Shown here: positions 1-64,000 of the stretch, one piece after another
How the letters are laid out: each line of letters begins with the position of its first letter
Position numbering within the stretch: the stretch's first letter is position 1
NCBI RefSeq assembly: GCF_965204145.1
Contig: NZ_OZ241977.1
Coordinates: forward strand, 2,114,840-2,178,839
DNA length: 64,000 nucleotides
Reading direction: 5' to 3'
Source: Candidatus Poriferisocius sp.
GTDB taxonomy: Bacteria; Actinomycetota; Acidimicrobiia; Acidimicrobiales; Bin134
Program-made: the position numbers and the translations under genes
The notes under the pieces: generated by a model
Databases searched by the model: none
What the model was told of the DNA's origin: nothing
What the model saw: only the letters and a program-made list of their open reading frames with translations

Positions 1-1792
1 CGATCTGCTCGGCCGAGCAGTTGAGCGCGGCCTCCACCATGGTGGACTCCACGAACACCCCCCGCCCGGTGCGCTCCCGTACGGCCAAGCCCAAGATCGC
101 GGCATAGGCGCCGTGCATCCCGGCGATGGGGTCGCACGGGCCTCGCATGATGCGGGGCTGGTCGTAGGGGTGGCCGGTGACCCAGGCCATGCCGGTGAGC
201 TGCTCCATGGTCTGGGCGAACCCCACCCGCTCCCGCCACGGCCCGCTCAAACCGAACGCGGGCATCCGGGTGAACACCGCCTGGGGGTTGCGGGCCGAGA
301 CGGCCTCCCAGCTCAGGCCCCACTTCTCCACCACCCGGGGGGAGAAGTTCTCGATCACCACGTCGGCGCTCTCGATGAGCCGCCACAGGAGATCCATGCC
401 CGCCTCGGTGTCCAAGTCGAGGGTCAAGTCCCGCTTGTTGTGGTTGATGGCCACGAACATCGAGCTCCACTCCCACCAGTCCTCGGTGCCGAACATGAAC
501 CCGGTCATCCGCATGCCGTCGGGATGGCCGGTGGACTCGATGTGGAGCACATCGGCCCCCAGCATGGCCAGCGTGCCAGTGGCCGACGGCCCGGCCCACC
601 AGCTGGTGAGGTCCAACACCCTGACGCCAGCTAGCGGTAGATCAGGAGAGCTGTCGGAATCGGCCTCGAGAGACGACACCACGGGCCGCGGGCGGGCTTC
701 CACCGTGCCGGTGTGCTCGCCCAGCGCGGGAGCGGGCGTCGCCGGCCGTCGCTCGCCGCCGTCGTCCATCAGGTAGGGCGGCCGGGGCTGAAGGAACCCG
801 CCGGGGTTGCGCACGAACACCCCCCGGGCAGCGAACTGCTCGTTGTCGAGCACGCTGCGACCGTCGTTGACCTCGGCCACCGGCACCCGCAGATCAGACG
901 CCGCCTTGATGATCTCGGCCACGGTGTGGCGAGAGGTCCACGGGTGGACCATGGCATTCCACTCGTCCAGGCGGCCGGCCCGCTCCCCGATCTGGCTCCA
1001 CTCGGTGTCAATCAGGTCGGGGCGCTCGATCATCAGCACGAAGCCCTGGTATTGCAGAGCCGTGTTGGTGTTGAACCCCACCCAGCCGTCGAGGGCAGGC
1101 TCGATGGAGGGCGCCTCCACCGACCGCGCCACCCGGTCGAAGTCGTGGCCGCCGCCCCGCATGGAGTGGGCCAGGTCGCTGAACGTGGTGGCGGCGATGC
1201 CCATCACGTCGGCCACCGCCAAGTCGATGTGCTCGCCGCGCCCGGTTCGCCGGGCCCGCAGGAGCGCGGAGAGCACCGCAGGTCCGGCGTAGGCCCCGGC
1301 GGTCCACTCGGCAATGCCCCCTCCCGCGTGGATCGGGGGCTGGTCGGGTCGCCCCCGGCAGGCGATGGCCCCGCACTGGGCCTGCACGGTGTACTCGGTG
1401 GAAGGGTGGGACACCAGCGGACCGTCCTGTCCGTAGGGCGTCACCGACAGCACCACCAAGTGAGAGTGCTGGTCGGCCCAGGCCCGGCCCAATCCCGATC
1501 CAGCCGGGAATGACTCCACCACCACATCGGCCGTGGCCACCAGCTCCTCGATCTCGGAATCGCCCGGCTGGCCGACAACACCCCGCTTGGAGGCGTTGAG
1601 CAACTGGAACAGCGCGCTGTCGCCCTCGAACTCGGCCCGGGTGGCCGACCAGCGGCGCATCGGGTCGCCGTCGGGCCCCTCCACCTTGATCACGTCTGCC
1701 CCAGCGTCAGCCAACAGCTTGGTGACATAGGGGCCGGGCACCCCGGTGGAGAAGTCCAACACCCGGATGCCGGCCAGTATCGAGGCCTGCAT
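1..1792 (-). CDS. Family III CoA-transferase (CaiB/BaiF type), tandem two-domain form; 3' end runs off the window
   Basis: Absent from the ORF track because the frame stays open to position 1. Hand translation from ATG (complement of 1790-1792) gives MQASILAGIRVLDFSTGVPGPYVTKLLADAGADVIKVEGPDGDPMRRW. A second copy of the signature (DLPLAGVRVLDLTSWWAGPSATGTLAMLGADVLHIESTGHPDG) starts in frame near 643. The + strand ORFs 113-1513 are Arg/Gly/His-rich shadows. Confidence 0.8.
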   Translation of the reverse strand, partial: MQASILAGIRVLDFSTGVPGPYVTKLLADAGADVIKVEGPDGDPMRRWSATRAEFEGDSALFQLLNASKRGVVGQPGDSEIEELVATADVVVESFPAGSGLGRAWADQHSHLVVLSVTPYGQDGPLVSHPSTEYTVQAQCGAIACRGRPDQPPIHAGGGIAEWTAGAYAGPAVLSALLRARRTGRGEHIDLAVADVMGIAATTFSDLAHSMRGGGHDFDRVARSVEAPSIEPALDGWVGFNTNTALQYQGFVLMIERPDLIDTEWSQIGERAGRLDEWNAMVHPWTSRHTVAEIIKAASDLRVPVAEVNDGRSVLDNEQFAARGVFVRNPGGFLQPRPPYLMDDGGERRPATPAPALGEHTGTVEARPRPVVSSLEADSDSSPDLPLAGVRVLDLTSWWAGPSATGTLAMLGADVLHIESTGHPDGMRMTGFMFGTEDWWEWSSMFVAINHNKRDLTLDLDTEAGMDLLWRLIESADVVIENFSPRVVEKWGLSWEAVSARNPQAVFTRMPAFGLSGPWRERVGFAQTMEQLTGMAWVTGHPYDQPRIMRGPCDPIAGMHGAYAAILGLAVRERTGRGVFVESTMVEAALNCSAEQI

Positions 1793-1966
1793 GTGGACGC
1801 CTTCGCCCACGCTGGCCCCGTCGGCCCGCTGAGCGTCCTGGTTGGGCCCTGCCGTCATTGCAGTCTCACTGTTTCCCAGTCGGTTCGCACCCCGGTATCT
1901 TGTCGCATTGGGAAGTCCCGTACACTGGCCGACACTCGGCAAACGATCGCAGCAAAGGAAAGCACT

Positions 1967-3238
1967 GTGAAGCTCACCGAAGTCAACCTGCTCGACCCCG
2001 ACCGATTTGTGCGCCTAGAGCACCACGAGATGTTCAAGGTGCTGCGGGAGCAGTGCCCCGTCTTCTTGCACCAAGACCCCAACGGACCGGCGTTCTGGAA
2101 CATTGTCAAACACGATGATCTGGTGGAGGTGAACCGCGACACCGAGCGCTTCTCCTCTGAGATCGGCGGCACCTCCATCCCCGATCCCGGCACCCGGGAC
2201 AACGGCGGACCGGACTCCCGGGGGGTGATGATGCTCACCACCGATCCTCCCAAGCACACCCGCTACCGGCGGCTGGTGAACAAGGGCTTCACCCCCCGCA
2301 TGATCGGGTTGATCGAGCAATACCTGCGCCACCGGGCCATCTTGATCGTCGACAACGTGATCGAGAAGGGCGAGGCCGACTTCGTGGTCGACCTCGCCTC
2401 GGAGCTACCGCTCCAGGCCATTGCCGAGATCATGGGCGTGCCCCAAGAAGACCGCATGATGCTGTTCGACTGGTCCAACCGCTTGATCGGCGTCGACGAC
2501 CCCGAGTATGCCGACGGTGCCGAAGACGGCGTCGTGGCCGGCGCGGAGCTGTACGCCTACACCAACCAGCTGGCCAAAGACCGGGCGGAAAACCCCCGCG
2601 ACGACATCGTCACCAAGCTCATCAACGCCGAGATCGACGGTGACCGGCTGACCGAGCTGGAGTTCGACATGTTCATGCTGCTGCTCACTGTGGCCGGCAA
2701 CGAGACCACCCGCAACGCCACCGCCCAAGGGATGCTGGCGCTGATGGACCACCCCGAGCAGTTCGAAATCATGAAGGGCTCCCCCGACGGGGTGACCGAC
2801 ACCCATATCGACGAGCTCCTGCGGTGGTCAACCCCGGTGCTGCACTTCCGCCGCACCGCCACCGAGGATACCGAGATCAGGGGCCAGCACATTGACGAGG
2901 GCGACAAGATCGTCATCTGGCACATCTCGGCCAACCGGGACGAAGATGTGTTCGAAGACCCGTTTACCTTCGATGTGAACCGCACCCCCAACGAGCAGAT
3001 CGCCTTCGGCGGCGGCGGGGCCCACTACTGCCTGGGCGCCAACCTGGCCAAAATGGAGCTGCGCCTCATCTTCCAGGAGATCATCGAGCGCATGCCCGAC
3101 ATGCACCGAGTGGGCGAGCCCGAGTGGCTCCGCTCCAACTTCATCGGCGGCATCAAGCATCTCCCCGTCGCCTGGACCCCCGGCAAAAAAGTCAACCCCG
3201 GCCCCGCCCCCGACCAAAACCTCTCAACCCTGGTGTAG
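1967..3238 (+). CDS. Cytochrome P450
   Basis: Heme-binding loop FGGGGAHYCLGANLA, I-helix LLTVAGNETTRNA, ExxR (ELLRWSTP). Start moved to in-frame GTG 1967 (VKLTEVNLLDPDRF), which is preceded by AAGGAAAG; the upstream 58 codons look non-coding. Confidence 0.9.
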   Translation: MKLTEVNLLDPDRFVRLEHHEMFKVLREQCPVFLHQDPNGPAFWNIVKHDDLVEVNRDTERFSSEIGGTSIPDPGTRDNGGPDSRGVMMLTTDPPKHTRYRRLVNKGFTPRMIGLIEQYLRHRAILIVDNVIEKGEADFVVDLASELPLQAIAEIMGVPQEDRMMLFDWSNRLIGVDDPEYADGAEDGVVAGAELYAYTNQLAKDRAENPRDDIVTKLINAEIDGDRLTELEFDMFMLLLTVAGNETTRNATAQGMLALMDHPEQFEIMKGSPDGVTDTHIDELLRWSTPVLHFRRTATEDTEIRGQHIDEGDKIVIWHISANRDEDVFEDPFTFDVNRTPNEQIAFGGGGAHYCLGANLAKMELRLIFQEIIERMPDMHRVGEPEWLRSNFIGGIKHLPVAWTPGKKVNPGPAPDQNLSTLV

Positions 3239-3419
3239 CTTGGTCGACTTCGCAGTCGCCTGTCACCAATCAGACAGCCTCGAAGGAACCGCTTCGTGAG
3301 GGTGTAGGTACCAGTCAGGTGGTTGTTGCGAGTGGCGTTGGCCGTTAAGGTTTAGCCAACCACTCGAGGACGTGGATCAGTCCTCCTCCAATTTCAATGG
3401 AAAGCTGAGGAGGCGAGCT

Positions 3420-3818
3420 ATGCCCGCTAGTGGACCGATCAAAGAGGGCCAGCGCTTGGCGCTTTTGAACCGCCTGTGCGAGGTACTGGGAGAGGAGGAG
3501 GCAAACACCTTGATGGACAGCCTGCCTCCCATCTACTGGGAACAACTCGCCACCAAAGGCGACCTTGCGGCCAGCGAACAGCGGCTCGGCAACGAGATGC
3601 GCTCCGAGTTCGCCAAGGTCTACGGCGAGTTGCACAGGCTTCGCACGGAGACCGCAGCCGAGTTCAAGAGCCTTCGCACCGAGACCGCAGCGGAATTCAA
3701 GAGCGTGCGGAGTGAAATGGCCCTCCAGTTCGCGAGGCAGACCCGCACCATGGTGTTCACCATGTTGGGGTTGGCCGTACCGATCTTGGGCGCCATCCTG
3801 GCCGTGGGCCTATCGTGA
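3420..3818 (+). CDS. Hypothetical coiled-coil protein with C-terminal transmembrane anchor
   Basis: ATG 3420 is preceded by GAGGAGG (3407-3413). Charged helical body and hydrophobic tail MVFTMLGLAVPILGAILAVGL. Contains an in-frame 11-aa tandem duplication. Confidence 0.55.
   Translation: MPASGPIKEGQRLALLNRLCEVLGEEEANTLMDSLPPIYWEQLATKGDLAASEQRLGNEMRSEFAKVYGELHRLRTETAAEFKSLRTETAAEFKSVRSEMALQFARQTRTMVFTMLGLAVPILGAILAVGLS
3639..3704 (+). repeat. 33-bp tandem duplication (2 copies, 3 mismatches) inside the CDS
   Basis: cttcgcacggagaccgcagccgagttcaagagc / cttcgcaccgagaccgcagcggaattcaagagc, encoding LRTETAAEFKS twice. Confidence 0.9.
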
Positions 3819-3940
3819 ATCCGCAGTTGCCCTAAGGCCGCACTGCCGAACCCTGACGGCCTCTAGGCGATTGTTCGCCAACGTGGACTCTGTCTCATGC
3901 AGCTCCTACAAGTGCAGCCTCAAGCACCATTTGCCGCCGG

Positions 3941-4540
3941 TCAATCCCCCGGCAGTCGACTCCACATCACGACATCGGGTTGGTCGTCTTTGACCGGCTC
4001 CCAAGCCCGCAGCACTCCCTCACGCTGAAAGCCGCAACGCTCGGCTACCCGTTGGGACGCGGGATTGTCGACATGGGTCACCAGATGAACCCGGGCCAGG
4101 CCGTGCTCGGAGAATGCCCAGTCGGTGATCAGATTGAGGGCTTCGGAGGCGATTCCTTGGCCCCGATGCTGCCTGTCGAGCCAATAGAACGCCTCCCCAC
4201 GCCGGAATTGGGGCTCTAGCAGGATGCCCATCTGACCGATGCACCGATCCGACGGAGGCAAAGTGATCGCGAATGCGAAGAGACCCTGTTCCCTCCGTGC
4301 CAGCCGCTGCTCAATCCACTCTCGAGCCTGCGCTTCAGACATCGCCTCCGGCATCATCGTGAATCGGGGAATCTCCGGGTCCTGGCACGACTCAGCGATG
4401 TCGACCGCGTCCTCGACTCGAAACGATCGCAACAACACGCGCTCCCCGGCAATCGTCGTGAACGGAACAGCCACAACCCCCAGTCTCTCAGAGCCCCGAG
4501 CCTGCGAATCCCTCAATTTGCAAGGCGGTTTTGCCCACAT
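3941..4540 (-). CDS. GNAT family N-acetyltransferase (RimJ/RimL-like)
   Basis: Typical RimJ/L layout: LLRSFRVEDAVDIAE..., acetyl-CoA motif QHRGQGIASEAL, C-terminal VDNPASQRVAERCGFQREGVLR. Exact start uncertain. Confidence 0.8.
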   Translation of the reverse strand: MWAKPPCKLRDSQARGSERLGVVAVPFTTIAGERVLLRSFRVEDAVDIAESCQDPEIPRFTMMPEAMSEAQAREWIEQRLARREQGLFAFAITLPPSDRCIGQMGILLEPQFRRGEAFYWLDRQHRGQGIASEALNLITDWAFSEHGLARVHLVTHVDNPASQRVAERCGFQREGVLRAWEPVKDDQPDVVMWSRLPGD

Positions 4541-4565
4541 CGGGACAGCCTTGGGGCGGTATCGG

Positions 4566-4829
4566 TTAGTTCGGGCGGTAGACGTGTCGGCGGTGCTGGA
4601 CTCGGTGGATCACAACTGCCATTTCGTCCTCCAGGATCTCGTAGACGATGCGGTAGTCGCCGCGGCGAGCGGATCGCAGGCCCTCAAGTTCGTCCATCAG
4701 CGGTTTGCCGACCCTCTGTGGATTCTCAGCCATCGGGCCAAAGATGGTGGCGAGGGCGGCATCTCGAACTTTGCTGGGCAAGCGGTTGAGGTGCCGCAGG
4801 CCCGAGGGCGTGATCTTGACCTCGTACAC
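4566..4829 (-). CDS. RelE/ParE family type II toxin
   Basis: 87 aa; C-terminal RRGDYRIVYEILEDEMAVVIHRVQHRRHVY matches the RelE/ParE signature. Lies 9 nt downstream of a Phd/YefM antitoxin gene. Confidence 0.85.
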   Translation of the reverse strand: MYEVKITPSGLRHLNRLPSKVRDAALATIFGPMAENPQRVGKPLMDELEGLRSARRGDYRIVYEILEDEMAVVIHRVQHRRHVYRPN

Positions 4830-4838
4830 GGGGCCGCT

Positions 4839-5093
4839 TCAGATGTGATCGCGCAATCGCAGTAGTTTTTCCTCAGCGGCTTCTTGAAGCGACTCGCGGA
4901 GTGACTCGACCAGTTCGGAGTCGCTCAAGATATCCAGAGTCTCCTCTATGGACTCAAGTTCGTCGGGACTCATAAGGACAAAAGAGGGCCGGCCGTTGCG
5001 GGTTACCAAGATGCGGTCGCGTTGAGTTTCCACCCGGTCGGCCAGTTCGGAGAGATGGGCTTTGACCTCTGAGAAAGGGATCGTGTCTGCCAT
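4839..5093 (-). CDS. Phd/YefM family antitoxin
   Basis: MADTIPFSEVKAHLSELADRVETQRDRILVTRNGRPSFVLMSPDELESIEETLD is a classical Phd/YefM N-terminal fold pattern. ATG 5105 is an alternative start. Confidence 0.85.
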   Translation of the reverse strand: MADTIPFSEVKAHLSELADRVETQRDRILVTRNGRPSFVLMSPDELESIEETLDILSDSELVESLRESLQEAAEEKLLRLRDHI

Positions 5094-5105
5094 TGGTGCG
5101 AGCAT

Positions 5106-5123
5106 AGGTCAATATTTTGACCT
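5106..5123. promoter_or_regulatory. Perfect inverted repeat AGGTCAA-TATT-TTGACCT directly upstream of the phd/relE operon (candidate operator overlapping a TTGACC -35-like hexamer)
   Basis: Read directly: aggtcaa (5106-5112), tatt, ttgacct (5117-5123). TA operons are typically autoregulated through such palindromes. Confidence 0.4.
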
Positions 5124-5220
5124 GTCAACGCCACTTGCCCGCGGATTTCAGTGTGGAGATAGACATCCCACGAACTACCAACACCACAAGGCCAAATGGA
5201 CATTTGAGTATCTGTCGCAA

Positions 5221-5637
5221 CTATCGGGAGGCGTCGATGCAAGTCGCCGGGCCCTCCCACGACAGCATGTGCTGGTCCAAGGTGAGCAGGGGGCACTCCT
5301 GGACTAGCGCGGTGGCCAAAATGAATCGGTCTGCGGTATCCCCGGTGGACAGGCCCATCTCCCCCAATCGGGCGGCCTGTTCTGCTTCCATCGACCCGAT
5401 GGGCAGATCCCTGACCCCGGCGGCAACCATTCGCATCCGAAGAAGGGCCACGTTGAGCTCCACCACCAAGCGCCGCTTGGCCTGCAACAGGGCCAGCTCC
5501 CAGTAGGTGATCGCGCTGACCGCCGCCTCACCCCGCCGGGTGGCTTGGTCTACCCGCCCGATGGCTTCGTTCCCGAGCTTGCCGTCAGCCACTCCCCAGC
5601 AGAACCGGAGCACGACATTGGTGTCCAGCAGCAGCAT
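5221..5637 (-). CDS. vapC: PIN-domain toxin (VapC family)
   Basis: MLLLDTNVV... N-terminal acidic PIN motif, internal AITYWEL, C-terminal ILATALVQECPLLTLD. The start overlaps the upstream antitoxin stop (ATGA at 5637). Confidence 0.85.
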   Translation of the reverse strand: MLLLDTNVVLRFCWGVADGKLGNEAIGRVDQATRRGEAAVSAITYWELALLQAKRRLVVELNVALLRMRMVAAGVRDLPIGSMEAEQAARLGEMGLSTGDTADRFILATALVQECPLLTLDQHMLSWEGPATCIDASR

Positions 5638-5978
5638 CAGCCGTCTTGGTCGGAAGAGCCGATGACGAGATGGGGTTCTTGCCTGTCCCAGCTCAAGAGA
5701 ACCTCCTCGGCAATCTCCTCATGGCCTGCCCACACGGATTCCTTGTCGAAGTCGAATCCCTCGGGCAGTTCGATGATGTCCCGGCAAAAGCCAAAGAGCG
5801 ACCCGGTGAACTCCTCGCGAGGAGAACGAGGAGGCCGGACCTCAGCTACTGGCCGACCGTTCTTGGTTATGACGATCTCCTGCCCATCGCACACCGCATC
5901 CAAAAGCGGCCCGCAATTGGCTCGGAACTCGCTCACCGAGACAGTCGCAGAAGGCGGGTGACCGCCGGGAAGTGCCAT
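5637..5978 (-). CDS. Phd/YefM-type antitoxin partnered with VapC
   Basis: VSVSEFRANCGPLLDAVCDGQEIVITKNGRPVAEVRP. Start placed at ATG 5978 (MALPGG...); the longer 162-aa ORF in the track extends through non-coding-looking sequence. Confidence 0.7.
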   Translation of the reverse strand: MALPGGHPPSATVSVSEFRANCGPLLDAVCDGQEIVITKNGRPVAEVRPPRSPREEFTGSLFGFCRDIIELPEGFDFDKESVWAGHEEIAEEVLLSWDRQEPHLVIGSSDQDG

Positions 5979-6007
5979 CCCGCCCAGGCTAACGGCCAGA
6001 GCTGGTT

Positions 6008-6025
6008 TTGTACAAGCATGTACAA
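6008..6025. promoter_or_regulatory. Inverted repeat TTGTACA-AGCA-TGTACAA in the vapBC / ilvE divergent intergenic region (candidate operator, overlaps TACAAT)
   Basis: Read directly at 6008-6014 and 6019-6025, 30 bp upstream of the antitoxin start. Confidence 0.35.
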
Positions 6026-6103
6026 TATCTCGCCGACCCCACAAAACCCTCAGTTTCCTGGACTGTCGGGCTATACCATCCTCCTGCCTGAAGGAGAGCC
6101 TGT

Positions 6104-7132
6104 ATGACCGCCAAGCCCGACCCACTCACTGTTCCGTTCGGGACGGTTTTCTGCGACTGGATGACGACGGCGCGGGCCGAGGGCGGGCCCCTTGCCTATG
6201 GCGGGGCTCCGGAGCCATTCGGCGATCTGCGCTTGAGCCCGGCGGCTCACGTGCTGCACTACGGGAGCTCGGTGTTCGAGGGATTGAAGGCGCATCGCCA
6301 GGTTGACGGGTCGGTGGCCATCTTCCGGCTGGACAGCCACGTGACCCGCATGGTCACCAGCGCCGCCTGCCTGCGGCTGCCCGAGATCGATCCCAGCCTG
6401 CTGCGGCAAATGACCATCGATGCAGTTGCGGCCAATGCCCACGAGGTCCCCCACCCGCCGGGATCGCTCTATATCCGCCCGACGCTGGTGGGCACCGGGG
6501 CCGACATCGGAGCCGCCGCCCATCCGGCCCCCTCCGCCCTGTTGTTCGTGGTCAACTCCCCGGTGGGCGACTACTTCAAAGGGGGCATCCGGCCCCTCAC
6601 GCTTCAAGTGGAATCATCGACGCCGCGCACCGTTCCCCAGTTCGGCATGGTGAAGTGCGCCGCCAACTACGCCATGGCCCTGGGCGCCACGCTGGACGCG
6701 ATGGCCGCCAACGAGGCGGTCGACCAAGTGCTGTTCGCCAGCGACGGCGACATCACCGAAACCGGCGCCTCCAACTTCTTCCTGGCCGACGACGAGCGCA
6801 TCGTCACCCGGCACCTCGACGAATCGTTTCTGCACGGCGTGACCCGGGACTCGGTGATCCAGCTCGCCCGCCACCTCGGCTACGACGTGGAAGAACGCGC
6901 CATCGACCCCGAAGAACTCAGCGACTGGGTCGAGCGGGGCGAGGCCTTTTTGTCCGGCACAGCCGCCGGCGTCGCCCCCGTTGGCACCATCCTCTACTCG
7001 GGCAAGACCCTCACCATCGGCGACGGCCAGCCCGGCCCCAGCACCCTGCGCCTGCGCCAAGCGCTCACCGACATCCAAACCGGCGCCGCCCCCGACCCCT
7101 TCAACTGGCGCACCCCGGTGGCAGGCACCTAG
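6104..7132 (+). CDS. ilvE: Branched-chain amino acid aminotransferase (class IV PLP enzyme)
   Basis: HYGSSVFEGLKAHR, FRLDSHVTRMVTSAACLRLP, YIRPTLVGTG, GASNFF, TRDSVIQLA. AAGGAG RBS precedes ATG 6104. Confidence 0.85.
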   Translation: MTAKPDPLTVPFGTVFCDWMTTARAEGGPLAYGGAPEPFGDLRLSPAAHVLHYGSSVFEGLKAHRQVDGSVAIFRLDSHVTRMVTSAACLRLPEIDPSLLRQMTIDAVAANAHEVPHPPGSLYIRPTLVGTGADIGAAAHPAPSALLFVVNSPVGDYFKGGIRPLTLQVESSTPRTVPQFGMVKCAANYAMALGATLDAMAANEAVDQVLFASDGDITETGASNFFLADDERIVTRHLDESFLHGVTRDSVIQLARHLGYDVEERAIDPEELSDWVERGEAFLSGTAAGVAPVGTILYSGKTLTIGDGQPGPSTLRLRQALTDIQTGAAPDPFNWRTPVAGT

Positions 7133-7226
7133 AAGGCAACCGCCATCGTGAATACGACACCCGGCTAGCCACTACAGTCATTGTCGCATCACGCTATAGA
7201 GAGATGGCCGACCAGGGATTGCTGCT

Positions 7227-8549
7227 ATGACCGCCGTGCCAACCGAATCGGAAGCCACAACCGGCGCCTTCACCAAGCCGCCCCCTGCCACTGAGGCGGA
7301 CCCTCACAATCCGCTTCACAACGCCTTTTGGCGGCGGGATCGCCGGGTGTTGGACGAGGAACTGAAGCAGGTGTGCTCCCGGCCGCTCACGTTCTATCCC
7401 GGGTTCGAGTTCACGGGTGATCTGGAGAGCGTGGAGACGCCGGGGGCATGGTTTATCACCCGGCATTCGACCATCTTAGAGGTGTCGCGCAACCCCCAGA
7501 TCTACTCCTCGTCGTCGGGCGTCACCATCAACGACTTCCCACCGGAGTTCAACGAGTACTTCAACTCGATCATCGCCATGGACGACCCCCGCCACGCCCG
7601 GCTGCGAAAGATCGTGTCGGCGGGCTTCACCCCGCGGATGCTGGCCCGGCTGGAAGACTCGGTGCAAGACCAGGCCCGGCTGATCGTGGACGAGGTGTGC
7701 GAGCGGGGCGAATGCGATTTCGTCACCGACGTCGCCGCCCGGCTGCCGCTTCGCATCGTGTGCGACCTGATGGGGATTCCCGCATCCGAACACGATTTCG
7801 TGTTCGACCAGACCAACGTGATCTTGGGGGCGGCCGACGACGAGTACGTCCCCGAGTTCGGCGATTTCCTCACCGCCATTCTCATGGCCGGCGAGGCCCT
7901 GTCGAAGCTGATGGACGAGGTGGCGGAATCGAAGGTTGGCGTGGACACCGGCGATCTGACCAGCGTGTTGGTCAACGCCGAGGTGGACGGCGAGCGGCTC
8001 ACCCGCACCGAACTGGCCAGCTTCTTCATCTTGTTGGTGGTGGCCGGCAATGAGACCACCCGCAACGCCATCAGCTGGGGCCTGGTGTATCTCACCGACC
8101 ACCCCGACCAGCGCAAGATCTGGACCGACGACTTCGAAGGCGTGGCCCACGGCGCGGTGGAGGAGATCGTTCGCCTGGCCAGCCCGGTCACCTACATGCG
8201 CCGAACGGCGCTGAGCGACACCGAACTGGAGGGCCAGAAGATCGACGAGGGCGACATGGTGGTCATGAACTACCTGTGCGCCAACCGGGACGAGTCGGTG
8301 TTCGACGACCCGCTGACCTTCAACGTGCTACGCGACCCGAACCCCCACATCGGTTACGGCGGACCCGGACCCCACTTCTGCTTGGGCGCGCATCTGGCCC
8401 GCCGGGAGATCAAAGTCATGTTCCGCGAGCTGTTCGACCGCATCGGCGACATCCGGGCCACCGGCGAGCCCGACCCGCTCTCGTCGGCGTTCATCCACGG
8501 CATCAAGCACCTGCCCGCTGAGTTCACCCCCGCTGGGCGAGCTGATTGA
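7227..8549 (+). CDS. Cytochrome P450
   Basis: Heme loop YGGPGPHFCLGAHLA, I-helix LLVVAGNETTRNA, ExxR EIVRLASP. Confidence 0.9.
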   Translation: MTAVPTESEATTGAFTKPPPATEADPHNPLHNAFWRRDRRVLDEELKQVCSRPLTFYPGFEFTGDLESVETPGAWFITRHSTILEVSRNPQIYSSSSGVTINDFPPEFNEYFNSIIAMDDPRHARLRKIVSAGFTPRMLARLEDSVQDQARLIVDEVCERGECDFVTDVAARLPLRIVCDLMGIPASEHDFVFDQTNVILGAADDEYVPEFGDFLTAILMAGEALSKLMDEVAESKVGVDTGDLTSVLVNAEVDGERLTRTELASFFILLVVAGNETTRNAISWGLVYLTDHPDQRKIWTDDFEGVAHGAVEEIVRLASPVTYMRRTALSDTELEGQKIDEGDMVVMNYLCANRDESVFDDPLTFNVLRDPNPHIGYGGPGPHFCLGAHLARREIKVMFRELFDRIGDIRATGEPDPLSSAFIHGIKHLPAEFTPAGRAD

Positions 8550-9219
8550 GGGTCTCGCGGTCGAGGTGGCGGAAGACGCCCTCGGCCACTGCGGTCACTT
8601 GGCCGTCTTGGAGCGCGTGGCCCTTGACCTCGGTGATGGTGCCGTCGAAGGTCTCCACCCACCCCTCGAAAATCGTCTCCACATCGAGCAGGGTGGGGCG
8701 CCGGTAGCGCACCGACAGCATCATGGTGGGGCCGCTGGCATTGCGAGTGGAGCAGGCGCTGGTGAACACCATGTCGAAGGCCGCGGCGATGGCCGCCCCG
8801 TGGACACAGCCGGGCGGACCCTCGTACACGGTGGTGAACACCGCCCGGCCCCGGGTCTTGGGCGGGTCGGAGTCCATGTGTACCACCATCTCCACCGGCA
8901 CGGCGGCGGGATTGCATATGCCGGTCACGTAGTCGAACGGCGCTCGCAGGTGGGTGATGGGCGGGCCTTCCATCTCATGTCCCCCCGGGCCGAACCGGGG
9001 CGGGGGCTCGGCGGGCACATGGGCCTCGATGCGGTCGGCCAGGGCGTTGGCCTCGTCGGCCAGCGCAGCGGTATCGGCGGGCGAGGCGGTGTTGGTGACG
9101 GTGGCGGCCACCAGCCGGCGCACCGCGTCGGCCAGCGCCCGCAGCTCCCGCTCCCGGCCGGCCACCGCCGGATGATCGATGGCCTGGAACGGGCCGTCTG
9201 GCTGATTGATATGGGCCAC
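8524..9219 (-). CDS. PaaI-type hotdog-fold thioesterase with N-terminal extension
   Basis: Core GPPGCVHGAAIAAAFDMVF...MLSVRYRRPT...EVKGHALQDGQVTAVAEGVF fits the PaaI/4HBT pattern. The convergent 26-bp overlap with the P450 3' end is tolerated. Confidence 0.65.
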   Translation of the reverse strand: MAHINQPDGPFQAIDHPAVAGRERELRALADAVRRLVAATVTNTASPADTAALADEANALADRIEAHVPAEPPPRFGPGGHEMEGPPITHLRAPFDYVTGICNPAAVPVEMVVHMDSDPPKTRGRAVFTTVYEGPPGCVHGAAIAAAFDMVFTSACSTRNASGPTMMLSVRYRRPTLLDVETIFEGWVETFDGTITEVKGHALQDGQVTAVAEGVFRHLDRETLNQLAQRG

Positions 9220-9295
9220 GACGGCAACGGTATGTTTTGGGCACCATCACAGCGCAACCAGGCGCCAAAGAACCCCTATCCCACGAGGAGCCCCC

Positions 9296-10159
9296 ATGCC
9301 CATCGACCCAACCGCTGTCGGCGCCGAGAGCGACCCGAGCACCTCGAGCTGGAAGTCGAAGGACGCCCTTTTGTATGCCCTGGGCGTGGGCGCAGGAATG
9401 AGCGATCCCACCGGGTTCGAGCTGGAGTTCACCACCGAGAACACCAAGGACGTGGAGCAGAAGGCCCTGCCCACCATGTGCGTGGTGCTGGGCGGCGGGG
9501 TGGGCGGCGCCAACAGCCCGATGGCCAAGATCGGCACCTACAACCCGGCCCTTCTGGTCCACGGCGAGCAGGGGTTCACCCTCCACAAGCCGCTTCCGGT
9601 GGCGGCCACGGTCAGCTCGGTCAGCCGAATCGCCGGTATCTACGACAAGGGCAAAGCCGCCCTGGTGGTGCTGGAGAGCGACGTCACCGACACCGCCGAC
9701 GGCCAACCCCTGTTCACCAACGTCACCTCGCTATTTATCCGGGGCGAAGGCGGCTGGGACGGCGACCGGGGCCCGGCCAGCCCGCCCAAGGTGCCCGAGC
9801 GCGCCGCCGACCACGTGGTGACCTACCAGACCCGCACCGACCAGGCCCTGCTGTATCGGCTCAACGGCGACCGCAACCCGTTGCACTCCGACCCGTCGTT
9901 CGCCGCCGCCGGTGGGTTCGACACCCCCATCCTGCACGGCTTGTGTACCTACGGCTTCACCGGGCGAGCGCTGCTGCACTCGCTGTGCGCCAGCGATCCG
10001 GCCCGCTTCAAGAGCATGCACGGGCGGTTTTCCTCGCCGGTGCTGCCGGGAGAGACCCTCGACGTCCACATCTGGGATGAGGGCGGCGGATCGGCCCGCT
10101 TCCAGACCCGGGTGGGCGACCGGGTGGTGCTTGACGCCGGGACCGTTACCTTCGCCTAG
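9296..10159 (+). CDS. MaoC-like (R)-specific enoyl-CoA hydratase / hydroxyacyl dehydratase, double hotdog
   Basis: YRLNGDRNPLHSDPSFAAAGGFDTPILHGLCTYG is the hydratase-2 motif. Start at ATG 9296 (MPIDPTAV) after GAGGAG. Confidence 0.8.
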   Translation: MPIDPTAVGAESDPSTSSWKSKDALLYALGVGAGMSDPTGFELEFTTENTKDVEQKALPTMCVVLGGGVGGANSPMAKIGTYNPALLVHGEQGFTLHKPLPVAATVSSVSRIAGIYDKGKAALVVLESDVTDTADGQPLFTNVTSLFIRGEGGWDGDRGPASPPKVPERAADHVVTYQTRTDQALLYRLNGDRNPLHSDPSFAAAGGFDTPILHGLCTYGFTGRALLHSLCASDPARFKSMHGRFSSPVLPGETLDVHIWDEGGGSARFQTRVGDRVVLDAGTVTFA

Positions 10160-10198
10160 GCGCTTGGGCTTGGCCCAGGCTCCGAAGCCGCGGCTCGG

Positions 10199-11035
10199 CT
10201 ACTTGCCGAAGGCGGCGTCGATGTTCTGGTCGACCAGCGCGGTGATGGGCAAGTCGACGCCGAGCTCCTCGGCTAGCGCGAGCGCGCCCCCCAAGTCTTT
10301 GTGGGCGATTCGAGTGAAGCTGCCCCCCAAAGCCGGGGGCGGATAGGTGGGCGGCCGGTTGAACACTCCCACGTGCGCGCCGATGTTGCGGTCGGAGTAG
10401 CTCACGATCTCGGCAAATGCCTTCAGGTCCACATCGGCGGCCGCGGCTAGGGCAATGGCCTCGTAGGCCACGGCAAACTCGACATAGGTGATGAGATTGC
10501 GGGCCACCTTGGCCTTCTGCGCCGCGCCCAGCGGACCGACGTTCACCACCATCCCGCCGTAGCGCTCGAAGTGAGGCCGCCCCTGCTCAGTGTGGGCCGC
10601 GTCGCCTCCGCATAGAACCACCAAGTCGCGATTCCGAGCCGACGGGGTGCCACCGGTGACCGGGGCATCGATCAGCGCCACCCCGACCGCGGCGGCCTCT
10701 GCCGCCAGATCGATCACCGTGGCGGGCAGCACAGTGGAGTGGATGGCCACCAACGCCCCCGACTCGGCGGCTCCGGCGATGGCCCCGTCGTCGCCCTGAC
10801 ACACTTGGCGCACCTGGACGTCGTCGATCACCACCACTGCCACCAGATCTGCTTGTCGGGCCAGCTCCCCCACCGAGGCGGCCGGGGTGCCGCCCAGCTC
10901 GGTGAACCGCTCCATGGCCTCGGCGGAGACGTCGTAGCCGAACACGGTCACCTCGTCGTTCCACTGGCCGGTGAGCACGCCCTCGGCGATGGCACCGCCC
11001 ATGTCGCCCAGTCCGATGATTCCCAGTCGGGTCAT
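10199..11035 (-). CDS. NAD(P)-dependent oxidoreductase, 3-hydroxyisobutyrate/6-phosphogluconate dehydrogenase-like
   Basis: MTRLGIIGLGDMGGAIA Rossmann motif; DAPVTGG; GAAQKAKVARN. The 452-aa track ORF is an artefact that reads back through the neighbouring epoxide hydrolase gene, so it was trimmed to ATG 11035. Confidence 0.8.
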   Translation of the reverse strand: MTRLGIIGLGDMGGAIAEGVLTGQWNDEVTVFGYDVSAEAMERFTELGGTPAASVGELARQADLVAVVVIDDVQVRQVCQGDDGAIAGAAESGALVAIHSTVLPATVIDLAAEAAAVGVALIDAPVTGGTPSARNRDLVVLCGGDAAHTEQGRPHFERYGGMVVNVGPLGAAQKAKVARNLITYVEFAVAYEAIALAAAADVDLKAFAEIVSYSDRNIGAHVGVFNRPPTYPPPALGGSFTRIAHKDLGGALALAEELGVDLPITALVDQNIDAAFGK

Positions 11036-11064
11036 GGCATCCTTCTCTTTCTGCTCAGGGGCTT

Positions 11065-12204
11065 TCAGCGAAGCGGTCGGAAGAAGGCCCGCACCTCTTC
11101 CACCAGCTTGTTTGGATTCTCCAGGGCCGGGAAGTGGCCGCCGTCGTCCACCTCGGTCCACCGGGTGATGTTGTAGTAGGGCTCGGCCAGCTCGCGGGGC
11201 GGACGGTTCTTCTCGTTGAACACCGCCACCCCGGTGGGCACGGTAATTCTCGGCGGCTGGTTTAACGCCGAGCCGGCCCCGAAGCTCTCGTAGTACATGC
11301 GCATCGACGGGCCGATGGTGGCCGTGGCCCAGTAGATGGTGAGCAGGGTGCAGAGCTCGTCGAGGGTGTAGCGCCGGGTGAGATCCCGCCCGCCGGGGCC
11401 GTCGATGTCGCTCCACCGCCACCACTTCTCGATGATCCAGGCGGCCAGGCCGGCGGGCGAGTCGGTGAGTCCCACCGCCGCGGTCTGCGGCTTGGTGCGC
11501 TGGAGGTGTACGTAGCCCCACTCCCGGTCGCGGTACTGCTTCACGCCCTCCCACCACTGGCGCTGCTCTTCAGTGAGCGCGGCCTCATCGATGGGCGGGG
11601 CCACCATGTTGAGGTGGATGCCGATCATGCGGTCGGGGTGCATGGCGCCCAGCGCGGCGCTCACCGCGGAGCCCCAGTCGCCGCCTTGGGCGCCGAAGCG
11701 CCCATAGCCGAGGGCGGCCATCAACTCGGCCCATATATCGGCCACCTTGGCCGACGACGCCCCCGGTTGCGACGGCGGGGACGAGAACCCGTAGCCGGGC
11801 AGCGACGGGGCCACCACATGGAATGCATCGGCAGGGTCGCCGCCGTGGGCCCCGGGATCGCTCAGCGGGCCGACCACCTTGTGCATCTCCCAGAAGCAGC
11901 TGGGCCAGCCGTGGGTGATGACCAGCGGCAGCGGATCGGGGCCCCGGCCCTCGGCATGGACGAAGTGGATGTCGATGCCGTCGATGCGCTGGGTGAACTG
12001 GGGCAATTCGTTGAGCGCGGCCTCGTGGGCCCGCCAGTCATAGTCGTGGCGCCAATGGCGGCAGAGGTCGGCAATGAAGGCGGTGTCGGATCCGTAGTCC
12101 CACCCCACCCCGTCCAGAGTCTGGGGCCACCGGGTGGCGTCCAGGCGCCGATGAAGGTCATCGATCACCTCATCGGGCACAGCAATCCGAAACGGCTCAG
12201 CCAC
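11065..12204 (-). CDS. Epoxide hydrolase (alpha/beta hydrolase with EH N-terminal domain)
   Basis: PFRIAVPDEVIDDLHRRLDATRWP, ITHGWPSCFWE (HGWP oxyanion motif), GGDWGSAV nucleophile elbow. Confidence 0.85.
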   Translation of the reverse strand: MAEPFRIAVPDEVIDDLHRRLDATRWPQTLDGVGWDYGSDTAFIADLCRHWRHDYDWRAHEAALNELPQFTQRIDGIDIHFVHAEGRGPDPLPLVITHGWPSCFWEMHKVVGPLSDPGAHGGDPADAFHVVAPSLPGYGFSSPPSQPGASSAKVADIWAELMAALGYGRFGAQGGDWGSAVSAALGAMHPDRMIGIHLNMVAPPIDEAALTEEQRQWWEGVKQYRDREWGYVHLQRTKPQTAAVGLTDSPAGLAAWIIEKWWRWSDIDGPGGRDLTRRYTLDELCTLLTIYWATATIGPSMRMYYESFGAGSALNQPPRITVPTGVAVFNEKNRPPRELAEPYYNITRWTEVDDGGHFPALENPNKLVEEVRAFFRPLR

Positions 12205-12225
12205 GGCGTCAGGGTAGTTGGCCGG

Positions 12226-13815
12226 TCAGCGGTCGCCGATGGCGTAGAAGCCGCCGCCTCGGGAGGCGACGTATACGACTCCCTCCCACACCGCGGGGGT
12301 GGCCTCCACACAGCCGTCCAGCTCAATCCGCCACAGCTCGGGCGGCTCGACCCAGGGCAGGGAGATGTCGAGCCCGTAGAGGACTCCGGCGCAGTCGCCT
12401 TGGATCAACACGTCGTCGATCACCACCGGCGATGACCACACCGGACCGGTCATCCGCTTCCTCCACACGATTTCGCCGGTGCCGCGGTCCAACCCGTACA
12501 AGAAACCGGCGTGGGTGGGCACGTAGACCATCTCTTCGGTGAGCGCCGGGGTGGCCCACACCCCGTCGGTGGCGGTGTTGCGGAGGTCCGTGCCCCATAC
12601 CAGGGGATCCTCAGCAGAGGGGTCCAACTTGAGCATCTGGCCCAGCTCCTGGCTGCGGGCATTGCCCCGCTCGTACTCCACCCCGACGTACAAGAAGCCC
12701 TCGGCGTCGGCCACCACGGTGGCGTCCACGTCGTCGCCCGCCCAGTAGCGGAACACCCGCACGGGGTTGATGCCATGCTCCAGCCCGGCGATGTCCCAAC
12801 CCTGCACCAGCCCCCCGGAGTTGGCGAAGTACAGGGTGTTGCCGATCATGGTCATCCCCCCCTCGATGGACACGTTGCCGTCGCCCACCGCATTGAGCAG
12901 TTCGTCGTCCCAGCCGGGGCTGGTGAACACGATCTCGGGATCGATGGCCACCAGGCCGTCGGGATCGAACGCGCGGTTCAGCTTGATGATGAAGAAATGG
13001 CTGTTCTCCCCGCCTTGGAACAGGTAGTCGTCCAGCACCAGGGCAGCGCCGTCCCAGTCGTCGTTCCACAGCACCGGGGACACCTCGGTGGCGTGCATCG
13101 ACCACAACTCGACCGGTTCTTCCCGGTCGAAGGCGATGATCCTGAGGTAATCGTCCCGCGAGCCGAAGTACACCAGGGGATAGCCGTCGGGATCGACGGT
13201 CACCGACCCCTTGACGAGGTCGCCCACCACGAACTCGGGCAGGATCTGCTCGCCGGTGGCGGCGTCTAGGAAATGGACCCCGGGGGTATAGGTGCCCGCC
13301 ACCACCCAGGTGCGCTCGTCCCACTCGATCACCGCCGGCTGGCCGGTCCAACCAGCCCCGCACCAAAGGGTGACACCGGCCTCCCAGCTGGTGAGCGAGC
13401 ACAGATCCCGCTCGGCGGAGCCGGTGAACCGCCACAGCACCTCCGGCGAACGGGGGGCCGGACCGGTGCCGTAGAAGGTGCGCGTGGGGTTGCCTCGGAA
13501 CGTGAGCAGCCCGGGCATTCCGCTGACCGGCTCAAAGGCGGTGGCCGGGTCCACCCAACCCGGATACGGCGTGGGAGTGGGGACAGGGGTGGGGGTGGCA
13601 GTCGAAGTCGGAGGAGCAGTGGGAGGCGGGGTGATAGGCGGCGGGAGGGTAGGTGTCGGCGCAGAGGTTGGCGGGTCGGCCGGGGGCAGCGGCCTGGAGG
13701 TCGCAATGGTGGTCAACTCGGGATCGTCGACGCCGAAGAACTGCCGATCCACCACCACCGCCACAACTCCGATGGCGGCGGCGATCACCGCAATCACAGC
13801 CCATGTCTTCCACAT
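12226..13815 (-). CDS. Membrane-anchored PQQ-like beta-propeller repeat protein with Pro/Thr-rich linker
   Basis: N-terminal TM WAVIAVIAAAIGVVAVVV, linker PPADPPTSAPTPTLPPPITPPPTAPPTSTATPTPVPTPTP, then repeated GxxYxxDxxTGexxW-type blades (LYGLDRGTGEIVWR, VHFLDAATGEQI). ATG 13815 chosen; GTG 13827 is possible. Confidence 0.7.
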   Translation of the reverse strand: MWKTWAVIAVIAAAIGVVAVVVDRQFFGVDDPELTTIATSRPLPPADPPTSAPTPTLPPPITPPPTAPPTSTATPTPVPTPTPYPGWVDPATAFEPVSGMPGLLTFRGNPTRTFYGTGPAPRSPEVLWRFTGSAERDLCSLTSWEAGVTLWCGAGWTGQPAVIEWDERTWVVAGTYTPGVHFLDAATGEQILPEFVVGDLVKGSVTVDPDGYPLVYFGSRDDYLRIIAFDREEPVELWSMHATEVSPVLWNDDWDGAALVLDDYLFQGGENSHFFIIKLNRAFDPDGLVAIDPEIVFTSPGWDDELLNAVGDGNVSIEGGMTMIGNTLYFANSGGLVQGWDIAGLEHGINPVRVFRYWAGDDVDATVVADAEGFLYVGVEYERGNARSQELGQMLKLDPSAEDPLVWGTDLRNTATDGVWATPALTEEMVYVPTHAGFLYGLDRGTGEIVWRKRMTGPVWSSPVVIDDVLIQGDCAGVLYGLDISLPWVEPPELWRIELDGCVEATPAVWEGVVYVASRGGGFYAIGDR

Positions 13816-13839
13816 CCGCACTTGCACTACCGTAGAGGC

Positions 13840-14367
13840 ATGGAGACCGAATATCTGGACCCCCAGGCTGATCCAGGCGAACCCGTGACCCCTTATGAAC
13901 TGTCTGCGGGGGGCGGATCCCTCACCATCGGGCTGTTGGCCAACGGATTCCCCGATTCAGTCCCGTTCTTGGATGCAGTGGGCGAAAGCCTGCGCCGAGT
14001 GCGTCCCGACGTGGAGGTTCGGGCCTGGAACAAGGGCAACGCCTCGATGGTGGCCGACGACCAGCTCATGGGCGAGATCACCGACGCCTGCGACGCGGTA
14101 GTGGCGGCCTACGGGCATTGAGGAAGCTGCACAAGCGGCACCGTGCGTGACGCCATCAAAGCCGCCCGCCGCGACACCCCGGCCGTGGCCCTGGTGACCA
14201 CCAAGTTCTCCCCCCAAGGTGACTTCGTGTCCCGGTCGGCGGGAATGCCCGACATTCCCCGGGTGATCCTCCCCCATCCCGTGGCCGGAACTGGGGAGAA
14301 GGCCATCAAGATGGTGGCCGACGACATCGCCGACGAGGTGCTCGAGGCGCTGGGCGCCGCCGGATGA
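13840..14367 (+). CDS. UGSC-motif putative selenoprotein (in-frame TGA at 14119-14121 read as Sec)
   Basis: Track ORFs 13273-14121 and 14143-14367 are in the same frame and are separated only by TGA. Read-through gives ...AVVAAYGH-U-GSCTSGTVRDAIKAARRDTPAVALVTTKF..., with coding-like codon usage on both sides. ATG 13840. A hairpin GCGGCAC-CGUGC-GUGACGC lies at 14135-14153. Confidence 0.6.
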
Positions 14368-15461
14368 GCCGTCGGCTCACTGCGGCCTCCGAGGAGGCCG
14401 CTCTCGAGCAGCTCCACGACTCGGGCTGCACTGACGGGCTGCCGGTGGTGATTCCCACCCCCGACCGGGTGGAGCGGATGGTGCTGGCCTCGGGCCTCGA
14501 CAGCGATGTGTCGCTGGGCCAACTCGGTCCCAACCTGGGCGAGGCCACCGTGGAGAAGGCCGCCATCGCCGCGGTGATGGCCGGCTGTCTGCCCGACCAC
14601 TTCCCGGTGGTGGTGGCCGCCGTGCGGGCAGTGAGCGACCCCCGCTTGGACATGACCGAGGTGCAGGCCACCACCCACAATCTGGGACCGCTGCTCATCG
14701 TGAACGGTCCTGCGGTGAGCGCCTGTGGCATCGCGTCGGGGTTCGGCGCGCTGGGCCCGGGCCACCGGGGCAACGCCAGCATCGGCCGGGCCGTGCGATT
14801 GGCCATGATCAACATCGGCGGCGGGCGCCCGGGCACCTCCGACATGGCCCTGCTGGGCCACCCCGGCAAGTTCACCTTCTGTCTGGGCGAAGACGAGGTG
14901 GCCAGCCCCTGGCCGCCACTGCACACTTCGCTGGGCTATGACATCGACCAGAGCACCGTCACCGTGGCCTGCACCGAAGGGCCTCACTCGGTGCTGTGCT
15001 TCCCCGACGACGACCCCGAGGTGTATGCCGACCACCTGCTCAACGTGCTGGCCGCCTCGCTGTCGGGGCTGGGCGCCAACAACACCCACTTCGGCCGGGG
15101 CACCCAGGTGTTGGTGCTCAACCCCGACCACGCTGTGGCCTTGGCCGACGTGGGCCACGACCGGGCCTCCATCGCCGAAGCACTCCACCAGCGGGCCAAG
15201 CGCACCTGGTCGGAGCTGTCCGCCGTGCGCTCTCGGGGTTCGGGCATCAATCGCCACCAGCGCAACCAGGGCGACGACCCCGACCTGGTGGTCCACGCTC
15301 TGAGCAGCCCCGAAGCCCTGCTCATCCTGGTAGCCGGAGGCACCGGCCTGTACTCCACCGTCATGCCCTCCTGGGGCGCCGGCCCCCACGGCAACACCCA
15401 CCTCACCGTAGAGATCGACCTCGACCAAGCCTGTGACGTTCCGTTGCTAGGGTCCGAGTAA
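14364..15461 (+). CDS. Conserved hypothetical protein, translationally coupled to the UGSC gene
   Basis: ATGA overlap at 14364-14367. 365 aa, coding-like composition, motifs GCTDGLPVVIPTP, TTHNLGPLLIVNGP, GNASIGRAVRLAMINIGGG. I do not recognise the family. Confidence 0.6.
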   Translation: MSRRLTAASEEAALEQLHDSGCTDGLPVVIPTPDRVERMVLASGLDSDVSLGQLGPNLGEATVEKAAIAAVMAGCLPDHFPVVVAAVRAVSDPRLDMTEVQATTHNLGPLLIVNGPAVSACGIASGFGALGPGHRGNASIGRAVRLAMINIGGGRPGTSDMALLGHPGKFTFCLGEDEVASPWPPLHTSLGYDIDQSTVTVACTEGPHSVLCFPDDDPEVYADHLLNVLAASLSGLGANNTHFGRGTQVLVLNPDHAVALADVGHDRASIAEALHQRAKRTWSELSAVRSRGSGINRHQRNQGDDPDLVVHALSSPEALLILVAGGTGLYSTVMPSWGAGPHGNTHLTVEIDLDQACDVPLLGSE

Positions 15462-16531
15462 TGGGCATCTTCAGCCAGCGGAGAGAGACCTGGAGGCAGA
15501 CAAGAGCCTTAGCCTCTGTGCGAGCGGGGCAGCACCCAACCGTTCGGTCCGTGGGAGACACCTGGAGGCGGACAAGAATCCTGGCATCAGCCTCATATGA
15601 GGTGTTGAAGCGCGACAGGTTCCTCATGGCTTTTCCAGCCCTGAGCTTGACCGCAGCAGTAGTCATCAACGTTGTCATCTGGGTGGTGGTCTGGGTCACC
15701 ACAACAGGCCTCAGTTCCGGCACGGTTGACGACCCCGACCAGTGGGTTGCTGAACCAATCGTATGGATCGGGCTCGTGGCGTCCGTACTGCTATGCACCT
15801 TTGCCTCGATCTATTTCACCGCCGCGCTGACCTATGGGGCTTGGGAGCGGTTCCAAGGCAGAACTCCGACCTTCGAAAGCTGCATATCGGCAGCCAATGC
15901 CCGTCTCCACATCATCGTGCCCTGGGCCATCCTCGCCGGCATCGTGGGAGTGATCATCGAACTCTTGTACCGGCTCCCCAGAATCTTCCGCTACATGGAA
16001 CAGGCTGGTCGCAACATCCCCGTGGTCGGCCATTTCGCTGCCATCGGAACAATGATCGTGGCCGTTCTGCTTGAGTCCATTTGGTACTTCGTCACCTACC
16101 TCGTCGTGCCAATTCTGGTAGTGGAAGAGACCGGCCCGATTGCTTCGTGCAAACGCTCCTTCCAACTCTTCCGCAAGACCTGGGGAAAGAGCCTCATCGC
16201 CCAAGTGGCCTTCGACCTCATCGGCCTTCTCATCGCTTTGCCCGGACTGGCGCTGGCCGCTCTCATAGTGCTCGCCGGATTGGGGAATCCAGCGGCGCTT
16301 GTTATCGGAATCGGAATCGGCGTGGCCTGGCTGCTTGTGGTGATTGTGGCCATGTCGGCAATTGTTGGCATATTCAAGATGGCGCTGTACCTCTACGTGA
16401 CCACGGGCGAAGTGCCTCGTGAGTACCAAGGTCCCGACCTCGAGAAAGCGTTCGCAGGTTACAGCTTCCTCAAAGTCGAACGAAGAACTCGCAAGCCACG
16501 AGGGAAGGCCCAAGACCCAGAGGCTTCCTGA
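15461..16531 (+). CDS. Polytopic membrane protein (DUF6159-like, assignment from memory), paralogue 1
   Basis: TAATG overlap with the upstream stop. Multiple TM helices; LVVPILVVEETGPIASCKRSFQLFRKTWGKSLIAQVAFDLIGLL aligns with the next gene. Confidence 0.6.
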   Translation: MGIFSQRRETWRQTRALASVRAGQHPTVRSVGDTWRRTRILASASYEVLKRDRFLMAFPALSLTAAVVINVVIWVVVWVTTTGLSSGTVDDPDQWVAEPIVWIGLVASVLLCTFASIYFTAALTYGAWERFQGRTPTFESCISAANARLHIIVPWAILAGIVGVIIELLYRLPRIFRYMEQAGRNIPVVGHFAAIGTMIVAVLLESIWYFVTYLVVPILVVEETGPIASCKRSFQLFRKTWGKSLIAQVAFDLIGLLIALPGLALAALIVLAGLGNPAALVIGIGIGVAWLLVVIVAMSAIVGIFKMALYLYVTTGEVPREYQGPDLEKAFAGYSFLKVERRTRKPRGKAQDPEAS

Positions 16532-16576
16532 TCGGAGTTACCTCAAACACCAGGTTTCGCTGGTACCGTTTTGCCC

Positions 16577-17464
16577 ATGGGTCGATTTCGACGGACTATG
16601 GACACTGCCAAGGCCTCATGGGCGGTGTTGCAACATGATCGGGAACTGGCCGTCCTGCCGATTCTGGGAGCGCTGGCCTCGTTGGCAGTGGTTGCCGCGA
16701 TCGGCATCCCCATCTGGCTTTCTACCGACGGGATCGACGACGGCGGCAGCAGTGCGGGCAGCGACCCGATGCTGTGGATCGGCGGCATCATCATTTTGTT
16801 CGCCGTCACCGTCATCACCGTGTTCTTCAACGCCGCGGTGGTGTCGGGAGCCCGGGAGCGGTTCAGCGGCGGTGACCCCACCATCTCCAGCGCGATCAAG
16901 GGGGCCTTTTCCCGGCTGCACGTGATCGTGCCCTGGGCGATTCTGGCGCTGACCGTCGGGATGATCATTCGAGCCATTCAGAGCTCGGATAACATGGTTG
17001 CCCGAATCCTCGGCAGCCTTCTCAACATGGCCTGGGGGGTGCTCACTTTCTTGGTGGTGCCCATCCTGGTGGTGGAGCAAACCGGGCCGTTCCGGTCGCT
17101 GAGCCGCTCCGGCGAGCTGTTGCGCCACACTTGGGGCGAGAACCTGATCGCCCAAGTGGGGTTCGGCATCATCGGCCTAGTGGCCGCCATCCCGGGCATC
17201 ATCATCATCGCCATCGGGGCTTCAGCGGGATCTGCTGGCGCATTGATCGGGATCACCATCGGATTTGCCTGGATCGCCCTGGTGTCGGTGGTGATCAGCA
17301 CGCTCACCGCCATCTTCCAGATGGCCCTCTATCTCTACGCCACCACCGGCCAAGTGCCCATGGGGTTCGAGAACTCCGGCATCAGCGACACCTTCCACGA
17401 GCGGTCCCAAGGCCCCCTGATGCGAGGTTTCGGTGGCGGGGGCCTCGGCGGCGGCAGGTTCTAA
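16577..17464 (+). CDS. Polytopic membrane protein (DUF6159-like), paralogue 2
   Basis: MGRFRRTMDTAKASWAVLQHDRELAVLPIL...; LVVPILVVEQTGPFRSLSRSGELLRHTWGENLIAQVGFGIIGLV; Gly-rich tail. ATG 16577. Confidence 0.65.
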   Translation: MGRFRRTMDTAKASWAVLQHDRELAVLPILGALASLAVVAAIGIPIWLSTDGIDDGGSSAGSDPMLWIGGIIILFAVTVITVFFNAAVVSGARERFSGGDPTISSAIKGAFSRLHVIVPWAILALTVGMIIRAIQSSDNMVARILGSLLNMAWGVLTFLVVPILVVEQTGPFRSLSRSGELLRHTWGENLIAQVGFGIIGLVAAIPGIIIIAIGASAGSAGALIGITIGFAWIALVSVVISTLTAIFQMALYLYATTGQVPMGFENSGISDTFHERSQGPLMRGFGGGGLGGGRF

Positions 17465-17467
17465 CCG

Positions 17468-17872
17468 CTAGTCGCCGACTGGCGCCAGAGCGGCCTTAGC
17501 TGCCTCCGGGTTGAGGTACTCCCGGGTGAAGCACACCTTGCCGTTGCGAAAGCGCCACAGGCCGATATAGCGATTGGAGTAGCGGCGCCCGGTGGGGATC
17601 ACCTCGCCCTCGCTGGTGTACTCGGCGATCAGGAGGTCGGGATCAACGCAGGGGTAAACCTCGGTGATGTGCAGGCTGAAGCGGAACACCTTGAAGGCGC
17701 CCACCAGGCGCTGGCGCACCGCCTCTTTGCCCTCGGTCCGGTCGGGTTTGTCGGGATGGGCGTAGGGCAACTCCATCACGTAGTCGTCGGTGTAATGGGC
17801 CACCACCGCATCGGCATTGCCCATGGAATCGAACACCGACTGGAGAATTTCAAGGTTGGTCCGCTGGCTCAT
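17468..17872 (-). CDS. NTF2-like / SnoaL-like fold protein
   Basis: 134 aa with a pattern typical of the SnoaL/PhzA-B-like family (NLEILQSVFDSMGN..., YIGLWRFRNGKVCFTREYLNP). Confidence 0.65.
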   Translation of the reverse strand: MSQRTNLEILQSVFDSMGNADAVVAHYTDDYVMELPYAHPDKPDRTEGKEAVRQRLVGAFKVFRFSLHITEVYPCVDPDLLIAEYTSEGEVIPTGRRYSNRYIGLWRFRNGKVCFTREYLNPEAAKAALAPVGD

Positions 17873-17880
17873 ATCGCTAG

Positions 17881-20334
17881 TTGACCACGTTCTTCGAATC
17901 CGTGGGAAAGCTGGCAGTAGTGTCGCGGATCGTGTCTTCGAATGAACTGCCGCTGAGCGGCCTCCGGGTCATCGACATGGCCGACGTCAAGGGCGAGTTG
18001 GCCGGTCGGCTGCTGGCCGACTTCGGCGCCGACGTGATCCGGGTGGAGCCGCCCGGCGGGGCCGAATCCCGGCGCATGCCCCCGTTCGCTCCCGATGGCG
18101 ACACCAGCCTGTATTTCGCCTTCCGCAACTTCAACAAGCGGGGCATCACCGTGGACGTGACCACCGCCGATGGCCAGGCCCAGTTGCGGGAGCTGCTGGC
18201 CAGCGCCGATGTGTGGATCGAATCCACCAAACCGGGGACGCTGGCCCCTCACGGGCTCGACCCCCGGGATGTGTCCGCAGAGTTCGAGCACCTGTTGGTG
18301 CTGTCAATCACCGACTTCGGTCAAGAGGGGCCGTACGCCCAGTTCGAGGCCACCGACGAGGTGATCCAGGCCATGAGCGGACACCTGGCCGCCTCGGGCA
18401 TCCCGGAGAAGCCGCCGCTGCTCATACCTGGGGCAATCGCCTATGACACCGCCGGCGTGGTGGGTGCGCTGGCTGTGGCCATCGGGCTGGTGGCCAAGCA
18501 GCGCACTGGGCGGGGCCAGCACCTGGACTTCTCGGTGCTGGAGGCGGCCATCCACCTCAACACCTGGCAGCTGGCCAACATGCAGCCCACCCTCGACGCG
18601 GGAATGGACCCTCCCATCGTCCGGTCGGGAACCACCGTGGTGTATCCCCTGTTCGAAACGTCCGATGGCTTCATCACCATGGTGATCCTCAGCCCCCGCC
18701 AGTGGTTTGCACTGTGGGAGTGGATGGGCCGCCCCGAGGCGTTCGCCGACGAGATGTGGAGCCAGACCATTACCCGGATCATGAACGGCGACGTGTTGAA
18801 CCCGGTGATCGCTGAGCACTTCGCCCCGATGATGATGGAGGAAGCCGCGGCCGAGGCCCAGCGCCGGGGCGTGGTGGTCACTCCGATGCTCAAGCCGTCC
18901 GACATCCTGGTGAACGAGCACTACGTCTCCCGGTCGACGTTCGTGCCGATGGAAGTGGCCCCCGGCATCGAAGCAGCAACCGCCTCGGGGTTCATGGAGA
19001 TCAACCGACAGCGCCAGGGGTTCCGCTTCGGTGCGCCATCGGCGGGTGAGCACAACGCCGAAGTGACCGCCGAGGCCGTAGTCGCCGAACCCCGCGGGCC
19101 GGTCCCGGCCCCCGGCGAGACGGCCCAACCGCTGGCTGGGCTGCGGGTGCTGGACTTCGGCCACGGCGGCGTGGGCGTGGAGGGCGGCCGGATGCTGGCC
19201 GAATACGGGGCCGACGTCATCAAGATCGAAACCCGTACCTATCCCGATTTCATGCGGCTGGTCATCGGAACCGAGATGACGGCGTCGTTCGCCTCGTCGA
19301 GCCGCACCAAGCGCAGCTTCGGGGTCAACTCCAAGATCCCCGAGGGCCTGGCGGTGCTGAAGGAGTTGGTGAAGACGGCCGACATCGTGATCGAGAACAA
19401 CTCCACCGGCACCATGGACGCCATGGGGGTGGGCTACGAGACGCTCAAAGAGCTCAATCCCGGCGTGTGCATGGCCAGCAGCCAGCTCATGGGCTCCACC
19501 GGGGCCTATGCCGACTGGATTGGCTACGGGCCCACCATCCAGACAGTGGGGGGCATCAAGTACCTGTGGAACTTCACCGACGGCGACCCGCCGCCGGGGT
19601 CCAACGCCATACACCCCGACCACCTGGCCGGACGGCTGTGCGCTCTGGGCGCGCTGGTCGGCCTGTTGAGCCGAGACCGCCGGGACGGCGATGGGGCGCA
19701 AGCCGAGATCAGCCAGGCCGAGGCATTGGTCAACACACTGGGCGATCTGTTCATGGCCGAGTCGCTCAGCCCCGGCTCGGTGCAGCCGGTGGGCAACGAC
19801 TCCGACCAAGGCGCCCCCTGGGGAGTGTTCCAGTGCGACGGCGACCAGCAGTGGAGCGTGGTGTGTGTGCGCCACGACGCCGACTGGGCCGCGCTAAAGC
19901 AGGCCATGGGCAACCCGGCCTGGGCCGATCACCCGGCCTACGGAACCGCTGAAGGCCGTTTGGCCGCCCGGGAAGCAGTCAACGCCGGTGTAGCCGAGTG
20001 GACGGCCAACCTCTCACCGCTGGAGGTCCAGGAGGCGTGTCAGGCTGTCGGCGTCCCCGGCTCAGCCATGCTCACCGCCCTCGACCACATGACCGATCCC
20101 CAGCTCACCCAGAGAGGCTTCCCGTTGGAGGTCTTCCAACCCGGCGCCGGCGACCTGGTTCTGGAAGGCCCTTGCTTCTACGGCAGCGAGATGCCCACCC
20201 CCCCAGTCCACGCCGCCCCCCTACTCGGCGAGCACACCCGCCAAATCTGCACCGAAGAACTCAACATGGACCCCGCCGAAGTCGAACGCCTTGTCGAGAT
20301 GGGCGCCCTAGAAGTCCCCCTACCCGAGGACTGA
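17881..20334 (+). CDS. Family III CoA-transferase (CaiB/BaiF type), tandem two-domain form
   Basis: Two signatures: LSGLRVIDMADVKGELAGRLLADFGADVIRVEPPGG and LAGLRVLDFGHGGVGVEGGRMLAEYGADVIKIETRTYPD. The track start is TTG 17881; in-frame GTGs at 17902, 17920 and 17932 are equally plausible. Confidence 0.85.
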   Translation: MTTFFESVGKLAVVSRIVSSNELPLSGLRVIDMADVKGELAGRLLADFGADVIRVEPPGGAESRRMPPFAPDGDTSLYFAFRNFNKRGITVDVTTADGQAQLRELLASADVWIESTKPGTLAPHGLDPRDVSAEFEHLLVLSITDFGQEGPYAQFEATDEVIQAMSGHLAASGIPEKPPLLIPGAIAYDTAGVVGALAVAIGLVAKQRTGRGQHLDFSVLEAAIHLNTWQLANMQPTLDAGMDPPIVRSGTTVVYPLFETSDGFITMVILSPRQWFALWEWMGRPEAFADEMWSQTITRIMNGDVLNPVIAEHFAPMMMEEAAAEAQRRGVVVTPMLKPSDILVNEHYVSRSTFVPMEVAPGIEAATASGFMEINRQRQGFRFGAPSAGEHNAEVTAEAVVAEPRGPVPAPGETAQPLAGLRVLDFGHGGVGVEGGRMLAEYGADVIKIETRTYPDFMRLVIGTEMTASFASSSRTKRSFGVNSKIPEGLAVLKELVKTADIVIENNSTGTMDAMGVGYETLKELNPGVCMASSQLMGSTGAYADWIGYGPTIQTVGGIKYLWNFTDGDPPPGSNAIHPDHLAGRLCALGALVGLLSRDRRDGDGAQAEISQAEALVNTLGDLFMAESLSPGSVQPVGNDSDQGAPWGVFQCDGDQQWSVVCVRHDADWAALKQAMGNPAWADHPAYGTAEGRLAAREAVNAGVAEWTANLSPLEVQEACQAVGVPGSAMLTALDHMTDPQLTQRGFPLEVFQPGAGDLVLEGPCFYGSEMPTPPVHAAPLLGEHTRQICTEELNMDPAEVERLVEMGALEVPLPED

Positions 20335-20353
20335 TTGGCGCCCGCCAAATCAG
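20331..20353. terminator. Hairpin between convergent genes (9 bp stem with one bulge, GCCC loop), no clear U-tract
   Basis: ctgattggc-gccc-gccaaatcag overlaps the CoA-transferase stop codon and lies at the high-GC/low-GC boundary. Confidence 0.35.
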
Positions 20354-20367
20354 GTTAGTGCTGCAGT

Positions 20368-21447
20368 CTATTCAAAGTGTATTCTTAATTCCGAAGACGA
20401 ATATCCGAAACAGTCCAAGAATAACTGTGCTCTCTTGACACAGTGCTCAGCACTAAGGTGGACATCGATGTAGTACCCCGTGGAGCCGATCTCATAGTAT
20501 GAGTTAGGCTTGGGAACCTTCAACATTTGTGGATTTCGAGCCACATATGGGTGCATTCTTCCCTTGAGGTCTAACATTTTTTGAAATTCGTGGGAATGCC
20601 TCTCATAGAGTACTTCTGCCACTATGCGAGTGATATCCTTCCATATTCGCACTGGATACCTATGTCCCCACAGCTCTATAGCCGTCGGAAGTTGTTTGAT
20701 TGGCGACTTTTTCTTAGTATCTCTTGATGAAGAGCTAGTAGTGGCAGGGGCATTCATAGTTCGGTCGCTTGGAGTTGGCAATGAAGGTTGAGGAGAACGT
20801 TGCAATGCTTCCACAACCTGCCTTCTGGCGGGCCTTAAGTTGGTATTCTCATATACCCTCTTGCTCAAAAGCTCCACCAGTTCGTCGTCAGGCGCGCTCA
20901 GCATATGAGCCCAGATGCCCGGTATTTCCTTATTGAGTCTTGCAGTTTCTAGGCTTGCTTTGAGTACCAACTTCGCTCGTTGTAGTGCTTGGCCGCCGAC
21001 CAGGTTCTCCTTGCTCAAAAAAGCGCTCAAGTCATCTGCCAATTGCTCAAGAGGATCCTCATTCAGCTTTAACACTGCAAATCTTCGTTTTGCTGGGTCA
21101 CCGGACTCTCTTGGGAGATAAAGCCACCACTCCAACCCAGTCGTTAGTACGCAGATGTCCACCCCCTCATGAAATGCATAGCCGAGCACTTGAGAAACGT
21201 GACTGTCCAACTTCGAATTTGGAGCTTTCGCCTCAATCATGGCGACAATCCCAGTCGTCCCCCTAAGTGCAATATCGACCCGACCGCTGCCCCCGCCCCC
21301 GACGGAATACTCATATAGGACTTCAGGGCCATATGGGTCCCATCCCAAATCCTGGAGGATAGGTGCCAAGACCTTTAACTTGGCCGACTCCTCGTTTTGA
21401 GGTTCTGGCGACGAGCGAATCTTCTCCAGTCTCTCTTGTAGGGTCAT
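20368..21447 (-). CDS. HsdR-N-terminal-like PD-(D/E)xK nuclease-fold protein with uncharacterised C-terminal domain
   Basis: ESAKLKVLAPILQDLGWDPYG...GRVDIALRGTTGIVAMIEAKAPNSKLDSHVSQVLGYA...VLTTGLEWWLY matches the type I restriction HsdR N-terminal module (D...E-x-K). Ser/Thr/Pro linker, then about 110 aa I do not recognise. ATG 21447 follows GAGGA. Confidence 0.65.
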   Translation of the reverse strand: MTLQERLEKIRSSPEPQNEESAKLKVLAPILQDLGWDPYGPEVLYEYSVGGGGSGRVDIALRGTTGIVAMIEAKAPNSKLDSHVSQVLGYAFHEGVDICVLTTGLEWWLYLPRESGDPAKRRFAVLKLNEDPLEQLADDLSAFLSKENLVGGQALQRAKLVLKASLETARLNKEIPGIWAHMLSAPDDELVELLSKRVYENTNLRPARRQVVEALQRSPQPSLPTPSDRTMNAPATTSSSSRDTKKKSPIKQLPTAIELWGHRYPVRIWKDITRIVAEVLYERHSHEFQKMLDLKGRMHPYVARNPQMLKVPKPNSYYEIGSTGYYIDVHLSAEHCVKRAQLFLDCFGYSSSELRIHFE

Positions 21448-21515
21448 CGGTCCTCGCTTTGAAACAGAATGTAGACGGCCCAACAGGGTAGCGCGCTACC
21501 GGTGCCTGGCCATTC

Positions 21516-22262
21516 TCAGCTGGCCAGAGCGGTCAGCGGGTATTGGTCCCAGGTCCGACCGTCCAAATGGCGACCACCGGCCTTGGGCGAGCGACCGCCC
21601 CACTGCTTGAAGAAGAAGGGGACTCCGGCGTCGACGCAGCGGTCGCGGAGATCGGTTACCCATTCGGTCGACATGGGCCTAGCGCCAACACCGCTCTCGC
21701 CGCCAGCGATCAGCCAGTCGATGCCGGTGAGGTCAAAGGCTCCCAGCGCCCCAAGAAGCGGTTCGGCGCTGACGAAACGGACATGAGCAGCTACCTCCTG
21801 CAAATGCCTCACTCGGAACAGGTAGCGAGCAGATTCCACACTGACTCCTACCCATGCGTTGGATGGCCATTCCAGAGCATTGCTGAGTTGCACAAGCCGG
21901 TGTGAACGCTTGGTCAGCACTTGGTAGATGTGGTCCGGAGTGTCTCTCATGACCTCAAGCACATCCCTGATGAACTCCACTGGTACACCCTCATGGAAGA
22001 GATCACTCATGGAGTTGACAAAGATCATGCGGGGCTTTGTCCAAGTCGTAGGCAAGACCAGCGTCTCCGGGTGGCAGGTCAGTCCAAAGCCAGGGCCGCT
22101 GGTCCTCGGATCGCCATCGGCCTGGTACTTTGCCTGGCCCATCAATTTGAGCCGACCGGCCATCTTCAGGGCGTAGCAGTTGTCGCAACCCGGCGAGACC
22201 CGGTCGCAGCCGGTGGTGGGATTCCAAGTGGCATCGGTCCACTCGATGGCCGACTCAGCCAT
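21516..22262 (-). CDS. DUF5131 / phage Gp37-Gp68 family protein with three-Cys motif
   Basis: MAESAIEWTDATWNPTTGCDRVSPGCDNCYA (C-x6-C-x2-C), IFVNSMSDLFHE, IDWLIAGGESG, FFFKQWGG. Matches my memory of PF07505. Confidence 0.75.
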   Translation of the reverse strand: MAESAIEWTDATWNPTTGCDRVSPGCDNCYALKMAGRLKLMGQAKYQADGDPRTSGPGFGLTCHPETLVLPTTWTKPRMIFVNSMSDLFHEGVPVEFIRDVLEVMRDTPDHIYQVLTKRSHRLVQLSNALEWPSNAWVGVSVESARYLFRVRHLQEVAAHVRFVSAEPLLGALGAFDLTGIDWLIAGGESGVGARPMSTEWVTDLRDRCVDAGVPFFFKQWGGRSPKAGGRHLDGRTWDQYPLTALAS

Positions 22263-22289
22263 GGGAAACACGCGGGTCTTTGCTTCGGC

Positions 22290-23219
22290 TCATGCGACAT
22301 CCTCCCACTCCGGCAACTCGAACGGGAGTTCGTCTCGCCAGCCTGTGTGGAGATCTTCATACTGTTGTCGAGTCTCCTCGGCATCGAACAGAGTGCCCGC
22401 TTCGGGCTGAACACGATCCTTCTCCTGGGCCCAACTCATGATCGACTTGCCTGCGGGGCTGTCGGTCACGAAGATCATCGCATACAGCTCATTCCGCTTG
22501 TTGGGTACGATTGGCCGGACAAGCAGATGCTTGTAGCCCAAGCCTGCTAGGCGGTCCATGTAGAGATAAAGGTATGCCTTCTTGGCATGCCCAGGCTCGA
22601 GTTCACCTGACAGTCGGGCTTCCCAGATTCTCTCCCAAGGCCCCCAGGCCCCGTACAGTTCTGCGACTTTCTGTGGATACTCGCGCTTCACCGCTTCTTT
22701 GCGGTTCGAACCCAACATACGCACAATGCCCGATGTGCAAAAGAGGATCCACATTTCCACCTTTGTGCCGTTCGATCTTTCTGCGTATGCACGCTTGTGG
22801 TCGGATAGCGCTCGAATGGTCGACCAGTGCAACTCCATCCCATCAGGGTCGAGAAATGCAAATGTTGGAGCCTTCGCTGGAAGCTCTTGTAGTACGCGAG
22901 CCATCTCCTTGTTGCAGTCCCCTGCGATGACCTGCACATCTTGATTGCTGCGGCCAGAGGCCAACTTCTCTAGCCCTAGAACTCGATTCTGATTCATCTC
23001 AAAGAAACGGAGATGAGTGAACGGCGGCATCGCCTCGAGTGCCAATTCCGGTGACCCAGGGAATTCTCGATCCGTCCCTTTAATGAGATTTTTTGGATCA
23101 CCGGCAAAGGCATCGATGTACACCCGATTGCGCGCTCTTTGGGTGGCCTGAGTAAATACCGGTAGATAGTCACCGAGGATTGAGATCTTCTCGTACGAAT
23201 GCCCTTTCCACTCTCGCAT
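22290..23219 (-). CDS. tcmP: Three-Cys-motif partner protein TcmP-like (methyltransferase-like fold)
   Basis: HSYEKISILGDYLPVFTQA, VYIDAFAGDPKN (motif-I-like), FAFLDPDGMELHW (DPxG motif-IV-like). Sits immediately upstream of the DUF5131 gene, which is the canonical pairing. GGAGG RBS before ATG 23219. Confidence 0.65.
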   Translation of the reverse strand: MREWKGHSYEKISILGDYLPVFTQATQRARNRVYIDAFAGDPKNLIKGTDREFPGSPELALEAMPPFTHLRFFEMNQNRVLGLEKLASGRSNQDVQVIAGDCNKEMARVLQELPAKAPTFAFLDPDGMELHWSTIRALSDHKRAYAERSNGTKVEMWILFCTSGIVRMLGSNRKEAVKREYPQKVAELYGAWGPWERIWEARLSGELEPGHAKKAYLYLYMDRLAGLGYKHLLVRPIVPNKRNELYAMIFVTDSPAGKSIMSWAQEKDRVQPEAGTLFDAEETRQQYEDLHTGWRDELPFELPEWEDVA

Positions 23220-23286
23220 GGAACCTCCTGTGCTGAGGACAGCACAAGGTACCCAGGGAGAGTGACAACATCGGCCAGCAGCCCGG

Positions 23287-24072
23287 TCAGCCGATGACTA
23301 GGCCTCCGTTGGGGGTGATGGTTTCGCCGGTTACGAAATCGCTCTCGTCGGAGGCCAGGTAGAGGGCCGCGTAGGCGATGTCTTCGGGCTGGCCGATACG
23401 GCCGGCGGGGGTGATCATCTTGAGGCCTTCGATCATGTCGGCGTCTACCCCCGCCACCATCGGGGTGTCGATCACGCCGGGGCACACTGCGTTGGCCCGG
23501 ATGCCGTGGGGGGCGCAGAACCGGGCCATGGCCCGCATGAAACCCAGCAGACCGGCCTTGGCGGTGGCGTAGTGAATCGGCCCCCACCCGGCTAGTCCGG
23601 CGATGGACGACATGCAGACAACCGAGCCCTTGAGGTCGGTGTCGATGATCCGGGACAACATGGCCCGGGTGCAGTAGAAGGCGCCGTTGAGATGGATGTC
23701 GAGCATTCGCTGCCAGCCGTCGTCGCTCATGTCCACGATCTGGCGGTCGCCGCCGGTGTTGCCCTCCCCGGAGCCGTCACCGGGGGTGCTGTCGACGCCG
23801 GCGTTGTTCACCAGCACGGTGACCGGGCCGAAGCGGTCGTCGATGTCGGCGAACATGGCCTCGATGGCCTTGCTGTCGGACACGTCGCAGGCTGCGCTCA
23901 TGGCCTCGCCACCGTTGGCGATCACCTGATCGACGGTGGCCGCGGCAGCCGCCTCGTTCAAGTCCTGCACCACTACCTTGGCGCCCTCGCTGGCGAACAA
24001 CACGCTGATGGCCGTGCCTATCCCGCCCCCACCACCGGTTACCAGAGCAACTTTGCCGTCCAGTCTTCCCAT
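23287..24072 (-). CDS. SDR family oxidoreductase (FabG-like)
   Basis: GKVALVTGGGGGIGTA, NNAG, YATAKAG catalytic Y-x3-K, PGVIDTPM. ATG 24072 preceded by GGGAGG. Confidence 0.85.
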   Translation of the reverse strand: MGRLDGKVALVTGGGGGIGTAISVLFASEGAKVVVQDLNEAAAAATVDQVIANGGEAMSAACDVSDSKAIEAMFADIDDRFGPVTVLVNNAGVDSTPGDGSGEGNTGGDRQIVDMSDDGWQRMLDIHLNGAFYCTRAMLSRIIDTDLKGSVVCMSSIAGLAGWGPIHYATAKAGLLGFMRAMARFCAPHGIRANAVCPGVIDTPMVAGVDADMIEGLKMITPAGRIGQPEDIAYAALYLASDESDFVTGETITPNGGLVIG

Positions 24073-24177
24073 GAGTGACCTCCCAGTCATTATCGACGGC
24101 GAGACTTTACCGGCTGTTTCTGTCGTTGGCAGATTGCGGTGTGATTGAGACTATTCGCCGATATTTTTCAATGTGGA

Positions 24178-25161
24178 ATGACACCTCGATACCGAAACCC
24201 CCAGGCTGAGGCCGATGCCATCGTGGGCGAGGGTCTAACTACCAGAGTGCTGGAGCCGTCTCCGCCCGCCGACGTCACCGGTCCCTGGTATGCCGACGAC
24301 CCTGCCGCGGTGGGCAACCGTGAACAGACGACCGCCAGGGTGGTGACCCCGACCAGCGCTGGCGACCTCCGCTGGGCCGATCTGGCCGCCGCCGACGAGA
24401 CGGTGGCTGATTTCTGCCGGCCCCGATGGCTGGCCAACTACCAGCCGCTAGTGGGAGTGCCCGATCACTATCCGGTGCGGCGCGACGACCTTCACCGTCT
24501 GGCCTACGGCGTGGTGTCCAACACCCGCAAGGCGGCCAACGGGAAGTTCGGCCTGCGCTGGACTCTGGGCGGCTTCGGCACTCCGTTCTTCGGCGACGAC
24601 ATCCAGGTACGAGTGGAAGGGCGCCTCTTGGTGAGGCAGCACGGCGACAGGGTGGAGGCTGAGACGATTACCACGCTGGCCGCAGCCGCCGATTTCCTAG
24701 GCGTCGAAGCGACCAGCGACCAGGCCGAGCACGACACCGTGGCGCTGGGCGACTTGGATCGCCCGCTGACGGTAGACGAGGAGCTAGTGGCGTTCATCGG
24801 CGACTGGTTCGGGATGGCCACCGCGGCGCTGGAAGAGTTGCGCTGCACTCCCGGAGCCCCCGACCCCAGCCGGGTGCAGCTGTGGCCTGGCCACTTCGAC
24901 TTGGCAGTGGAGATCGGCGAAGCCGAGTCCGAGCCTGTGACCCGGGCCACCTATGGGGCATCGCCCGGAGACGCCGCTCACCCCGAGCCCTACCTGTATG
25001 TGGGGCCGTGGGGGCCGATCGATCACGGCGACCCGTTCTGGAACGACACTGCGTTCACCGGGGCGTCGCTGCCCTACGCGGCCATTGAGGGTGACCCCAA
25101 TCCCTGCGGCGTGGCCCTGGGCTTCTACCGCCAGGCACTCAGCCGGCTGACCGGCCTCTAG
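24178..25161 (+). CDS. Hypothetical protein
   Basis: Coding-like composition and length; no family recognised. Start set at the first ATG (24178); the track start is TTG 24145. Confidence 0.45.
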   Translation: MTPRYRNPQAEADAIVGEGLTTRVLEPSPPADVTGPWYADDPAAVGNREQTTARVVTPTSAGDLRWADLAAADETVADFCRPRWLANYQPLVGVPDHYPVRRDDLHRLAYGVVSNTRKAANGKFGLRWTLGGFGTPFFGDDIQVRVEGRLLVRQHGDRVEAETITTLAAAADFLGVEATSDQAEHDTVALGDLDRPLTVDEELVAFIGDWFGMATAALEELRCTPGAPDPSRVQLWPGHFDLAVEIGEAESEPVTRATYGASPGDAAHPEPYLYVGPWGPIDHGDPFWNDTAFTGASLPYAAIEGDPNPCGVALGFYRQALSRLTGL

Positions 25162-26171
25162 CCAGAATCCGAGAGCGCAGCCACCACCGGGGCAAAGCTG
25201 GTGATGGTCTCCGCCAGGCCCTCGGCGGCGGTCGAGCGGGCGGTGGCCGCCAGATTCAGGCTGGCGCTGGCGAACCCCATGTCGAGCACGCCGGCCAGCT
25301 GGTTGGCACACTCCTCGGGGGTGCCGACGATGGTGAAGGCTTCCACCAGACGGTCGTCGATCAGATCGTGCAGCGCAGGGTCGTCGAATCGGTTGTGGTC
25401 GAAGTACCAGCCTCGGCTGCGGGCCAGAGCGGCCTCGATGGCGGCCATGCGATCGGGGGATACATCCAGCTCAGGCGGGCGGATGATGGTGAGATAGTGG
25501 GCGGCGTAGCGCTTGACGCTGCGCCGGGCCAGATCGCCGTCGGCTGAGCAGCACAGCGTGAGGCGAGGGGCGGTTTCGAAGTCGTCCACTGTGCGCCCGG
25601 CCCGGGCTGCGCCCTCGGCCAGCCACGTCCGGTAGGTGTCAGCCAGATCGGCCGACAGAAAGCGACCGCCGACCAGGGCGATATCGGCCACCTCGCCAGC
25701 CAGGCGCATGACTTGAGGACTGCGGGTGCCGATCGAGATGGGAACGGGGTGCGCGGCCGGGTGGATCAGGCGCTCCCCGCCGACCTCTCCGCCAGCCAAC
25801 AGTGTGCGGATGTCGGCCACCGCTTGACGAAGAGCAGCCACCGGTTTGGGGTAGTCGATGCCCAGCGGCTCCAGGCCGGCCCCCACCCCCAGTCCGCAGA
25901 ATGCCCGGCCGGGGGCGATGTCGTCGAGGGTGGCCAGCGCCCCGGCCAGCACCACCGGATGCCGGGTGTAGGGGTTGGTGACCATGGCGCCCACGGAGAT
26001 GCGACGGGTGGCCTGCGCGCACAAGGCCTGAAGCATGAAGCAGTCGGGCCAGAACACCACATCGGAGATGCCCAGTCGGGCGAAGCCAGCCTCTTCTGCC
26101 AATCGAGCCAGCCCCACCGCGTCTGCTGTGCTCATCCCGGGGCTGATCTCCGCTTCGAGGGTGACGCTCAC
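25158..26171 (-). CDS. LLM-class flavin/F420-dependent oxidoreductase
   Basis: LARLAEEAGFARLGISDVVFWPD, MVTNPYTRHPVVLAGALATLDDIAPGRAFCGLGVGAG. Start trimmed to GTG 26171 so it no longer overlaps the neighbouring lipoprotein gene. Confidence 0.75.
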   Translation of the reverse strand: MSVTLEAEISPGMSTADAVGLARLAEEAGFARLGISDVVFWPDCFMLQALCAQATRRISVGAMVTNPYTRHPVVLAGALATLDDIAPGRAFCGLGVGAGLEPLGIDYPKPVAALRQAVADIRTLLAGGEVGGERLIHPAAHPVPISIGTRSPQVMRLAGEVADIALVGGRFLSADLADTYRTWLAEGAARAGRTVDDFETAPRLTLCCSADGDLARRSVKRYAAHYLTIIRPPELDVSPDRMAAIEAALARSRGWYFDHNRFDDPALHDLIDDRLVEAFTIVGTPEECANQLAGVLDMGFASASLNLAATARSTAAEGLAETITSFAPVVAALSDSG

Positions 26172-26247
26172 CGCCGGGCACGGTAGCACGGAGGCGGATG
26201 AGGGCAGGCCGGCCACACCCAGACCGGCCTGCCCGAACCGGGTCAGC

Positions 26248-26910
26248 TCAAGAGCACGGGGTACGGGCCGAGGCCAAGAACCCGCAATACGCCTCTCGGC
26301 TGACTGTCCATGTTCCATCCACCCGCTGGATCTCTCCCGTCAGGTCGGTATAGGCGGGAGTGCCTCCGAACAAGACGTTGTAGGTGACGGTGGCTTGGTC
26401 GCCGTTGATCTCCACCGCGGTGGGCTCCAAGCTGACCCCGCCCAAGCCTTCGCCAGACGCGGCATAGGCGGCATTGCTCGACTCCAGGGCAGCGGCATCC
26501 TCCAGGTGAGGCGCCTTGTCGGCAAACTCGACAGTAGAGTCGAAAACCACCGCCCACGCATCCATGGCCGCCTGATCATCTGAGGCTGCACCCGATGGAG
26601 CCGCGGCCGTGGGAGTCATGGACGCGGTCGGCGTCGCGACGGGGGTGGCAGTGGGCGTTGCAGCAGCGGTCGGAGTATGCGTCGCCGTGGCCGTCGCATG
26701 GACGGTGGGCGTCGCCGACCCATAGGGCGTGGCCGACGCGTACGGGGTGGCCGAACCGTGCGGGGTGGCCGACGCACTGGGCGACGCCGATGCCCCCGGT
26801 GTGCCTGACGGGTTCAACACATCGGTGACCCTGGCCGGGTCCCCTCCGTCGTCACCACAGGCGGCGGCGACCAGCGCCACCGCCAAGAACACCACTGCCC
26901 ACTTGGCCAT
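26248..26910 (-). CDS. Secreted lipoprotein with SATP(Y/H)G low-complexity repeats
   Basis: MAKWAVVFLAVALVAAACG lipobox; repeats SATPHGSATPYASATPYGSATP; C-terminal globular part. Confidence 0.6.
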   Translation of the reverse strand: MAKWAVVFLAVALVAAACGDDGGDPARVTDVLNPSGTPGASASPSASATPHGSATPYASATPYGSATPTVHATATATHTPTAAATPTATPVATPTASMTPTAAAPSGAASDDQAAMDAWAVVFDSTVEFADKAPHLEDAAALESSNAAYAASGEGLGGVSLEPTAVEINGDQATVTYNVLFGGTPAYTDLTGEIQRVDGTWTVSREAYCGFLASARTPCS

Positions 26911-26948
26911 GCCCCTTTTCCAGAACCGAGTTGTGCCGCGCTTGGCTG

Positions 26949-27275
26949 TCATTGACCCGCTCCCTCAGCAACAGACGGACCAGCAGCCAGCACCACGTCG
27001 AAACTCAGCAGTTCGGCCCCATGGGCTACCGGCTGCTGTCTAGCCTCGGTGTGGCCTCGGGCAAAAGCCGGCGACCGCACCCAGGCCAGAAATTCCTCTT
27101 CGCTGGCCCAGCGGGTGTACACGTACCAGGTATTTCCCTCGGCTGGCCGAAGGAGCTCAAACCCCTCGAAACCGGCCATGGTCTCCACTTCGCCGACTCG
27201 TTGCTCGAAACGGCGCAGCAGTTCGTCGCCTGCCCCTTCCGGGACAGTGATGGCGTTGATTCGCACGATGCTCAT
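26949..27275 (-). CDS. mhuD: IsdG/MhuD-type heme-degrading monooxygenase (ABM fold)
   Basis: MSIVRINAITVPEGAGDELLRRFEQR...GFEGFELLRP...WASEEEFLAWVRSPAF...HGAELLSFDVV aligns along its length with my memory of M. tuberculosis MhuD. Adjacent to the heme/iron ABC importer. Confidence 0.75.
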   Translation of the reverse strand: MSIVRINAITVPEGAGDELLRRFEQRVGEVETMAGFEGFELLRPAEGNTWYVYTRWASEEEFLAWVRSPAFARGHTEARQQPVAHGAELLSFDVVLAAGPSVAEGAGQ

Positions 27276-27327
27276 TGGTTGTTCTCCTTGGTGTTGGTTG
27301 GATGTGAAATGTCGAAGTTCCGGGTGG

Positions 27328-28317
27328 TCATGAATCCTCCTTTGGATCGGTGGGCGCCGTCACAATCACGGCGCCCAGGTCGTCGCGAAGCCGGGCGAGC
27401 ATTTCGGCTGTCCGAGGACCGTTGCCCAACAGGAGCTGGTCGTCGTAGGCCAACACCTGTCGGTTGAGCCCGGCGGGGGTCTGGCCAAGCCCTCCAATCT
27501 CCAGAAGACCGTCCACGCCTCCCACTGATTCGAGTCCGGCTTCGGGCACCAGCAGCACATCGGGTGCTGCGGCCAAGATGGCTTCGGCGGATATGGGCGC
27601 GTTGTCGTCGATCCCCATTTCCTCGGAGACATCCACTCCCCCGGCCGAGTTGATGAGCCAGCGGGTGTTGGCCGATTCGCCCAGCACCAGCTGCGCCACC
27701 GTGCCCCGCACATAGAGAGCCACCACTCGGGGGCGGTCGCCGTCATAGTCGGGCGGCACGGTGGCCTCTGCTATGGCGGCGTCAAGAGCATCGGCCATCT
27801 CCTCACCCCGCTGGGGAATGCCCAGGGCCGCGGCCACCGCCCTGATCTTCAGTCCAGCGCCGGTCGGGGTGGCCTCGTTGGGCAGGATGACCAGGGGATA
27901 GCCGAGTCGGCGCATATCGTCCAGCGCCTCGGGCGGTCCAGCGATATCGGTGGCCAAGAGGACGGTGGGAGCGAACGAGGCCACCGTCTCGGCTGCCAGG
28001 GCTCGCTGGTAGCCGATCTCGGGAAGGGCATCGGCTTCGGGTGGGTAGGTAGCCGACAAGTCAGTGGCCACGACGTTGTCGCCCAGTCCGAGGGCGAAGA
28101 CCACCTCAGCCACATCGCCATCGAGGGGGATGATCCGCTCGATGGACTCGACGGTGATCTCCGCTCCGGTCTCGTCCACCACCGTTACCGGCAGAGTTAC
28201 CCCGTCGCTGGACTCGGGTGTCTCGACCGAAGCAGAGCTGTTCTCTACACACCCGGTCGAAGCGAGGACCAAGACTGCTCCCAACAACGCCCGACCCACT
28301 ATTGAACCTCCGGCCAT
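27328..28317 (-). CDS. ABC transporter periplasmic/lipoprotein substrate-binding protein (heme/iron-chelate, HmuT-like)
   Basis: Signal peptide with lipobox LASTGC; cluster-A SBP pattern (IIPLDGDVAEVVFALGLGDNVVA, APDVLLVPE). Confidence 0.75.
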   Translation of the reverse strand: MAGGSIVGRALLGAVLVLASTGCVENSSASVETPESSDGVTLPVTVVDETGAEITVESIERIIPLDGDVAEVVFALGLGDNVVATDLSATYPPEADALPEIGYQRALAAETVASFAPTVLLATDIAGPPEALDDMRRLGYPLVILPNEATPTGAGLKIRAVAAALGIPQRGEEMADALDAAIAEATVPPDYDGDRPRVVALYVRGTVAQLVLGESANTRWLINSAGGVDVSEEMGIDDNAPISAEAILAAAPDVLLVPEAGLESVGGVDGLLEIGGLGQTPAGLNRQVLAYDDQLLLGNGPRTAEMLARLRDDLGAVIVTAPTDPKEDS

Positions 28318-28326
28318 GCCCGGATG

Positions 28327-28340
28327 TTAGGTATGCCTAA
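28327..28340. promoter_or_regulatory. Palindromic TTAGG-TATG-CCTAA box (DtxR/IdeR iron-box-like) upstream of the binding-protein gene
   Basis: Read directly. Shares the architecture T(T/A)AGG-NNTG-CCTAA with the box at 31166-31179, with about 12/19 matches to the DtxR/IdeR consensus as I remember it. Confidence 0.35.
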
Positions 28341-28359
28341 ATAGTTTTACAAACCGTAG

Positions 28360-29166
28360 CTAATAATTGTGCCGGTACGGAATGCACAGCGGGGTTCCGG
28401 TAACCGGACAGGAGATCACGCTCACCCTGAGTCCGAAGACCCTCTCGATCAGTTCGGTGGTCACCACCTCGGCCGGGGGGCCAGCGGCCTCGATTCGCCC
28501 ATCGGCAAGGGCGATGATGTGGGACGCATAGCGGCACGCTTGGTTGAGATCGTGTAGCACCATCACCACCGTGCGGTTCTCTGCCTGGTTGAGCCGGGCT
28601 AGAAGATCCAGCATCTCCACCTGGTGGGCGATGTCCAAAAAGGTGGTGGGCTCGTCGAGCAGCATCATGGGAGCGTCCTGGGCCAATGCCATGGCAATCC
28701 ACACCCGCTGGCGCTGACCTCCCGACAGTTCGTCGACCGGCCGGCTTCGCAACTCAACCAGTCCGGTCAGATTGAGTGCCCGCTCCACCGCTTGGTCATC
28801 GGTTTTGGACCATTGGCTGAAGAGGCGCTGATGGGGGTAGCGGCCCCGGCGAACCAGGTCTTCAACCACAACCCCGTCGGGCACTCGAGGGGACTGGGGA
28901 AGCAGGCCGAGGCGTGCCGCCACCGACCGGGTAGGCAGGCGGCAGATGTCGGCGCCATCGAGATAGACGGCGCCTTCAGTGGGCCGTAGTAAACGGGCCA
29001 GGGCCCGCAACAGCGTGGACTTGCCGGAGGCATTGGCTCCCACGATGGCCGTGATCTCGCCCGTGGGGATATCGGCGGTGAGATTCTTCACCACAGGCGG
29101 TCCCCCGTAGTCGGCAAATAGCCCTTCAGCATTCAGCGTAGGACTGGGTACCCATTCAGGTGGCAC
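28360..29166 (-). CDS. ABC transporter ATP-binding protein (iron-chelate/heme type)
   Basis: Walker A GANASGKST, signature LSGGQRQR, Walker B MLLDEPT, H-loop VLHD. Confidence 0.9.
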   Translation of the reverse strand: MPPEWVPSPTLNAEGLFADYGGPPVVKNLTADIPTGEITAIVGANASGKSTLLRALARLLRPTEGAVYLDGADICRLPTRSVAARLGLLPQSPRVPDGVVVEDLVRRGRYPHQRLFSQWSKTDDQAVERALNLTGLVELRSRPVDELSGGQRQRVWIAMALAQDAPMMLLDEPTTFLDIAHQVEMLDLLARLNQAENRTVVMVLHDLNQACRYASHIIALADGRIEAAGPPAEVVTTELIERVFGLRVSVISCPVTGTPLCIPYRHNY

Positions 29167-30142
29167 GGTTGAACCTCCTCAGCACGAACAGCAGATACGG
29201 CCCGCCCATCGCTGCGGTTACTACTCCGGCGGGCAACACGGTCGGGGCAAAGAGACGCTGGGCCACCAGGTCGGCCGACAGCAGCATGACCGCCCCCAAC
29301 AAGGCAGTCAGCAGCAGCACTCCCCCCGAGAGGGTGCCGGTGCCAGCCAGCGCTCGAGCCGCATGGGGGACCAGCAGGGCGACGAAGCCAAGCGGCCCGA
29401 CCATGGCGACCACTATGGCGGCCAGTCCGCAGCCGATGGCGATGACCGCAAGGCGGCTCGGCTCCAGGCCAACCCCCAAGGCAATGGCCATGTCGTCGCC
29501 CAATTGCATGACCCGCAGTCGTCGGATGAGCAAGAACGCCACTGGCAACAGCACCACCAGACCGATGGCCAGGGTGCGGGCGTCGCTCCAGGAGGAAGAC
29601 GAGAGAGTCCCGGCTTGCCAGCGAGCTGCGGCGCTGACCCTCTCAATGGGGAACCGCACCAGCAGGTAGGTAATAACCGCGGTGAGCAGGGCGTTGATGC
29701 CGATACCGACCAGCACCAACCGACCGCCGCTGAACCCTCGCCGCCATGAGAGCACGAAGATGAGCGCAGCAGTTCCCGCCGCTCCGGCGAACGCGGCGTA
29801 GGGCAGCCACTGGGTATCCAGCCCTATGGCCAGAATGGCCACCGCGAAGGCCGCCGCCCCGGTGTCGATTCCGATGATGTCCGGCGACACCAGCGGGTTG
29901 TCGATCAGGGCCTGGAACAGCGCACCGGACACCGCCAGGCAAATCCCAGCCAGCACAGCCACCGTCACTCTGGGAAATCGCAAAGAGTTGATCACGAAGT
30001 CGAACTCGCTGCCCCGGTCCCAGATCGCGGTGGCGATGGCCTCTCGGGCGGGTACGGGGAAATCGCCGACAACCAATCCGACGACCGCCAGCGCGAAAAT
30101 CGCGGCCGCGGATGCGGTACACAGGCTCGCGGTCCGGGTCAC
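29156..30142 (-). CDS. FecCD-family ABC permease
   Basis: FecCD pattern (LRFPRVTVAVLAGICLAVSGALFQALIDNPLVSPDIIGIDTGAA). Start at GTG 30142 overlaps the upstream stop (GTGA); the 542-aa track ORF is an over-extension. Confidence 0.85.
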   Translation of the reverse strand: MTRTASLCTASAAAIFALAVVGLVVGDFPVPAREAIATAIWDRGSEFDFVINSLRFPRVTVAVLAGICLAVSGALFQALIDNPLVSPDIIGIDTGAAAFAVAILAIGLDTQWLPYAAFAGAAGTAALIFVLSWRRGFSGGRLVLVGIGINALLTAVITYLLVRFPIERVSAAARWQAGTLSSSSWSDARTLAIGLVVLLPVAFLLIRRLRVMQLGDDMAIALGVGLEPSRLAVIAIGCGLAAIVVAMVGPLGFVALLVPHAARALAGTGTLSGGVLLLTALLGAVMLLSADLVAQRLFAPTVLPAGVVTAAMGGPYLLFVLRRFNRAT

Positions 30143-31155
30143 AACTGGGCCAACTTCGTGCCCCGCACCAGGTAGATCAAGAACGGCGCTCCCACCGCAG
30201 CGCAGACAATTCCAACCTGGAGTTCGCTTGGGGTGACGATCACCCGTCCGACGACATCGGCACCCAACAGCATGCACGGACCGAGAATGGCCGAGTACAG
30301 GATGATCCACCGGTAGTCGGGGCCGACCACTGAGCGGACGATATGGGGGACGGCCAACCCCACGAATGCCACTGGTCCGGCCATGGCCACCGCGGAACCG
30401 GCCAGCGCAACCACGCACAGCCCGGCGGTTGCCCTCACCAGCGCGGTGCGCTGGCCGAGGCCAGTGGCGACCTCCTCGCCCAGGCTCAGGGCATTCACCT
30501 GACGTCCCATGGACAGCGCCACGACCAGCGCCACTGCAATCACCGGCAATAGCAACTGGACCTCTTCGGTGCCTCGTCCGGCGATCGAACCGGCCAACCA
30601 GAACCGGGCCTGGTCCAGCGTCTCTAAGTCGAGCAGGAGCAAAGCGGCTGTCCATGATCCCAGCAAAGCGCTGATCACAGCGCCAGCCAGGGCCAGCTTC
30701 ACCGGTGTGGGTCCGCTGGCCCCGGCAGAGGCCACCAGATACACCAGCACCGTGGCACCCAGGGCGCCAGCGAAGGCGAACCACACGTATCCGGCTGGCG
30801 TGGTGATGCCCGCGCTGTAGATGGCGGTCACTACGGCGAATGCCGCCCCCGCGTTGGTGCCGAGGATTCCCGGCGCCCCCAGTGGGTTGCGAGTCACTCC
30901 CTGAGTGAGAGCTCCGGCCACGGCGAAGCCTGCCCCGGCCAGTATGCCGATGATGGTTCGGGGAACTCGCAACTCCCGCACCACAACCTGCCCCTGATCG
31001 CTGCGGTCGTAGCTCCAGATGGATTCCCAGACGGTTGAGATATCGATGTCAAGGACGCCGTATCGCAGGCTGAGCAGCCCGACCAACAGCAGTAGCCCCC
31101 CGGCACAAGGAAGGCTCACAACATGACGCCGGAGCACCAAGCGACCTGTTCCCAC
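30139..31155 (-). CDS. FecCD-family ABC permease
   Basis: LRVPRTIIGILAGAGFAVAGALTQGVTRNPLGAPGILGTNAGAA and about 9 predicted TM segments. Confidence 0.85.
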   Translation of the reverse strand: MGTGRLVLRRHVVSLPCAGGLLLLVGLLSLRYGVLDIDISTVWESIWSYDRSDQGQVVVRELRVPRTIIGILAGAGFAVAGALTQGVTRNPLGAPGILGTNAGAAFAVVTAIYSAGITTPAGYVWFAFAGALGATVLVYLVASAGASGPTPVKLALAGAVISALLGSWTAALLLLDLETLDQARFWLAGSIAGRGTEEVQLLLPVIAVALVVALSMGRQVNALSLGEEVATGLGQRTALVRATAGLCVVALAGSAVAMAGPVAFVGLAVPHIVRSVVGPDYRWIILYSAILGPCMLLGADVVGRVIVTPSELQVGIVCAAVGAPFLIYLVRGTKLAQL

Positions 31156-31165
31156 ACGCCAAGAG

Positions 31166-31179
31166 TAAGGCTTGCCTAA
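31166..31179. promoter_or_regulatory. TAAGG-CTTG-CCTAA box (iron-box-like) upstream of the permease operon
   Basis: Read directly, 11 nt upstream of the first permease start. Same motif architecture as 28327-28340. Confidence 0.35.
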
Positions 31180-31215
31180 CTCAGTATGAAAAGCGAACCG
31201 AGATTTAAGAGGAAG

Positions 31216-32925
31216 CTAGGGGGAATGCGAGCGGGAATCGCTCACTCTCACCAAGTCTGAGGAGTGGTCGGGGTCGGTGGACACTTCGATCAGCACTGGT
31301 CCGTCGGCGGACAGCGACGAGGTCAGGGCGTCGGCCAGCGCGGTGTCGTCATCCACCCGGTGGCCGCCTATGCCGAATGCCCGGGCCACCGCGGCGAAGT
31401 CGTGGTCGCCGATATCGACGGCGGTGCGGCGGTCCGGGCCTTGGAAGTCGTAGACGTTGCCCAGCATTCGGTTGTTGAGCACCAAGAACGTGACCGGCAG
31501 GCTGTACTCCACCGCGGTGGCCAGGTTGTGCAGCGACATCAGAAACCCGCCGTCACCGCTGATCGACAGCACCCGCTCGCCGGGATGGACCATGGCCGCG
31601 GCCAGCGCGGCGGGCGGACCCCAGCCCATGCCCAGGTGTCCACCGGGCAGGTGCAGCCGTCCGGGGGTGCGGGCCTGGAGATAGTGATAGGCGAAGATGC
31701 GGTTGTTGCCCGCGTCAAGGGTGATCCGGCCGTCGGCCGGCCACACCTCGTTGAGCACCTGCATCACCCGCTGGGGCGGCACCGGCTGGGCTGAATCGTG
31801 CAGTACCGGGGGCTCCTCGGCTCTCGACTTGATGTCGGCCAGCTCAGCCCACCGGTCGGCAGCCAGGTCTTCGTCCACGCCCACCGCGGGCACCAGCTCG
31901 GCCAATAGCGCTCCCAGATCGGCGTGTACGCCCAGCTCAACCGGGAAGCTCACCCCCAGGTTGGCGGCCTCGATGTCCACCTGCACGATGCGCTGGCGGT
32001 CGGCGTCGAGCCAGGTGGGCGACTCCACCAGGGTGTCGTGGGGGTTGAGGCGAGAGCCGAGCACCACCACGGCGTCGGCGCGGGCCAGCAGGTCGAACGC
32101 CCCCTGCCAGCCGAAGGGGCTGAGCGGCCCGCCCGCCCACGGGTGGTCGTCGGCGATCACCCCTCGGGCCTTGGCGGTGGTCACCACCGGGGTCGCCGCC
32201 CGCTGGGCCAGGGCATCCAACTGGTCGTAGGCCTGCGCCTGGTTGATGCCGTTGCCAGCCACAATCACCGGGCGCTTGGCCTCCGCCAGCAAGTCGGCCA
32301 CGGCGGCCACCGCCGAGGCGTCGGGGTGGGGCGGGGCGGCCGACGCCACCCGGGTCCGCCCATAGAGGCGGGGATGGCGGGACTCGTCGGTGCGCCGGAA
32401 GATGGCGTCGAGGCGGAACACAACCGCGGCCGGGCCGGGCCGGCCCGAGGTGGCGTGGTGGATGGCTAGCTCAACCGCATGCACCGCCTCGTTGGGGGTG
32501 GTGGCCACGCTCATGAACTTGGTCATCCCCGACAAGATGCGGGGCAGATCCACTGATCCGTGGTCGCCGGTGGTGCCCTGGGTGGGGGCATGCTGGGGGA
32601 TGCCGTGGTCGGTCATCTCGGTGAGGACCAGCATGGGAGTGCCCGACAGGAAACCCTCTATGAGCCCGAATCCCCCGGAGGAGGCGGCGAACGGCCCCTG
32701 GCCGGTGAACACGCCGGGACGCCCGGTGAGCCTCCCGTACATGTCGGCCATGACCGACGCCTGGTGCTCATGGGCCGCTCTCACGCTCTGTACCCGGTCG
32801 GCCACTGTCCTCAGGCCGTCGAACACCTTGATGGAGTAGCCCCCTGGTACCCCGAAGACGTGGGTAATACCGGCGTCGGCCAGCACCTCGGCAATGGCGA
32901 TTCCCGCAGGGGTTCCGTCGCTCAT
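31216..32925 (-). CDS. Thiamine-pyrophosphate-binding enzyme (acetolactate synthase large-subunit-like)
   Basis: IAEVLADAGITHVFGVPGG (N-terminal Pyr domain); TPP motif GDGGFLMSLHNLATAVEYSLPVTFLVLNN. First ATG is 32925; TTG 32964 is an alternative. Confidence 0.85.
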   Translation of the reverse strand: MSDGTPAGIAIAEVLADAGITHVFGVPGGYSIKVFDGLRTVADRVQSVRAAHEHQASVMADMYGRLTGRPGVFTGQGPFAASSGGFGLIEGFLSGTPMLVLTEMTDHGIPQHAPTQGTTGDHGSVDLPRILSGMTKFMSVATTPNEAVHAVELAIHHATSGRPGPAAVVFRLDAIFRRTDESRHPRLYGRTRVASAAPPHPDASAVAAVADLLAEAKRPVIVAGNGINQAQAYDQLDALAQRAATPVVTTAKARGVIADDHPWAGGPLSPFGWQGAFDLLARADAVVVLGSRLNPHDTLVESPTWLDADRQRIVQVDIEAANLGVSFPVELGVHADLGALLAELVPAVGVDEDLAADRWAELADIKSRAEEPPVLHDSAQPVPPQRVMQVLNEVWPADGRITLDAGNNRIFAYHYLQARTPGRLHLPGGHLGMGWGPPAALAAAMVHPGERVLSISGDGGFLMSLHNLATAVEYSLPVTFLVLNNRMLGNVYDFQGPDRRTAVDIGDHDFAAVARAFGIGGHRVDDDTALADALTSSLSADGPVLIEVSTDPDHSSDLVRVSDSRSHSP

Positions 32926-32950
32926 CAGACCAGGAGGAGGAGCTTGGCGG

Positions 32951-33745
32951 TCATGCCCCGCCAATCCAGTGCCCGGCGTTCACGTCCAGCGAGGCCCCGG
33001 TGATGGGCAGCGACAGGTCGGAGGCGAAAAAGAGAGCCGCCCCGGCAATCTCCGCGGCATCGGGAAGGTACTTGAGGGCGGTCTCCCCCGCGGTCTCGTC
33101 GTAGACCACCTGATAGTCCACTCCCCGAGCATCGGCTTGGCCTTGGAGGAAGTTGCGGACCGCGTCAGCAAAGATGTATCCCGGCAGCACGCTGTTCACC
33201 CGGATGCCGTCGGCCCCCAGCTCTTTAGCCAGGATCTTGGTGATGTTCTCCAACGCGGCCTTGGAGCTGCTGTAGGCCCCCCAACCCGCCTGCCGGATGC
33301 GGATGGACATGGTGTTGATGAAGATGACCCGCCCGGCCCCCGAGTCCCGCAGGGCGGGAATGCAGGCCCGGGTCATGTTCAACGACCCGAAGAAATTCAC
33401 GTCGAACACGTTCCGCCAGCGGTCCAAATCGGCGTCCTCCACGTTGATGACGGGGAAGCCGTCGTTGAAGGCGTTGTTCACGCAGACGTCCAGCCGCCCC
33501 AGCCTCTCCACTGCGGCATCAGCCAGCGACTGGCACTGGGCGGGATCGGTGATGTCGGTGGACTGCCACACCGTGCGGCGGCCCATCGCCTCGATCTCGG
33601 CGGCCAGCGGCTCCATCACCTCGGTGCGGCGGGCGCCCATCACGATGTCGGCCCCCTCCCGGGCGTACAGCCGGGCGATCTCGATGCCCAGGCCAGGACC
33701 GATGCCCGATACCAGCGCTACCCGTCCCGCCAGCATGTCGCCCAT
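32951..33745 (-). CDS. SDR family oxidoreductase
   Basis: GRVALVSGIGPGLGIEIA, NNAF, YSSSKAA (Y-x3-K), PGYI. ATG 33745 preceded by GGAGGAG. Confidence 0.85.
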   Translation of the reverse strand: MGDMLAGRVALVSGIGPGLGIEIARLYAREGADIVMGARRTEVMEPLAAEIEAMGRRTVWQSTDITDPAQCQSLADAAVERLGRLDVCVNNAFNDGFPVINVEDADLDRWRNVFDVNFFGSLNMTRACIPALRDSGAGRVIFINTMSIRIRQAGWGAYSSSKAALENITKILAKELGADGIRVNSVLPGYIFADAVRNFLQGQADARGVDYQVVYDETAGETALKYLPDAAEIAGAALFFASDLSLPITGASLDVNAGHWIGGA

Positions 33746-33887
33746 CGCTCTCCTCCGTTCCCAGCAGTGCGGTGCCGGGCTCAACCCGGCCTCGCGGTGT
33801 GGGCCCTAGCTTCGCGCACCCCGCGCCCGACTCACCTGCTGAGGAGGGCCGCTGGTACCTTCATCGGGCGGGAAACCGGTGACGGCT

Positions 33888-34655
33888 ATGAGCGCAGCAT
33901 TCGGGATCGACATAGGGGGCAGCGGAATGAAGGCCGCGCCGGTGGATGTGGACACCGGCGAGCTGCTCGACAAGCGACTTCGGATTCCCACCCCGAAACC
34001 GGGCGTTCCCGACGAGGTAGCAGACGTGGTCTACGAACTGGTGACGTCGTTCGGGTGGACCGGGCCAGTGGGCTGCGCCTTTCCTGCCCCCATCGTCGGC
34101 GGCACCGTCAAGTGGGTGGCACATTTGGACGACTCGTGGGCCGGAGTCGACATCGCTGAGACGATGAGCAATCGGATCGGCGCTCCTGTGACGATCATCA
34201 ACGATGCCGACGCCGCCGGGATCGCCGAGATGACCCACGGGGCCGGGGTAGGCCGGAAGGGGACGGTGTGCTTCACCGCCTTCGGCACCGGGATCGGCAG
34301 CTCGGTGTTTGTGAACGGGAATCTGGTGCCCAACACCGAGTTCGGCCATCTCTACCTGGCCGGACACGAAAACGATGTTGAGGTGTGGACCGCGGCCAAG
34401 GTTCGCAAACGGGAGAATCTGGACTGGCCGACCTGGGTGGGCCGGGTGAAGCAGTATTTGGAGCATCTCGAGAAAATCATCTCGCCTGGCCTGTTCATCC
34501 TGGGTGGCGGGATCAGCAAGGACTTCGACACTTGGGGCCCGCTGCTGGACATTGACACCGAAGTCACTGTCGCCCAGATGCGCAACAACGCCGGGATTGT
34601 CGGTGCCGCCATGGCATCGGTCGGTGGAGGCGCAGTGCATTCCGACACCGGCTGA
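33888..34655 (+). CDS. ppgK: Polyphosphate glucokinase (ROK family)
   Basis: FGIDIGGSGMKAAPVDVDTGELL...RIPTPKP..., INDADAAG, GTGIGS, EFGH. Close to mycobacterial PPGK as I remember it. Confidence 0.85.
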   Translation: MSAAFGIDIGGSGMKAAPVDVDTGELLDKRLRIPTPKPGVPDEVADVVYELVTSFGWTGPVGCAFPAPIVGGTVKWVAHLDDSWAGVDIAETMSNRIGAPVTIINDADAAGIAEMTHGAGVGRKGTVCFTAFGTGIGSSVFVNGNLVPNTEFGHLYLAGHENDVEVWTAAKVRKRENLDWPTWVGRVKQYLEHLEKIISPGLFILGGGISKDFDTWGPLLDIDTEVTVAQMRNNAGIVGAAMASVGGGAVHSDTG

Positions 34656-34709
34656 CCCCCAGGGTCTCGCCGTACTGCCGCTTCGCAGGCCCGCCACTAG
34701 TGTCCAGGC

Positions 34710-35519
34710 ATGTCGTTTTCCGTTGAAGGCTCAGTGGCCGTGGTCACCGGGGCCACCCGGGGCATCGGCCGCCAGATCGCCTTCCGGCTGGGCTGGGCCG
34801 GATCCCGCCTGGTGGTGGTGGGACGCACCGGAACCGACGACCCCGACGCCGTGCTGCCCGGATCGCTACCCGAGGTGGTGGCCGCGCTGGGCGAAGAGGG
34901 GATCGAGGCCCGCAGCGTGCAGGCCAATCTGACCTCGCCCGACGACACCGCCCGCATCGTGGACCGCACGCTGGAGTGGTACGGGGGCTGCGACATTCTG
35001 GTGAACAACGCGGGCTACACCTCCAACGGGCCGATCATCGATGTGCCCTGGTCGCGTTGGGAGCGGGCCTTCCGGGTGCAAGTGGTGGGACCGATGCAGC
35101 TCTGCCAGGGGCTGGTGCCGGGGATGCTGGAGCGGGGCTCGGGCCGAGTGCTCAGCGTGAGCTCGGGGTCGGCCACCGCCATCAGCCCCAACCTGGCCCT
35201 CTACTCTACGTCCAAGCAGGCCATGGAGCGGTGGAACGCCTCCATGCACCTGGAGTTGGGCGGCCAAGGAGTGGCGTTCAACGTGCTACGGGTAGACCAC
35301 ATCGTGTCCACCGAAGGGTGGTGGCACGTCTACAACACCCAGGGCGCCGAGATCGCCACCGGCGGCGCCGGGCTGGAAACCCTGAAGACCCCCGAATACA
35401 CCGCGGAGTGCGCCGACTGGATGATCCGCCAATCCGACGATTGGAGCGGCCACGTGGTCGGCTTCGACGACATCGCCGCCCTCGGGGGCCCAGAGGCAGG
35501 TCCTCCCCCGGTTCAGTAG
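34710..35519 (+). CDS. SDR family oxidoreductase
   Basis: VAVVTGATRGIGRQIA, NNAG, YSTSKQA (Y-x3-K). Confidence 0.8.
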   Translation: MSFSVEGSVAVVTGATRGIGRQIAFRLGWAGSRLVVVGRTGTDDPDAVLPGSLPEVVAALGEEGIEARSVQANLTSPDDTARIVDRTLEWYGGCDILVNNAGYTSNGPIIDVPWSRWERAFRVQVVGPMQLCQGLVPGMLERGSGRVLSVSSGSATAISPNLALYSTSKQAMERWNASMHLELGGQGVAFNVLRVDHIVSTEGWWHVYNTQGAEIATGGAGLETLKTPEYTAECADWMIRQSDDWSGHVVGFDDIAALGGPEAGPPPVQ

Positions 35520-36373
35520 TTGCCGCGAGTCTCGACGAATAGCGAGGCCGAGCCGAGGGCGCATAGGCCGGTCTCGTCGTAGAGCCGGGCTCGGGATTGG
35601 CCGATGCCGTCGGCGTCGACCCAGGTCTCGGCGTCAATGCCGATGTGCTCGCTGGTGGGATAGCGCAGCACGTGGATCGTCAGGTCGGGGTTGATCGACA
35701 CGTACCGGTCGAAGGGCAGGAACGAGCCCAAGCCGCTGGTGAAATCGGAGAGGGCCATCAGCCGCACCAGCGGGGTGGTCTCCTCGTCCCGCACGAAGGG
35801 AACCGCAAGCCGAACCCAGGTCTTGCTGGGAGTACCGCCGCTGAGCCCTCCAACCACCCGGTCGAACTCCACCACGTGGGGAAACCCCTCGGGCATCTGC
35901 GCCCGGGGCGCGAGCCCGACGGGTCTTCCGGTGCTGCCGGGCGGTGGAGGCAGTGGGGCATCAGGCTGCCGATAAGGGCTGACGTCTATTCCCGCCCCGG
36001 TTCGCACCAGTACTGAGACTGCCGACGCCACCAACTGGTCGCCGTCGCAAAGCTCGGCTCGGACGGCTTGGATCCGCTTGCCGGTGCGCAGAACCTCGGT
36101 GGTGATGGCCAGCGGCTTCACCGGCACCCGGCGCAACATGTCGAGGGTGAAGCGGGCCACCCGCATGGGAACTGGAGTGGGCACTTGCTCTACTGCTCGA
36201 GCCAGCAGCCCTGCTACTGCGCCGCCGTGCTGGACGCCGGGGTCCCAGGGCCCTTGGGCATTGAGCGTGGGGACGACGGTGTCACCGTCCAAGTAGAAAA
36301 TGGCATCGTCACCCACGAAGACTGCAAGGTAGTACCACCCCGCCGGGGGGCACGAGACGAACAGAGGAGACAC
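35513..36373 (-). CDS. Acyl-CoA thioesterase-like double hotdog protein
   Basis: GPWDPGVQHGGAVAGLLARA in the N-terminal hotdog; overall length and pattern of the TesB-like 4HBT_3 family. Confidence 0.65.
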   Translation of the reverse strand: MSPLFVSCPPAGWYYLAVFVGDDAIFYLDGDTVVPTLNAQGPWDPGVQHGGAVAGLLARAVEQVPTPVPMRVARFTLDMLRRVPVKPLAITTEVLRTGKRIQAVRAELCDGDQLVASAVSVLVRTGAGIDVSPYRQPDAPLPPPPGSTGRPVGLAPRAQMPEGFPHVVEFDRVVGGLSGGTPSKTWVRLAVPFVRDEETTPLVRLMALSDFTSGLGSFLPFDRYVSINPDLTIHVLRYPTSEHIGIDAETWVDADGIGQSRARLYDETGLCALGSASLFVETRGNY

Positions 36374-36375
36374 CG

Positions 36376-37323
36376 ATGAGGCTTTGGAACGACACGATCG
36401 ACGGATACCGCCCTGAAGCCCTTGCCCTTCTGGAGCACCTGCACTACACCGGCGACGACGACGCCGACCTGCCCGACGACCCGGTGGCCCGGACCCAGAT
36501 AATGCGGCAGAACTTGCTGTCCTTTGAGCCCGAACCGTCGTCGATGGCCGTCGAGTCGACCATTCCGGGACCGGCCGGTGAGATCCCGGTGAGGATGTTT
36601 GTGCCTGACGAGCCCAAGGCCATGTTCTTGCACATCCACGGCGGCGGTTGGATTCTGGGTCGGCCTAACATGTCCGACCCGGGCAACGAGGACATGGCCA
36701 AGCGCCACGGGCTGGCCGTTTTGTCGGTGGACTACCGGCTGGCCCCCGAGCACCCCTACCCCGCCGGACCGGACGACTGCGAGGCGGCCGCGGCCTGGCT
36801 GCTGGAGCACGGCCCCGAGCGCTGGGGCACCGACAAGATGTTCATCGGAGGCGAGTCGGCCGGCGGACATCTGGCCGCAGCCACGCTGCTGCGGATGCGG
36901 GACCGCCTCGGCGCCATCGACCAGGTGCTGGGGACCAACCTCGTGTTCGGCTGGTACGACTTGCGGGGCACCCCGTCGATCTTCGGCAACGGCGGCAACC
37001 CCGACATGCTGAGCCCGCCGGGGTTGCAGTTCATGATCGAGTCGTTCACACCGGGGATGTCCGACGCCGAGCGCCGTGACCCCGACGTGTCACCCCTGTT
37101 CGCCGACCTATCAGGCCTGCCCTCCTGCCTGGTGTCGGTGGGCACCTACGATCACCTCCTGGACGACTCTCTGTTCCTCGCCACCCGCCTAGCCGCCGCC
37201 GAATCCCCAGTGGAGCTGGCCGTCTACCCCGACTCCCCCCACGGCTTCATGGCCCTCCCCTCCGAAATGACCAAGACCCACGCCGCCCGCCTCAACACCT
37301 GGATCGCCTCGCTGATGCCCTGA
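36376..37323 (+). CDS. Alpha/beta hydrolase, hormone-sensitive-lipase-type esterase
   Basis: HGGG oxyanion motif (LHIHGGGWILG), nucleophile elbow GGESAGGHL, C-terminal DxL...H. Confidence 0.85.
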   Translation: MRLWNDTIDGYRPEALALLEHLHYTGDDDADLPDDPVARTQIMRQNLLSFEPEPSSMAVESTIPGPAGEIPVRMFVPDEPKAMFLHIHGGGWILGRPNMSDPGNEDMAKRHGLAVLSVDYRLAPEHPYPAGPDDCEAAAAWLLEHGPERWGTDKMFIGGESAGGHLAAATLLRMRDRLGAIDQVLGTNLVFGWYDLRGTPSIFGNGGNPDMLSPPGLQFMIESFTPGMSDAERRDPDVSPLFADLSGLPSCLVSVGTYDHLLDDSLFLATRLAAAESPVELAVYPDSPHGFMALPSEMTKTHAARLNTWIASLMP

Positions 37324-37329
37324 GGCCGA

Positions 37330-37545
37330 TCAGTCATCAAAATCCTCCCGGTCCAGCACCATGTCCCAGCGATCGCCGCAGTCCGAACAGCGGTAGGCCA
37401 CAGAGTCGCCGGGCTCGGGCGGATCATCCTCCGGCCAGTACGTGATCCGGTGGCACCACCCCCCACAGTCCACACACACGATCCGATCGGCAATCACCGT
37501 CTTCAGTGTGCCACCCCGGCCTGGCGACCCCATCGACTCCATCAA
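37330..37545 (-). CDS. Small zinc-ribbon protein (two CxxC pairs), coupled to the HNH gene
   Basis: CVDCGG...CSDCGD; the ATG overlaps the HNH stop (ATGA at 37542-37545). Confidence 0.45.
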   Translation of the reverse strand: MMESMGSPGRGGTLKTVIADRIVCVDCGGWCHRITYWPEDDPPEPGDSVAYRCSDCGDRWDMVLDREDFDD

Positions 37546-38459
37546 GAAGCTCTGAGAAACACCTCGAAGCGCTCGGCCAGCAAGTCTCGGTCTGGCTTGG
37601 CGGCCCGCCGCCGTGGCACGTGGAGAGGCGAGTCGTGCAAGCCTTGAATTGCGTGCCTCAAAGTCGGCCCATCCGAGTCATCCAATACATCAGGGCGAAT
37701 TTTGACTTGGTAGTCAGAGTTGATGCCGAGAAGGTGGCTGTCATATGCAGCATGGTGGATCTTGCACATTGAGATGCCGTTCGTGACTACTGGCTTACCT
37801 CCTTCAGAATCAGCCCTGATATGAGCAGCATCCAATAGCTCCGGGTATCGGAGACTGCATATTCCGCATTGCGACCCGTACGCGGTCAGTACCCGAGCCC
37901 GGAACAACGGCTGGTGCAGCCGCCTCTTCGCAACGTCCTCGGCATATTCCCGCAGCAAGGGGATGTCAGCCGCATCAGCTCCCGACCAGCGCTCTTGCTG
38001 CGCCTCATCTAATGCCACAACAAATTGGTGAAGCCCCGGCTCTTCGTCGACCAAAAAGACTGGGAAAATTGGCTTGTAGAGACCCACGGCAATTCCTACG
38101 AACCAAATCAGCGGGACTCCTTCCTCGAGAGCTACCCGCAAGGCTTGGTTGGTCCAGAGCAGAGGATCGGTTTTCTCCCACTTGTAACGCATGTATCCGT
38201 CGGCTCCGGAGTGATCGTCATAGGGGAGACTGGCCGAGTCTGCTCGATACGTCGTAGTGATAGACAAAGCAGCATCGAGGACTTTGGGCTTGTAGATGCC
38301 CCTTTGCCGATTCTTGAACAGGATCCGGCTTCCCTCGAAAGAAAACCCATCCTCAATATCACTCCACGTGACAACGCCACCGGAGGCATCGGACAGCAAG
38401 CGAAGCTTCGCGAAAGCTGCTGACCGTACACGTTCGTCCCACGCGGCATCAAAGGCCAC
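37542..38459 (-). CDS. SRA/YDG-like domain fused to HNH endonuclease (candidate type IV modification-dependent restriction enzyme)
   Basis: C-terminal HNH_2 pattern GSQCGICSLRYPELLDAAHIRADSEGG...NGISMCKIHHAAYD. The N-terminal RGIYKPKVLDAALSITTTYRADSASLPYDDHSGADGYMRYKW resembles the SRA GIxxP...ALSI...YxDD...G...Y layout. Lower GC than the flanks. GTG start. Confidence 0.7.
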   Translation of the reverse strand: MAFDAAWDERVRSAAFAKLRLLSDASGGVVTWSDIEDGFSFEGSRILFKNRQRGIYKPKVLDAALSITTTYRADSASLPYDDHSGADGYMRYKWEKTDPLLWTNQALRVALEEGVPLIWFVGIAVGLYKPIFPVFLVDEEPGLHQFVVALDEAQQERWSGADAADIPLLREYAEDVAKRRLHQPLFRARVLTAYGSQCGICSLRYPELLDAAHIRADSEGGKPVVTNGISMCKIHHAAYDSHLLGINSDYQVKIRPDVLDDSDGPTLRHAIQGLHDSPLHVPRRRAAKPDRDLLAERFEVFLRAS

Positions 38460-38500
38460 GTTGCCACCCTAGGACAAGAAGCGATCTTACGCTGGCGACG

Positions 38501-38626
38501 TCATGTTTCAGAGGCGCTCCGGAGGCTCTCCCATTCGTCGAGGAGGCTGGAGTCGGTGGTGCGGAGGTGATTGACGAATGCTTCGACCGGCGCGGTATGC
38601 ATCAGAGCGGCCATGGCAATGCCGGG
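38501..38626 (-). pseudogene. Displaced 3' fragment homologous to the DUF3516 helicase C-terminus (att-associated remnant)
   Basis: The minus-strand frame reads (stop)PGIAMAALMHTAPVEAFVNHLRTTDSSLLDEWESLRSASET(stop). The intact gene end at 47249 reads IPAAAVNDPLASLTAELHTLLRSTDSSLLDEWESLREG. Confidence 0.6.
38520..38567. repeat. Direct repeat copy A (47/48 identical to 47259-47306)
   Basis: cggaggctctcccattcgtcgaggaggctggagtcggtgg T gcggagg. 40 bp are identical, then 1 mismatch, then 7 bp identical. Confidence 0.95.
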
Positions 38627-38671
38627 CTACGAGGGGCCACCACAAATGTGAGCCAGCAGGAACAAATCACT

Positions 38672-41600
38672 ATGTTCCGCTTCGTGGCTGTGTCTGAGTA
38701 TGTGGTTTTCGACTTGGAAGCCAATGCCGACCAAGCCCATCCGCCGCAGCACGAGATTATCGAGATCGGCGCAGTTCTGATCCGCGACGGCGAGGAAACG
38801 GACCGGTTGCAGACCCTGGCTCGACCGGCGAGGCAGCTACGCCCTCAAACACAGGAAGTCACCGGGATCACCCAGGAGATGGTGAGTGATGCACCCCCTC
38901 TGGCCGAAGCCCTGCACTCCTTCCGCCGCTTCGCTGGCAACCGACCGCTGATTGCTCACAACGGGTTTGGATACGATTTCACGCTTCTTGACGCCTCGAA
39001 TCTGCCGATCCCCGACGGCCAGCGCCTCGACAGCTTAGAACTGGCCCATGTCGTTTTTCCGCGAGCCGGCAAAGGCATCAGCAGCAATGTAGATAATGGA
39101 ATACCACCCAAGGGACGAAGCCTGGACGAGCTGGCTAGGCACTTCTTCGGCGATCAGCCCCGCGGCCACCACCGGGCCTTGGACGATGCGCTGCTGCTGC
39201 ATCGAGTCCTAAAGCGGCTGCTGGATGCCATGGAAGACGATACGCCCATGCGCTGTCTTCAACGGTGGATCTTGAACGCTGGTGACCACCCGTGGGCTTC
39301 ATTCCTGTCGCCCCAATCTGCACGCACTCCCCTAGCAGACGTCGTGCCGCTTCCCGAACCCCCGCAGCCGCGACCATCAGCAACACAATTCAGGCCTGAT
39401 GCCGTTACTGAGATGTTCCAAGCAGGCGGCACGTTGATGGGTCAAGCCCGTGAGCCCCGCAAACAGCAAACCGAGATGGCTGAGCTCATTGCCCATACGC
39501 TCGATCAGGGAGGTCGCCGCCTGATCGAGGCCCCCACCGGAACGGGCAAGACCCTGGCCTACCTCACTCCCGCCATTGCATACGGACAAGCCGCCCAAAA
39601 GCCCGTGGTCGTGGCCCCCCATTCGAAGGTGCTCCAAGACCAGGTGATGACCACTTTGGAAGAACTCCAGAAAGACATCGGTCCGTTTACCCACGTCCTG
39701 CTCAAGGGAATGGCCAACTACATCAGCCTGGACTCACTCGACGGAGAATTGGACACCTTGGCCTCGGCTAACACCGCTCCCGACGAAAGGGACGGCATCT
39801 CCCCCTCTGCCCCCTTCAGCTATTCCGAGATATTGGTCCTCGCCATTCTCTGCGGCTGGGTGGCGCAAACCAGAACGGGCGACTGGGACGACCTTCGCAC
39901 CGGCGCCATTGAGAAGAGGATTCCCGAACTGCGCCGCATCCGCCGCCTACTCAGCGTGGCCGAAGCGCCGGGCGGACCGGCCGGGTCGCCGCTCGAAAAG
40001 CGGGATTTCTTTCGCCGAGCCCGCGATCTTTTGCCTCGCGCCGATGTGGCTGTGCTCAACCATGCCCTGCTGGTGACGTGGGACGACTGGCTGCACCATT
40101 CCAAGCACCTGATTCTGGATGAGGCCCACAACCTGGAAGACGCCGCCACCGACGCTCTCTCCGACGAGGTGTCTCAAGACGACATCGCTGATTTATGCAA
40201 TTCCGTCTGGGATCCTTCGAGCCGCAGTGGGATGGCGGCCAGCCTCGCCCGAGCAGCCAGGTGGCCAATCGGCGCTGAGCCTCTGAGCGCCATTTTGCGG
40301 GCAACCGAGGAGATCCAGTCGGCATCAGCCCAATTCGGCCCAGCCCTGGTTCACTACCTGAGAATCCGAACCGGGGCCGGACAAGAAGACGCATACCCGG
40401 TGTCATACCGAATCAAGCGGGGTGCCGACACCCGACACCCCGACTACGAGGGGCCGGTGCTGGGTACCGGCGGCCGCCTTCAAGACGCCTTGATCAAACT
40501 GGCCGACGCATTCAACGACGTGAACCTGCCCGATGAGTTAACGCCCGGCTATAGGCGCCACCGCTTGGAGGCCCGGATCGGCCGGTTGGGAACACAGGTT
40601 AGGGACACGGCGAGAAGCATCGGCCATGTGCTGTGGGCTACTGACAACGAAGAATGGATCGCCATCGGCGGAACCCATCACACCGAGCACGGCTGGAGAT
40701 GGGAGTTGAAACGCGCCCCTATCTCCGTGGCCGACTATCTGCGTTCGCTGTGGGACTCACTAGACACCGCCGTACTCACCTCGGCCACGCTGAGAGTGGG
40801 AAACAGCTTCGGCTACATCCTCGACACCCTGGGTTTGCGCCGCGGCGCCGAAACCAGCGCTCTCGACAGCCCCTTTGCCTGGTTGTCCGACAACCACATG
40901 GTGCTGCGAACCGACTACCTGCCCGCTCCCCGCTCAAGACTGATGGAGGAGTTCAAGACATCGGCGGCCTCGGAGATCCCCCGGCTGCTGACCCTTACCG
41001 GCGGGCGGGGGCTTGTCCTCATGGCTGCTCGGTCCCGAATGGAGTTCGTGCGGGATCATGCCCGTCCGGTGCTCGACAGCGAGCAGCTTCCGCTGCTGGC
41101 CCAAGGCGATGACACTGCACCCGCTCTGGTAGAGCGAATGCGGGCCGAGTTGGCCTCAAGCTTGATCGCGCTGCGCTCCTTCTGGGAGGGGGTCGACATT
41201 CCCGGTGAAGCCCTGAGCCTTTTGGTGATCGAAAAAGTCCCCTTCGACTCACCCGCCGATCCTGTGGTTGGGGCGCGAACAGAGCTGATGGAACGTCGCG
41301 GCAAGGATCCGTTTGCCGACTACATCGTGCCCAAAGCGGCCATTCGCTTCGCCCAAGGCGCTGGCCGCCTGATCCGCACCGAGCACGACCGTGGGGTCAC
41401 AGTGATTTTGGATAACCGACTGTGTCGAGCCGTCCCCTATCGAGACCAGATCCTCGGCACCCTCCCCGGCCCCCCTCGACTGGAGCGGGCCAACCACGCT
41501 GAAGACGCCTATCAGCTCATCGCCGACCATCTCGGAGATGTGGTTTTCGATGAGGCGATGCGCCAGCGGCTCCAGGCACTGCCCAGTGCCGACCCGTGGT

Positions 41601-43696
41601 CAGAGTTGGACGACCTGGAACTCTCCGAGGCTGACCTCGCCGACGAGGATGTGATCGACCAGCGCCTCGAACAAGTTCGAGAGCGCTTCGGGTTCGCGCA
41701 GTGGCGGCCTGGCCAGCGAGACACCATGCTCCGCTTTATGCGGGGCGACGATGTGCTGGCGGTGCTTCCCACCGGGTCGGGCAAGTCGGTCACCTTTCAA
41801 ATCCCGGCCCTGCTATCTCCTGGCGTGACCCTGGTGATCTCCCCCTTGGTCGCGCTGATGAACGACCAAGCCGAGAACCTCCGGGCCAGGGGCGTGGTCA
41901 AGGTAGCCGCCATTCACAGCGGCATCCCCCAAGGGGAGTGGCGAGAAATACTGCGAGGGGCCGGTCAGGGCCACTACAAGCTGCTCTATGTCAGCCCCGA
42001 GCGGCTCTGGTCCCAAGAGTTCGTGGCCGAGCTGTCCAAAATCGGGGTGGCCCGGATCGCGGTCGATGAAGCCCACTGCATTTCCCAATGGGGCCATTCC
42101 TTCCGACCGGAGTATGCCGCCATCCCCGAGGCCATCAAGCGGATCGCCGAGCATCCCCGACCTCCGATCTTGGCCGTCACCGCCACCGCCACTCCAAGGG
42201 TGCAAGAGGAGATCGCCGATCTTCTCGAATTAGACCTGCAAGGCAAACCCATTGTCCTTTCGCCTGATCGACCGGAGATCCGCTACTACACCGAGCACTG
42301 CGACAATGGCCGCGACCGCGACCTGCGGGTAGTTCAGATCGTGGAGGCGTTCCGCCTCCAACCCGCAATCGTCTATGTGCCCACCCGTAGACAGGCCGCT
42401 GCCATCACCAATCTGCTCCGTTCAGCTGGCCACAACGCCTTCGCCTACCACGGAGGCATGGATCACCCGCAGCGACAGCACATCGAGGACGCTTTCCGCC
42501 ACGGCGAGATCGACGTTGTGGTAGCCACCAAAGCATTCGGCATGGGGATCGACAAGCCCGACATCTCCCTGATCGTCCACCTGGAGATGCCCGCCTCCAT
42601 CGAGGAATACGTGCAGGAAACCGGTCGGGCGGCTCGGGGCGCCGCTACAGGAACGGGACCGGACACCGGCACCGCGGTCCTGTTGACCATGCCACGGGAT
42701 TGCTCAGTCCACCGGATATTCATCAAAAGCTCGGCACCCCGCATCGAGCAAGTGAAGCGGATCTGGTCGCAACTGACGATGGGCACCCACGCCTACGACC
42801 CGGAGGAACTGGCCGAAAGGGGCTATGACGGCGACCCTGAGTCGGTCAGCACTGCTCTGGCTGTCCACTATCTCCAAGAAGCTGGCGCGGTCCAACGGCA
42901 CCCAGACACCATCTGGAAAGGTCGGATCGCAGTTGTGGGAGACACCGAGCGCCTGGTCGAAGAGCTGGAAAGAGAGGATCTGGAATTGGCTCAGCGGGCT
43001 CGGCGCATCCTGGCTCTGGTCGAACAGCAGGAGGGCGATGAGTACTACGCACCAACCTGGGCTCAGAATCTGACCCAAAAGCCCTGGGACATTGCTGCCG
43101 ACCTTTTGGAGCTGAACAAACGGGACATCTTGGGCTTCACCGCCTGGAAATACGCTTGGGTGTTGGAGTTGCTCGACACCGATCCCCCGTGGGCGGATAT
43201 CGAGCGGTCAGCCGAAGACCGCAGGCGCTTGACAGAAGAAAAGTCCAACGATGCGAAGGACCTGGCCCATTCCTCCAACGGATGCCGGCGAAAGAAGATG
43301 CTCGAGTATTTGGGGACAGAGGCACCCGAGTCCTGCGAACAGTGCGATCTATGCGTTGAACTTCCCAGGCCATGGGCCGATAGCCACCTGACTCGAGAGG
43401 GCCTCCTCGAATCACTGCCGGTCAACGCCATCATCACAGAGCTGGTACAAAGCACCGCCGGAGCGCGCTACTCGCGCCAGCGCATCGTCAACACTCTGGC
43501 CGGACAGAGCGGCGGCCAATACGAACTCCCCGAGCGCTTGGCTAAACATCCTGCCTTTGGGAGGTTGGCCTTCCTCAACCGAGAAGGAGTCGAGAAGGCC
43601 GTCAACAAGCTGATTGAAGACAAGATCCTCAACAAGCGGCAGGGAAAATTGGAAGGAACCCGATACCAGTATCTGGAGATCGCCGAACAAGACTGA
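38672..43696 (+). CDS. Triple-fusion protein: DnaQ-like DEDDh 3'-5' exonuclease + DinG/Rad3-type SF2 helicase (no Fe-S Cys cluster) + RecQ-family helicase with Zn-binding/RQC region
   Basis: Exonuclease: VVFDLEAN, IAHNGFGYDFTLL, HHRALDDA. DinG: IEAPTGTGKTLAYL, LILDEAHNLED (40118), VLTSATL, FWEGVDIPGEAL, QGAGRLIR. RecQ: FGFAQWRPGQRD, LPTGSGKS, DEAHCISQWGHSFRPEY (42064), VTATAT, ATKAFGMGIDKPD, QETGRAARG, CRRKKMLEYLG...CEQCDLC. Start set to ATG 38672 (MFRFVAVSEYVVFDLEA). Confidence 0.85.
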   Translation: MFRFVAVSEYVVFDLEANADQAHPPQHEIIEIGAVLIRDGEETDRLQTLARPARQLRPQTQEVTGITQEMVSDAPPLAEALHSFRRFAGNRPLIAHNGFGYDFTLLDASNLPIPDGQRLDSLELAHVVFPRAGKGISSNVDNGIPPKGRSLDELARHFFGDQPRGHHRALDDALLLHRVLKRLLDAMEDDTPMRCLQRWILNAGDHPWASFLSPQSARTPLADVVPLPEPPQPRPSATQFRPDAVTEMFQAGGTLMGQAREPRKQQTEMAELIAHTLDQGGRRLIEAPTGTGKTLAYLTPAIAYGQAAQKPVVVAPHSKVLQDQVMTTLEELQKDIGPFTHVLLKGMANYISLDSLDGELDTLASANTAPDERDGISPSAPFSYSEILVLAILCGWVAQTRTGDWDDLRTGAIEKRIPELRRIRRLLSVAEAPGGPAGSPLEKRDFFRRARDLLPRADVAVLNHALLVTWDDWLHHSKHLILDEAHNLEDAATDALSDEVSQDDIADLCNSVWDPSSRSGMAASLARAARWPIGAEPLSAILRATEEIQSASAQFGPALVHYLRIRTGAGQEDAYPVSYRIKRGADTRHPDYEGPVLGTGGRLQDALIKLADAFNDVNLPDELTPGYRRHRLEARIGRLGTQVRDTARSIGHVLWATDNEEWIAIGGTHHTEHGWRWELKRAPISVADYLRSLWDSLDTAVLTSATLRVGNSFGYILDTLGLRRGAETSALDSPFAWLSDNHMVLRTDYLPAPRSRLMEEFKTSAASEIPRLLTLTGGRGLVLMAARSRMEFVRDHARPVLDSEQLPLLAQGDDTAPALVERMRAELASSLIALRSFWEGVDIPGEALSLLVIEKVPFDSPADPVVGARTELMERRGKDPFADYIVPKAAIRFAQGAGRLIRTEHDRGVTVILDNRLCRAVPYRDQILGTLPGPPRLERANHAEDAYQLIADHLGDVVFDEAMRQRLQALPSADPWSELDDLELSEADLADEDVIDQRLEQVRERFGFAQWRPGQRDTMLRFMRGDDVLAVLPTGSGKSVTFQIPALLSPGVTLVISPLVALMNDQAENLRARGVVKVAAIHSGIPQGEWREILRGAGQGHYKLLYVSPERLWSQEFVAELSKIGVARIAVDEAHCISQWGHSFRPEYAAIPEAIKRIAEHPRPPILAVTATATPRVQEEIADLLELDLQGKPIVLSPDRPEIRYYTEHCDNGRDRDLRVVQIVEAFRLQPAIVYVPTRRQAAAITNLLRSAGHNAFAYHGGMDHPQRQHIEDAFRHGEIDVVVATKAFGMGIDKPDISLIVHLEMPASIEEYVQETGRAARGAATGTGPDTGTAVLLTMPRDCSVHRIFIKSSAPRIEQVKRIWSQLTMGTHAYDPEELAERGYDGDPESVSTALAVHYLQEAGAVQRHPDTIWKGRIAVVGDTERLVEELEREDLELAQRARRILALVEQQEGDEYYAPTWAQNLTQKPWDIAADLLELNKRDILGFTAWKYAWVLELLDTDPPWADIERSAEDRRRLTEEKSNDAKDLAHSSNGCRRKKMLEYLGTEAPESCEQCDLCVELPRPWADSHLTREGLLESLPVNAIITELVQSTAGARYSRQRIVNTLAGQSGGQYELPERLAKHPAFGRLAFLNREGVEKAVNKLIEDKILNKRQGKLEGTRYQYLEIAEQD

Positions 43697-43725
43697 AATT
43701 TGCTTGAAGTGTAGGTTGGCACGCT

Positions 43726-45501
43726 GTGGCCAGCCTGATTCCCGAGAATATTCCCAGCCGAAACGACATACCCGAAAGGCTCAAGACCGCCGCCCGCCTG
43801 CTGCGCGACGCGACACCCCACGATGTGGTGGTATCACTTGAGCGTACTGGCGACGACACCGCCTCAGCGCAGCGGCGCGATCTTGGGTACGAAGCTTCTG
43901 ACACCAGCAGCGAGTCAGTCCCCTATTTGGTCGTGTTCGACCCGGCCGCGGGCATATTGGTGCTGGAATCCCCCACGCTCCGACCTCTTGGCGCCAACAA
44001 GCGGAGCCGCTTTCGCCGCCAGCCGCGCGTTGACCTCGACCAGGCTCAACAGGCCATCATCGCCAGGGTCATCGGATTGCAACACAGGATCAGGTCGCTG
44101 TTCGTCGCTCGGGCGCTGGCATTGCCTGATGTTCGCCGCGACCAGCCCCTGTCTTTGGCCGACGACAATGTGCCCCGGCTTCATTCAGAAGATTTCCATG
44201 AAGACACCCTGCTGGCAGCCATCCGGCAGATACTCGGCGGGCAACGGCCTCCGCTCAACAACCAGGGCCAAGCACGGGTACGAGCCGAGATCAATCCCAA
44301 GATCGTGATCGGTCGGCAGGGTCAGATGTTCGACACCGGTCCCCAGACATCTGAAGAGATGATTCGGGTTTTGGATCTGACCCAAGAGCGCCTAGCAGAG
44401 CACCTCGGACCCGGCTACCGCCTCATCCGAGGAGTGGCCGGAAGCGGCAAGACCCTGGTCCTCACCCACCGAGCCCGCTATATCGGCGAGAACATGCCCC
44501 GCTGGCGCATCCTACTGGTGTGTTACAACATCGCTCTCGCACAGGCCCTCGAAGCAGAGCTTGAAAATGTGGAGAACGTGACGGTGTCCACCGTCGATTC
44601 CCTGGCCAGCAGGGTCATCCGCCAAGCTGGACGCACGCCTGCACAAGGCCGCGACGATGATGCGTTCCAAGCCCGGCGCAAACAAGCGATCGCCGCGGCC
44701 AGCATCCTCCCACCGGCTAAGAGGTATGACATGGTGCTTGTGGATGAGGCCCAAGATCTGGGCAATTCTGGACTCGACCTCTCGTGGGCCATGGGCAGAC
44801 ACGAACTCGCGGTGGAGCTGCGGCACTTCATCATCGCCTTGGACAGCGCGCAGAACGTCTACCGACGCAAGATGAACTGGAATCCACCGGGTGTGACCGC
44901 CCGGGGCCGGTCGACCATTCTCCGAGAGAACTACCGCAACACGAAGGAAACGCTCGACTTTGCGTTGGGAGCGATTGCGGGAATCGGCCAGCCCAGCGCG
45001 AACCAGGCATCTCCAGATGATCTAGACACCTTGGTCATGCCCGAGGCCGCACTGCGCCATGGTAAGCCCCCGGTTCTTTTGGAGTGCCCCGATTTGAGAA
45101 CCGAGGCTGAGACGCTGACAGAGAAAACAGCCGAATTTCTCCGCAACGGGGCCACACCTGACGACATCGTCATCATGTCGGGGTCGAAAGAGTTGCGGAT
45201 CACCTTGCAGCGAACACTGAGAGCAGAGCGAATTCCAGCACTCGACGCACAGCAGGAGCGGGACCAAGTGGTGTCGATGCGCGGCAGCGTACGGGTGGCC
45301 ACCCTCCAGCTACTGAAGGGACTCGAATACCCTCATGTTCTCATCGGCGGTGTCAACGACATTTGGACAAGAAACGACGACGATGACGAGACCCGTCAAC
45401 GACTTCTTTACGTTGCCATGACCAGGGCGACCGAAACGCTGACCGTCACCTATTCCGGCGATGGCCCGATGGGTCGTTTGCTCCAGGCGGCCCGCCGCTG
45501 A
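43726..45501 (+). CDS. UvrD/Rep-like SF1 helicase with degenerate N-terminal NERD/PD-(D/E)xK-like head
   Basis: GVAGSGKTLVL (Walker A), MVLVDEAQDL (Walker B), ENYRNTKE, LKGLEYPHVLIGG, LLYVAMTRATETL. The N-terminus MASLIPENIPS...PYLVVFDPAAGILVLESP resembles the nuclease head of this class, but the E-x-K lysine is replaced (ESP). GTG start 30 nt after the fusion gene. Confidence 0.8.
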   Translation: MASLIPENIPSRNDIPERLKTAARLLRDATPHDVVVSLERTGDDTASAQRRDLGYEASDTSSESVPYLVVFDPAAGILVLESPTLRPLGANKRSRFRRQPRVDLDQAQQAIIARVIGLQHRIRSLFVARALALPDVRRDQPLSLADDNVPRLHSEDFHEDTLLAAIRQILGGQRPPLNNQGQARVRAEINPKIVIGRQGQMFDTGPQTSEEMIRVLDLTQERLAEHLGPGYRLIRGVAGSGKTLVLTHRARYIGENMPRWRILLVCYNIALAQALEAELENVENVTVSTVDSLASRVIRQAGRTPAQGRDDDAFQARRKQAIAAASILPPAKRYDMVLVDEAQDLGNSGLDLSWAMGRHELAVELRHFIIALDSAQNVYRRKMNWNPPGVTARGRSTILRENYRNTKETLDFALGAIAGIGQPSANQASPDDLDTLVMPEAALRHGKPPVLLECPDLRTEAETLTEKTAEFLRNGATPDDIVIMSGSKELRITLQRTLRAERIPALDAQQERDQVVSMRGSVRVATLQLLKGLEYPHVLIGGVNDIWTRNDDDDETRQRLLYVAMTRATETLTVTYSGDGPMGRLLQAARR

Positions 45502-45511
45502 AGAGCGCAAG

Positions 45512-46435
45512 ATGAAGTTCGGGGTGTATTTCTCGTTTCGGAGGCTGCCGGGGGATTCGAAGCCGTGGGCGGAGGTGTATGACGAGAGCTTCGCCCAGAT
45601 GCGGTTGGCGGAGGATCTGGGCTTCGACTCGGTGTGGCTGACCGAGCACCATTTCAGCGACGATGGCTACTCCCCGTCGGTGCTGCCCATCGCCGCGGCG
45701 GCGGCCGCCCACACGTCGGTCATCGACATCGGCGTTTTTATTGCCCTGTTGCCGCTGTACAACCCAGTGAGGCTGGCTGAGGACGCGGCCACTGTGGACG
45801 TCATCTCCCGAGGGCGGCTCATTCTGGGGCTGTCCGCGGGGTATGTGACCTCCGAGTTCGCTGCTTTGGATGTGGACTTCGACAGGCGGTCAGAAATCGC
45901 CGACGAAGCGCTGGAGATCCTCTACGGGTGCTGGAGCGGCGACCACTACTCCTTCATCGGGGAACACTTCTCCGTGTCGGACGTGTCGGTGTATCCCAAG
46001 CCCCACACCCGGCCCCATCCCCGCATCTTCTACGGCGGCGGCTCCCCCGCTGGCCGCCGTCGCCATCGGTTCGTGGTGGAGACCATGAACTGGTCCCGGG
46101 AGCCTGAACTGCTGTGGCTCTACATCAGTGACGATGCCGATGCCGCTTGGGAGGAGTGGGGTGCGGGAGCGACCCATGTCCACACCCGCTACATGCGATG
46201 GACCAAGGAATCCGGAGGCGACTGGTGGGACGCCGATCCCCGCGCCCACTTCATCGCCGGCGATGTGAACACCGCCATCAAGGCCATCGAGAACAAGCTC
46301 GGCGGCTTCCGCACCGAGCGGGAGGGCGAGGCCGAGACACTGGTGCTGGGGATGAACATGCCCGGAGTCGACGACAGCAACATCCGCCGTTCGATGGAGT
46401 TGTTCGCGGCCCACGTCATGCCTCGGTTCCAATGA
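45512..46435 (+). CDS. LLM-class flavin-dependent oxidoreductase
   Basis: MKFGVYFSF..., AEDLGFDSVWLTEHHFSDDGYSPS, LYNPVRLAEDAATVDVISRGRLILGLSAGY. Confidence 0.8.
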   Translation: MKFGVYFSFRRLPGDSKPWAEVYDESFAQMRLAEDLGFDSVWLTEHHFSDDGYSPSVLPIAAAAAAHTSVIDIGVFIALLPLYNPVRLAEDAATVDVISRGRLILGLSAGYVTSEFAALDVDFDRRSEIADEALEILYGCWSGDHYSFIGEHFSVSDVSVYPKPHTRPHPRIFYGGGSPAGRRRHRFVVETMNWSREPELLWLYISDDADAAWEEWGAGATHVHTRYMRWTKESGGDWWDADPRAHFIAGDVNTAIKAIENKLGGFRTEREGEAETLVLGMNMPGVDDSNIRRSMELFAAHVMPRFQ

Positions 46436-46481
46436 AGCCGGGCGTGGATTGATGGAGGATACTTGACCATGGTTGTCGTCT

Positions 46482-46787
46482 ATGGTTGGAATCGTTAGCC
46501 TGGTAGCTGTGACACCAAACAACGTTGCCCGGGTTGTTCCTGCAGGAGAGTTCAAAACCAAGTGCCTCCAACTCATGGATGAAGTGGATCAGACAGGTGA
46601 GTCGATTCTCATCACCAAGCGAGGCAGGCCCGTGTCGATTTTGATGCCGGTCACATCGGAAGCTCCCGGCATCTGCGGCCGTTACAAAGACAGGGTGCGG
46701 ATACCCGAAGAGGGCCTTCCCAAAGCATTCACCGCCACAGAGTGGGCCGACATCATAGACAGCGCCGGGGCAGACGACACCGAATGA
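46482..46787 (+). CDS. Phd/YefM-type antitoxin
   Basis: VVPAGEFKTKCLQLMDEVDQTGESILITKRGRPVSILMP; paralogous to the antitoxin at 5637-5978. GTG 46509 is an alternative start. Confidence 0.7.
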   Translation: MVGIVSLVAVTPNNVARVVPAGEFKTKCLQLMDEVDQTGESILITKRGRPVSILMPVTSEAPGICGRYKDRVRIPEEGLPKAFTATEWADIIDSAGADDTE

Positions 46788-47200
46788 TTCTCGACACCAA
46801 TGTCCTGCTGTGGAGCGTTGTTGGCGACACGTCCAAAATCAGCCTTGAAGTGCAAGCGGAGATCGATGCTCGGGTCTCCGTCGGCAATGCCGCAGTTTCG
46901 GCGATCACGTTCTGGGAGATGAGACATGCGCGTCGCAAGAACAACCCGGCGGTCAAGCTGCCTCCGATTGCCGGGCTTCGACAGGATCTTCTGCGCAGCG
47001 GACTGCGTGAGATTCCGCTCACGGGCGATGTCCTCATCGACGGCATCGAACTCGCTGACAGCGGCTTCCACGACGATCCGATGGACCAGATGATCGTGGC
47101 CACTGCACTGAGCGAGAATCTTCCGCTCGCCACCGCCGACCGCCGAATACAAGCGTGGGCCAATCAAACTGGCCGCTTGGAGATCGTGCCGCTGCGGTAG
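46784..47200 (+). CDS. vapC: PIN-domain toxin (VapC family)
   Basis: MILDTNVLLW..., AITFWEM, MIVATALSENLPLATAD. ATGA overlap with the antitoxin stop. Confidence 0.85.
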   Translation: MILDTNVLLWSVVGDTSKISLEVQAEIDARVSVGNAAVSAITFWEMRHARRKNNPAVKLPPIAGLRQDLLRSGLREIPLTGDVLIDGIELADSGFHDDPMDQMIVATALSENLPLATADRRIQAWANQTGRLEIVPLR

Positions 47201-47248
47201 CCGCGTGCTATCGGTAGGTGACCCGCCCTCCGGTAACCGGGCGGCGAG

Positions 47249-49353
47249 TCACCCCTCGCGGAGGCTCTCCCATTCGTCGAGGAGGCTGGAGTCGGTGGAG
47301 CGGAGGAGGGTGTGGAGCTCGGCGGTGAGACTGGCCAGGGGGTCGTTGACGGCGGCGGCGGGGATGGTTTGGACCAGGGCCTTGTAGCAATCGGACAGGT
47401 AGCGCAATAGCGCTCCTTCGGAGCGCTTGATGCCGTAGCGGGAGACGTACTGGTTGAAGGTGTCTCCGACCTCCATGAGGTCGCGGGCCACCGATTTGGG
47501 CTGGGGCGATCGTGGCCCACCCAGGGGTGGTCGCGGGCAAACACCGCGAAGGCCGGGTCGATGAACTCGGCTTCGGGGCGGGGCCAGGTGACCTCCGACA
47601 GCCGCTCCAAGCGCTCCTCGTAGGGCACCCTCTCGGCCTTGAGCTGGACCATGAGGTCGTCGCGGGCCTTGTCGCGTTGGGCCAGCAGCACCACCGTGGG
47701 GTCTTCCAGCACCGACTCCACCACGCTGAGCGCCTGCCAGTGGTAGTCGGGCGCCTCGATGTCCAACGCTTCCAGTGCCTCCACCGCGAACAGCCCCAGC
47801 GGCTGGTTCAGCCGGAACTCGTCTTGGAGGTCGAGGTTCACCCGCACGGGACGGCCCAAGTCGTCGGGCTCGTCGAGCACTTCGACGATTTCAGCGTCGA
47901 TCAGCGATCGGAACACCCCCACCGCTCGGCGGATGTGGGCCCGCTGGCGGGAGCGGGGCTCGTGGTTGTCAACCAGCAGGCGCTTCATGGCCGCGCAGCC
48001 GTCGCCGGGCCGGTCCAAGACGTTGAGCATCATGGAGTGGCTCACCGCGAAGCTCGACTCCAGGGTCTCGGGGCGACCCTGCCATAACCGGGCCAGCGTG
48101 TCGCCGTCGTAGTGGGCGTAGTTGTGCTCGGGCGGCTTCTTCTTGACCAGCTTGCGCCGCTTGACCGGGTCGGACGCGGCTTTGGCCTCGGCCCGGCGGT
48201 TCTCCACCACGTGCTCAGGGGCCTGCACCCACACGCTGCCCTCCTCGTCGAAGCCCTTGCGGCCGGCCCGGCCCGCTATCTGCTGGAAGTCCCGCACCGA
48301 CAGCACCCGGGTGCGGCGGCCGTCGTACTTGTACAGGCGGGTGAACAGCACGGTGCGGATGGGCACGTTCACCCCCACCCCCAGCGTGTCGGTACCGCAG
48401 ATCAGCTTGAGATGGCCCTCTTGCGCCAGCTTCTCCACCAGCAGCCGGTATTTGGGCAACAACCCCGCGTGGTGTACCCCCACCCCGGCCAGCACGAAGC
48501 GGCGAAGGTCCTTGCCGAACGGGGTGTCGAAACGGAAGCCGCCAATTGCCTCTTTGACCGCAGCCTTGGCTCCGGCATCCAGCACGTCGAGGCTGGTCAG
48601 GCTCTGAGCCTGGGCGGTGGCCTCCCGCTGGGTGAAGTGAACGATGTACACCGGCGCCTTGTCGGCCCTCAGCAACTCGGCAATGGACACGTGCAGCGGC
48701 GTCTCCCGATACTCCACGTCGAGGGGCACCGGCCGCTGGGCCGAGGCCACCAGTGCGGTGGGCCGCCCGCTGCGCTGGCTCAGGTCCCGGCGCAGGGCGG
48801 TGGTATCGCCCAGGGTGGCCGACATCAGCAGGAACTGGGGTTGGCTCAGCTCCAGCAGCGGCACCTGCCAGGCCCAGCCCCGGTCCCGGTCGCCGTAGTA
48901 GTGGAATTCGTCCATCACCACCAGGTCAGCGTCGGCCTCGCTGCCGGAGTGCAGAGCCCGCAGGGCCAGGATCTCGGCGGTGCAGGCGATCACCGGGGCG
49001 TTGGCATTGACGGCAGCGTCCCCGGTGACCATCCCCACCTGCTCGGCCCCGAACGCGGCCACCAGCTCGAAGAACTTCTCGCTGACCAGCGCCTTGATCG
49101 GCGCGGTGTACACCGCCCGCCGTCCCTGGGCCAGCGCGGCGAACGCCCCGGCCAGCGCCACCAGCGACTTGCCCGAGCCGGTGGGGGTGGCCAACACCAC
49201 GTTGTCGCCCCCCAGCAGCCGCAGCACCGCTTCCTCCTGATGGGGGTACAGCTCCAAACCCGCCGCCTCGGCCCAATCGCAGAACGCCCCCAACAGCTCA
49301 TCGGGATCGCCCACATCGGGCATGAACTCGGCGAGAGCAGGCGGCACGGCCAT
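47249..49353 (-). pseudogene. DEAD/DEAH-box helicase with C-terminal DUF3516-like domain, interrupted by a -1 frame change near 47494-47500
   Basis: LATPTGSGKS, VMDEFHY, MSATL, GVHHAGLLP, QIAGRAGRKG. After ...HPWVGHDRPSPN the 0 frame becomes Pro/Ser/Thr-rich nonsense, while the -1 frame (track ORF 47249-47491) continues sensibly: SVARDLMEVGDTFNQYVSRYGIKRSEGALLRYLSDCYKAL...DSSLLDEWESLREG. Confidence 0.8.
47259..47306. repeat. Direct repeat copy B (47/48 identical to 38520-38567), inside the helicase 3' coding end
   Basis: cggaggctctcccattcgtcgaggaggctggagtcggtgg A gcggagg. Confidence 0.95.
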
Positions 49354-49399
49354 AGCGAGAGTGAGGCTAGAGGCAGATCGGGCGTGGGAGGCTACGGGA

Positions 49400-50293
49400 A
49401 TGAAGTTCGGGCTCTATCTCATCGGCAGCGCAACCGGAGTGACGGGACCACCGGCGGCGCCGATCGCCGATCCTGAGTTCTTGGTCGGCTTTGCCCGCCA
49501 CGCCGAGGCGGTGGGATGCGATTCGCTGTTCTTCGCCGACCACATCGTGTTCCCCGCGGCCAAGGAGGCGCCCTATCCCTACGCCGAATCGGGGGCCTAT
49601 CCGTGGGACAACGAGCACACCCAACTGCCCGAGCCGCTGGCATTGATGGCATTCCTGGCCGGGGTCACCGAGTCGCTTCGATTCGGCACCGCGGTGCTGG
49701 TCCTGCCCCAGCGCCACCCGATGCTGCTGGCCAAGCAGCTCGCCACCATCGACGTGCTAGCAGGAGGGCGGGCCGAACTCGGAATCGGCGCGGGGTGGTT
49801 GGCCGACGAGTTCCACGCGCTGGGCTATTCGTTCGACGATCGAGGCGCCCGCACCGACGAGTACATCGACGTCATGCGAGAGCTATGGGCCAGCCCGGTG
49901 GCCAGCTTCGCCGGGCCGACCGTCGCCTTCGACCGCGTCCAGCTCACCACGCACCCCCGCCAGCCCGATGGCATCCCCATCATCGTGGGGGGCCACTCCC
50001 CGCCCGCACTGCGCCGAGCCGGCCAGCGGGGCGACGCCTTTCTGCCCGCCTTCTCGGCGTCGCAGAACCGGGACCGCTGGCCCGAAATGTGGAACGAGGT
50101 CCAGCGCTGGGCAGCCGAGGCGGGACGGGCCGAAGCCTGTGAGCTCCAGGGATTCGGCGCCACCCTCGACGACGCCCGATTCCTGGCCGACTTGGGGGCA
50201 ACCCGCATGATCTACAGCACCCACGACCCCGATTTGGCCTCGGCTCGGGACACCCTGAATCGCTTCGCCGACGAGGTAATCACCCGATTTTGA
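49400..50293 (+). CDS. LLM-class F420-dependent oxidoreductase
   Basis: MKFGLYL..., FADHIVFP, RFGTAVLVLPQRHPMLLAKQLATIDVLAGGRAELGIGAGW, DDRGARTDEYIDVMRELW. Confidence 0.85.
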   Translation: MKFGLYLIGSATGVTGPPAAPIADPEFLVGFARHAEAVGCDSLFFADHIVFPAAKEAPYPYAESGAYPWDNEHTQLPEPLALMAFLAGVTESLRFGTAVLVLPQRHPMLLAKQLATIDVLAGGRAELGIGAGWLADEFHALGYSFDDRGARTDEYIDVMRELWASPVASFAGPTVAFDRVQLTTHPRQPDGIPIIVGGHSPPALRRAGQRGDAFLPAFSASQNRDRWPEMWNEVQRWAAEAGRAEACELQGFGATLDDARFLADLGATRMIYSTHDPDLASARDTLNRFADEVITRF

Positions 50294-50608
50294 CCGCGGG
50301 CCGCGACACCTCCTGTGCCAAATCTGCTGATTTCACGTTGATTTCGTGATTTTTTGAGAAATTTCTTTTACACAGGCTACGTCTCACCCCCACCCATCAA
50401 GTCCCAACCAAAAACCCAGGTCAAACGGTTGCTTTCGGTCGTCAGCTAAGAGATTTCCACAGGCCAATCTGATGCAACCCCACTTATCCCCTCCCCAAGA
50501 CCACTCAAGTGGGAATTATTTGGGAATTTCAATTGCGACAATGCCCGCTCAATTTCAATCAGCGCCCAGACCCAGGGCGCGGTCAGAACAGAGAAATGGA
50601 GCAAACTC

Positions 50609-50824
50609 ATGGCCCAAGCAGTGGAAAATCTCATCGGACCGGCGGTTGCATGCCAGATGCTGGGCGTTGACCAGCAAAGCCTGCTGCGAGGCATCAACGA
50701 CGGCATCGTGCCCGCCTACAGAATCGGCGACTCGGTGAGATTCAGGCCGTCTGAGCTACGCCATCCCGCGCTGTCGGGCCTGGCGGAGCACTATCGCTCC
50801 AAAGACGAGCACTTCGCCGCCTAA
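50609..50824 (+). CDS. Small helix-turn-helix protein, excisionase/MerR-superfamily-like
   Basis: ACQMLGVDQQSLLRGINDGIVPAYRIGDSVRFRPSEL fits the Xis-type HTH_17 pattern. Preceded by about 300 bp of AT-rich non-coding DNA. Confidence 0.5.
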   Translation: MAQAVENLIGPAVACQMLGVDQQSLLRGINDGIVPAYRIGDSVRFRPSELRHPALSGLAEHYRSKDEHFAA

Positions 50825-50896
50825 CCCCACCCCCAAGCCTCTGCCCCCGACTGCGTCCCACCCCCGCGCGGTCGGGGGCGGACGGGGTCTTGGCCG

Positions 50897-52609
50897 CTAG
50901 GGAAGCACGGTCTCGGTGTCGCGGCCGGAGCGCAGAACGGTTCCCGGAGTGGCCCCGGTCACCTGGCCGTCAACCACGATGTCGGTTCCGCCCACCAGCA
51001 CCCGGTGGACGCCCTGGGCGCCGGCGAACAGGCGCATGCAGTCGCCGGGCAGATCGGTGCGGGCCTCGATGGGGTCGGAGGCCACCGTGGCCGGATCGAA
51101 CACCACCAGATCGGCGTGCCAGCCCTCGGCCACCCGGCCCCGGTCCTTGAGCCCGAACAGGCGGGCAGGCACATCGGTCATCAGCCGCACCGCCTCCTCC
51201 AGCGGCAGCAGCCCCCGGTTTCGCACGATGTCGCCCAGGATGATGGTGAAGTAGCGAGTGCCGCACATGCGGTCGAGATGGGCACCGGCGTCGGAGCCCC
51301 CCACGATCACCCGGGGGTCTTGCCAGTGCTCGGTGCGATGAGCCCAACTCTCCTCCGAGTCATCGGCATTGATGGGCCACAAATCGGTGCGCAAGTCATC
51401 AGCCAGCACGATGTCGCACAGGGTGTCGAAGGGTTCTTGGCCCCGCTCCGCGGCGATGTCGCCCACTCGCCGGCCGGTGAGCCCCTCGTTCTGCGGGGCA
51501 TAGGTGGTGCCGATCTCCATGTTCTGCCACTGGGCCATGTGGTAGAAGCCGCCGCTGCCGGTCTGGGCCTGCTCGTTCAGCCACCGTCGGGTCTCCGGGT
51601 CGGCCAGCGCCGCCATCTTCTCCTCATGGGGAAGGTTCATGGTGTCCTTCCACCCCGGCATGTTGTAAAGCGGGCAGTAGGTGGCAAAACACAGCTTCAG
51701 CCCGCCGATGGTGGGCATCGACAACGCCACAATGCGCCCGCCCACCTCAGCCGCCGCATCGGCGGCCCCGAGCTGGTGGTTGGTCCGGTCTTTGGTGTCG
51801 GCGCTAACCGTGAGCACGTTCCAGTTCAGCGGACGCTGGGCTCGGGCCGACATCTGACTCATCAGCTCGATCTCCTCGTCGCTGAACATGCTGAGGCATC
51901 CGGAGGTGATGAACTCCAGCCAGGTCCCAGGGTGGTCGGCCACCGCTCCGGCCAGCGCCAGCACCTCCTCGGTGGAGGAGAATCGGCTGGGGACGGGCTC
52001 GTTGTCGCCATCCCAATGGGTATGGGCCAAAGACGTGGAGAACCCCATGCCGCCGGCAGCCAGCCCATCGTGGAGGGCCCGCACCATCTGGTCGAGCTGA
52101 TCAGAGCTCGCCGGCTGGTTGGCGTCGGGCCCCATCACATAGCGGCGCAGCGCCGAGTGGCCCACCAAGAACCCCGCGTTGACCGCGGTGTTGCCGTCGA
52201 GGCGGTCCAGGAACTGCCCAAACGTCTCCCAATCCCACGGCAGCCCCTGTTCCAGCGCCAACAGGGGCATCCCCTCCACCATGGCCATCATCTCTTGCAG
52301 GTACCGGGCGTCGTCGGGATTCACCGGCGCCAGCGAGAACCCGCAATTGCCGCCCAGCACAGTGGTCACCCCGTGCATCGGCGACGGCGTAGCCGCCGGA
52401 TCCCAGAACAACTGGGCGTCGTAATGGGTGTGAGGATCGATGAAGCCCGGCGACACCACTAGCCCGTCGGCATCCACCGTCCGGGCTGCCGCCCCATCCA
52501 CCTGCCCGATCTCGACGATGCGCCCCTCAGCCACCGCCACATCAGCCACCACCGGCTCGGCCCCGGTCCCGTCCACAACCGCGCCACCCCGAATCACCAG
52601 ATCAAACAT
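50897..52609 (-). CDS. N-acyl-D-amino-acid deacylase (D-aminoacylase) family amidohydrolase
   Basis: MFDLVIRGGAVVDGTGAEP...VSPGFIDPHTHYD, GVTTVLGGNCG, ...VGGSDAGAHLD. Confidence 0.85.
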   Translation of the reverse strand: MFDLVIRGGAVVDGTGAEPVVADVAVAEGRIVEIGQVDGAAARTVDADGLVVSPGFIDPHTHYDAQLFWDPAATPSPMHGVTTVLGGNCGFSLAPVNPDDARYLQEMMAMVEGMPLLALEQGLPWDWETFGQFLDRLDGNTAVNAGFLVGHSALRRYVMGPDANQPASSDQLDQMVRALHDGLAAGGMGFSTSLAHTHWDGDNEPVPSRFSSTEEVLALAGAVADHPGTWLEFITSGCLSMFSDEEIELMSQMSARAQRPLNWNVLTVSADTKDRTNHQLGAADAAAEVGGRIVALSMPTIGGLKLCFATYCPLYNMPGWKDTMNLPHEEKMAALADPETRRWLNEQAQTGSGGFYHMAQWQNMEIGTTYAPQNEGLTGRRVGDIAAERGQEPFDTLCDIVLADDLRTDLWPINADDSEESWAHRTEHWQDPRVIVGGSDAGAHLDRMCGTRYFTIILGDIVRNRGLLPLEEAVRLMTDVPARLFGLKDRGRVAEGWHADLVVFDPATVASDPIEARTDLPGDCMRLFAGAQGVHRVLVGGTDIVVDGQVTGATPGTVLRSGRDTETVLP

Positions 52610-52694
52610 GCCCCCCACAGTAGGCGCGCCCCGTGACAAATCCCCTGGCGAAATGGACCAACCGACACACTGGGTCTACCGGTACAGTTGTTAC

Positions 52695-52895
52695 ATGGTC
52701 GTGGAACTAGACCTCAGCCCTGACTGTGAAGCGGCTCTGCTAGCCGCAGCCCAGCAAGCAGGCTGCACCGTGGACGAAACAGTCAACCTCGCCGTCCAGG
52801 CCTTCGTCGAGCAGCAGAAAGACGCCGTTTGGCTCGCTGAAGCCAAGAGGAACATGACAGTTCATGCAGAAGCCCTGCGCCGTCTAGGCGAGTGA
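52695..52895 (+). CDS. Small RHH-like putative antitoxin (cistron 1 of the Doc operon)
   Basis: MVVELDLSPDCEAALLAAAQQAGCTVDETVNLAVQAFVEQ has a beta-strand plus two helices pattern. Its stop overlaps the next start (GTGA). Confidence 0.45.
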   Translation: MVVELDLSPDCEAALLAAAQQAGCTVDETVNLAVQAFVEQQKDAVWLAEAKRNMTVHAEALRRLGE

Positions 52896-53140
52896 CAGGC
52901 GAAACGTTCTTCCCCTCGCTGGAAAATCTACTGGCAGCTGCCCGAGAGATACTGGGCGAAAACCTGCCGATCAGAGATGTGGGCCTGCTCGAATCTGCCG
53001 TTGCCCGATGCGTGGCCCACGGGATCAGCCTTGCCGACATCGCAGAGGTTGCCGAGATCAGCCGCAGCTTGGCCAAGCAGCTCGCCGACCGCCAGGGCAA
53101 GCTTGACCTCGCCGAGCCTCTCACCGAGGTCCTCCGATGA
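52892..53140 (+). CDS. Doc N-terminal-like fragment fused to an HTH-like segment (cistron 2)
   Basis: LENLLAAAREILGENLPIRDVGLLESAVAR matches the N-terminal region of death-on-curing toxins, then diverges (GISLADIAEVAEISRSLAKQL). Lacks the Fic motif. Confidence 0.45.
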   Translation: MTGETFFPSLENLLAAAREILGENLPIRDVGLLESAVARCVAHGISLADIAEVAEISRSLAKQLADRQGKLDLAEPLTEVLR

Positions 53141-53316
53141 CCTGCTCCGAACGGACCAGAAGAACCGCCGCCACATACGCCGGAAGTGCCGCCGGTATGG
53201 CCCTCATGGTGCTGCTGCTGGGAGCCTCGCCGTGGCTCATCCCCGCCGTTGTCGGAGGCTCGCTCATCGGCTCGTTGACCGCCGCATGGTCGGACCGGAA
53301 GAAGGCCGACTCATGA
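53137..53316 (+). CDS. 59-aa hydrophobic peptide (cistron 3; below the ORF-track size cut-off)
   Basis: Hand translated: MTCSERTRRTAATYAGSAAGMALMVLLLGASPWLIPAVVGGSLIGSLTAAWSDRKKADS. ATGA overlaps at both ends (53137-53140 and 53313-53316). Confidence 0.35.
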   Translation: MTCSERTRRTAATYAGSAAGMALMVLLLGASPWLIPAVVGGSLIGSLTAAWSDRKKADS

Positions 53317-53684
53317 TGGCGATGGTCACCCACGAGCACTACCCCCTGCCCGACATCGACCGAGCTGCCCAGCGGCTCACCCTCACCGTCGCCCAGGCCC
53401 TCCACAACGCCGACCCCGTGGATCTGCTCAGCTCCCTGCTCATCTATCCCAGTTTGTGGGACAAAGCCGCCGCATTGCTGCATTCCATCGTGCTTGGGCA
53501 CCCCCTAGTCGATGGAAACAAGAGGCTCGGCTGGCTGGCCGCCACCACCTTCCTGAGCGTCAACGGACACCCTGTAGACAAGATTTCCGCAGATGCCGCA
53601 TTACACCTCGTGGAGAGCATCGCCATCCATCACCTAGAGGTTGAGGATATTTCCAGCGCTCTACAAGAGTTGGCCCGCGGATAG
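53313..53684 (+). CDS. doc: Doc/Fic-family toxin (cistron 4)
   Basis: YPSLWDKAAALLHSIVLGHPLVDGNKRLGWLAATTFLSVNG carries the Doc variant of the Fic motif H-x-x-x-D-G-N-K-R. Confidence 0.75.
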   Translation: MMAMVTHEHYPLPDIDRAAQRLTLTVAQALHNADPVDLLSSLLIYPSLWDKAAALLHSIVLGHPLVDGNKRLGWLAATTFLSVNGHPVDKISADAALHLVESIAIHHLEVEDISSALQELARG

Positions 53685-53885
53685 CCGCCTCGACCGCTTC
53701 GGCAACGACTTTGTCCCACACACCGGGCCCACCAAGATCAGCTCTTAGGCGACCGCCTCACCCTCTTGCCCCTCGCTGCTCTCGGGACCCCAGCGTGATC
53801 CCAATAAGCCCTCCGCGGACTCCGAGGATCACTCTGACCTGAAAAGCCGTTGACATCCCTGTAGCAGCATCGCTACTGTCACCAA

Positions 53886-53974
53886 TGCCTGCGGTCCGGT
53901 TAGTAGGAATCTTCCGAATGCAGCCGACATACCGCGGCGACGGGGCCCCGGACCGCACGGGGCCCCTTTTTTTT
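53886..53974 (+). ncRNA. Candidate small RNA or attenuator-like leader (about 90 nt) between a promoter-like element and an intrinsic terminator
   Basis: TTGACA (53850-53855), 18 nt, TACTGT (53874-53879). Segment 53890-53899 (tgcggtccgg) can pair either with 53931-53938 or with 53948-53957 inside the terminator. No convincing ORF on either strand. Confidence 0.3.
53942..53974 (+). terminator. Rho-independent terminator
   Basis: ggggcccc-ggaccgcac-ggggcccc followed by T8 (53967-53974). Confidence 0.75.
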
Positions 53975-54129
53975 CGCCATGAACCGTCCGGCCCGTGATC
54001 CAGTGGGCCTTAGGTCCGTACCCTCCAAAAGGCTGCTGGCAAGGCTCCGAAGGCGCCAAAGCAAATGGGGTGGCGAAACAGGCGACTTGGCCGGGTAGTC
54101 TGAATGCCTACCGGCTTGCGGAGGTGACG

Positions 54130-54294
54130 ATGTCTGACAGAACAGCAAACCAGATGCCAGACGCACCTGGCCCGGCCACGATCGCAGAGATCATCCGCGG
54201 TTTGGAACCTATGGGCGATCCACGCAAGTTCTCCATCGAGGACTTGACCACTGAGGAAGAGGACGCTTTCTTCGCCATCATCGAGAACCTCTGA
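54130..54294 (+). CDS. Small acidic putative antitoxin upstream of PIN toxin
   Basis: ATG 54130 preceded by GGAGGTG; 54 aa ending EDLTTEEEDAFFAIIENL; lies 4 nt upstream of the PIN gene. Confidence 0.55.
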   Translation: MSDRTANQMPDAPGPATIAEIIRGLEPMGDPRKFSIEDLTTEEEDAFFAIIENL

Positions 54295-54298
54295 CCAC

Positions 54299-54721
54299 AT
54301 GCCGCCACAAGTAGTGGTTGACACCATGGTCGCCAGTGCCTGGCTCGCCAACCGCCAGGTAGAGCGCCAGGTTCGTTGGTTGAGGGTTCTGGCGCAGGCC
54401 CTATGGATACTCCCCTTCGTGGTCGTCGCCGAGATGCGCTTCGGGGCCGAGGTGGCCGGTTGGGGCCTTCGACGCAGAGCGAGGCTGGAGAACGTGATAG
54501 CGCGTGCCGCAGTAGTGCCTCCGCTTGAAGACATCACCGATGCGTATGTCGATCTACGAGCCTGGAGCGTTCGCAGCGGACACGGTCTGAGCGCCAAGAG
54601 CCACGAAGCCGACCGGTGGGTCGCCGCTGTCGCTATTGCCGGAGAACTCCCGCTCGCCACTGAGGACTCGATCTTCGACGACGTTCCTATGCTACGGCTC
54701 CTCGATCCAGATGGGGCCTAG
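54299..54721 (+). CDS. vapC: PIN-domain toxin (VapC family)
   Basis: VVVDTMVASAW..., FVVVAEMRFG, HEADRWVAAVAIAGELPLATED. Confidence 0.8.
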   Translation: MPPQVVVDTMVASAWLANRQVERQVRWLRVLAQALWILPFVVVAEMRFGAEVAGWGLRRRARLENVIARAAVVPPLEDITDAYVDLRAWSVRSGHGLSAKSHEADRWVAAVAIAGELPLATEDSIFDDVPMLRLLDPDGA

Positions 54722-54849
54722 ACGTTCTGCCCGCAGAGATTGCTAGCTCGACTGGGTAGGTCGGCTGTGGGGTGCGCATTGTCATTGTTTGAAGTGGCCA
54801 TGTTGGCCTGTAGCATGGCTCGCAGCCGTTGCGTACTGCGCGACACCAG

Positions 54850-57800
54850 ATGAACAAAACACAAATCAGGCTATTCCTCGGCCAGGAGATCGAGGATCCC
54901 GTAGAGCAAAAACTCATCAGCCGCTTGCGCCTTGATTTAGAGCAGCGCGGTGTTAGCGGTGCCTTGTACGCGAACTTCATCCCGCGACCCGGACAGCAGC
55001 GCCAGATCGACCTGCTCGTCCACACTGAAACCCACACAGCGCATGTAGAGATCAAGGGTTTCAATGCCAACTACCCGGTGCGCGGCCATGTGAACGGTCT
55101 TTGGGTTCAGATCCTTGCTGACGGGACAGAGCGGCAGATTACAAACGGCAGCTCGCAGGCCATTCGTGGCACCTACGCGATCAGCGACGCCATGCGAGAC
55201 CTTGCCAGGAAAGAGGGCGTCGCTGCGGTAGATAACAATTTTTCCAGTTATATCGACACGATCGTTGGATTGTGGGAAGCCATCCCCGAAGGATCAGAAA
55301 TTGAGCCACGAGCCCATGTGACCGTACTGGGTTACCAAGACCTCCTCGAGCGGCTAGTCAAACCCGGGCCATGTGTGCCGTGGACGCAAGAAGAGTGGGA
55401 TGAATTCGCCCGCCGCCACAGCCTCTTCCAGCCCGAAGACATCTCGCCTTCCGAGCAGAGCAGGCGCGACAGCCTCGAAATCATCGCTGATTACCGTCCA
55501 AGGGCCCGAGCCAGTCTCTCAGACGGTCTCGGGCCTCTGGTCGATCTGGGCGCAACTGACAACGATGGCACTGAATTGGCGGCAGACGACATCGACAACA
55601 TGGTCGCCGCTGGCAGAGTGGTCGCGATAACAGGCCACTCGGGAAGCGGCAAGACCTTTTTCGCTCGACATTTGGTTGTGAGACACTGCGATGCTGGTCG
55701 CTTGGTGGTCTGGGTTCGGGCCGCTGACTACGAGGGTCGATTCAGCGACTTGCTCAACTTGGCCACAGCTCCGTACAGCATCGAGCGGCGAAAAGACGTC
55801 ATTCGAGCCGCCGAAGAAACTGGAGTGGGCATATCTGTAGTGCTCGATGGTCTGAACGAGTGCCCGGAGAGCGAACGGACCGAACTACTGAAGCAATTGA
55901 AGGCGTTTTGCTTGCGACACTCCGCGGGAGTGCTGGTTACAAGCACTGTTGAGGAAGGTCTGGTCGGCACGCTAGGCGCGAAAATCTTGAACTCCAACGA
56001 GCCCGATGCAGAGACCAGGCTGGCGATCCTCCGCTCTTATGGCGCCCGACAGCCAGAGCGCATAAGCGACCAGTTCCGCTCGCCGCACGAACTGGCAATC
56101 GCCGCGGAGTGCGAAAGCGAGTTGGCCAATGGCGCATCGGTCGCAGACCTGCACGACGCCTTCGTCCGCCGACATGCCCCCACCGTACGAGTCCGAGCCG
56201 GCCTACGCTCCCTCGCCGCCAATCTTCACTCCCAATTCAGAACCAGCATGCCGCAACTCGATGCTGCGTCAGTCCTTAACTCGCCAAGCCTTGAATCTGA
56301 TGCCCGATTCGTCGACGAGGTCTTAGCCAATCCACTCATAGGGATTGACCGCCACCGTGTCCGTTTCCGCCACGAGCTATTCGGCCAATTCCTCGCCGCC
56401 GAGGATCTCGTCCGCTCCTCCAGCACCAGCCAACGCCTCGCTGCTCATCTCGACCTTCCGGTCAACAAGCCGCTCACTCAGACTGCCCTTCAAATCGAGC
56501 GAAACAGCCACCGGATCTGGGACGTGATCAAGGCGCTCTGCGATGAGTGGCTAATGCTCAGGGCACTCACAGGCGATTACGGCCCCGAAGTTGCCGCTCT
56601 CGCCGCTGCGGACATCCGAGACATTCTCCATGTCGGCATCGCCGCAGCCAACCCAGAGAACGCCTCCTTCGAGGCCTTCAAATCCGAAGATCAGGAGGGC
56701 TTTGCCTTAGGCGGGCGTTGGTCGACAAGCCGCCGGTGGTCAGAGACCGAACTGAAGCTGCTGGCCGCCGCAGGCAGGGGCTCGTACCGAGGCCTGCTCG
56801 TCGAAGAAGTCTGCGAGCTGATCGACAAGACCGATGAGCTGTGCCAGACCCAGGCGCGGCTCCTGCAAGCCGACGGCATAACCAACCCCATCTCGACGGT
56901 CGTAGAAGCGACGCTCAGCCAAATGGCGCACCAAGTAGACCGGGAGAATTGCGGGCTCGCTATGCCCTACGTCGCCGTCGCGTTCGAGTATGCCGCAATG
57001 GAAGCCCCGTTCAGTGGCCTTCGGGGCAGCACCGGGCTAGCAGGACGCTTGGCCAACGGCGCAGGCGACTACTCGTGGGGCCGCTACTACCTGGCGATGC
57101 TTGCAGTCAACCCATTCGATCCCACCGACCAAGCTGTCTTCGCCTCCCTGCTGCGTCGGGCTTGGGACGCCGGCGGATCCCCCTTGCAACTTAAAGCCCT
57201 ACACACAGCCACAGACTTAGGGCGTCACGGCGGAACCCAAGACCCGCACCGCTCCGAAATCGTCGACGTACTGCGCTCGATCGATACGAGCAATCTGATT
57301 CTGAGTACCTCGCTCCTCGAAGCACTCGCCGAATTCGACGAGATTGAAAGCGAAACCACAGTCGAGCAAGTTCACGACCGTATCCGACAAACCATCTCGC
57401 GCCCCGAAGATATGGAGAGCTGCCGTGCGGCCCGGAGCATCGTGGCCATGCAATACGAAACCCAGGAAGTCGTCGGCCCCTACCGCGAAGCAATCGGAGA
57501 ACTCACTGATACAGATTGGGCATGGCTTCTTACCATGGCCGCGCGTGGCTCCGATCCCAACTCATGGGACATCGATTCCCTGTTGGAGCAACTGTCGAAC
57601 CTCGTCCCCACTGGGAACGCCGCTCTCGATAACGCTGCCAAAGATGTGTTCGCGTCGTACCTAGACGGCCCGCCCGAAGACTCCACTATGCCGCAGGTGG
57701 CGTCAGCCGCATGTCGGGCTGCCATAAGCGGGTGGGCCCAATTCGAGTCTGAGATTCCACCAGGGCCAAATGACCCGACCCCAGCGCAAAGAAGCTGGCA

Positions 57801-58233
57801 CCTTATTGCCAGTCTGCTGCTCCGCCACGAGCAAGACGACGCCGCAGTGGATGCTGAAACACTCTGGAGCGCCCTCCTCTCCGAACCGGACCAAACAGTC
57901 GCGACCCTGGCCCACATCGACAGCACCGACAAGGAGCACTTGTGGGACCGCCAAGCACGAGCGCATTATCACCGCCGCGACCTCCCTCAACTAGCCGAAG
58001 ACTACCCAGAGTCCATGCGCCGCCTATTCGAGTGGGCGCTCGACAACCTGGCAGACATTCCCACTCACCCCATCATCCACAGAAAAGGCGTATTGGACTT
58101 CGCGATACGGATGCTCGGACTTGTAGGCACCGAGACCACCGCCGAGAAACTACGTGTCTACACCCTAGACCCGAAGGCCGGCAGCACCGCCGTCCAAGCC
58201 ATCAGGCAGATCAACAATCGAGCCGCCTCATGA
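54850..58233 (+). CDS. STAND NTPase: N-terminal NERD (nuclease-related) domain + NACHT P-loop module + about 700-aa helical-repeat C-terminal region
   Basis: NERD: GQEIEDPVEQKLISRL...QIDLLVHTETHTAHVEIKGF. NACHT: VVAITGHSGSGKTFFARHL (Walker A), ISVVLDGLNECPESE (Walker B). The Leu/Ala-rich C-terminus has no motif I recognise. ATG 54850. Confidence 0.8.
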   Translation: MNKTQIRLFLGQEIEDPVEQKLISRLRLDLEQRGVSGALYANFIPRPGQQRQIDLLVHTETHTAHVEIKGFNANYPVRGHVNGLWVQILADGTERQITNGSSQAIRGTYAISDAMRDLARKEGVAAVDNNFSSYIDTIVGLWEAIPEGSEIEPRAHVTVLGYQDLLERLVKPGPCVPWTQEEWDEFARRHSLFQPEDISPSEQSRRDSLEIIADYRPRARASLSDGLGPLVDLGATDNDGTELAADDIDNMVAAGRVVAITGHSGSGKTFFARHLVVRHCDAGRLVVWVRAADYEGRFSDLLNLATAPYSIERRKDVIRAAEETGVGISVVLDGLNECPESERTELLKQLKAFCLRHSAGVLVTSTVEEGLVGTLGAKILNSNEPDAETRLAILRSYGARQPERISDQFRSPHELAIAAECESELANGASVADLHDAFVRRHAPTVRVRAGLRSLAANLHSQFRTSMPQLDAASVLNSPSLESDARFVDEVLANPLIGIDRHRVRFRHELFGQFLAAEDLVRSSSTSQRLAAHLDLPVNKPLTQTALQIERNSHRIWDVIKALCDEWLMLRALTGDYGPEVAALAAADIRDILHVGIAAANPENASFEAFKSEDQEGFALGGRWSTSRRWSETELKLLAAAGRGSYRGLLVEEVCELIDKTDELCQTQARLLQADGITNPISTVVEATLSQMAHQVDRENCGLAMPYVAVAFEYAAMEAPFSGLRGSTGLAGRLANGAGDYSWGRYYLAMLAVNPFDPTDQAVFASLLRRAWDAGGSPLQLKALHTATDLGRHGGTQDPHRSEIVDVLRSIDTSNLILSTSLLEALAEFDEIESETTVEQVHDRIRQTISRPEDMESCRAARSIVAMQYETQEVVGPYREAIGELTDTDWAWLLTMAARGSDPNSWDIDSLLEQLSNLVPTGNAALDNAAKDVFASYLDGPPEDSTMPQVASAACRAAISGWAQFESEIPPGPNDPTPAQRSWHLIASLLLRHEQDDAAVDAETLWSALLSEPDQTVATLAHIDSTDKEHLWDRQARAHYHRRDLPQLAEDYPESMRRLFEWALDNLADIPTHPIIHRKGVLDFAIRMLGLVGTETTAEKLRVYTLDPKAGSTAVQAIRQINNRAAS

Positions 58234-58566
58234 GACCCGCCGTAGACCACTTCCTGACCCCTAGAAACAGCATGTCCAAGCGCTCAACGAGGATGCCATA
58301 ACAGATCGTAGGTCCGTAGATCGAGCCACGGTGGCGGAGTCGAGCACTGCCAATTCAACCTCGATGCCCTTGGACACTACATCTCGGTCCTTGAAACCGA
58401 ACAGGTGAATGAGGCTGTCGGCTATGAATTACAGGCACTCCTCCACCGATAGCAGACAATGGTCGCCTTCACAGTCAGGCAGCATCTCAACTGGGAACAG
58501 GGTTCCGCAGTCAATCGACTGGAAATGGCAACTGATGGCTGTCAGTCGCTCAGGCATACTGGCTTC

Positions 58567-59283
58567 ATGGAACCCACTGAGCAGATCTTGGAATGGGCCC
58601 GTGAGCACATTGACAAGCTATCTGAGGACATGACATGGACCCCGTCGCGATACGGAACCTTTGGTTACTGGCAAGCCATCAACCCACAAGTTCGGGGTGT
58701 GATTCGTGCACGGGCAACCGCTGCATTGGATTTCTTAGAACGCTTCACTGGACCCTCGTCCCTCTGGACCAAGACAGCTCACGACGTGTTTGAGAACAAT
58801 GGCGACAATCAGTCAATGGAGACCGGGGCTAGGGCAATAGGTGATGTACTTGAAGAGTGGTCCAATCTCGTTCGATCTGGCCAAATTAGGCCAAGACTCA
58901 CTGAAACGCTCGCTCTTCGACAGATTGCTTCAACCGAACTCCTTGAACAAGTTTGTGCACTAAACGCCGATCACAGTGTCACGCCTGCTGCACCCATCGT
59001 CCTGGCGGGTGCCGCTTTGGAGATTGCATTACGTTCAGCAGTAGAAGAACTCGGGCTCAGCATTTCAGGTCAGCCTGGCATCTCAACGTACGCAAGAACA
59101 CTCCGCAGCGCTGAAGTGCTGAACAAGCAGCACATTAAGGACATAGAACAAATGGCAGGGCTTCGTAACCAGGCTGCTCACGGGGAACACGATGCACTCA
59201 GTCGTGAGCGGTCGGGTCTGATGGAACAGCAAGTCAATATCTTCCTTAGAACCCTGGAGGAAGTAATCGAGAAATCGGCCTAG
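58567..59283 (+). CDS. Hypothetical protein with DUF4145-like C-terminus (tentative)
   Basis: C-terminal IEQMAGLRNQAAHGEHDALSRERSGLMEQQVNIFLRTLEEV resembles the R-N-x-x-A-H core of DUF4145, a domain common in restriction/defence neighbourhoods. Lower GC. Start uncertain (58525 or 58567). Confidence 0.45.
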   Translation: MEPTEQILEWAREHIDKLSEDMTWTPSRYGTFGYWQAINPQVRGVIRARATAALDFLERFTGPSSLWTKTAHDVFENNGDNQSMETGARAIGDVLEEWSNLVRSGQIRPRLTETLALRQIASTELLEQVCALNADHSVTPAAPIVLAGAALEIALRSAVEELGLSISGQPGISTYARTLRSAEVLNKQHIKDIEQMAGLRNQAAHGEHDALSRERSGLMEQQVNIFLRTLEEVIEKSA

Positions 59284-60839
59284 TCTCTATCTGTCCAAGA
59301 GGGGCGGGTCGACGCGGGGTGAGCTTGGGAGGGGTGGGCGGGTGGGGGGCTGATGTTGGTTTGGTAGTGAGTGGCTAGGGCTTTAGCCAACTGGTGGGAA
59401 TAGTGGGTGAGGCTTGCCTGATCGAGGGGTGGAGTTTTGCTGTTGGGTGTGTTGGTCAAAGTACCGTGGGCCGACTCGTAGGCATGAGTCATGGCATCGT
59501 AGCGATCAAGGATCAGATTCTTGGTGTGATACTCCCCATGCTTCTTCCTATCTTTACGTTCCACAATAGCAAAAGTGTCCATGATATATATGACGTCTTC
59601 GCGATTAACGCCATATAAGTGAAACATGAGGGCATCTAATTCGGCAAGGATCAGCGCTCGGCGTTCCTCGTCCCAGACAAATGGAGGACCAAAGCAATCC
59701 AGGGAATTTGCAAAACTCCTCAAATCCCACGCAGTATAAACTAATTCTAGAATTGCAGCAGAAATCATCGTTTCATGGGTGCGGACTTGATTACAAGACA
59801 AAACAGGGAATTGCTTCAAGTAACCCAGCGTAAGATTCGTCCCTCCTATCTTCTGTCGAGCGATGTAGTCCAACACAAAAGAGTTCAACACTGACAGGAG
59901 CAAATGAGGAGCTCGTGCGTCTCGGATTAGTGGTTCAGAATGCCCAACTGCAGCTAGTGGTAAAGCAGTACAAACTAACGTTCGTCCATTTGTGGAGCTA
60001 CTCGTAACGTTGTTGAATCCAAGAAGCCACCAGGAATTCATGCCAATTCGTTTGACAACCTCTTTTTCATTGACCCAATAATAGGGCTTCGCAGTAAACT
60101 GTGGCATCATTTTCTCTTCTAAACTCAAATACTGTGGTTGATTCTTCCGGTGTATCGCGGTAGGGCTCTTGATGACGTTTGCAGCCCGATGATCATAGAA
60201 AGATACCATCTTTCCTTCATACAATGGAAGGAACCGTTCTTCGAACCCCTCGTCATGTTGTCGCACATAGTGGTTGCCTTCCATCATCAAACCAGCCGCA
60301 TCTAACATTTCACTCTCATGAAATAAACCAGAATCATTGCTCATGTGGAACATACACTGGTAGGACATATTCCATGGGTTGCCTTCAGGACTCCCATCAA
60401 TGACAAGAGGGGCGACTCGACGGTAGATTGCCTTTGTTATTTCTGCATCTCGACTTGTTCGAAATACGGGACATGTTTTTGTATTCGGATTAAGAGAATA
60501 GAAATCACTTGTTGTTAGGGAAAAAGTTCTGTCTGCGTCATCAAGATCAGAAATTGTTTGCGCAAAGAAAGAAAACACGGCCTGATTCACCGGCGAATCA
60601 GAACCGGATAGCGTGAGCAGACAGAATTTCGTTCCCTTGTGAACTCCGTGAAAGAAATTCTCCCGATTTTCAAAATCATATAGGGAGACTAGCGAACTTT
60701 TTTCAACGAAGTCCTGAAAAAGATATTGGGACTTATATCGGATGGTGGCGAAAGCCATGCCTGAGCAGGCGTTATAGAGAAAGACAGGAAATATGGACGG
60801 ATTGAACAAGTTGTCGGCGCGCCGGAAAACGGCGGTCAT
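59280..60839 (-). CDS. Type IIG / PglX-like DNA methyltransferase homologue lacking the N-terminal catalytic half (possible truncated remnant)
   Basis: LVSLYDFENRENFFHGVHKGTKFCLLTL and FLPLYEGKMVSFYDHRAANV match the post-catalytic and target-recognition part of Eco57I/COG1002-type N6-adenine methylases. No motif I (GxG) or NPPY/W is present in the ORF or in the upstream frames. Very low GC. Confidence 0.55.
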   Translation of the reverse strand: MTAVFRRADNLFNPSIFPVFLYNACSGMAFATIRYKSQYLFQDFVEKSSLVSLYDFENRENFFHGVHKGTKFCLLTLSGSDSPVNQAVFSFFAQTISDLDDADRTFSLTTSDFYSLNPNTKTCPVFRTSRDAEITKAIYRRVAPLVIDGSPEGNPWNMSYQCMFHMSNDSGLFHESEMLDAAGLMMEGNHYVRQHDEGFEERFLPLYEGKMVSFYDHRAANVIKSPTAIHRKNQPQYLSLEEKMMPQFTAKPYYWVNEKEVVKRIGMNSWWLLGFNNVTSSSTNGRTLVCTALPLAAVGHSEPLIRDARAPHLLLSVLNSFVLDYIARQKIGGTNLTLGYLKQFPVLSCNQVRTHETMISAAILELVYTAWDLRSFANSLDCFGPPFVWDEERRALILAELDALMFHLYGVNREDVIYIMDTFAIVERKDRKKHGEYHTKNLILDRYDAMTHAYESAHGTLTNTPNSKTPPLDQASLTHYSHQLAKALATHYQTNISPPPAHPSQAHPASTRPSWTDRD

Positions 60840-60992
60840 ATACAAGCATCCGAATGACGGAACGCTGAACGGAGTCGATGGCGATATCGACCGCTGGGTG
60901 GACGACAAAGGAGTGCTGCACGTGTTCTTGGCACCGGGAGGATCGTTCCGGCTGAGCGATGAGCCAGACCGGGTTTGTACACCTAATACGAA

Positions 60993-61229
60993 CTAGCCCT
61001 CGTCGCACTCGGGAGCGCAATAGGCGCACCCGTTGATGCTCCAATCCGGGTATATCGCTCTAGCCAGTAGCACAGCCTCCCGACATGAGGGGCGCTCGAA
61101 TAGGTGGATCTGGTTTATGTCGTCGGGAAGGCACCCCTTCTCCTTGCCAACTGACAGATTGTGGAGTTCTCGCTGCCCCTTGTGCTTGCCTTCGGTCTGG
61201 GCGTTCTCGTTCAAGACGAAATGTGGCAT
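60993..61229 (-). CDS. Small Cys-rich hypothetical protein
   Basis: 78 aa ending INGCAYCAPECDEG; lies upstream and co-oriented with the methylase-like gene. Family not recognised. Confidence 0.3.
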   Translation of the reverse strand: MPHFVLNENAQTEGKHKGQRELHNLSVGKEKGCLPDDINQIHLFERPSCREAVLLARAIYPDWSINGCAYCAPECDEG

Positions 61230-61297
61230 GGGCCAAGGCTACAGAGCAGGCACTGGAATCAGGCACGCCATCAGGCGTGTTTTAGAGACATAAGACT

Positions 61298-61363
61298 CAA
61301 AGTCCGGGGAGCCCCAATCCTTCTAGCTGGGATTTCTTGTGCATCGGGGCTCTCCGGACTTTG
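61298..61363. repeat. 18-bp inverted repeat (17/18) with 30-nt spacer upstream of the IS1595 transposase
   Basis: caaagtccggGgagcccc (61298-61315) and ggggctcTccggactttg (61346-61363). Confidence 0.85.
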
Positions 61364-61483
61364 GACCACTGGGGTCGGTTGATAGAACTCCTCTTGCACA
61401 AGAATTACGGCAGGAAGGAGTGCGGAGTGCAACGAAATACACTGAGGATAAACTGTCATAGGTGCGTGATAACGTGGCGTCCG

Positions 61484-62488
61484 ATGAATGAAGAACGGAA
61501 GCGCCACAAAGCTCCTGGTAGAGCAGATCGCAACGGCATATCGCTATTCGACCTCATGGGAATGTTCCCCACTGACAAGGCAGCCGAGCAATGGCTGATC
61601 GAGCGCCGCTGGCCGAAGAAAGTCGCCTGCGTATCGTGCGGTTCGGTCAACGTGCAGACAGGAGCGAAGCACCGCACGATGCCGTTCCGCTGCCGCGAGA
61701 AGGGATGCGCAAAGAAGTTCAGCGTCAGGACCGGCACGGTCATGGAGGCATCCAATCTCGGTTACCAGACCTGGGTGTTCGCCATCTACATCGTGATGAC
61801 CAACTTGAAGGGCGTGTCGTCCATGAAGCTGCACCGCGACCTGGGCATCGGCCAGAAGGCGGCTTGGTTCCTGCTCCATCGTCTGCGCGAAGCAATGGCC
61901 GGCGAGGACATCCTGTTCTGCGGTCCCGTAGAGGCTGACGAAACCTACGTCGGCGGCTTGGAGAAGAACAAGCACAAGGACAAGCGCATGAAGGCAGCGG
62001 GCGGGCCTGTCGGCAAGGCCATCGTCGCCGGTGTGAAGGACCGCTGCTCCAACAGGGTGGCTGCCAGAGTCGTTCCCGACACGTCAGCCGACTCGCTGAT
62101 CGGGATGGTCTCAGACCACGCCGAGAAGGGAACGCTGGTGCTCACAGACGAGGCGAAGGGCTACCTTCCGCTCCGCAAGAAAGGCTACGGCCACAGGGCC
62201 GTAAAGCACTCGGTTGGCCAGTACGTAGACGGCATGGCACACACGAACGGGATCGAGTCGTTCTGGTCGCTGTTGAAACGCGGCTATCACGGCACCTATC
62301 ACCAGATGTCGCCGGAGCACCTTCATCGCTACGTGGCCGAGTTCCAGCACCGCCACAACGAGAGGCCATTCGACACCATCATTCAGATGGAGAGGGTGGT
62401 CAAGGACATGGACGGCAAGAGGCTCACCTACGAGGAGTTGATCGCAGACGGCGTGCGCGCCAACAGGGTCAGGGAGACGGCTTGTTGA
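61484..62488 (+). mobile_element. IS1595-family (ISXO2-like) transposase gene; element ends not determined
   Basis: N-terminal Zn-ribbon RRWPKKVACVSCGS...FRCREKGCAKKFSVRTGT, then WVFAIYIVMTNLKGVSSMKLHRDLGIGQKAAWFLLHRLREAM, DETYVGG, TDEAKGY, NGIESFWSLLKRGYHGTYHQMS. I could not find matching terminal inverted repeats. Confidence 0.8.
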
Positions 62489-62498
62489 GCGAGCGGTC

Positions 62499-62526
62499 CC
62501 TATTTGCAAAAAATTTGCCAAATAGG
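62499..62526 (+). terminator. Hairpin downstream of the transposase gene (cctatttgcaaa-aaa-tttgccaaatagg)
   Basis: 12 bp stem with one bulged C, 11 nt after the stop. A second GC-rich hairpin ggccggggg-agtggac-cccccggcc lies at 62561-62585. Confidence 0.45.
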
Positions 62527-62657
62527 AACAGAGCTAGGCTACAATACATATAGCCCTGATGGCCGGGGGAGTGGACCCCCCGGCCTAAGGCTGCTAGTAG
62601 CCACGTAGCAACCCTGCACTGATCCTATTCACGCACAGGGCACGCTTTCAACCCATT

Positions 62658-62846
62658 TCAAGGCGATTTCCGCAACTTACGACTCTGGTTCCTGATCGCG
62701 TCCACCAAGCCCTGTGCGTCAGGCTCCGACTGGCCAAACGGGGAGCGCTTCCTGGGAAATCTGCGGCTTTTGGATGCTTGGCTGGCGATCTCGTCCAGTG
62801 CTTCGGCAACGATCTTGCGAACGTCCTTCTCGTCTTGCGGATTCAT
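62658..62846 (-). CDS. Small hypothetical protein (62 aa)
   Basis: ATG 62846 preceded by AAGGAGAG; basic C-terminus. Last gene of a three-gene minus-strand cluster. Confidence 0.45.
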   Translation of the reverse strand: MNPQDEKDVRKIVAEALDEIASQASKSRRFPRKRSPFGQSEPDAQGLVDAIRNQSRKLRKSP

Positions 62847-62863
62847 TGGCTCTCCTTGTGGTT

Positions 62864-63361
62864 TCAATTGCGTATGTTTGGCAGATACCCCAGTCGCACG
62901 CACTCGTCGTCTGACGACAGCCGGGAATCGCGGGTATCGAAGATCGCTCCGGGCACTCTCGGCCCCGGATACCTCCCGTATGCGTCAACCATGAACTCGC
63001 ATATCCACGCCCAAGCATCCGGGGCCGAGTCCTCCGGTGCTTCTAGGACATGCGCGCTCAGCTCGTGGAACATGGTTTCTAGGGAGCGGAACTCCCTGTT
63101 CAGTGCGTCGTGATCCTCTCTGAGTGTCAATAGAGCGTCTGCCAGGGAGCCGAGTTGCGTCTCCATGTCCTCAATCTCCGATGACGAGTCGGACTGCAAT
63201 GCCAATTCGACTGCCTGCGGCGGCGCTGGAACACTGTCCGCAAGCACCGCCGTTCCCGCGGTTGTTGCAGTGCCCGGTTCCTGTGCCCTACACCCTGCAA
63301 GCACAATGCCGAGCAAGATGGCGCAGAACAGCGCAATATGCTTCTGTCGAGATGCTCTCAT
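62864..63361 (-). CDS. Putative lipoprotein
   Basis: MRASRQKHIALFCAILLGIVLAGC lipobox; central coiled-coil-like segment (EIEDMETQLGSLADALLTLREDHDALNREFRSLE). Confidence 0.55.
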   Translation of the reverse strand: MRASRQKHIALFCAILLGIVLAGCRAQEPGTATTAGTAVLADSVPAPPQAVELALQSDSSSEIEDMETQLGSLADALLTLREDHDALNREFRSLETMFHELSAHVLEAPEDSAPDAWAWICEFMVDAYGRYPGPRVPGAIFDTRDSRLSSDDECVRLGYLPNIRN

Positions 63362-63362
63362 G

Positions 63363-63701
63363 TCAGTCGAACTGCGAGAACACCAAGTAGTAGCAGTCTT
63401 CGTATGCGTACCGTGAGGATACGGTGAACTCGACTGCTGGCGTGCCGGTCTCATCCCACTGGCACTGGGCCATCTGTTCGCAGACATCTCTCCGCGCATC
63501 GCCCATCGTGGGAGAACCGAGCGCCCACTGAGCAGACCCCCATTCGGCAGAGTCGCGCTCATCCACCAGAGCGCGTTCACACCTGTTGACAGCGAGGTTC
63601 CAGCCCGGATGCTCACGCGCCGTCTCAGGCGTCTTTGGAGCGTCCGATCCGCATCCGGCGACGAGCATCAGCGCGGCGAGCAGTATTCCTAACCACTTCA
63701 A
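63363..63701 (-). CDS. Putative Cys-rich lipoprotein
   Basis: LKWLGILLAALMLVAGC lipobox. TTG 63701 follows AAGGGGG (GTG 63746 is an alternative). The stop lies 1 nt before the next gene's start. Confidence 0.5.
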   Translation of the reverse strand: MKWLGILLAALMLVAGCGSDAPKTPETAREHPGWNLAVNRCERALVDERDSAEWGSAQWALGSPTMGDARRDVCEQMAQCQWDETGTPAVEFTVSSRYAYEDCYYLVFSQFD

Positions 63702-63901
63702 GGTGGCCCCCTTCGGCTGGTGAGTTGCCTCTTGCCGAAGACGCACGCACAGCCAAACCGAAGGGAGCCGCGCGAGGCGACTCCCCGAATTTGATATGGC
63801 TGTGCGGCATTAGAGCCTGCACGTCTTCGGCACCGGCCACGGTAGCACAGAGCGGGCGATGGCGGTCCTCTGTTGTCGAACGCCTCCGCTAATATCGGAG
63901 A

Positions 63902-64000
63902 ATGGAGACAGATGACGTGCGAGCGCCGGAAGACGAGTTGCCGGAAGAGCTAGAAGACGCCTACGACCCGGAAGAAGTGTTCGTGTTTGAGGGCACGCCG
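63902..64000 (+). CDS. 5' end of an acidic hypothetical protein, truncated by the window edge
   Basis: ATG 63902 after GGAGA; METDDVRAPEDELPEELEDAYDPEEVFVFEGTP... is open to the window end. Confidence 0.25.
   Translation, partial: METDDVRAPEDELPEELEDAYDPEEVFVFEGTP

Follow-up and report, generated by a model that had tools for sequence, protein, structure and literature searches.

PDC-M41 and PDC-M30 are phage-defence candidates in PADLOC that came from 'guilt-by-embedding', and the PDC systems were not among the candidates cloned in that study (Payne et al. 2024, bioRxiv 10.1101/2024.01.29.577857). DUF5131, the family matched by the B model of PDC-M41, is listed at RadicalSAM.org as a radical-SAM subgroup, Megacluster-5-2, while spore photoproduct lyase, a DNA-repair enzyme, falls in Megacluster 5-3 (PMC9477430). 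A literature search under DUF5131, TcmP and PDC-M41 found no later paper. Here, we describe a PDC-M41 pair that lies next to a nuclease gene, referred to as P3, in a window of 64 kb (the whole stretch of DNA that was analysed) from the genome of a sponge-associated member of the Acidimicrobiia that is close to Ca. Poriferisocius. The three genes lie on a foreign insert of 3 kb, which is best explained as a defence-type islet of small size within a recombination hotspot. With moderate confidence, we read this islet as two functionally autonomous cassettes, of which the pair would be an enzyme acting on a nucleic-acid base and P3 a modification-dependent restriction nuclease, both of them probably directed against phages.

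A low-GC insert with exchangeable cargo

The features discussed below are as follows (positions are those of the window):

20329 to 23286, no strand: low-GC insert in a variable hotspot, delimited by the breaks in DNA homology and the drop in GC and GC3
20335 to 20348, no strand: inverted repeat TTGGCG-CC-CGCCAA between the CoA-transferase and P3 stop codons, found by reading the sequence
20368 to 21483, minus strand: open reading frame of P3, the third gene, from the ORF list
20371 to 20697, minus strand: SeqA-like DNA-binding (reader) domain of P3, residues 263-371, from Foldseek and profile matches
20698 to 21063, minus strand: helical middle (141-230) and Pro/Ser-rich disordered linker (231-262) of P3, from the structure model
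21064 to 21447, minus strand: HsdR-N-type PD-(D/E)xK domain of P3, residues 13-140 in ORF numbering
21487 to 21500, minus strand: perfect 14-bp palindrome GGTAGCGCGCTACC in the 68-bp spacer between the DUF5131 gene and P3, found by reading the sequence
21516 to 22271, minus strand: DUF5131 (Gp37/Gp68) three-Cys protein, 251 aa, from PF07505 and PDC-M41B
22290 to 23219, minus strand: tcmP, three-Cys-motif partner protein, 309 aa, from TIGR04474, PDC-M41A and the structure model
23229 to 23246, minus strand: inverted repeat TGTGCT-N6-AGCACA that immediately precedes the tcmP ribosome-binding site, AGGAGG

A blastn comparison showed that core DNA homology with relatives stops at about 20327/20328 and restarts at 23279-23289. 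Both edges coincide with stop codons, namely those of a CoA-transferase gene (plus strand) and an SDR gene (minus strand), two convergent core genes whose 3' ends flank the insert (their Pfam calls were taken from the orthologues in locus L001). The GC content is 0.46-0.61 across the insert vs 0.63-0.71 outside; by gene, it is 0.49 for P3, 0.61 for DUF5131 and 0.55 for TcmP vs 0.66-0.69 for the flanking genes, and the GC3 values are 0.52, 0.71 and 0.61, respectively, vs 0.80-0.87. The GC3 gap between the cassettes (0.52 for P3 vs 0.61-0.71 for the pair) was counted for their independence. The initial annotation had described three co-oriented genes of lower G+C than their flanks, placed between a CoA-transferase and an SDR gene, which the analysis confirms: tcmP, the DUF5131 gene and P3 are all present on the minus strand. 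The motifs that it quoted also occur in the translations, with TGCDRVSPGCDNCYA and GGESG in DUF5131, IDAFAGD and FLDPDG in TcmP, and D70...E84-A-K86 in P3.

The arrangement of the trio in the window is kept in L001/L007, L004 and L012, and L181 has the trio again in another chromosomal slot. Elsewhere, the slot between the SDR and CoA-transferase genes is filled with different cargo: the pair and a frameshifted P3 remnant only (L184), P3 together with HipBA and AbiE and without the pair (L002), or a VapBC-like module with a 26-codon TcmP stub, DUF5131 and P3 both being intact (L008 and L009). The pair and P3 have thus been gained and lost independently in one chromosomal slot. The non-coding parts of the insert are conserved to different degrees. 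The tcmP upstream region, including the TGTGCT-N6-AGCACA repeat, is kept in L001, L004 and L012, and this repeat may have some function; a search for a sigma-70 consensus promoter found none. Relatives have DUF5131-P3 spacers of different length and sequence, each moving with its P3 allele; the palindrome of the window spacer could form a hairpin or serve as an operator, setting the two cassettes apart. The TTGGCG-CC-CGCCAA repeat could form a bidirectional terminator hairpin.

The TcmP/DUF5131 pair

The tcmP and DUF5131 genes are separated by a gap of 18 bp, and as neighbouring genes that match the A model (7e-23) and the B model (1e-104) of PDC-M41, respectively, they resemble the PADLOC-listed PDC-M41 and PDC-M30 pairs. 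This is in line with the initial annotation, where the two genes were called a known association lacking an established biochemical function. DUF5131 adjoins TcmP in 36 of the 37 metagenomic loci with room on both sides.

TcmP scored 158.5 bits against TIGR04474 (cutoff 53, 3e-46, 257 of 263 profile positions), so the family assignment proposed at the outset holds. A search of the PDB by sequence gave no match, a profile query included; however, the predicted structure (pLDDT 90.7, pTM 0.91) found RlmJ (1e-8, TM about 0.5), LPL1258/DUF519 and Trm1 as its best Foldseek matches, in agreement with the earlier description of the protein as methyltransferase-like. Across 39 sequences, the SAM-binding motifs I-III (DxFAG, E74 and GDxN) are kept, and D36, F38, A39, G40, E74, G100, D101, N103 and F122-L-D-P-D-G127 are invariant or conserved at 90% or more. 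By its structure model, TcmP has an RlmJ-like class-I SAM-methyltransferase fold, and it shares the fold and motifs I-III with RlmJ, the 23S rRNA m6A2030 methyltransferase (DUF519), and with Trm1. The catalytic motif IV of RlmJ-type enzymes is DPPY. Unlike in RlmJ and Trm1, motif IV of TcmP is D124-P-D-G127 across the family, which departs from (D/N/S)PP(Y/F/W); because it carries no aromatic residue, TcmP is not placed among the conventional m6A methyltransferases. A further difference from these two enzymes is that TcmP has an obligate partner of the radical-SAM type.

That partner, DUF5131, matched PF07505 over profile positions 2-243 of 243 (321 bits, cutoff 28.9, 5.8e-96), again as initially assigned, and weakly matched TIGR04471, 'radical SAM mobile pair protein A' (4.8e-20); no sequence relative was detected in the PDB, even by profile. 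An alternative start is ATG 22262, and homologues begin at MAESAIEW. In an alignment of 60 sequences (50-96% identity), C22-x6-C29-x2-C32 and G190-G-E-S-G194 are conserved at 95% or more, and so are C212, NSMSDLFH, TKR, SxEPLLG and FFFKQWGG. The spacing of the cluster motif is non-canonical (CX6CX2C vs CX3CX2C). The three invariant cysteines and GGESG, together with the Megacluster-5-2 listing, sustain the initial suggestion of a radical-SAM-like protein, and DUF5131 is predicted to be a radical-SAM-superfamily enzyme, which would bind a [4Fe-4S] cluster on the CX6CX2C motif and cleave SAM. TcmP, for its part, would contribute the SAM-binding fold of a nucleic-acid methyltransferase in which the DPPY aromatic residue is missing, and we infer that the joint target of the two proteins is a base of DNA or, less probably, of RNA.

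The defence-like context suspected in the initial annotation was found in several lineages. The nested order hsdR-hsdS-[tcmP-DUF5131]-hsdM occurs in L082, L083, L091-L093, L095 and L100, the pair in L083 lying 19 nt upstream of hsdM; L096 reads hsdR-hsdS-tcmP up to the contig end, and L142 and L143 show the other order, hsdR-hsdS-hsdM-DUF5131-tcmP. The closest non-sponge relatives of the window pair are embedded in such type I R-M operons. On the plasmid pNOCA01, the pair lies beside McrBC and an N6-methylase, and in the Gordonia phages Bosnia and BaxterFox, it adjoins the immunity repressor. In L182/L183, a C5 DNA methylase gene, instead of P3, follows the pair in third position.

An alternative, which we regard as unlikely, is that, rather than serving as an immune effector, the pair carries out nucleic-acid modification or repair for mobile elements, such as DNA hypermodification or the processing of lesions or methyl groups, and that it helps phages and islands to evade restriction while hitch-hiking in R-M loci. 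DUF5131 is present in 180 phage records, and the long solo forms in phages belong to early or replication modules, where DNA methyltransferase, ASCH and HNH genes are their neighbours and TcmP is absent from the surrounding 3 kb; the placement of spore photoproduct lyase in Megacluster 5-3 and the C5 DNA methylase that follows the pair in L182/L183 point the same way. Against this, the short form that is partnered with TcmP lies beside prophage immunity repressors, the usual site of lysogen-expressed defence genes, the pair owes its PADLOC listing to being embedded in type I R-M operons, and it also occurs in islands that carry TA and Abi genes. Under the preferred reading, the pair would be a self-contained module carried along in restriction loci and in the immunity regions of prophages.

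P3, a nuclease with a SeqA-like domain

The likely start of P3 is ATG 21447, giving a protein of 359 aa, because all 33 aligned homologues begin at M13. Its N-terminal domain contains D70, E84, A85, K86, Q98 and Y102, which are invariant in 34 sequences, and its Foldseek matches include the HsdR fragment 3h1t, DrdV and BpuSI. In profile searches, P3 scored 22.7 bits against PF04313 HSDR_N (1e-4), under the cutoff of 25.1, and matched phrog_4225 'endonuclease' (2e-12), while a relative matched PF13588 (9e-11), the profile that had been proposed for checking this protein; no PADLOC model matched P3. The genes that P3 matched by tblastn are annotated as HsdR N-terminal domain proteins. These results support the initial call of an HsdR-N-type nuclease. 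P3 resembles HsdR in its predicted N-terminal PD-(D/E)xK domain with the D...ExK motif but is not a type I enzyme, because the SF2 helicase/translocase domain and HsdM/HsdS partners are absent. In the structure model, helices at residues 145-228 are followed by a segment with pLDDT below 50 (residues 235-261), and the linker is poorly kept, with 6-28% identity to the window sequence.

The C-terminal domain, which had been left as unknown in the initial annotation, can now be identified as SeqA-like. Foldseek returned SeqA C-domains (1lrr, 3fmt, 1iu3 and 3sk7; probability 1.0), with target-normalised TM scores of 0.44-0.61 overall and 0.57-0.61 for isolated C-domain chains; four of these five matches had an rmsd close to 3 Å. 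When a profile of the domain was compared with the PDB, the top five matches were all SeqA (E 0.013-0.056). PF03925 was matched by 16 of 35 copies of the domain, the window copy scoring 18.8 bits, under the cutoff of 25.5. The P3 reader is therefore a remote SeqA homologue rather than a family member by the Pfam threshold. The domain is doubled in longer P3 homologues; elsewhere, it is fused to GmrSD_N plus HNH, RmuC or STAND ATPases, and also occurs with DpnI_C. In SeqA, N150 and N152 reportedly read the methyl-adenine pair, a finding ascribed to Guarné and colleagues (2002). These residues align to H342 and S344 of P3, two non-conserved positions within the most variable stretch, so recognition of methylated DNA by P3 is an extrapolation.

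P3 represents an undescribed nuclease family with a SeqA-like DNA-reading domain, and its members are mostly solitary or form tandem arrays of two to five paralogues, with multiple diverged paralogues per genome. The mean pairwise identity in the family is 71% for the nuclease domain and 38% for the reader domain, whose base-contact loop varies more than any other part in the family, and DNA homology of the window P3 with other alleles breaks off mid-gene. TA, Abi and transposase genes are among the neighbours of P3, and its presence differs between close relatives, one of which retains a pseudogene remnant. In the five P3 loci with gene calls, no DNA-methylase Pfam family was found among the called genes.

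The SeqA-like C-terminus points to a mark-reading nuclease that needs no cognate modifier. From its architecture and context, P3 is a candidate modification-dependent restriction enzyme of a Type IV- or IIM-like kind: a solitary nuclease in which a helical region and a flexible linker would join the PD-(D/E)xK domain to a reader domain that may set which marked or foreign DNA is cut. Rather than a restriction enzyme, P3 could be a nuclease cassette of the selfish, homing type, or else a strand-discrimination factor like MutH/SeqA, but we consider this very unlikely. A single-gene cassette of atypical GC between housekeeping genes would suit such a role, and a nuclease joined to a reader of hemimethylated DNA is conceptually MutH plus SeqA; however, the diverged paralogues and tandem arrays, the company of TA, Abi and transposase genes, the variable presence among close relatives, including the pseudogene remnant, and the occurrence of the same reader with GmrSD/HNH and DpnI_C all speak against it, and no intron or intein context was seen.

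Independence of the cassettes and comparison with known systems

A further question is whether the three genes operate as one R-M-like system, as the initial annotation supposed, with the pair installing a protective, radical-SAM-dependent DNA modification and P3 cleaving unmodified DNA. The genes are co-oriented and tightly spaced, the trio is kept in several loci and appears in another slot, P3 adjoins PDC-M30-type pairs in L060/L061 and L065, and the pairs of other lineages lie inside type I R-M operons, with hsdM as the next gene downstream. In contrast, DUF5131 was found within 10 kb of P3 in only 9 of 78 genome loci, the other 69 having no DUF5131, and P3 in none of the 79 metagenomic TcmP loci; the third gene is thus not generally syntenic with the pair, which also occurs without P3 in phages, and neither a methylase nor the pair was seen alongside most P3 genes. 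Moreover, P3 alleles that are 52-54% identical lie beside DUF5131 genes that are 86-96% identical, a disparity that argues against co-evolution, and a SeqA-like reader is typical of enzymes that attack marked, not unmarked, DNA. P3 stays intact in L008/L009 after the VapBC-like module took the place of TcmP, where a P3 that depends on protective modification by the pair would not be expected to persist. The trio is not an obligate unit. A single modification-plus-restriction system is accordingly distinctly unlikely, while a looser functional coupling is possible because the trio recurs in L181 and P3 adjoins PDC-M30-type pairs. Taken together, the initial interpretation stands for the protein families, the radical-SAM and methyltransferase-like assignments, the known pair and the defence context, and is not supported for the single three-gene system.

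Compared with the PADLOC-listed candidates PDC-M41 and PDC-M30, the window pair differs in not being embedded in an R-M system, and no HsdR, HsdS or HsdM homologue was found within the 64-kb window. Its closest clade, like PrrC and other R-M-nested genes, fills the hsdS-hsdM gap of a co-oriented operon, but the protein families of the pair are unrelated to those of PrrC-type nested genes. P3 resembles SeqA in its predicted C-terminal DNA-binding fold, in the flexible linker to an N-terminal module and in a basic patch that aligns to the G-R-T-R segment of SeqA. It differs from SeqA in carrying a nuclease in place of the N-terminal oligomerisation domain and in being multi-copy and horizontally mobile. 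Among the papers searched, we found no Type IV enzyme with a SeqA-like reader; SeqA-RAMA fusions are mentioned in passing in one of them (PMC4738411). Like Type IV/IIM enzymes (GmrSD, McrBC, DpnI and the SRA-HNH type), P3 tethers a nuclease to a homologue of modified-DNA readers, with recognition of modified DNA argued from this homology only, its specificity domain diversifies, and in the gene-called loci no cognate methylase accompanies it; unlike in those enzymes, the reader is SeqA-like.

A foreign insert between two core genes

The segment at 20,329-23,286 of the window carries three co-oriented genes on the minus strand. The initial annotation described these genes, their positions and their motifs correctly. 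The insert is compositionally foreign, with a GC3 of 0.61 in tcmP, 0.71 in the DUF5131 gene and 0.52 in the third gene (P3), compared with 0.80-0.87 in the neighbouring genes. When the DNA was aligned with related genomes, both edges of the insert coincided with stop codons, those of a convergent pair of core genes that encode a CoA-transferase and a short-chain dehydrogenase (SDR) according to Pfam calls made on the orthologues in the related locus L001.

22290-23219, minus strand: tcmP, 309 aa
21516-22271, minus strand: DUF5131 gene, 251 aa
20368-21483, minus strand: P3 open reading frame, 359 aa from the probable start

The real start of P3 is probably the ATG at 21447, because 33/33 aligned homologues begin at M13. 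A sigma-70 promoter scan gave zero sites, and the number of terminator-like sites was within the shuffled expectation.

Other parts of the window also vary. About 4 kb from the insert, a variable-looking spot at 15450-16556 (GC 0.575-0.59) showed no alignment to the otherwise collinear loci L001, L004 and L008; it aligned only in L012, and in L002 merely ~150 bp aligned. A second lower-GC block (37542-45501, GC 0.575-0.64) encodes a giant helicase, an orthologue of which flanks a tcmP-DUF5131-C5-methylase cassette in the loci L182/L183. The region 54829-62488 probably represents a further island, mobile or defensive: it encodes a 1134-aa protein with weak matches to nSTAND3 and NPHP3_N NTPases, followed by two ORFs (58459-59283 and 59280-60908) that lie where the GC of the window is lowest (0.46-0.55) and have no Pfam matches, and then a transposase.

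within 37542-45501: HNH_2 endonuclease, 305 aa
within 37542-45501: giant helicase, 1709 aa, RNase_T exonuclease with DinG-like and RecQ-like DEAD helicases
within 37542-45501: UvrD-like helicase, 591 aa
61337-62488: IS1595-family transposase

The TcmP-DUF5131 pair and its genomic contexts

The family assignments proposed for the first two proteins were right, TcmP matching TIGR04474 at 3e-46 (well over the cutoff) and DUF5131 matching PF07505 at 5.8e-96; searches of both against PDB sequences, with single sequences or profiles, found nothing. The folds nearest to the AlphaFold model of TcmP (pLDDT 90.7, pTM 0.91) were those of the 23S rRNA m6A methyltransferase RlmJ (Foldseek 1e-8), the DUF519 protein LPL1258 and tRNA/rRNA methyltransferases such as Trm1 and RlmCD. 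Among 39 TcmP sequences, the SAM-binding motifs DxFAG, E74 and GDxN were invariant or nearly so, and motif IV was an invariant D-P-D-G. Together, motifs and fold indicate a SAM-binding, nucleic-acid-directed methyltransferase-like fold, in agreement with the earlier description. However, TcmP lacks a defining feature of the N6-adenine methyltransferases, the catalytic motif IV DPPY, and its membership among ordinary m6A methyltransferases was therefore rejected.

In DUF5131, the C22-x6-C29-x2-C32 motif was at least 95% conserved over 60 sequences (50-96% identity), as were a fourth cysteine (C212), NSMSDLFH, TKR, SxEPLLG, GGESG and FFFKQWGG. The family also gave a weak NCBIfam match to 'radical SAM mobile pair protein A', and RadicalSAM.org lists it as the radical-SAM subgroup Megacluster-5-2, with spore photoproduct lyase as 5-3 (PMC9477430). 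The three conserved cysteines, the GGESG motif and this listing bear out the radical-SAM-like character first proposed, and we infer Fe-S and SAM chemistry for DUF5131.

The association of the two genes, noted as known by the initial annotation, is indeed catalogued: both window proteins match the PADLOC two-gene candidate PDC-M41, which has its B family in common with PDC-M30. The PADLOC PDC systems are 145 'guilt-by-embedding' candidates derived from BREX, DISARM and type I R-M loci and added without phage testing. Since the contexts of the pair match how these systems were defined, it is an already catalogued, uncharacterised candidate; no functional study of DUF5131, TcmP, PF07505, COG4422 or PDC-M41 was found in the literature. 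DUF5131 adjoined tcmP in 36/37 metagenomic TcmP loci with room on both sides. In the clade most similar to the window pair, which keeps its gene order and has 58-63% TcmP identity, the pair is nested within type I R-M operons, with the arrangement hsdR-hsdS-[tcmP-DUF5131]-hsdM in seven loci (L082, L083, L091-L093, L095 and L100, the DUF5131 gene of L083 lying 19 nt upstream of hsdM), while L096 ends at tcmP. A second pair subtype is placed after hsdM (L142, L143). On the Nocardioides plasmid pNOCA01, an N6-methylase and McrBC-like genes precede the pair, and in the Gordonia phages Bosnia and BaxterFox it directly adjoins the immunity repressor. The suspected defence flavour is also borne out.

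Several individual loci are also of note. In BaxterFox (L090, KU963263.1), the deposited annotation appears to have missed a full-length DUF5131 gene (5981-6715) whose product shares 66% identity with the window protein. This gene is encoded opposite the short ORFs annotated as gp40 and gp41 and converges with gp42, the TcmP homologue. An island in L060 (11188-15477), convergent with a P3 homologue, encodes a DUF488 protein (PDC-M45B match) and a DuOB (dual-OB) protein (PDC-M45A match), then DUF5131 and a TcmP of 423 aa (PDC-M30A) that ends in a GMT-like wHTH domain. On S. meliloti pSymA (L179, NC_003037.1, ~1256744-1257208), in a stretch for which the plasmid record carries no annotation, the TcmP homologue SMa2243 neighbours SMa2245, which encodes the validated defence helicase Hna; joint up-regulation of both genes in a nolR+ strain has been reported (PMC12445080).

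DUF5131 was also found in at least 180 deposited phage genomes, and as COG4422 it is enriched in sponge symbionts. Longer solo DUF5131 proteins occur in the phages Che9c (gp68), RcapNL, Typha, phiBt and a Microcystis phage, where in five loci the genes belong to early modules or modules for DNA metabolism, with DNA methylases, ASCH and HNH genes close by. TcmP was absent within 3 kb in the five phage loci checked, a search by tblastn with the window TcmP undercounting phage TcmP genes (Bosnia gp45 was detected by HMM only). These solo contexts keep alive a non-defence reading, namely a DNA modification or repair service.

The putative nuclease P3 and its SeqA-like domain

In the model of P3 (pLDDT 86), an alpha/beta nuclease domain is followed by a long helical region, then by a Pro/Ser linker that is disordered (residues 235-261) and finally by a compact C-terminal domain. 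The proposal of an HsdR-N-type nuclease held at the level of fold and active site, since the N-terminal domain resembles an HsdR fragment (3h1t) and the nuclease domains of DrdV and BpuSI (Foldseek), with D70, E84-A-K86, Q98 and Y102 invariant; the profile match of the window protein to PF04313 (HSDR_N), at 1e-4, fell below threshold. The domain also matched the phage 'endonuclease' phrog_4225 at 2e-12 and archaeal-plasmid genes annotated as HsdR N-terminal domain proteins. PADLOC models gave zero matches to P3, and the single sequence against PDB sequences gave a chance match only. A type I HsdR was rejected, as P3 has neither a motor domain nor an HsdM or HsdS partner.

The C-terminal domain, previously left without a family, matched the SeqA DNA-binding domain in 1lrr, 3fmt, 1iu3 and 3sk7 (Foldseek, probability 1.0), with a target-normalised TM of 0.44-0.61 (0.57-0.61 for isolated C-domain chains) and an rmsd of ~3 Å in most. 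With a profile of 35 C-domain copies, the top five PDB matches were all SeqA (E 0.013-0.056, full domain length), and 16/35 copies matched Pfam SeqA below threshold. These fold and profile matches point to a DNA-binding domain remotely related to SeqA. Longer P3 homologues carry it twice, and in a scan of 1.84 billion representative proteins it occurred in 1-6 copies per protein in 361 clusters. Elsewhere it is combined with GmrSD_N and HNH, with DUF7226 and DpnI_C, with RmuC, with a STAND-type ATPase and with HSDR_N_2 (9e-11). GmrSD and DpnI are modification-dependent enzymes.

Within the P3 family, mean pairwise identity was 71% for the nuclease domain and 38% for the SeqA-like domain, and the least conserved stretch, YYIDVHLSAEH, aligns with the T-N-T-N base-contact loop of SeqA. 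The roles of the SeqA base-contact residues were reportedly described by Guarné and colleagues in 2002. Because DNA homology between P3 alleles stops mid-gene, the reader half is either exchanged or diverging faster.

P3 homologues were found in MAGs of Acidimicrobiia, Dehalococcoidia, Gemmatimonadota and Acidobacteriota, many with sponge-symbiont names (e.g. Ca. Poriferisocius, Spongiisociaceae). They often form tandem arrays of two to five paralogues, with VapC, HipA, AbiE and transposase genes as neighbours; no DNA-methylase family was listed near P3 in loci with gene calls. Arrays of 3-5 diverged paralogues, ~31-53% identical to the window P3 and wedged between metabolic genes, occur in L170 (5428-11006), L016, L028, L038, L056 and L072; some members carry two SeqA-like domains, and no methylase was listed for L170, the only array with gene calls. 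P3 is best read as a solitary restriction nuclease of the modification-dependent kind (Type IV or IIM-like), equipped with a reader that diversifies, this activity being predicted from domains and contexts.

Relationship of the pair to P3 and to known systems

The initial annotation viewed the three genes as one modification-plus-restriction-style system. Comparison of loci was mostly against this: DUF5131 lay within 10 kb of P3 in 9/78 P3-carrying genome loci, and P3 was present in 0/79 TcmP loci. An obligate three-gene R-M system found no support. The slot between the SDR and CoA-transferase genes showed at least five cargo states.

Window, L001/L007, L004: pair and P3 allele 1
L012: pair and P3 allele 2 (52%)
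L008, L009: VapBC-like module, last 26 tcmP codons left, DUF5131 (86-96% identical) and P3 intact
L184: pair intact, P3 a frameshifted stub
L002: no pair; P3 with two HipBA modules, AbiE and another HsdR_N-like gene
VapBC-like module, L008 8371-9015 and L009 424-1068: replaces almost all of tcmP, leaving DUF5131 partnerless
P3 remnant, L184 2770-2895: first ~20 codons VSLLETLERVRSSSDPQ and last ~20 codons EFLGCFGYPASDLEVLFD*, in different frames

The VapBC-like module encodes a 76-aa protein resembling an RHH-type antitoxin and a 135-aa protein resembling a PIN/VapC toxin (translations judged by eye). That the nuclease stays intact once tcmP is gone speaks against a dependency of the R-M type. 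The third gene is not generally syntenic with the pair, and within this slot the two cassettes come and go independently. The cargo states are a clean natural experiment and show that the cassettes are modular.

A functional link between the pair and P3 nevertheless draws on three observations: L181 has the trio again, at another place in the chromosome (ABM/FecCD to ArgRS), PDC-M30-type pairs adjoin P3 in L060/L061 and L065, and the gene after DUF5131 is always methylation-related (P3, a C5 methylase in L182/L183, or hsdM). The co-localisations in L060/L061 and L065 were not accepted as proof, being about chance level by a rough estimate: several cassette copies per genome and defence-island clustering would yield a few such cases among ~70 loci. 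We therefore regard such a link as unlikely, and the pair and P3 as probably independent.

Should they cooperate after all, which we consider quite improbable, the immunity might follow a 'write or edit, then read' scheme. The radical-SAM enzyme would turn a base in invading DNA, possibly N6-methyladenine, into a new mark, with guidance from TcmP, the RlmJ-like m6A-pocket protein whose catalytic motif is altered. The hypervariable SeqA-like reader of P3 would recognise this mark for cutting by its nuclease. In a weaker version, the pair by itself would be a new radical-SAM nucleic-acid-modifying defence, and P3 would found a SeqA-reader Type IV class.

DUF5131 is a large radical-SAM subgroup, and a role with its methyltransferase-like partner, once shown, would bring new chemistry to phage defence or counter-defence. 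The P3 family, spread over several sponge-symbiont phyla, has a fast-evolving SeqA-like domain as the specificity module of a restriction-type nuclease; if it reads foreign methylation, it would help explain how DNA exchange is policed in dense, methylase-rich symbiont communities and could supply new methylation-dependent nucleases as tools. P3 would represent a hitherto undescribed form of the Type IV logic in which the reader is SeqA-like, and the locus offers unexplored chemistry and a new reader-nuclease family, yet no new category of system.

Follow-up and report, generated by a model that had tools for sequence, protein, structure and literature searches.

We find that one gene of an uncultured Acidimicrobiia-like genome encodes, as predicted from its sequence, a working three-enzyme protein in which a DEDDh 3'-5' exonuclease, a DinG/XPD-type helicase, and a RecQ-type helicase share a single chain. 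This gene and the SF1 helicase gene behind it are a two-gene cassette in Acidimicrobiia, which we read as an accessory helicase-nuclease that probably serves in defense (probability of roughly 0.5). The features discussed below are collected in Table 1; "the window" refers to the whole 64,000-nucleotide stretch of DNA that was analyzed.

Table 1. Predicted features of the cassette and its surroundings (window coordinates)
Feature	Coordinates	Strand	Basis or remark
HNH endonuclease gene	37542..38459	-	PF13391, 3.8e-08; PADLOC HNH, 2.1e-18; just outside the left repeat
Left copy of 48-nt direct repeat	38520..38567		Isolated duplicate of the final DUF3516 helicase codons
DEDDh exonuclease/DinG helicase/RecQ helicase fusion gene	38672..43696	+	Uninterrupted ORF; Pfam, PADLOC, and NCBIfam domains; >100 full-length homologues
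DEDDh 3'-5' exonuclease domain, aa 11-177	38702..39202	+	Pfam RNase_T, 2.9e-20
DinG/XPD-type SF2 helicase module, aa 261-945	39452..41506	+	PADLOC typeIV_DinG, 3.7e-105
RecQ helicase core, aa 994-1370	41651..42781	+	TIGR00614 recQ_fam, 319.3 bits (cutoff 219.8)
Helical/winged-helix-like insert, ~140 aa, family specific	42782..43207	+	Secondary structure of the model
RecQ zinc-binding module	43208..43375	+	PF16124 RecQ_Zn_bind, aa 1513-1561, 2.2e-07
C-terminal winged-helix domain, weakly RQC-like	43385..43693	+	Weak PF09382 match and model topology
Partner gene, SF1 helicase, 591 aa	43726..45501	+	Pfam UvrD-helicase, UvrD_C; PADLOC C3a187 "NERD+UvrD," 4.4e-52
Luciferase-like monooxygenase gene	45461..46435	+	Pfam Bac_luciferase, 2.2e-45; inside the repeat-bounded segment
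Phd/YefM antitoxin (46473-46787) and PIN toxin (46742-47200) genes	46473..47200	+	Inside the segment
DEAD/DUF3516 helicase gene	47249..49353	-	3' end is the repeat source; frame broken near 47500 in the window
Right copy of 48-nt direct repeat	47259..47306		Part of the authentic DUF3516 helicase gene (3' end)

The three modules are encoded by one continuous gene

In the ORF list of the window, the fusion gene lies in a plus-strand frame (38567..43696) without an internal stop codon. The start at ATG 38672 agrees with homologues and gives a protein of 1674 amino acids (aa); a related contig, L006, becomes similar at the DNA level from 38665 onward. The stop-free frame and the Pfam domains bear out the original prediction of a single uninterrupted ORF with three modules. 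When protein databases were searched for the same three-domain order, more than 100 full-length homologues (49 to 96% identity) were found to keep the module order and every catalytic motif. Relatives at 26 to 37% identity occur in Chloroflexota, Acidobacteriota, and Deinococcota, and HMMER gave single-stretch matches spanning query aa 6 to 1190.

Across 119 full-length sequences, the motifs of the exonuclease (FDLE, AHNG..D, HRAL.D), of the DinG module (EAPTGTGKT, DEAH..ED, TSAT, QG.GRLIR), and of the RecQ module (LPTGSGKS, DEAHCISQWGH, QETGR..RG, and the Cys cluster) were kept at 95% or more. An alignment of 22 members of Actinomycetota, Chloroflexota, Acidobacteriota, and Deinococcota showed no variation in the catalytic residues of the three modules, namely D14, E16, D102, H167, D172, K293, D483, E484, K1038, D1132, E1133, and four Cys. 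Judged by this conservation, purifying selection acts on all three catalytic centers. Because more than 100 full-length homologues keep the order and the catalytic motifs, the fusion is real and not an assembly artifact. A join of separate exonuclease-DinG and RecQ genes by assembly or sequencing, which the original prediction had itself raised, has no evidence in its favor. The genome is of uncultured origin, and breaks do occur in some related metagenome-assembled genomes (the fusion in L010 is split, with the DinG C-terminal half missing, and the partner gene in L004 is frameshifted), but such a join is effectively refuted by the same continuous architecture in more than 100 independent assemblies, including closed chromosomes, plasmids, and isolate genomes of Thermus, Deinococcus, Tengunoibacter, and Ktedonobacter.

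Catalytic motifs and domain borders of the fusion protein

Pfam searches, run as a check on the domain borders, matched RNase_T, Helicase_C_2, DEAD, Helicase_C, and RecQ_Zn_bind. The exonuclease motifs predicted originally are present, and the catalytic residues map onto them (D14/E16 in FDLE of FDLEA, D102 in HNGFGYD, and H167/D172 in HHRALDD). Within the DinG module, Pfam matched ResIII (aa 261 to 334) and Helicase_C_2 (aa 771 to 930; 5.3e-33), and the E. coli DinG structure 6fwr matched aa 262 to 935; its motifs are Walker A (K293), DEAH (aa 483 to 486), and motif VI (Q895/G898/R899). Of the two DEAH positions given previously, 40118 is the exact start of the DinG box, while the RecQ box starts at 42065 instead of 42064. 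The stretch from the Walker A motif of DinG (aa 287) to its DEAH box (aa 483) contains exactly one Cys (C394), which upholds the earlier count for the Fe-S region. Fe-S cysteines are kept in many distant fusion members but are absent from the window protein, whose DinG module is thus predicted to have lost its Fe-S cluster.

The claim of a RecQ core with a zinc-binding Cys cluster was also sustained, since the core scores above the TIGR00614 cutoff and the PF16124 module carries four Cys (C1538, C1555, C1558, and C1561) that are invariant across phyla in the 22-sequence alignment. Pfam matched DEAD (aa 1013 to 1179; 1.2e-39) and Helicase_C (aa 1229 to 1322) in the core, where we located Walker A (K1038), DEAH (aa 1132 to 1135), and motif VI (Q1315/G1318/R1319). 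The RecQ structures 4tmu (8e-79) and 1oyw (4e-77) were the top sequence matches to the core, and RecQ cores were the best fold matches of the RecQ part model (pLDDT 85.5). The insert, for which a Pfam search gave no match, separates the motor (to about aa 1370) from the zinc module (aa 1513 to 1568). At the C terminus, the RQC family PF09382 aligned to aa 1572 to 1674 below its cutoff (E = 0.0012; 19.1 bits versus 23), and the model has a winged-helix-like topology (helix-helix-helix-strand-strand). The window protein therefore shares the helicase core and the four-Cys zinc module with canonical bacterial RecQ; however, it misses the equivalog score of TIGR01389 (393.1 versus 640.2) and lacks HRDC, for which Pfam found no match in the fusion protein.

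An SF1 helicase gene accompanies the fusion in Acidimicrobiia

Pfam, the structural model, and fold matches identify the partner as a compact UvrD/SLFN-type SF1 helicase (Walker A K242; DEAQ 340 to 343). Its N-terminal domain, which Pfam did not match, is modeled as alpha-beta-beta-beta-alpha-beta, similar to PD-(D/E)xK, with conserved E39/D72/E81 and without the lysine; the model suggests a degenerate nuclease-like domain. A gene for an SF1 helicase of ~590 aa lies directly downstream of the fusion in 18 of the 18 Acidimicrobiia loci examined, which answers the earlier proposal to check for co-occurrence, and the fusion lies upstream of the partner in all 10 GTDB species representatives found via the partner.

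Fusion and partner have GC3 values of 0.72 and 0.70, compared to 0.83 to 0.87 for flanking genes. At the nucleotide level, the cassette is 94.1% identical to L086 and the flanks are 86.8 to 90.0% identical; relative to L006, the corresponding values are 76.7% and 83 to 88%. In L006, the cassette is on the opposite side of the DUF3516 helicase gene compared with the window, at its 5' side, and the 3' side is unoccupied. The cassette has changed place with respect to neighboring genes, as seen from its lower GC3 and from a similarity to related contigs that does not follow the similarity of the flanks. These data support the idea that the cassette is an accessory, relocatable unit in Acidimicrobiia.

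Direct repeats bound the cassette

On either side of the cassette is a direct repeat (47/48 nt identical) whose sequence stems from the 3' end of the neighboring DUF3516 helicase gene. The orthologues of this gene are intact in L086 and L087 (691 to 701 aa), and both have a diverged copy of the left repeat at the equivalent position. The repeat-bounded segment of L087 contains only fusion and partner; the Phd/PIN pair is present in L086 but absent from L087, and the luciferase-like gene (likelier start, ATG 45512) is an extra insert absent from both. The slot of the HNH gene (NCBIfam PT-DNA_restrict, 63.9 bits, under the cutoff of 180) is variable, being filled in L086 and L087 by an EcoRV-like endonuclease and a C5 methylase. 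An island bounded by repeats and holding a second helicase, toxin-antitoxin genes, and an HNH enzyme had been proposed. The repeats, the SF1 helicase, and the toxin-antitoxin genes fit this description, but the HNH gene lies outside. As for the island being an insertion, the 48-nt direct repeats argue for it, whereas no integrase was found in the 38.5- to 47.3-kb part of the window.

The fusion family is widespread and often adjoins defense genes

Clustered at 90% identity, the fusion family forms hundreds of groups spread over at least four bacterial phyla, and its database entries, also in the hundreds, carry the name "RecQ family ATP-dependent DNA helicase." Outside Acidimicrobiia, homologues lie inside or adjoining restriction-modification (R-M), CRISPR, BREX, and STAND-NTPase genes. 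The gene order in Ktedonobacteria (n = 2) is hsdR-hsdM-hsdS-small ORF-fusion-~510-aa ORF, tightly packed on the same strand as one operon, and in Pyrinomonadaceae an SNF2 gene and a type IIG/DrmMI-like methylase gene precede the fusion in its operon. Megaplasmid copies in Thermus, Allomeiothermus, and Deinococcus are near Cmr, Cas1/Cas2, BrxL, and WYL genes. The Thermales fusion, which is megaplasmid borne with CRISPR or BREX genes nearby, is followed by three unrelated genes (about 250, 180, and 500 aa) in place of the ~590-aa SF1 helicase gene; partner genes differ from lineage to lineage and are mutually unrelated.

In Acidimicrobiia, the cassette flanks vary and include restriction, HNH, and toxin-antitoxin genes. 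PIN genes account for 8/123 genes proximal to the cassette versus 3/86 distal genes (5 to 10 kb away; loci not independent), so that the proposed check for defense island enrichment returned a weak excess of defense and toxin-antitoxin genes close to the cassette over those 5 to 10 kb away. The defense or anti-MGE context first suggested is consistent with the R-M, CRISPR, and BREX neighbors in other phyla, but the Acidimicrobiia excess is weak.

Proposed role of the cassette and alternatives

Because the fusion occurs in at least four phyla, often beside restriction or CRISPR genes, it is a good candidate for defense or repair. By analogy with characterized relatives, its DinG-type motor would run 5'-3' and its RecQ-type motor 3'-5'. 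With these opposite polarities, each motor would follow a different strand at a DNA end or fork while both travel the same way overall, like RecB and RecD in RecBCD, which would make unwinding fast and processive. The N-terminal exonuclease would digest the 3'-ended strand, and the SF1 partner might be a loader, a sensor, or a second strand-processing unit. As a defense effector, the cassette would unwind and degrade foreign DNA, possibly once ends or nicks have been introduced by restriction enzymes or other sensors. More tentatively, and at somewhat less than even odds, the fusion may be the common effector of an unrecognized multi-phylum defense family in which lineage-specific partners target the shredding of foreign DNA. 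Targeting would fall to the SF1 helicase in Acidimicrobiia and to three proteins in Thermales; in Chloroflexota and Acidobacteriota, where type I R-M or SNF2/methylase genes lie upstream, it would fall to a small ORF together with a ~500-aa protein. The fusion would in this way act as a second stage after restriction.

Alternatively, the fusion could be an ExoDinG-like enzyme for the repair of cross-links or replication stress, extended by a RecQ motor and acting with the SF1 helicase on stalled forks, R-loops, cross-links, or double-strand ends of the host chromosome or megaplasmid. All three active sites are strictly conserved, and in the Ca. Poriferisodalis group the cassette has a stable syntenic position, as expected of a vertically inherited chromosomal gene pair. 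Some distant fusion members contain inteins, a feature more usual in genes for housekeeping replication and repair. The closest characterized relatives are themselves repair enzymes, namely ExoDinG (PMC12345164) and the RecQ/RqlH helicases, which translocate 3'-5' (PMC3378886). The family is also abundant in Deinococcota, and repair genes are considered numerous on Thermus megaplasmids, where it occurs (PMC1274311, PMC5529391). Repair is therefore a live alternative, since ExoDinG itself repairs cross-links in S. aureus (PMC12345164), and we consider it a serious rival, though less probable than defense. Against repair, the distribution is patchy and strain variable (T. thermophilus HB27 has the gene and HB8 is without it; PMC1274311), the partners are lineage specific and unrelated, the Ktedonobacteria fusion is packed with type I R-M genes, and the Acidimicrobiia cassette shows variable flanks, relocation, and atypical GC3.

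It is improbable that the cassette is part or remnant of an integrative element or plasmid, serving the replication, maintenance, or anti-host defense of that element. Repeats that duplicate the 3' end of a host gene bound the cassette in the window, and likewise in L086 and L087, as with integrative elements; direct repeats also flank it in L002 (557 nt and 77 nt) and L010 (35 nt), many family copies are on megaplasmids, and toxin-antitoxin genes lie within the segment. However, we detected neither an integrase or recombinase of its own nor a demonstrable empty site, and the segment and nearby flanks contained no gene for a relaxase, for replication, or for conjugation. The window has no tRNA genes, and a search for the repeat in metagenomes returned unrelated contigs only. 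The two-gene unit of L087 likewise argues against such an element, as do the fusion-carrying plasmids, which are typed non-mobilizable, and the lack of a fusion copy in phage records and the best 80 IMG/VR hits.

Finally, the substrates of the exonuclease and helicases might be RNA or RNA:DNA hybrids, for example during R-loop removal or the quality control of rRNA, which appears very improbable. Listeria ExoDinG is reported to remove unprocessed rRNA (PMC12774634), and B. subtilis DinG is reported to be an exo(ribo)nuclease (PMC12525004); on the other hand, RecQ zinc and winged-helix modules and UvrD-type partners typically handle DNA, the operon links of the fusion go to DNA modification systems, and none of the analyses pointed to RNA.

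Comparison with known proteins and systems

The DnaQ-DinG-RecQ architecture is not new, having been noted in 2005 on plasmid pTT27 of Thermus thermophilus HB27 (Omelchenko et al. 2005, BMC Evol Biol 5:57). The original prediction knew of no function described for such a chain; we also found no paper assigning one, although the architecture itself was already known. The HB27 protein "REC_DNA" (WP_011174436.1, pTT27), product of a strain-variable gene, has RNase_T, DinG with Helicase_C_2, RecQ DEAD plus Helicase_C, and RecQ_Zn_bind in the same order as the window protein and aligns with it over the full length with all catalytic residues in common, but is only about 27% identical. Pfam also recovered the three modules in this order in Thermus, Deinococcus, and Chloroflexota members. 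By module order (Pfam) and by full-length homology with shared catalytic residues, the window protein belongs to this family.

ExoDinG of S. aureus and B. subtilis resembles the window protein in its N-terminal DEDDh exonuclease and its DinG motor with an incomplete Fe-S site, and the SaDinG structure 8zef matches aa 701 to 920. SaDinG is a 5'-3' helicase and 3'-5' exonuclease, and both activities are needed for cross-link repair (PMC12345164). ExoDinG, however, ends after the DinG motor at about 900 aa, where the window protein adds a RecQ module of roughly 730 aa, and it is a core gene in Bacillales, unlike the accessory cassette gene here. The window protein falls short of the ExoDinG equivalog cutoffs (PRK08074, 389.4/789; TIGR01407, 329.2/547.7; PRK07246, 180.4/794).

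The RqlH/PsyrT clade shares with the window protein a RecQ motor, an extra linker, which the ~140-aa insert resembles, a tetracysteine zinc module, and the lack of HRDC (PMC3378886). The PADLOC model of PsyrT, the defense toxin of PsyrTA, matches at 7e-97, over positions 8 to 407 of 689 only. The ComF/phosphoribosyltransferase-like C-terminal domain of the clade is absent (no PRTase Pfam match), the next gene encodes an SF1 helicase instead of an RqlI/PsyrA-type partner, and in the window protein RecQ makes up the last third of a longer chain. Human WRN also joins an exonuclease and a RecQ motor on one chain, and its helicase structures match aa 998 to 1324 (about 3e-47); it is, however, eukaryotic, has no DinG motor between the modules, and arose independently.

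RecBCD, AddAB, and AdnAB combine opposite-polarity motors and nucleases on DNA ends, which by analogy would be the working principle here, and RecBCD destroys phage DNA too. Their SF1 UvrD-like subunit has a counterpart in the window partner, to whose SF1 core the sequence relationship is limited. In the fusion, by contrast, the opposed motors are SF2 and on a single chain, the nuclease is DEDDh instead of RecB type, and no Chi recognition element is known.

The window proteins were searched against defense models with PADLOC 2.0, which matched the fusion module by module (DpdF, typeIV_DinG, and PsyrT) and not as a component of a known system. The typeIV_DinG match contrasts with a low score for type IV-A CasDinG (Csf4; TIGR03117, 71.6 versus a cutoff of 400), and we found no csf/cas genes among the flanking genes and no CRISPR tandem array in the window. 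The DpdF match (1.7e-123) covers the generic RecQ motor only (NCBIfam NF041063, 224.8 versus a cutoff of 550), with no dpdA-C or dpdD-K neighbors found. For the partner, the best PADLOC match is the CRISPR-associated family C3a187, and Gabija GajB matched partially (best, 4.1e-15 over about 90 aa), with no GajA-like gene found near the cassette.

Implications and experimentally accessible carriers

If defensive, the cassette would be a new effector type beside helicase-nuclease immune systems such as Cas3, DISARM, Druantia, Hachiman, and Gabija, uniting a proofreading-type exonuclease and a pair of opposed SF2 motors in a single polypeptide, and a concrete case of an R-M operon with a dedicated downstream DNA destruction module. 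If its role is in repair, it would be the bacterial equivalent of exonuclease-helicase fusions like WRN, enlarged by an XPD-family motor, and some lineages, the sponge-associated Acidimicrobiia among them, might use it in place of RecBCD or AddAB. Cultivable carriers of the fusion include Deinococcus species, Tengunoibacter tsumagoiensis, and T. thermophilus HB27, which is easy to manipulate genetically.

One open frame encodes an exonuclease, a DinG-type helicase and a RecQ-type helicase

The fusion protein carries three intact catalytic modules on a single chain. Its ATG start agrees with the starts of homologues and stands just after AGGAA, and DNA similarity between the window and the GTDB representative locus, L006, starts at position 38665. 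The original prediction had read three catalytic modules in one ORF; HMM borders from Pfam, PADLOC and NCBIfam now delimit them, with the PADLOC and NCBIfam borders (typeIV_DinG, aa 261-945; DpdF/PsyrT/recQ_fam, aa 994 to ~1400) in agreement with those from Pfam. The motifs quoted in the original prediction, both DEAH boxes among them, were found in place, as was the lone cysteine expected in the DinG Fe-S region: C394 is the only one from the DinG Walker A motif to the DEAH box. The nearest solved structures by sequence are the RecQ cores 4tmu and 1oyw, Escherichia coli DinG (6fwr) and Staphylococcus aureus ExoDinG (8zef).

In a structural model (pLDDT 85.5), the RecQ part comprises the motor, an insert of ~140 aa with helical and winged-helix elements, a zinc module (C1538, C1555, C1558 and C1561) and a C-terminal winged helix whose RQC signal is weak; neither the model nor Pfam gave an HRDC domain in this part. 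A scan of 38.3-47.4 kb for promoters and terminators gave none above shuffled expectation.

Positions of features in the window and in loci with homologous cassettes (nt unless marked aa)
Feature	Sequence	Position	Strand	Detail
Zinc-ribbon ORF	window	37330-37545	-	71 aa, CxxC...CxxC
HNH gene	window	37542-38459	-	
Direct repeat, left copy	window	38520-38567		48 nt, 47/48 identical to right copy
Open frame of fusion	window	38567-43696	+	
Fusion gene	window	38672-43696	+	1674 aa
RNase_T	fusion	aa 11-177		Pfam
DinG-type motor	fusion	aa 261-334; aa 771-930		ResIII; Helicase_C_2 (Pfam)
RecQ motor	fusion	aa 1013-1179; aa 1229-1322		DEAD; Helicase_C (Pfam)
RecQ_Zn_bind	fusion	aa 1513-1561		Pfam
DEAH-1; DEAH-2	window	from 40118; from 42065		
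SF1 partner gene	window	43726-45501	+	591 aa
Luciferase-like gene, first	window	45461-46435		
DUF3516 helicase gene	window	47164-49353	-	apparent frameshift near 47500
ORF with DUF3516 helicase C-terminus	window	47249-47491		
Direct repeat, right copy	window	47259-47306		
Luciferase-like gene, second	window	49322-50293		
PIN gene	window	54299-54721		
STAND-like gene	window	54829-58233	+	1134 aa
Low-GC stretch	window	58-62 kb		GC 0.48-0.53
IS1595-family transposase	window	61337-62488		
Direct repeats around cassette	L002	9315-9943; 17292-18470		557 nt at 87%, 77 nt at 96%
Frameshifted partner gene	L004	15095-16841		
Gene set upstream of cassette in 56%-identity relative	L005	618-7286	-	
Cassette locus	L006	2783-11038		
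Direct repeats around cassette	L010	4933-4967; 12573-12607		35 nt at 97%
Split fusion	L010	5415-9942		ORFs of 782 and 771 aa

The architecture is widespread and its catalytic residues are conserved

A search of 5.8 billion proteins at E <= 1e-50 returned 449 proteins. The best 120 of these are nearly all 1630-1870 aa long, with an identical Pfam set and 49-96% identity over 99-100% of the query. Those with organism names belong to Acidimicrobiia, Ca. Poriferisocius and Ca. Poriferisodalis included, which makes an Acidimicrobiia genome near Ca. Poriferisocius the most likely origin of the window. An exhaustive HMMER scan with residues 1-1200 added dozens of 50%-identity clusters of proteins (1650-2050 aa, 30-37% identity) that match residues 6-1190 as a single stretch. 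Their hosts are Deinococcus, Ktedonobacteria (Tengunoibacter tsumagoiensis and Ktedonobacter sp. SOSP1-52), Chloroflexia and Pyrinomonadaceae; searching plasmids with tblastn further placed copies of the same Pfam architecture on megaplasmids of Thermus, Allomeiothermus and Deinococcus. Because the three-domain order recurs in >100 independent assemblies and in isolate genomes, we reject an assembly artefact, and the fusion is real, as originally held, not an assembly join.

With 119 full-length sequences aligned, each catalytic motif of the three modules reaches at least 95% conservation. A set of 22 sequences spanning 26-82% identity shows no variation at the DEDDh residues, at the lysine of either Walker A motif, in either DEAH box, at either motif VI arginine or at the four zinc cysteines, so all three activities are under long-term selection. 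Cysteines of the Fe-S region are kept in many distant members and have been lost in the Acidimicrobiia clade.

Several variants of the family were also observed. One distant clade (proteins P0139-P0166 and relatives) has an additional N-terminal extension of ~90 aa that ends in "...GRWxLR" and resembles a small winged-helix domain; HARE-HTH or NERD as its identity had no Pfam support even at E <= 1. Two longer proteins of the Chloroflexota clade, P0416 (2291 aa) and P0477 (1902 aa), match LAGLIDADG_3 (PF14528), suggesting inteins within the fusion protein. At L010 the fusion is split into two ORFs and is without the C-terminal half of DinG; this gene and the frameshifted partner gene of L004 are apparently decayed copies.

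An SF1 helicase gene is the obligatory neighbour of the fusion in Acidimicrobiia

The partner gene starts 29 nt past the fusion stop codon and encodes UvrD-helicase and UvrD_C domains (Pfam; top PADLOC match, C3a187 "NERD+UvrD"). Co-occurrence of the two genes, which the original prediction had proposed as a check, was borne out from both sides. An orthologue lies directly downstream on the same strand in 7/7 loci read via the fusion (82%, 60%, 51%, 49%, 56%, 96% and 90% identity); searching from the partner side, with one genome per GTDB species, we found the triple fusion immediately upstream in all 10 loci whose partner was at least 39% identical, and upstream of none of the relatives at <= 33% identity. 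The partner is the obligatory neighbour of the fusion in this clade.

The partner keeps the SF1 motifs GSGKT, DEAQD, NYRNT and TRA.E.L, and its motor resembles UvrD, Rep and the Schlafen helicase domain in fold matches. Its N-terminal domain has conserved residues E39, D72 and E81 and is modelled (pLDDT 72) with an alpha-beta-beta-beta-alpha-beta fold, typical of PD-(D/E)xK nucleases; the lysine of that motif is missing, and this domain has no Pfam match. We do not claim a HARE-HTH or NERD identity for it, because neither has Pfam support even at E <= 1.

Evidence leans towards an accessory role of the cassette

Fusion and partner, here called the cassette, behave as an accessory unit; the evidence on accessory versus core status is mixed and leans towards the former. 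Flanks are unrelated between most loci, and syntenic sets are seen in the Poriferisodalis group (L003, L008, L010 and L011), in the pair L007/L009 and partly in L004/L014. GC3 is 0.72 in the fusion and 0.70 in the partner versus 0.83-0.87 in flanking genes. Relative to locus L086 the window is 94.1% identical at nucleotide level in the cassette versus 86.8-90.0% in the flanks; relative to L006 the cassette is 76.7% identical versus 88% for the flanking helicase gene and 83% for the hydrolase gene. The window and L086 share a toxin-antitoxin pair that locus L087 lacks.

The original prediction of a repeat-bounded island held for the segment itself, which is delimited by the 48-nt direct repeats, but the HNH gene lies outside them. 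The final residues of the DUF3516 helicase (...SSLLDEWESLREG) are encoded within the right repeat copy; its left counterpart is an orphan. L086 and L087 have a like arrangement with a more diverged left copy, and in L087 the bounded segment consists of fusion and partner only. In the window and both of these loci, the cassette stands 3' of the DUF3516 helicase gene and has a remnant of that gene's 3' end upstream; in L006 it stands 5' of the helicase gene, and the 3' side is unoccupied. No single event was found that converts the L006 gene order into that of window positions 38520-49353. The repeat-bounded segment of the window holds no integrase, and no tRNA lies within the window. Searching metagenome contigs with the repeat core for empty sites or further island copies gave three short, unrelated contigs whose only shared sequence is the conserved C-terminus of the helicase. 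A phage or virus origin was rejected: more than one module was found neither in any phage record nor in any of the 80 best IMG/VR matches.

Direct repeats flank the fusion-partner pair in unrelated contexts as well, at L002, where they cover RHH-PIN copies, and at L010. A variable slot upstream of the cassette is occupied by the HNH gene in the window, by genes for an EcoRV-like endonuclease and a C5 methylase in both L086 and L087, and by nothing in L006; the conserved zinc-ribbon ORF marks its edge, and L006 has three unknown ORFs on the far side of that ORF.

Gene context in other phyla is the strongest pointer to function

Within Acidimicrobiia, genes <3 kb from the cassette were set against those at a distance of 5-10 kb. 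PIN was the commonest family near the cassette (8/123 genes versus 3/86), and EcoRV, HipA, WYL and AAA_14/DUF4143 were seen only in the near set. This excess fits the predicted defence setting in direction, but it is small, toxin-antitoxin genes are everywhere in these genomes, and the loci are partly redundant and so not independent; we regard the enrichment as weak.

The strongest pointer to the function of the fusion comes from other phyla. In two Ktedonobacteria, hsdR-hsdM-hsdS is followed on the same strand by a small ORF (67-73 aa), the fusion and a gene for a ~510-aa protein, the genes overlapping or lying a short distance apart; after these operons come an nSTAND-WD40 gene, a KAP NTPase, CHAT-TPR or SLFN/AlbA genes. 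Ktedonobacter sp. SOSP1-52 has, in this order, SNF2, a small ORF, the fusion and a 529-aa protein. One Pyrinomonadaceae genome has the fusion after genes for an SNF2 helicase and a 1223-aa type IIG/DrmMI-like methylase, with a 497-aa homologue of the ~510-aa protein encoded next. In Thermales, three conserved unknown genes come after the fusion, and nearby genes include Cmr genes in HB27, BrxL with a UvrD-like gene in T. oshimai, and Cas1/Cas2 with a WYL gene in A. silvanus. In Deinococcus actinosclerus the fusion is on a plasmid, between a UvrD gene upstream and the gene for an 886-aa unknown protein downstream.

A partner common to all clades was considered and rejected, the ~500-aa downstream proteins of Chloroflexota, those of Thermales and the Acidimicrobiia SF1 partner being unrelated by BLAST and profile-profile comparison. 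No PADLOC model matched the partner sets of any clade, and the known PADLOC systems (type IV CRISPR, Dpd, PsyrTA, Gabija, DISARM and Hma) matched at the level of modules only, with no system partners.

Proposed role and prior record

UvrD-type SF1A motors move 3'-5'. ExoDinG combines a 5'-3' helicase with a 3'-5' exonuclease (PMC12345164), and RecQ and RqlH are 3'-5' helicases (PMC3378886). By analogy with RecB and RecD, the two SF2 motors of the fusion would travel on opposite strands in the same direction at a DNA end or fork; degradation of the 3'-ended strand would fall to the exonuclease, and the SF1 partner would serve in loading the enzyme, in sensing its target or in processing the second strand.

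We put the probability that the cassette acts against foreign DNA at about one half. An accessory role in repair is a serious but less probable alternative. A mobile-element function, an RNA-directed role and artefact share what remains.

The finding merits follow-up, but it is less novel than first held: the architecture is widespread and has been on record, as strain-variable, since its description on plasmid pTT27 of Thermus thermophilus HB27 (Omelchenko et al. 2005). Literature searches on DinG-RecQ and on ExoDinG with RecQ retrieved only that record and no paper assigning the DnaQ-DinG-RecQ fusion a function; such a fusion is absent from a 2025 review of DinG-like proteins (PMC11981726) and from the RqlH paper (PMC3378886). 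What appears to be new is that the fusion is strictly paired with an SF1 helicase gene in Acidimicrobiia, that partner sets are specific to each lineage, that the fusion shares an operon with restriction-modification genes in Chloroflexota, and that there is evidence for cassette relocation.

Further features of the window and related loci

At L005, a DUF4007 gene, a gene for a 1328-aa protein and a PAPS_reduct gene lie upstream of the cassette and resemble phosphorothioate-modification genes of the SspBCD type; they are separated from the cassette by a CcdA/PemK pair and an AAA_14/DUF4143 gene. The STAND-like protein of the window has weak NERD and STAND-NTPase (nSTAND3/NACHT) matches and resembles antiviral STAND proteins; its gene has the PIN gene just upstream and the transposase downstream, in the low-GC stretch.

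The long ORF of the DUF3516 helicase gene ends in low-complexity sequence, and the conserved C-terminus is in a separate ORF; orthologues are intact in L086 (691 aa) and L087 (701 aa), and either a sequencing error or recent pseudogene formation may account for the break. Finally, the two luciferase-like monooxygenase genes have similar starts (ATGAAGTTCGGG...). L086 and L087 have a counterpart of the second but not of the first, so the first, found in the window only, is an extra copy that was inserted between the partner and toxin-antitoxin genes.

Follow-up and report, generated by a model that had tools for sequence, protein, structure and literature searches.

The NERD-NACHT-alpha-solenoid STAND gene described here, which is complete and occupies positions 54850 to 58233 of the plus strand (1127 aa, stop codon included) of the window, that is, of the whole 64,000-nucleotide stretch of DNA that was analysed, probably encodes a stand-alone, single-polypeptide, NLR-like sensor of the bNACHT/Avs type directed against phages or mobile genetic elements. 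We put the probability of this reading at roughly 70%. From Avs3/4/7, bNACHT25 and NLRC4 we infer, by analogy, the ligand binding, oligomerization, nuclease substrate and phage phenotype of the 1127-aa protein. In the resting state, it would be a monomer whose ADP-bound NACHT module stays closed, partly via the conserved winged-helix residue His508, and whose NERD domain is kept inactive. The alpha-solenoid would bind a protein derived from a phage or a mobile element, either directly or through a host factor; such binding would open the NACHT module, whose ADP would be replaced by ATP (with K268 in Walker A and D333 in Walker B), and cause the protein to oligomerize. Oligomerization would then gather the NERD PD-(D/E)xK domains (E19, D54, E67 and K69) into an active nuclease, which could degrade phage and/or host DNA, so that the infection would be aborted.

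The gene is genuine and not a chance ORF, because its product is matched by 75 database clusters, the majority of them over the full length, its orthologues contain no stops, and, calculated with three Poriferisocius relatives and a fourth relative at 54% identity, its overall dN/dS is 0.25-0.30. The plus-strand ORF runs uninterrupted up to 58233 and, according to the ORF list, could start at a TTG at 54829 or an ATG at 54850; the ATG is supported by homologues, since the family consensus opens with 'MN...I.LF' and the database holds an identical 1127-aa entry (P0001). The initial annotation had reported a protein of this length at 54850-58233, and both the ORF and the motifs quoted from it were located at the given places. 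The gene is under purifying selection, with dN/dS lowest in the NACHT module (0.12-0.25) and highest in the sensor (0.30-0.36), which evolves fastest; for a neighbouring amidohydrolase gene the value is 0.06, as compared with 0.25-0.30 for the NACHT gene. It is also a recombination mosaic: relative to the L005 orthologue, the first ~600 codons show 0-4% nucleotide divergence, and the rest of the sensor 8-17%.

The N-terminal NERD/PD-(D/E)xK nuclease domain (54850-55359, plus strand, aa 1-170) was delimited from Pfam matches and conserved residues. The segment QIDLLVHTETHTAHVEIKGF is located at aa 52-71, with the motif QIDLLV...VEIK at nt 55003-55062, and E19, D54, E67 and K69 are the predicted catalytic residues; among 42 family members, D54 is present in all and each of the other three in 41. 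The Pfam NERD match of the protein itself (aa 19-115) lies right at the cut-off, with 22.2 bits against a gathering threshold (GA) of 22.1, and 33 of the 42 relatives match NERD at E<=1e-3, the best at 2.8e-10. The PADLOC models PDC-M16A and MkoA match several family members at the N-terminal ~120 aa only, and a BFVD 'Nuclease-related domain protein' appears as a weak structural match (E 0.054, rank 35). The NERD effector proposed initially is thus upheld by the relatives and by the nearly invariant PD-(D/E)xK residues.

A helical linker (55360-55551, plus strand, aa 171-234; helices 180-189 and 200-224 in the model) connects the nuclease to a NACHT-type STAND NTPase of NBD-HD1-WHD organization (55552-56418, plus strand, aa 235-523). 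Its Walker A motif GHSGSGKT is found at aa 262-269 (nt 55633-55656), its Walker B motif VVLDGLNE at aa 330-337 (nt 55837-55860), and the winged-helix (WHD) motif RFRHELFGQFLAAEDL, in which F506 and H508 are invariant, at nt 56362-56409. K268, D333, R449, F506 and H508 are conserved in 42 of 42 members, and G265 and G267 are invariant or nearly so. The central domain had been expected to score as NACHT. On its own, the 1127-aa protein stays below the gathering thresholds in the P-loop/NACHT region at aa 247-366 (NACHT, 20.7 bits against 26.7; nSTAND3, 24.4 against 27.2; NPHP3_N, 23.7 bits, slightly under GA), whereas its relatives P0014 (33.7), P0062 (27.6), P0100 (32.1) and P0211 (29.5 bits) pass that of NACHT, and 23 of 42 match it at E<=1e-3. 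Since the protein alone scores below or right at the thresholds, its NACHT and NERD assignments rest on the family and on the fold. An AlphaFold2 model of the full-length protein (pLDDT 88.7, pTM 0.71) retrieved with Foldseek, as top PDB matches, NLRC4 (4kxf, E 1.4e-6), NLRP9 (7wbt) and the NLRP3 NACHT (9hg4), which at E 1e-6 to 3e-5 outrank the plant NLR RPP1 and Cdc6/ORC; the best viral structural match was a prophage NLR-like protein. Sequence and profile searches against PDB chains gave nothing beyond Walker-A-level matches. The Walker motifs, the Pfam matches within the family and a model closest to animal NACHT NLRs agree with the NACHT/STAND switch of the initial annotation.

One feature of the NTPase departs from expectation. 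Position 366, which we infer to be the site of the canonical NACHT sensor-1 arginine ('TSR'), is occupied by T or Q in those 37 members that have its most frequent residues, and R falls outside the four most frequent ones in the set of 42. Because the sensor-1 Arg is not at its expected position, the NTPase cycle of the family may differ from that of canonical NACHT proteins. The missing Arg, the marginal Pfam NERD score, and the degraded methylase and the IS near the gene could also be taken as signs that the gene is decaying or non-functional, or that a catalytically dead NERD serves as an oligomerization or adaptor module. This appears very improbable, given that the ORF is full length and has no frameshift, that neither the four PD-(D/E)xK residues nor the two Walker motifs are damaged here, all of them being (nearly) invariant down to about 21% identity, and that dN/dS is far below 1 in all domains; moreover, a non-Arg residue at position 366 is characteristic of the family as a whole and no lesion of this copy.

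In the model, the C-terminal sensor (56419-58230, plus strand, aa 524-1127) begins with about 75 aa of helical, HD2-like structure and continues as an ARM/HEAT-like alpha-solenoid that contains two small beta-hairpins (sensor-only model: pLDDT 89.2, pTM 0.82), in line with the helical sensor proposed earlier. The Pfam search found no domain past aa 524. Against the PDB, the sensor model gave only generic ARM/HEAT/importin/CAND1 matches (TM<0.3), and neither it nor the full-length model retrieved a solved sensor of a bacterial STAND protein among the matches listed; the ARM/HEAT resemblance of the model is generic and uninformative on the sensor ligand. The C-terminus had been described as Leu/Ala-rich, which is true as such, but its 13.2% A and 11.3% L barely exceed the 11.9% and 10.9% of the whole protein, so that the richness is mostly an effect of the high-GC genome. 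On the evidence of sequence profiles, this 604-aa region defines a large family: a sensor profile retrieves 1051 representative clusters, mostly proteins of ~1100 aa with the sensor at about 525-1105.

On this NACHT-sensor chassis the N-terminal head is exchanged in relatives, clearly between NERD and TIR and weakly with a Cap4-like nuclease, the junction lying at about aa 195-202, within the helical linker. P0059 is 50% identical over aa 202 to 1090 and has TIR_2 (68.8 bits) in place of NERD; in P0211 similarity starts at aa 195, and the head weakly matches a Cap4-like nuclease (22.2 bits, under the GA of 26.2); P0112 and P0127 carry ~400-aa N-terminal regions that have no domain assignment. 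The family keeps a defence-island or mobile-element context in independent lineages. Relatives lie beside a type I RM system and AbiEii (L002), two GmrSD genes (L037), HEPN_AbiU2-AAA_15 and a ResIII helicase (L042), or TA pairs and HNH (L043, L044 and L045), one is on an integrase/relaxase element (L041) and another on an IS-rich contig (L003), and homologues occur on plasmids of Mycobacterium, Agrobacterium, Rhizobium and Sinorhizobium; the context is weakly or non-defence-like in L038 and on the left flank of L043. Together with the Pfam matches in the family, the invariant residues and the fold, effector swapping and this context sustain the layout of effector, STAND switch and sensor that the initial annotation had recognized.

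The same carriage by plasmids and by an integrase/relaxase element, along with those contexts of no obvious defence character, would also suit a non-immune STAND NTPase, be it an ATPase with a signalling or regulatory task or a factor for plasmid or element maintenance, addiction or competition whose NERD domain processes element DNA. Many STAND clades are indeed unrelated to defence (Lee et al. 2026), and 7 of 42 relatives give weak IstB_IS21-like ATPase matches, but these are limited to the P-loop ATPase core and mostly fall below the gathering cut-off, and the 1127-aa protein has no DNA-binding or HTH output domain. Defence genes commonly travel on mobile elements in any case. As TIR and perhaps a Cap4-like nuclease, hallmark effectors of abortive infection, take the place of the NERD head in relatives, and as a fast-evolving sensor joined to a conserved NTPase is the pattern typical of immune receptors, we regard a non-immune role as unlikely.

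The gene itself is part of a defence island, and its immediate surroundings raise the question of partners. On its left are a Doc/Fic toxin gene of a type II TA pair (53298-53684, plus strand; Pfam Fic 41.2 and NCBIfam DOC_P1 34.5 bits), also found in L040, and a VapC PIN toxin gene (54299-54721, plus strand; Pfam PIN 45.7 bits) preceded by a small ORF ending at 54294 that is likely its antitoxin. In L001, too, VapC precedes the NACHT gene, and with a dS of 0.09 it shows the same low divergence as the first half of that gene. To the right are a HEPN-like gene (58459-59283, plus strand, starting at 58459 or 58567) with an R-x4-H motif, RNQAAH, and weak matches to Pfam HEPN_RiboL-PSP and HepT (E 0.013), and, on the minus strand, the 5'-truncated remnant of an MmeI-type (type IIG/DISARM-like) methyltransferase-restriction enzyme (59280-60908). 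PADLOC REase_MTase_IIG covers only C-terminal profile positions in this remnant, whose aa 60-542 align with the C-terminal ~483 aa of the enzymes of L040, L004 and L001, which are intact and 1391-1403 aa long. Beyond it lies an IS1595-family transposase gene (61337-62488, plus strand; Pfam DDE_Tnp_IS1595 133.8 bits), which may be connected with the disappearance of the remaining methylase/helicase operon. The TA modules, methylase remnant and IS listed by the initial annotation are therefore all present; its 'DUF4145-like' gene, however, has no Pfam match to DUF4145 and is the weakly HEPN-matching one.

These neighbours could mean that the NACHT gene is an accessory or back-up of an adjacent MmeI-type/SNF2/DEAD-DUF1998 operon, or one half of a two-gene system with the HEPN-like gene, both of which we consider quite unlikely. 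In three Poriferisocius-type genomes the gene stands tail-to-tail with an intact 1391-1403-aa MmeI-type enzyme, beyond which L001 and L040, both loci with gene calls, have SNF2 and helicase genes in a DISARM-like arrangement (DEAD/DUF1998 additionally in L001), and NERD has been proposed as a 'backup' nuclease within BREX type 2 PglW (PMC12839542). Yet here the methylase operon has shrunk to a remnant that lacks its 5' part and neighbours an IS1595, while the NACHT gene has stayed intact and evolves under purifying selection, and relatives at 22-54% identity adjoin type I RM, GmrSD, Abi, TA pairs and integrative elements instead. As for the HEPN-like gene, it follows the NACHT gene in the window and, as a 68%-identical homologue, in L004 and L006/L040 only; it is missing at L001/L005 (the closest relative, 91% identity) and at all distant loci examined, and the gap between the two genes is at least 226 nt. 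It is thus no conserved partner of the NACHT gene, and no conserved partner gene of any kind was found at the relatives' loci examined.

A stand-alone sensor invites comparison with several known systems. The 1127-aa protein, from an acidimicrobial sponge symbiont, has the tripartite single-polypeptide layout of bNACHT25 and bNACHT32 from E. coli (clade 6 of Kibby et al.), in which a PD-(D/E)xK DNase, NACHT and a helical sensor defend via nuclease activity and DNA degradation (PMC12169576). Mutating the His of bNACHT25 equivalent to NLRC4 H443 causes hyperactivation, and the WHD His of our protein bears nearly the same number (H508; S508 of bNACHT25 is two residues past its H443-equivalent His). 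The likeness is one of architecture; their effector is an Mrr-like REase whereas ours is NERD-type, and bNACHT25 senses through DnaJ. With Avs proteins (SeAvs3, EcAvs4 and SeAvs7), in which ligand-induced tetramerization assembles a PD-(D/E)xK (Cap4/Mrr) nuclease (Lee et al. 2026), it has in common the logic of effector, STAND NTPase and large helical-repeat sensor, and the family likewise swaps effectors and resides in defence islands. Unlike that of Avs, however, its NTPase is structurally nearest to animal NACHT NLRs (NLRC4/NLRP), no Avs structure is among the top 50 PDB matches listed for the full-length or sensor model, and its sensor is ARM/HEAT-like rather than demonstrably TPR. The NBD-HD1-WHD of NLRC4, NLRP3 and NLRP9 provides the best structural matches, with Walker A, a 'DG..E' Walker B and the WHD F-x-H...FLAA in common, but sequence identity is just 10-14%, our sensor is no LRR domain, an enzyme acts as effector in place of a CARD/PYD adaptor, and T or Q occupies the expected sensor-1 Arg position. 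Mokosh MkoA, BREX type 2 PglW, HEC-02B and PDC-M16A also employ a NERD PD-(D/E)xK domain as the presumed nuclease; the likeness ends there, as their partners are a helicase, kinase or ABC-ATPase and not NACHT with an alpha-solenoid. PADLOC v2.0.0, which we take to include AVAST and bNACHT models, matched family members with no models other than mad8, PDC-M16A, MkoA and HEC-01B, the mad8 match to the 1127-aa protein being at the P-loop level. The initial suggestion of an undescribed variant holds in part. It was preceded by bNACHT25/32, by the listing of NERD (pfam08378) among the effectors in the 2026 STAND census (Lee et al.) and by REase-NACHT fusions in the part of Table S1 of Kibby et al. 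covered here, where KAF0246040.1 (clade 2; REase 18-111, NACHT from 235) has, as compared by coordinates alone, a geometry nearly identical to ours (NERD aa 19-115, NACHT from ~aa 235); no organism or accession linked to the NERD-NACHT family was found in that part of the table, and a literature search found no experimental work on the family. Nuclease-NACHT fusions are therefore already catalogued and bNACHT25 is characterized; what is undescribed is this particular family, for which PADLOC has no matching model, and its sensor.

The open reading frame runs unbroken on the plus strand from 54829 (TTG) or 54850 (ATG) to 58233, and the ATG, which is also the start of the homologues (consensus 'MN...I.LF'), yields the 1127-residue protein that the initial annotation had read as a NERD-NACHT-helical repeat STAND protein. 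The feature is real and that reading was correct; the three motifs quoted for it are present at residues 52-71, 262-269 and 330-337. An identical 1127-aa entry (P0001) exists in the protein collection, and the closest named relatives, at 91% and 80% identity, belong to a lineage associated with sponges, Candidatus Poriferisocius sp. (Acidimicrobiia). A tblastn search of the window with the protein turned up neither a further copy of the gene nor a piece of one. Scanning of 54500-59500 for sigma-70 promoters and intrinsic terminators revealed nothing beyond the shuffled expectation, as is to be expected in a high-GC actinobacterial host. We consider the protein to be a stand-alone bNACHT/Avs-type receptor, with a probability of roughly 0.7.

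Its NERD domain occupies residues 1-170 and is followed by a helical linker (171-234). The match to Pfam NERD (PF08378) is marginal for the window protein itself (22.2 bits over residues 19-115 against a cut-off of 22.1); scores among the relatives reach 41.1 bits, and 33 of the 42 members of the family alignment (21-91% identity) match the domain at the E<=1e-3 threshold. The domain carries the catalytic constellation E...D...(D/E/Q)xK on an alpha-beta-beta-beta core: in the structure model, E19 lies in a helix (17-32), D54 in a strand (53-59) and E67-x-K69 in another strand (63-69), and these four residues are kept in 41-42 of the 42 relatives.

The NACHT module (NBD-HD1-WHD) spans residues 235-523. 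Its Walker A motif, of the G-x4-GK[ST] form, is GHSGSGKT (262-269), with G265, G267 and K268 invariant in all 42 relatives. Walker B is VVLDGLNE (330-337), where D333 is invariant (42/42), G334 is found in 36 and E337 in 30 relatives, and position 336, a D in the canonical motif, is N in 35. The NACHT type of Walker B has hhhhD, then a small residue and, further on, an acidic one ('DG.DE' type). The winged-helix motif RFRHELFGQFLAAEDL (residues 505-520; R-F-R-H-E-L-F-G-Q-F-L-A-A) sits in a modelled beta-hairpin and helix (strand 497-506, helix 509-523), as expected for a WHD; F506 and H508 occur in 42 of 42 relatives and A517 in 41, and H508 is the putative equivalent of the ADP-contacting H443 of NLRC4 in the 'F.H..(F)QEFLAA'-like motif. 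In bNACHT25, substitution of the corresponding histidine is reported to make the protein toxic on induction, with degradation of DNA, and a second mutation that kills the nuclease relieves the toxicity. The sensor-1 arginine ('TSR', after strand beta4) is not seen in the window protein, which has LVTST at residues 362-366 (nt 55933-55947). Position 366, which the motif pattern suggests to be sensor-1, holds T in 23 relatives, Q in 14, I in two, S in two and some other residue in the last, leaving room for one arginine at most. Since the family as a whole does not show the expected arginine, the NTPase cycle may depart from that of canonical NACHT proteins; R449, invariant in all 42 relatives, or R343, present in 36, might stand in for it.

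Since every specific Pfam match of the window protein alone is marginal (NACHT, PF05729, 20.7 bits, below the cut-off of 26.7; nSTAND3, 24.4 against 27.2; NPHP3_N, 23.7 against 24.8), the domain assignment rests on the family. NACHT is the commonest specific NTPase family among the 42 relatives (23 at E<=1e-3), and P0014 (33.7 bits), P0100 (32.1), P0211 (29.5) and P0062 (27.6) exceed its cut-off. Searches of PDB chains with the sequence (phmmer) and with a profile (hmmsearch) picked up only ABC and AAA proteins, by similarity at the level of Walker A, and did not help to class the protein, so that a fold search was needed. A full-length AlphaFold2 model, built from a 48-sequence alignment (mean pLDDT 88.7, pTM 0.71), was compared with the PDB by Foldseek, and the top matches were NLRC4 (4kxf, E 1.4e-6), NLRP9 (7wbt, 7.5e-6) and the NACHT of NLRP3 (9hg4, 2.9e-5; TM 0.47 on the target), these animal NACHT receptors outranking the plant NB-ARC receptor RPP1 and Cdc6/ORC. 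The predicted NBD-HD1-WHD fold is nearest to known NACHT structures. Among predicted viral structures the best match to the model was a prophage 'NLR family' protein, with a phage 'Nuclease-related domain protein' among the lower-ranked ones. The NACHT call in the initial annotation, although sub-threshold in Pfam for this protein, is thus upheld by its relatives, the invariant motifs and the fold search.

Residues 524-1127 comprise an HD2-like segment and an alpha-solenoid sensor. The C-terminus had been described as Leu/Ala-rich, and the last 604 residues do contain 13% Ala and 11% Leu, but this composition scarcely differs from that of the whole protein, so that the richness mostly reflects the ~60% GC of the gene. 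A sensor-only model (pLDDT 89.2, pTM 0.82) is made up almost entirely of helical hairpins, with two small beta-hairpins. Its only matches are to ARM/HEAT solenoids of a generic kind (designed armadillo, importin-beta, PP2A-A, CAND1), at TM<0.3, so that the fold gives no clue to the ligand; no solved bacterial STAND sensor is among the 50 matches listed. A sensor profile retrieved 1051 clusters from 1.84 billion representative proteins, 554 of them at E<=1e-30; most of the clusters represent ~1100-aa proteins with the sensor at ~525-1105, that is, the same architecture. Since no STAND sensor of solved structure is like this ARM/HEAT-type one, it may recognize a trigger not yet tied to any STAND; candidates are a cue mediated by a host factor and a protein conserved in actinophages or in the phages of sponge symbionts.

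The homologues share a tripartite layout with a C-terminal sensor and a variable effector head, the common chassis aligning from residue ~195-202 of the window protein. In P0059, which is 50% identical to it over residues 202-1090, TIR_2 (68.8 bits) replaces NERD; in P0211, which aligns from residue 195, the N-terminus gives a weak match of the Cap4-nuclease type (22.2 bits, where the cut-off is 26.2); and P0112 and P0127 carry an N-terminal region of ~400 aa that has no domain assignment. The 1397-aa P0100 contains an extra NTPase, with nSTAND3 (69.6 bits, residues 277-424) ahead of NACHT (32.1 bits, residues 538-676); its tandem STAND NTPases on the same sensor make an odd double-switch architecture. 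Exchange of abortive-infection-type heads at a fixed junction on a conserved NTPase-sensor chassis is the signature of defence STANDs, for which such effector exchange has been described (Kibby et al., Lee et al.). When one genome of each species was scanned, 33 loci emerged, of which the close ones all belong to Acidimicrobiia and one, at 30% identity, to Micromonospora. Full-length relatives at ~23-25% identity come from Obscuribacterales, Alphaproteobacteria (Parvibaculum, Rhodovibrionaceae), Azotimanducaceae and others, and partial matches from further groups, including Spirochaetia, Acidobacteria and Mesorhizobium. This spread is patchy and HGT-like; tblastn against 50,697 phage genomes gave no match.

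In unrelated lineages, homologues lie among defence genes or on mobile elements. PIN or Fic TA modules lie upstream of the gene in the Poriferisocius loci L001 and L040; a complete type I RM system with AbiEii and a 1488-aa helicase is found at L002, two GmrSD genes with DUF7380/EMARD and an AAA ATPase at L037, an M78 peptidase, a ResIII helicase and a HEPN_AbiU2-AAA_15 gene at L042, and a DUF4258/DUF2283 TA pair with an HNH gene at L043. A plasmid copy in M. lentiflavum (WP_036474281.1, strain ATCC 51985), annotated as 'ATP-binding protein', adjoins an HNH endonuclease, Phd and an AAA ATPase with a helicase, and the plasmid copies of A. fabrum (WP_121692445.1, on pAt12D13b), Rhizobium, Sinorhizobium and Bosea, annotated as 'NERD domain-containing protein', are near VapC pairs. 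L003, the locus of the TIR variant, is IS-rich, L041 is an integrase/relaxase element, and L038 and the left flank of L043 are not obviously defensive. A non-immune STAND, or one that maintains mobile elements, would also be at home on plasmids, in the element of L041 or in the less defensive contexts; with the head exchange on the other side, we regard that reading as unlikely.

Among the annotated neighbourhoods no gene neighbour is conserved family-wide. The gene just downstream, at 58459-59283 (+), is HEPN-like: it has no DUF4145 match in Pfam and shows weak HEPN_RiboL-PSP and HepT matches (E 0.013) and an R-x4-H motif, RNQAAH. It is a stand-alone gene, present in some and absent from other otherwise syntenic Poriferisocius islands. 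As an obligate partner (58567-59283) it was rejected, because it is missing from the 91% relative and from all distant loci, a 68%-identical counterpart being present only in L004 and L006/L040.

The other candidate association is with a DISARM-like or type IIG RM system. Downstream of the gene in L001 and L040 come a convergent, intact MmeI-type methylase/REase of 1391-1403 aa and a 966-aa SNF2 helicase; in L001 a 1789-aa DEAD/Helicase_C/DUF1998 protein (DISARM-like) comes next, and L040 breaks off inside the SNF2 gene. Of the methylase, the window retains just the C-terminal ~483 aa (59280-60908, minus strand), in a low-GC stretch (0.46-0.50) beside the IS1595 transposase (61337-62488, plus strand). 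The intact operon of the relatives set against this remnant looks like defence-system decay in progress. The NACHT gene might play an accessory part to the DISARM-like or HEPN genes next to it, as their adjacency in Poriferisocius would allow, but the methylase/helicase linkage is confined to the Poriferisocius-type loci L001/L005, L004 and L006/L040, with no co-occurrence elsewhere, the operon is truncated in the window, and the HEPN-like gene is not conserved. Membership of the MmeI/SNF2/DUF1998 system was rejected on the first two of these grounds, and the accessory role as a whole is decidedly unlikely. As there is no family-wide neighbour and the NACHT gene is intact despite the truncated methylase, the stand-alone receptor would work on its own.

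The stretch at 47164-52639 is a conserved island flank shared with L040, containing a DEAD/DUF3516 helicase, a luciferase-like monooxygenase, a small, excisionase-like HTH_17 gene (50609-50824) and an amidohydrolase; of these, the HTH_17 gene and the amidohydrolase, at the least, are found in L001 too. Because variable defence cargo begins directly after the amidohydrolase, the arrangement suggests a fixed integration hotspot. Farther upstream, a 1709-aa ORF (38567-43696, plus strand) joins an RNase_T exonuclease (residues 46-212) to a DinG-like helicase (ResIII, Helicase_C_2) and a RecQ helicase (DEAD, Helicase_C, RecQ_Zn_bind). It lies between an HNH_2 endonuclease gene (37542-38459, minus strand) and a gene for a 591-aa UvrD-like helicase (43726-45501, plus strand) with an N-terminus of ~210 aa lacking an assignment, in DNA whose GC of 0.58-0.64 is under the window average. 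This unusual triple fusion could be another defence or repair module.

In comparisons with four relatives (Nei-Gojobori), the dN/dS ratio is 0.25-0.30 over the whole NACHT gene; the NACHT module taken by itself has 0.12-0.25 and the sensor 0.30-0.36, and the flanking amidohydrolase has 0.06 (dN 0.020, dS 0.32). A dead gene, or a live one with a dead nuclease, could be imagined beside a decaying operon and an IS; given these ratios, the unbroken frame and the retained catalytic residues, it is very improbable. Divergence is unevenly distributed along the gene. Relative to L005, the first ~600 codons differ at 0-4% of nucleotides and codons 600-1127 at 8-17%, and dS is 0.04-0.09 over the PIN gene (54299-54721, plus strand; 0.09) and the first ~600 codons, against 0.32 in the housekeeping amidohydrolase. 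The effector-NACHT half of the window allele belongs to a near-identical block (54299-56650), and the rest of its sensor to a diverged one (56650-58230). Relative to L004, divergence stays low up to about codon 225 and steps again at about codon 750. Such steps in the two comparisons made point to recent recombination and to a mosaic gene with breakpoints near domain boundaries, which suggests that sensor alleles or whole modules are exchanged; specificity may be renewed in natural populations in this way. Whether the sensor-defined NERD-NACHT family, with its 1051 representative clusters, constitutes a new Avs/bNACHT-type receptor class with a new trigger, a divergent NTPase cycle and recombination-renewed specificity is a more speculative matter, and we propose it only tentatively.

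By analogy with Avs3/4/7, bNACHT25 and NLRC4, from which ligand binding, oligomerization, nuclease substrate and a phage phenotype are extrapolated, the stand-alone receptor would work as follows. The alpha-solenoid would bind a cue derived from a phage or another mobile element, either directly or via a host factor; the NACHT module would then swap ADP for ATP and oligomerize; and the clustered NERD domains would form an active PD-(D/E)xK nuclease, so that DNA would be degraded and the infection aborted.

In PADLOC v2.0.0, which we take to include AVAST I-V and bNACHT01/09 models, the window protein matches no Avs1-5 (AVAST) or bNACHT family HMM. Its only matches there are mad8 (25.9 bits, on the P-loop), BrxD, mad3 and PDC-S73, and its NCBIfam, PHROGs and PADLOC scans give generic P-loop matches only. 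Across the 42 relatives only mad8, PDC-M16A, MkoA and HEC-01B were matched, and where the matched region is given, the PDC-M16A and MkoA models cover the NERD domain alone. We found no experimental work on the sensor-defined family in the literature. If it is active, the NLR-like receptor families open to experiment would grow by one, with a NERD nuclease output and an ARM/HEAT-like type of sensor; Mycobacterium, Agrobacterium and Rhizobium that can be cultured carry homologues on their plasmids. It would also show how uncultured sponge symbionts assemble and rearrange their defence islands; the one in the window brings together TA pairs, a HEPN gene, an NLR-like sensor and, beside an IS, a DISARM-like operon in decay.

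The suggestion that the NERD-NACHT combination and its sensor may be an undescribed variant holds only in part. Table S1 of Kibby et al. already has 'REase+NACHT' proteins of matching geometry, one with REase at 18-111 and NACHT from 235, and the part of the table examined contains no organism or accession that could be linked to the NERD-NACHT family. The census of Lee et al. 2026, with 589 STAND clades and 684 sensor clusters, has NERD on its list of effector domains; the first clade of its Table S2 does not contain WP_419847288, WP_420619095 or MCQ3812484. NERD is, moreover, a recognized defence nuclease in Mokosh, PglW and HEC-02. What is new here is modest: a large, widespread, sensor-defined family, absent from PADLOC, with an unusual sensor-1 position. 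The current view of bacterial STAND immunity would not be altered, and the window protein fits it closely. Its closest characterized analogues are the already published bNACHT25 and bNACHT32, in which a PD-(D/E)xK DNase is joined to NACHT and a helical NCH1 sensor, sensing goes through DnaJ, the nuclease is needed for defence and activation leads to degradation of DNA (PMC12169576).
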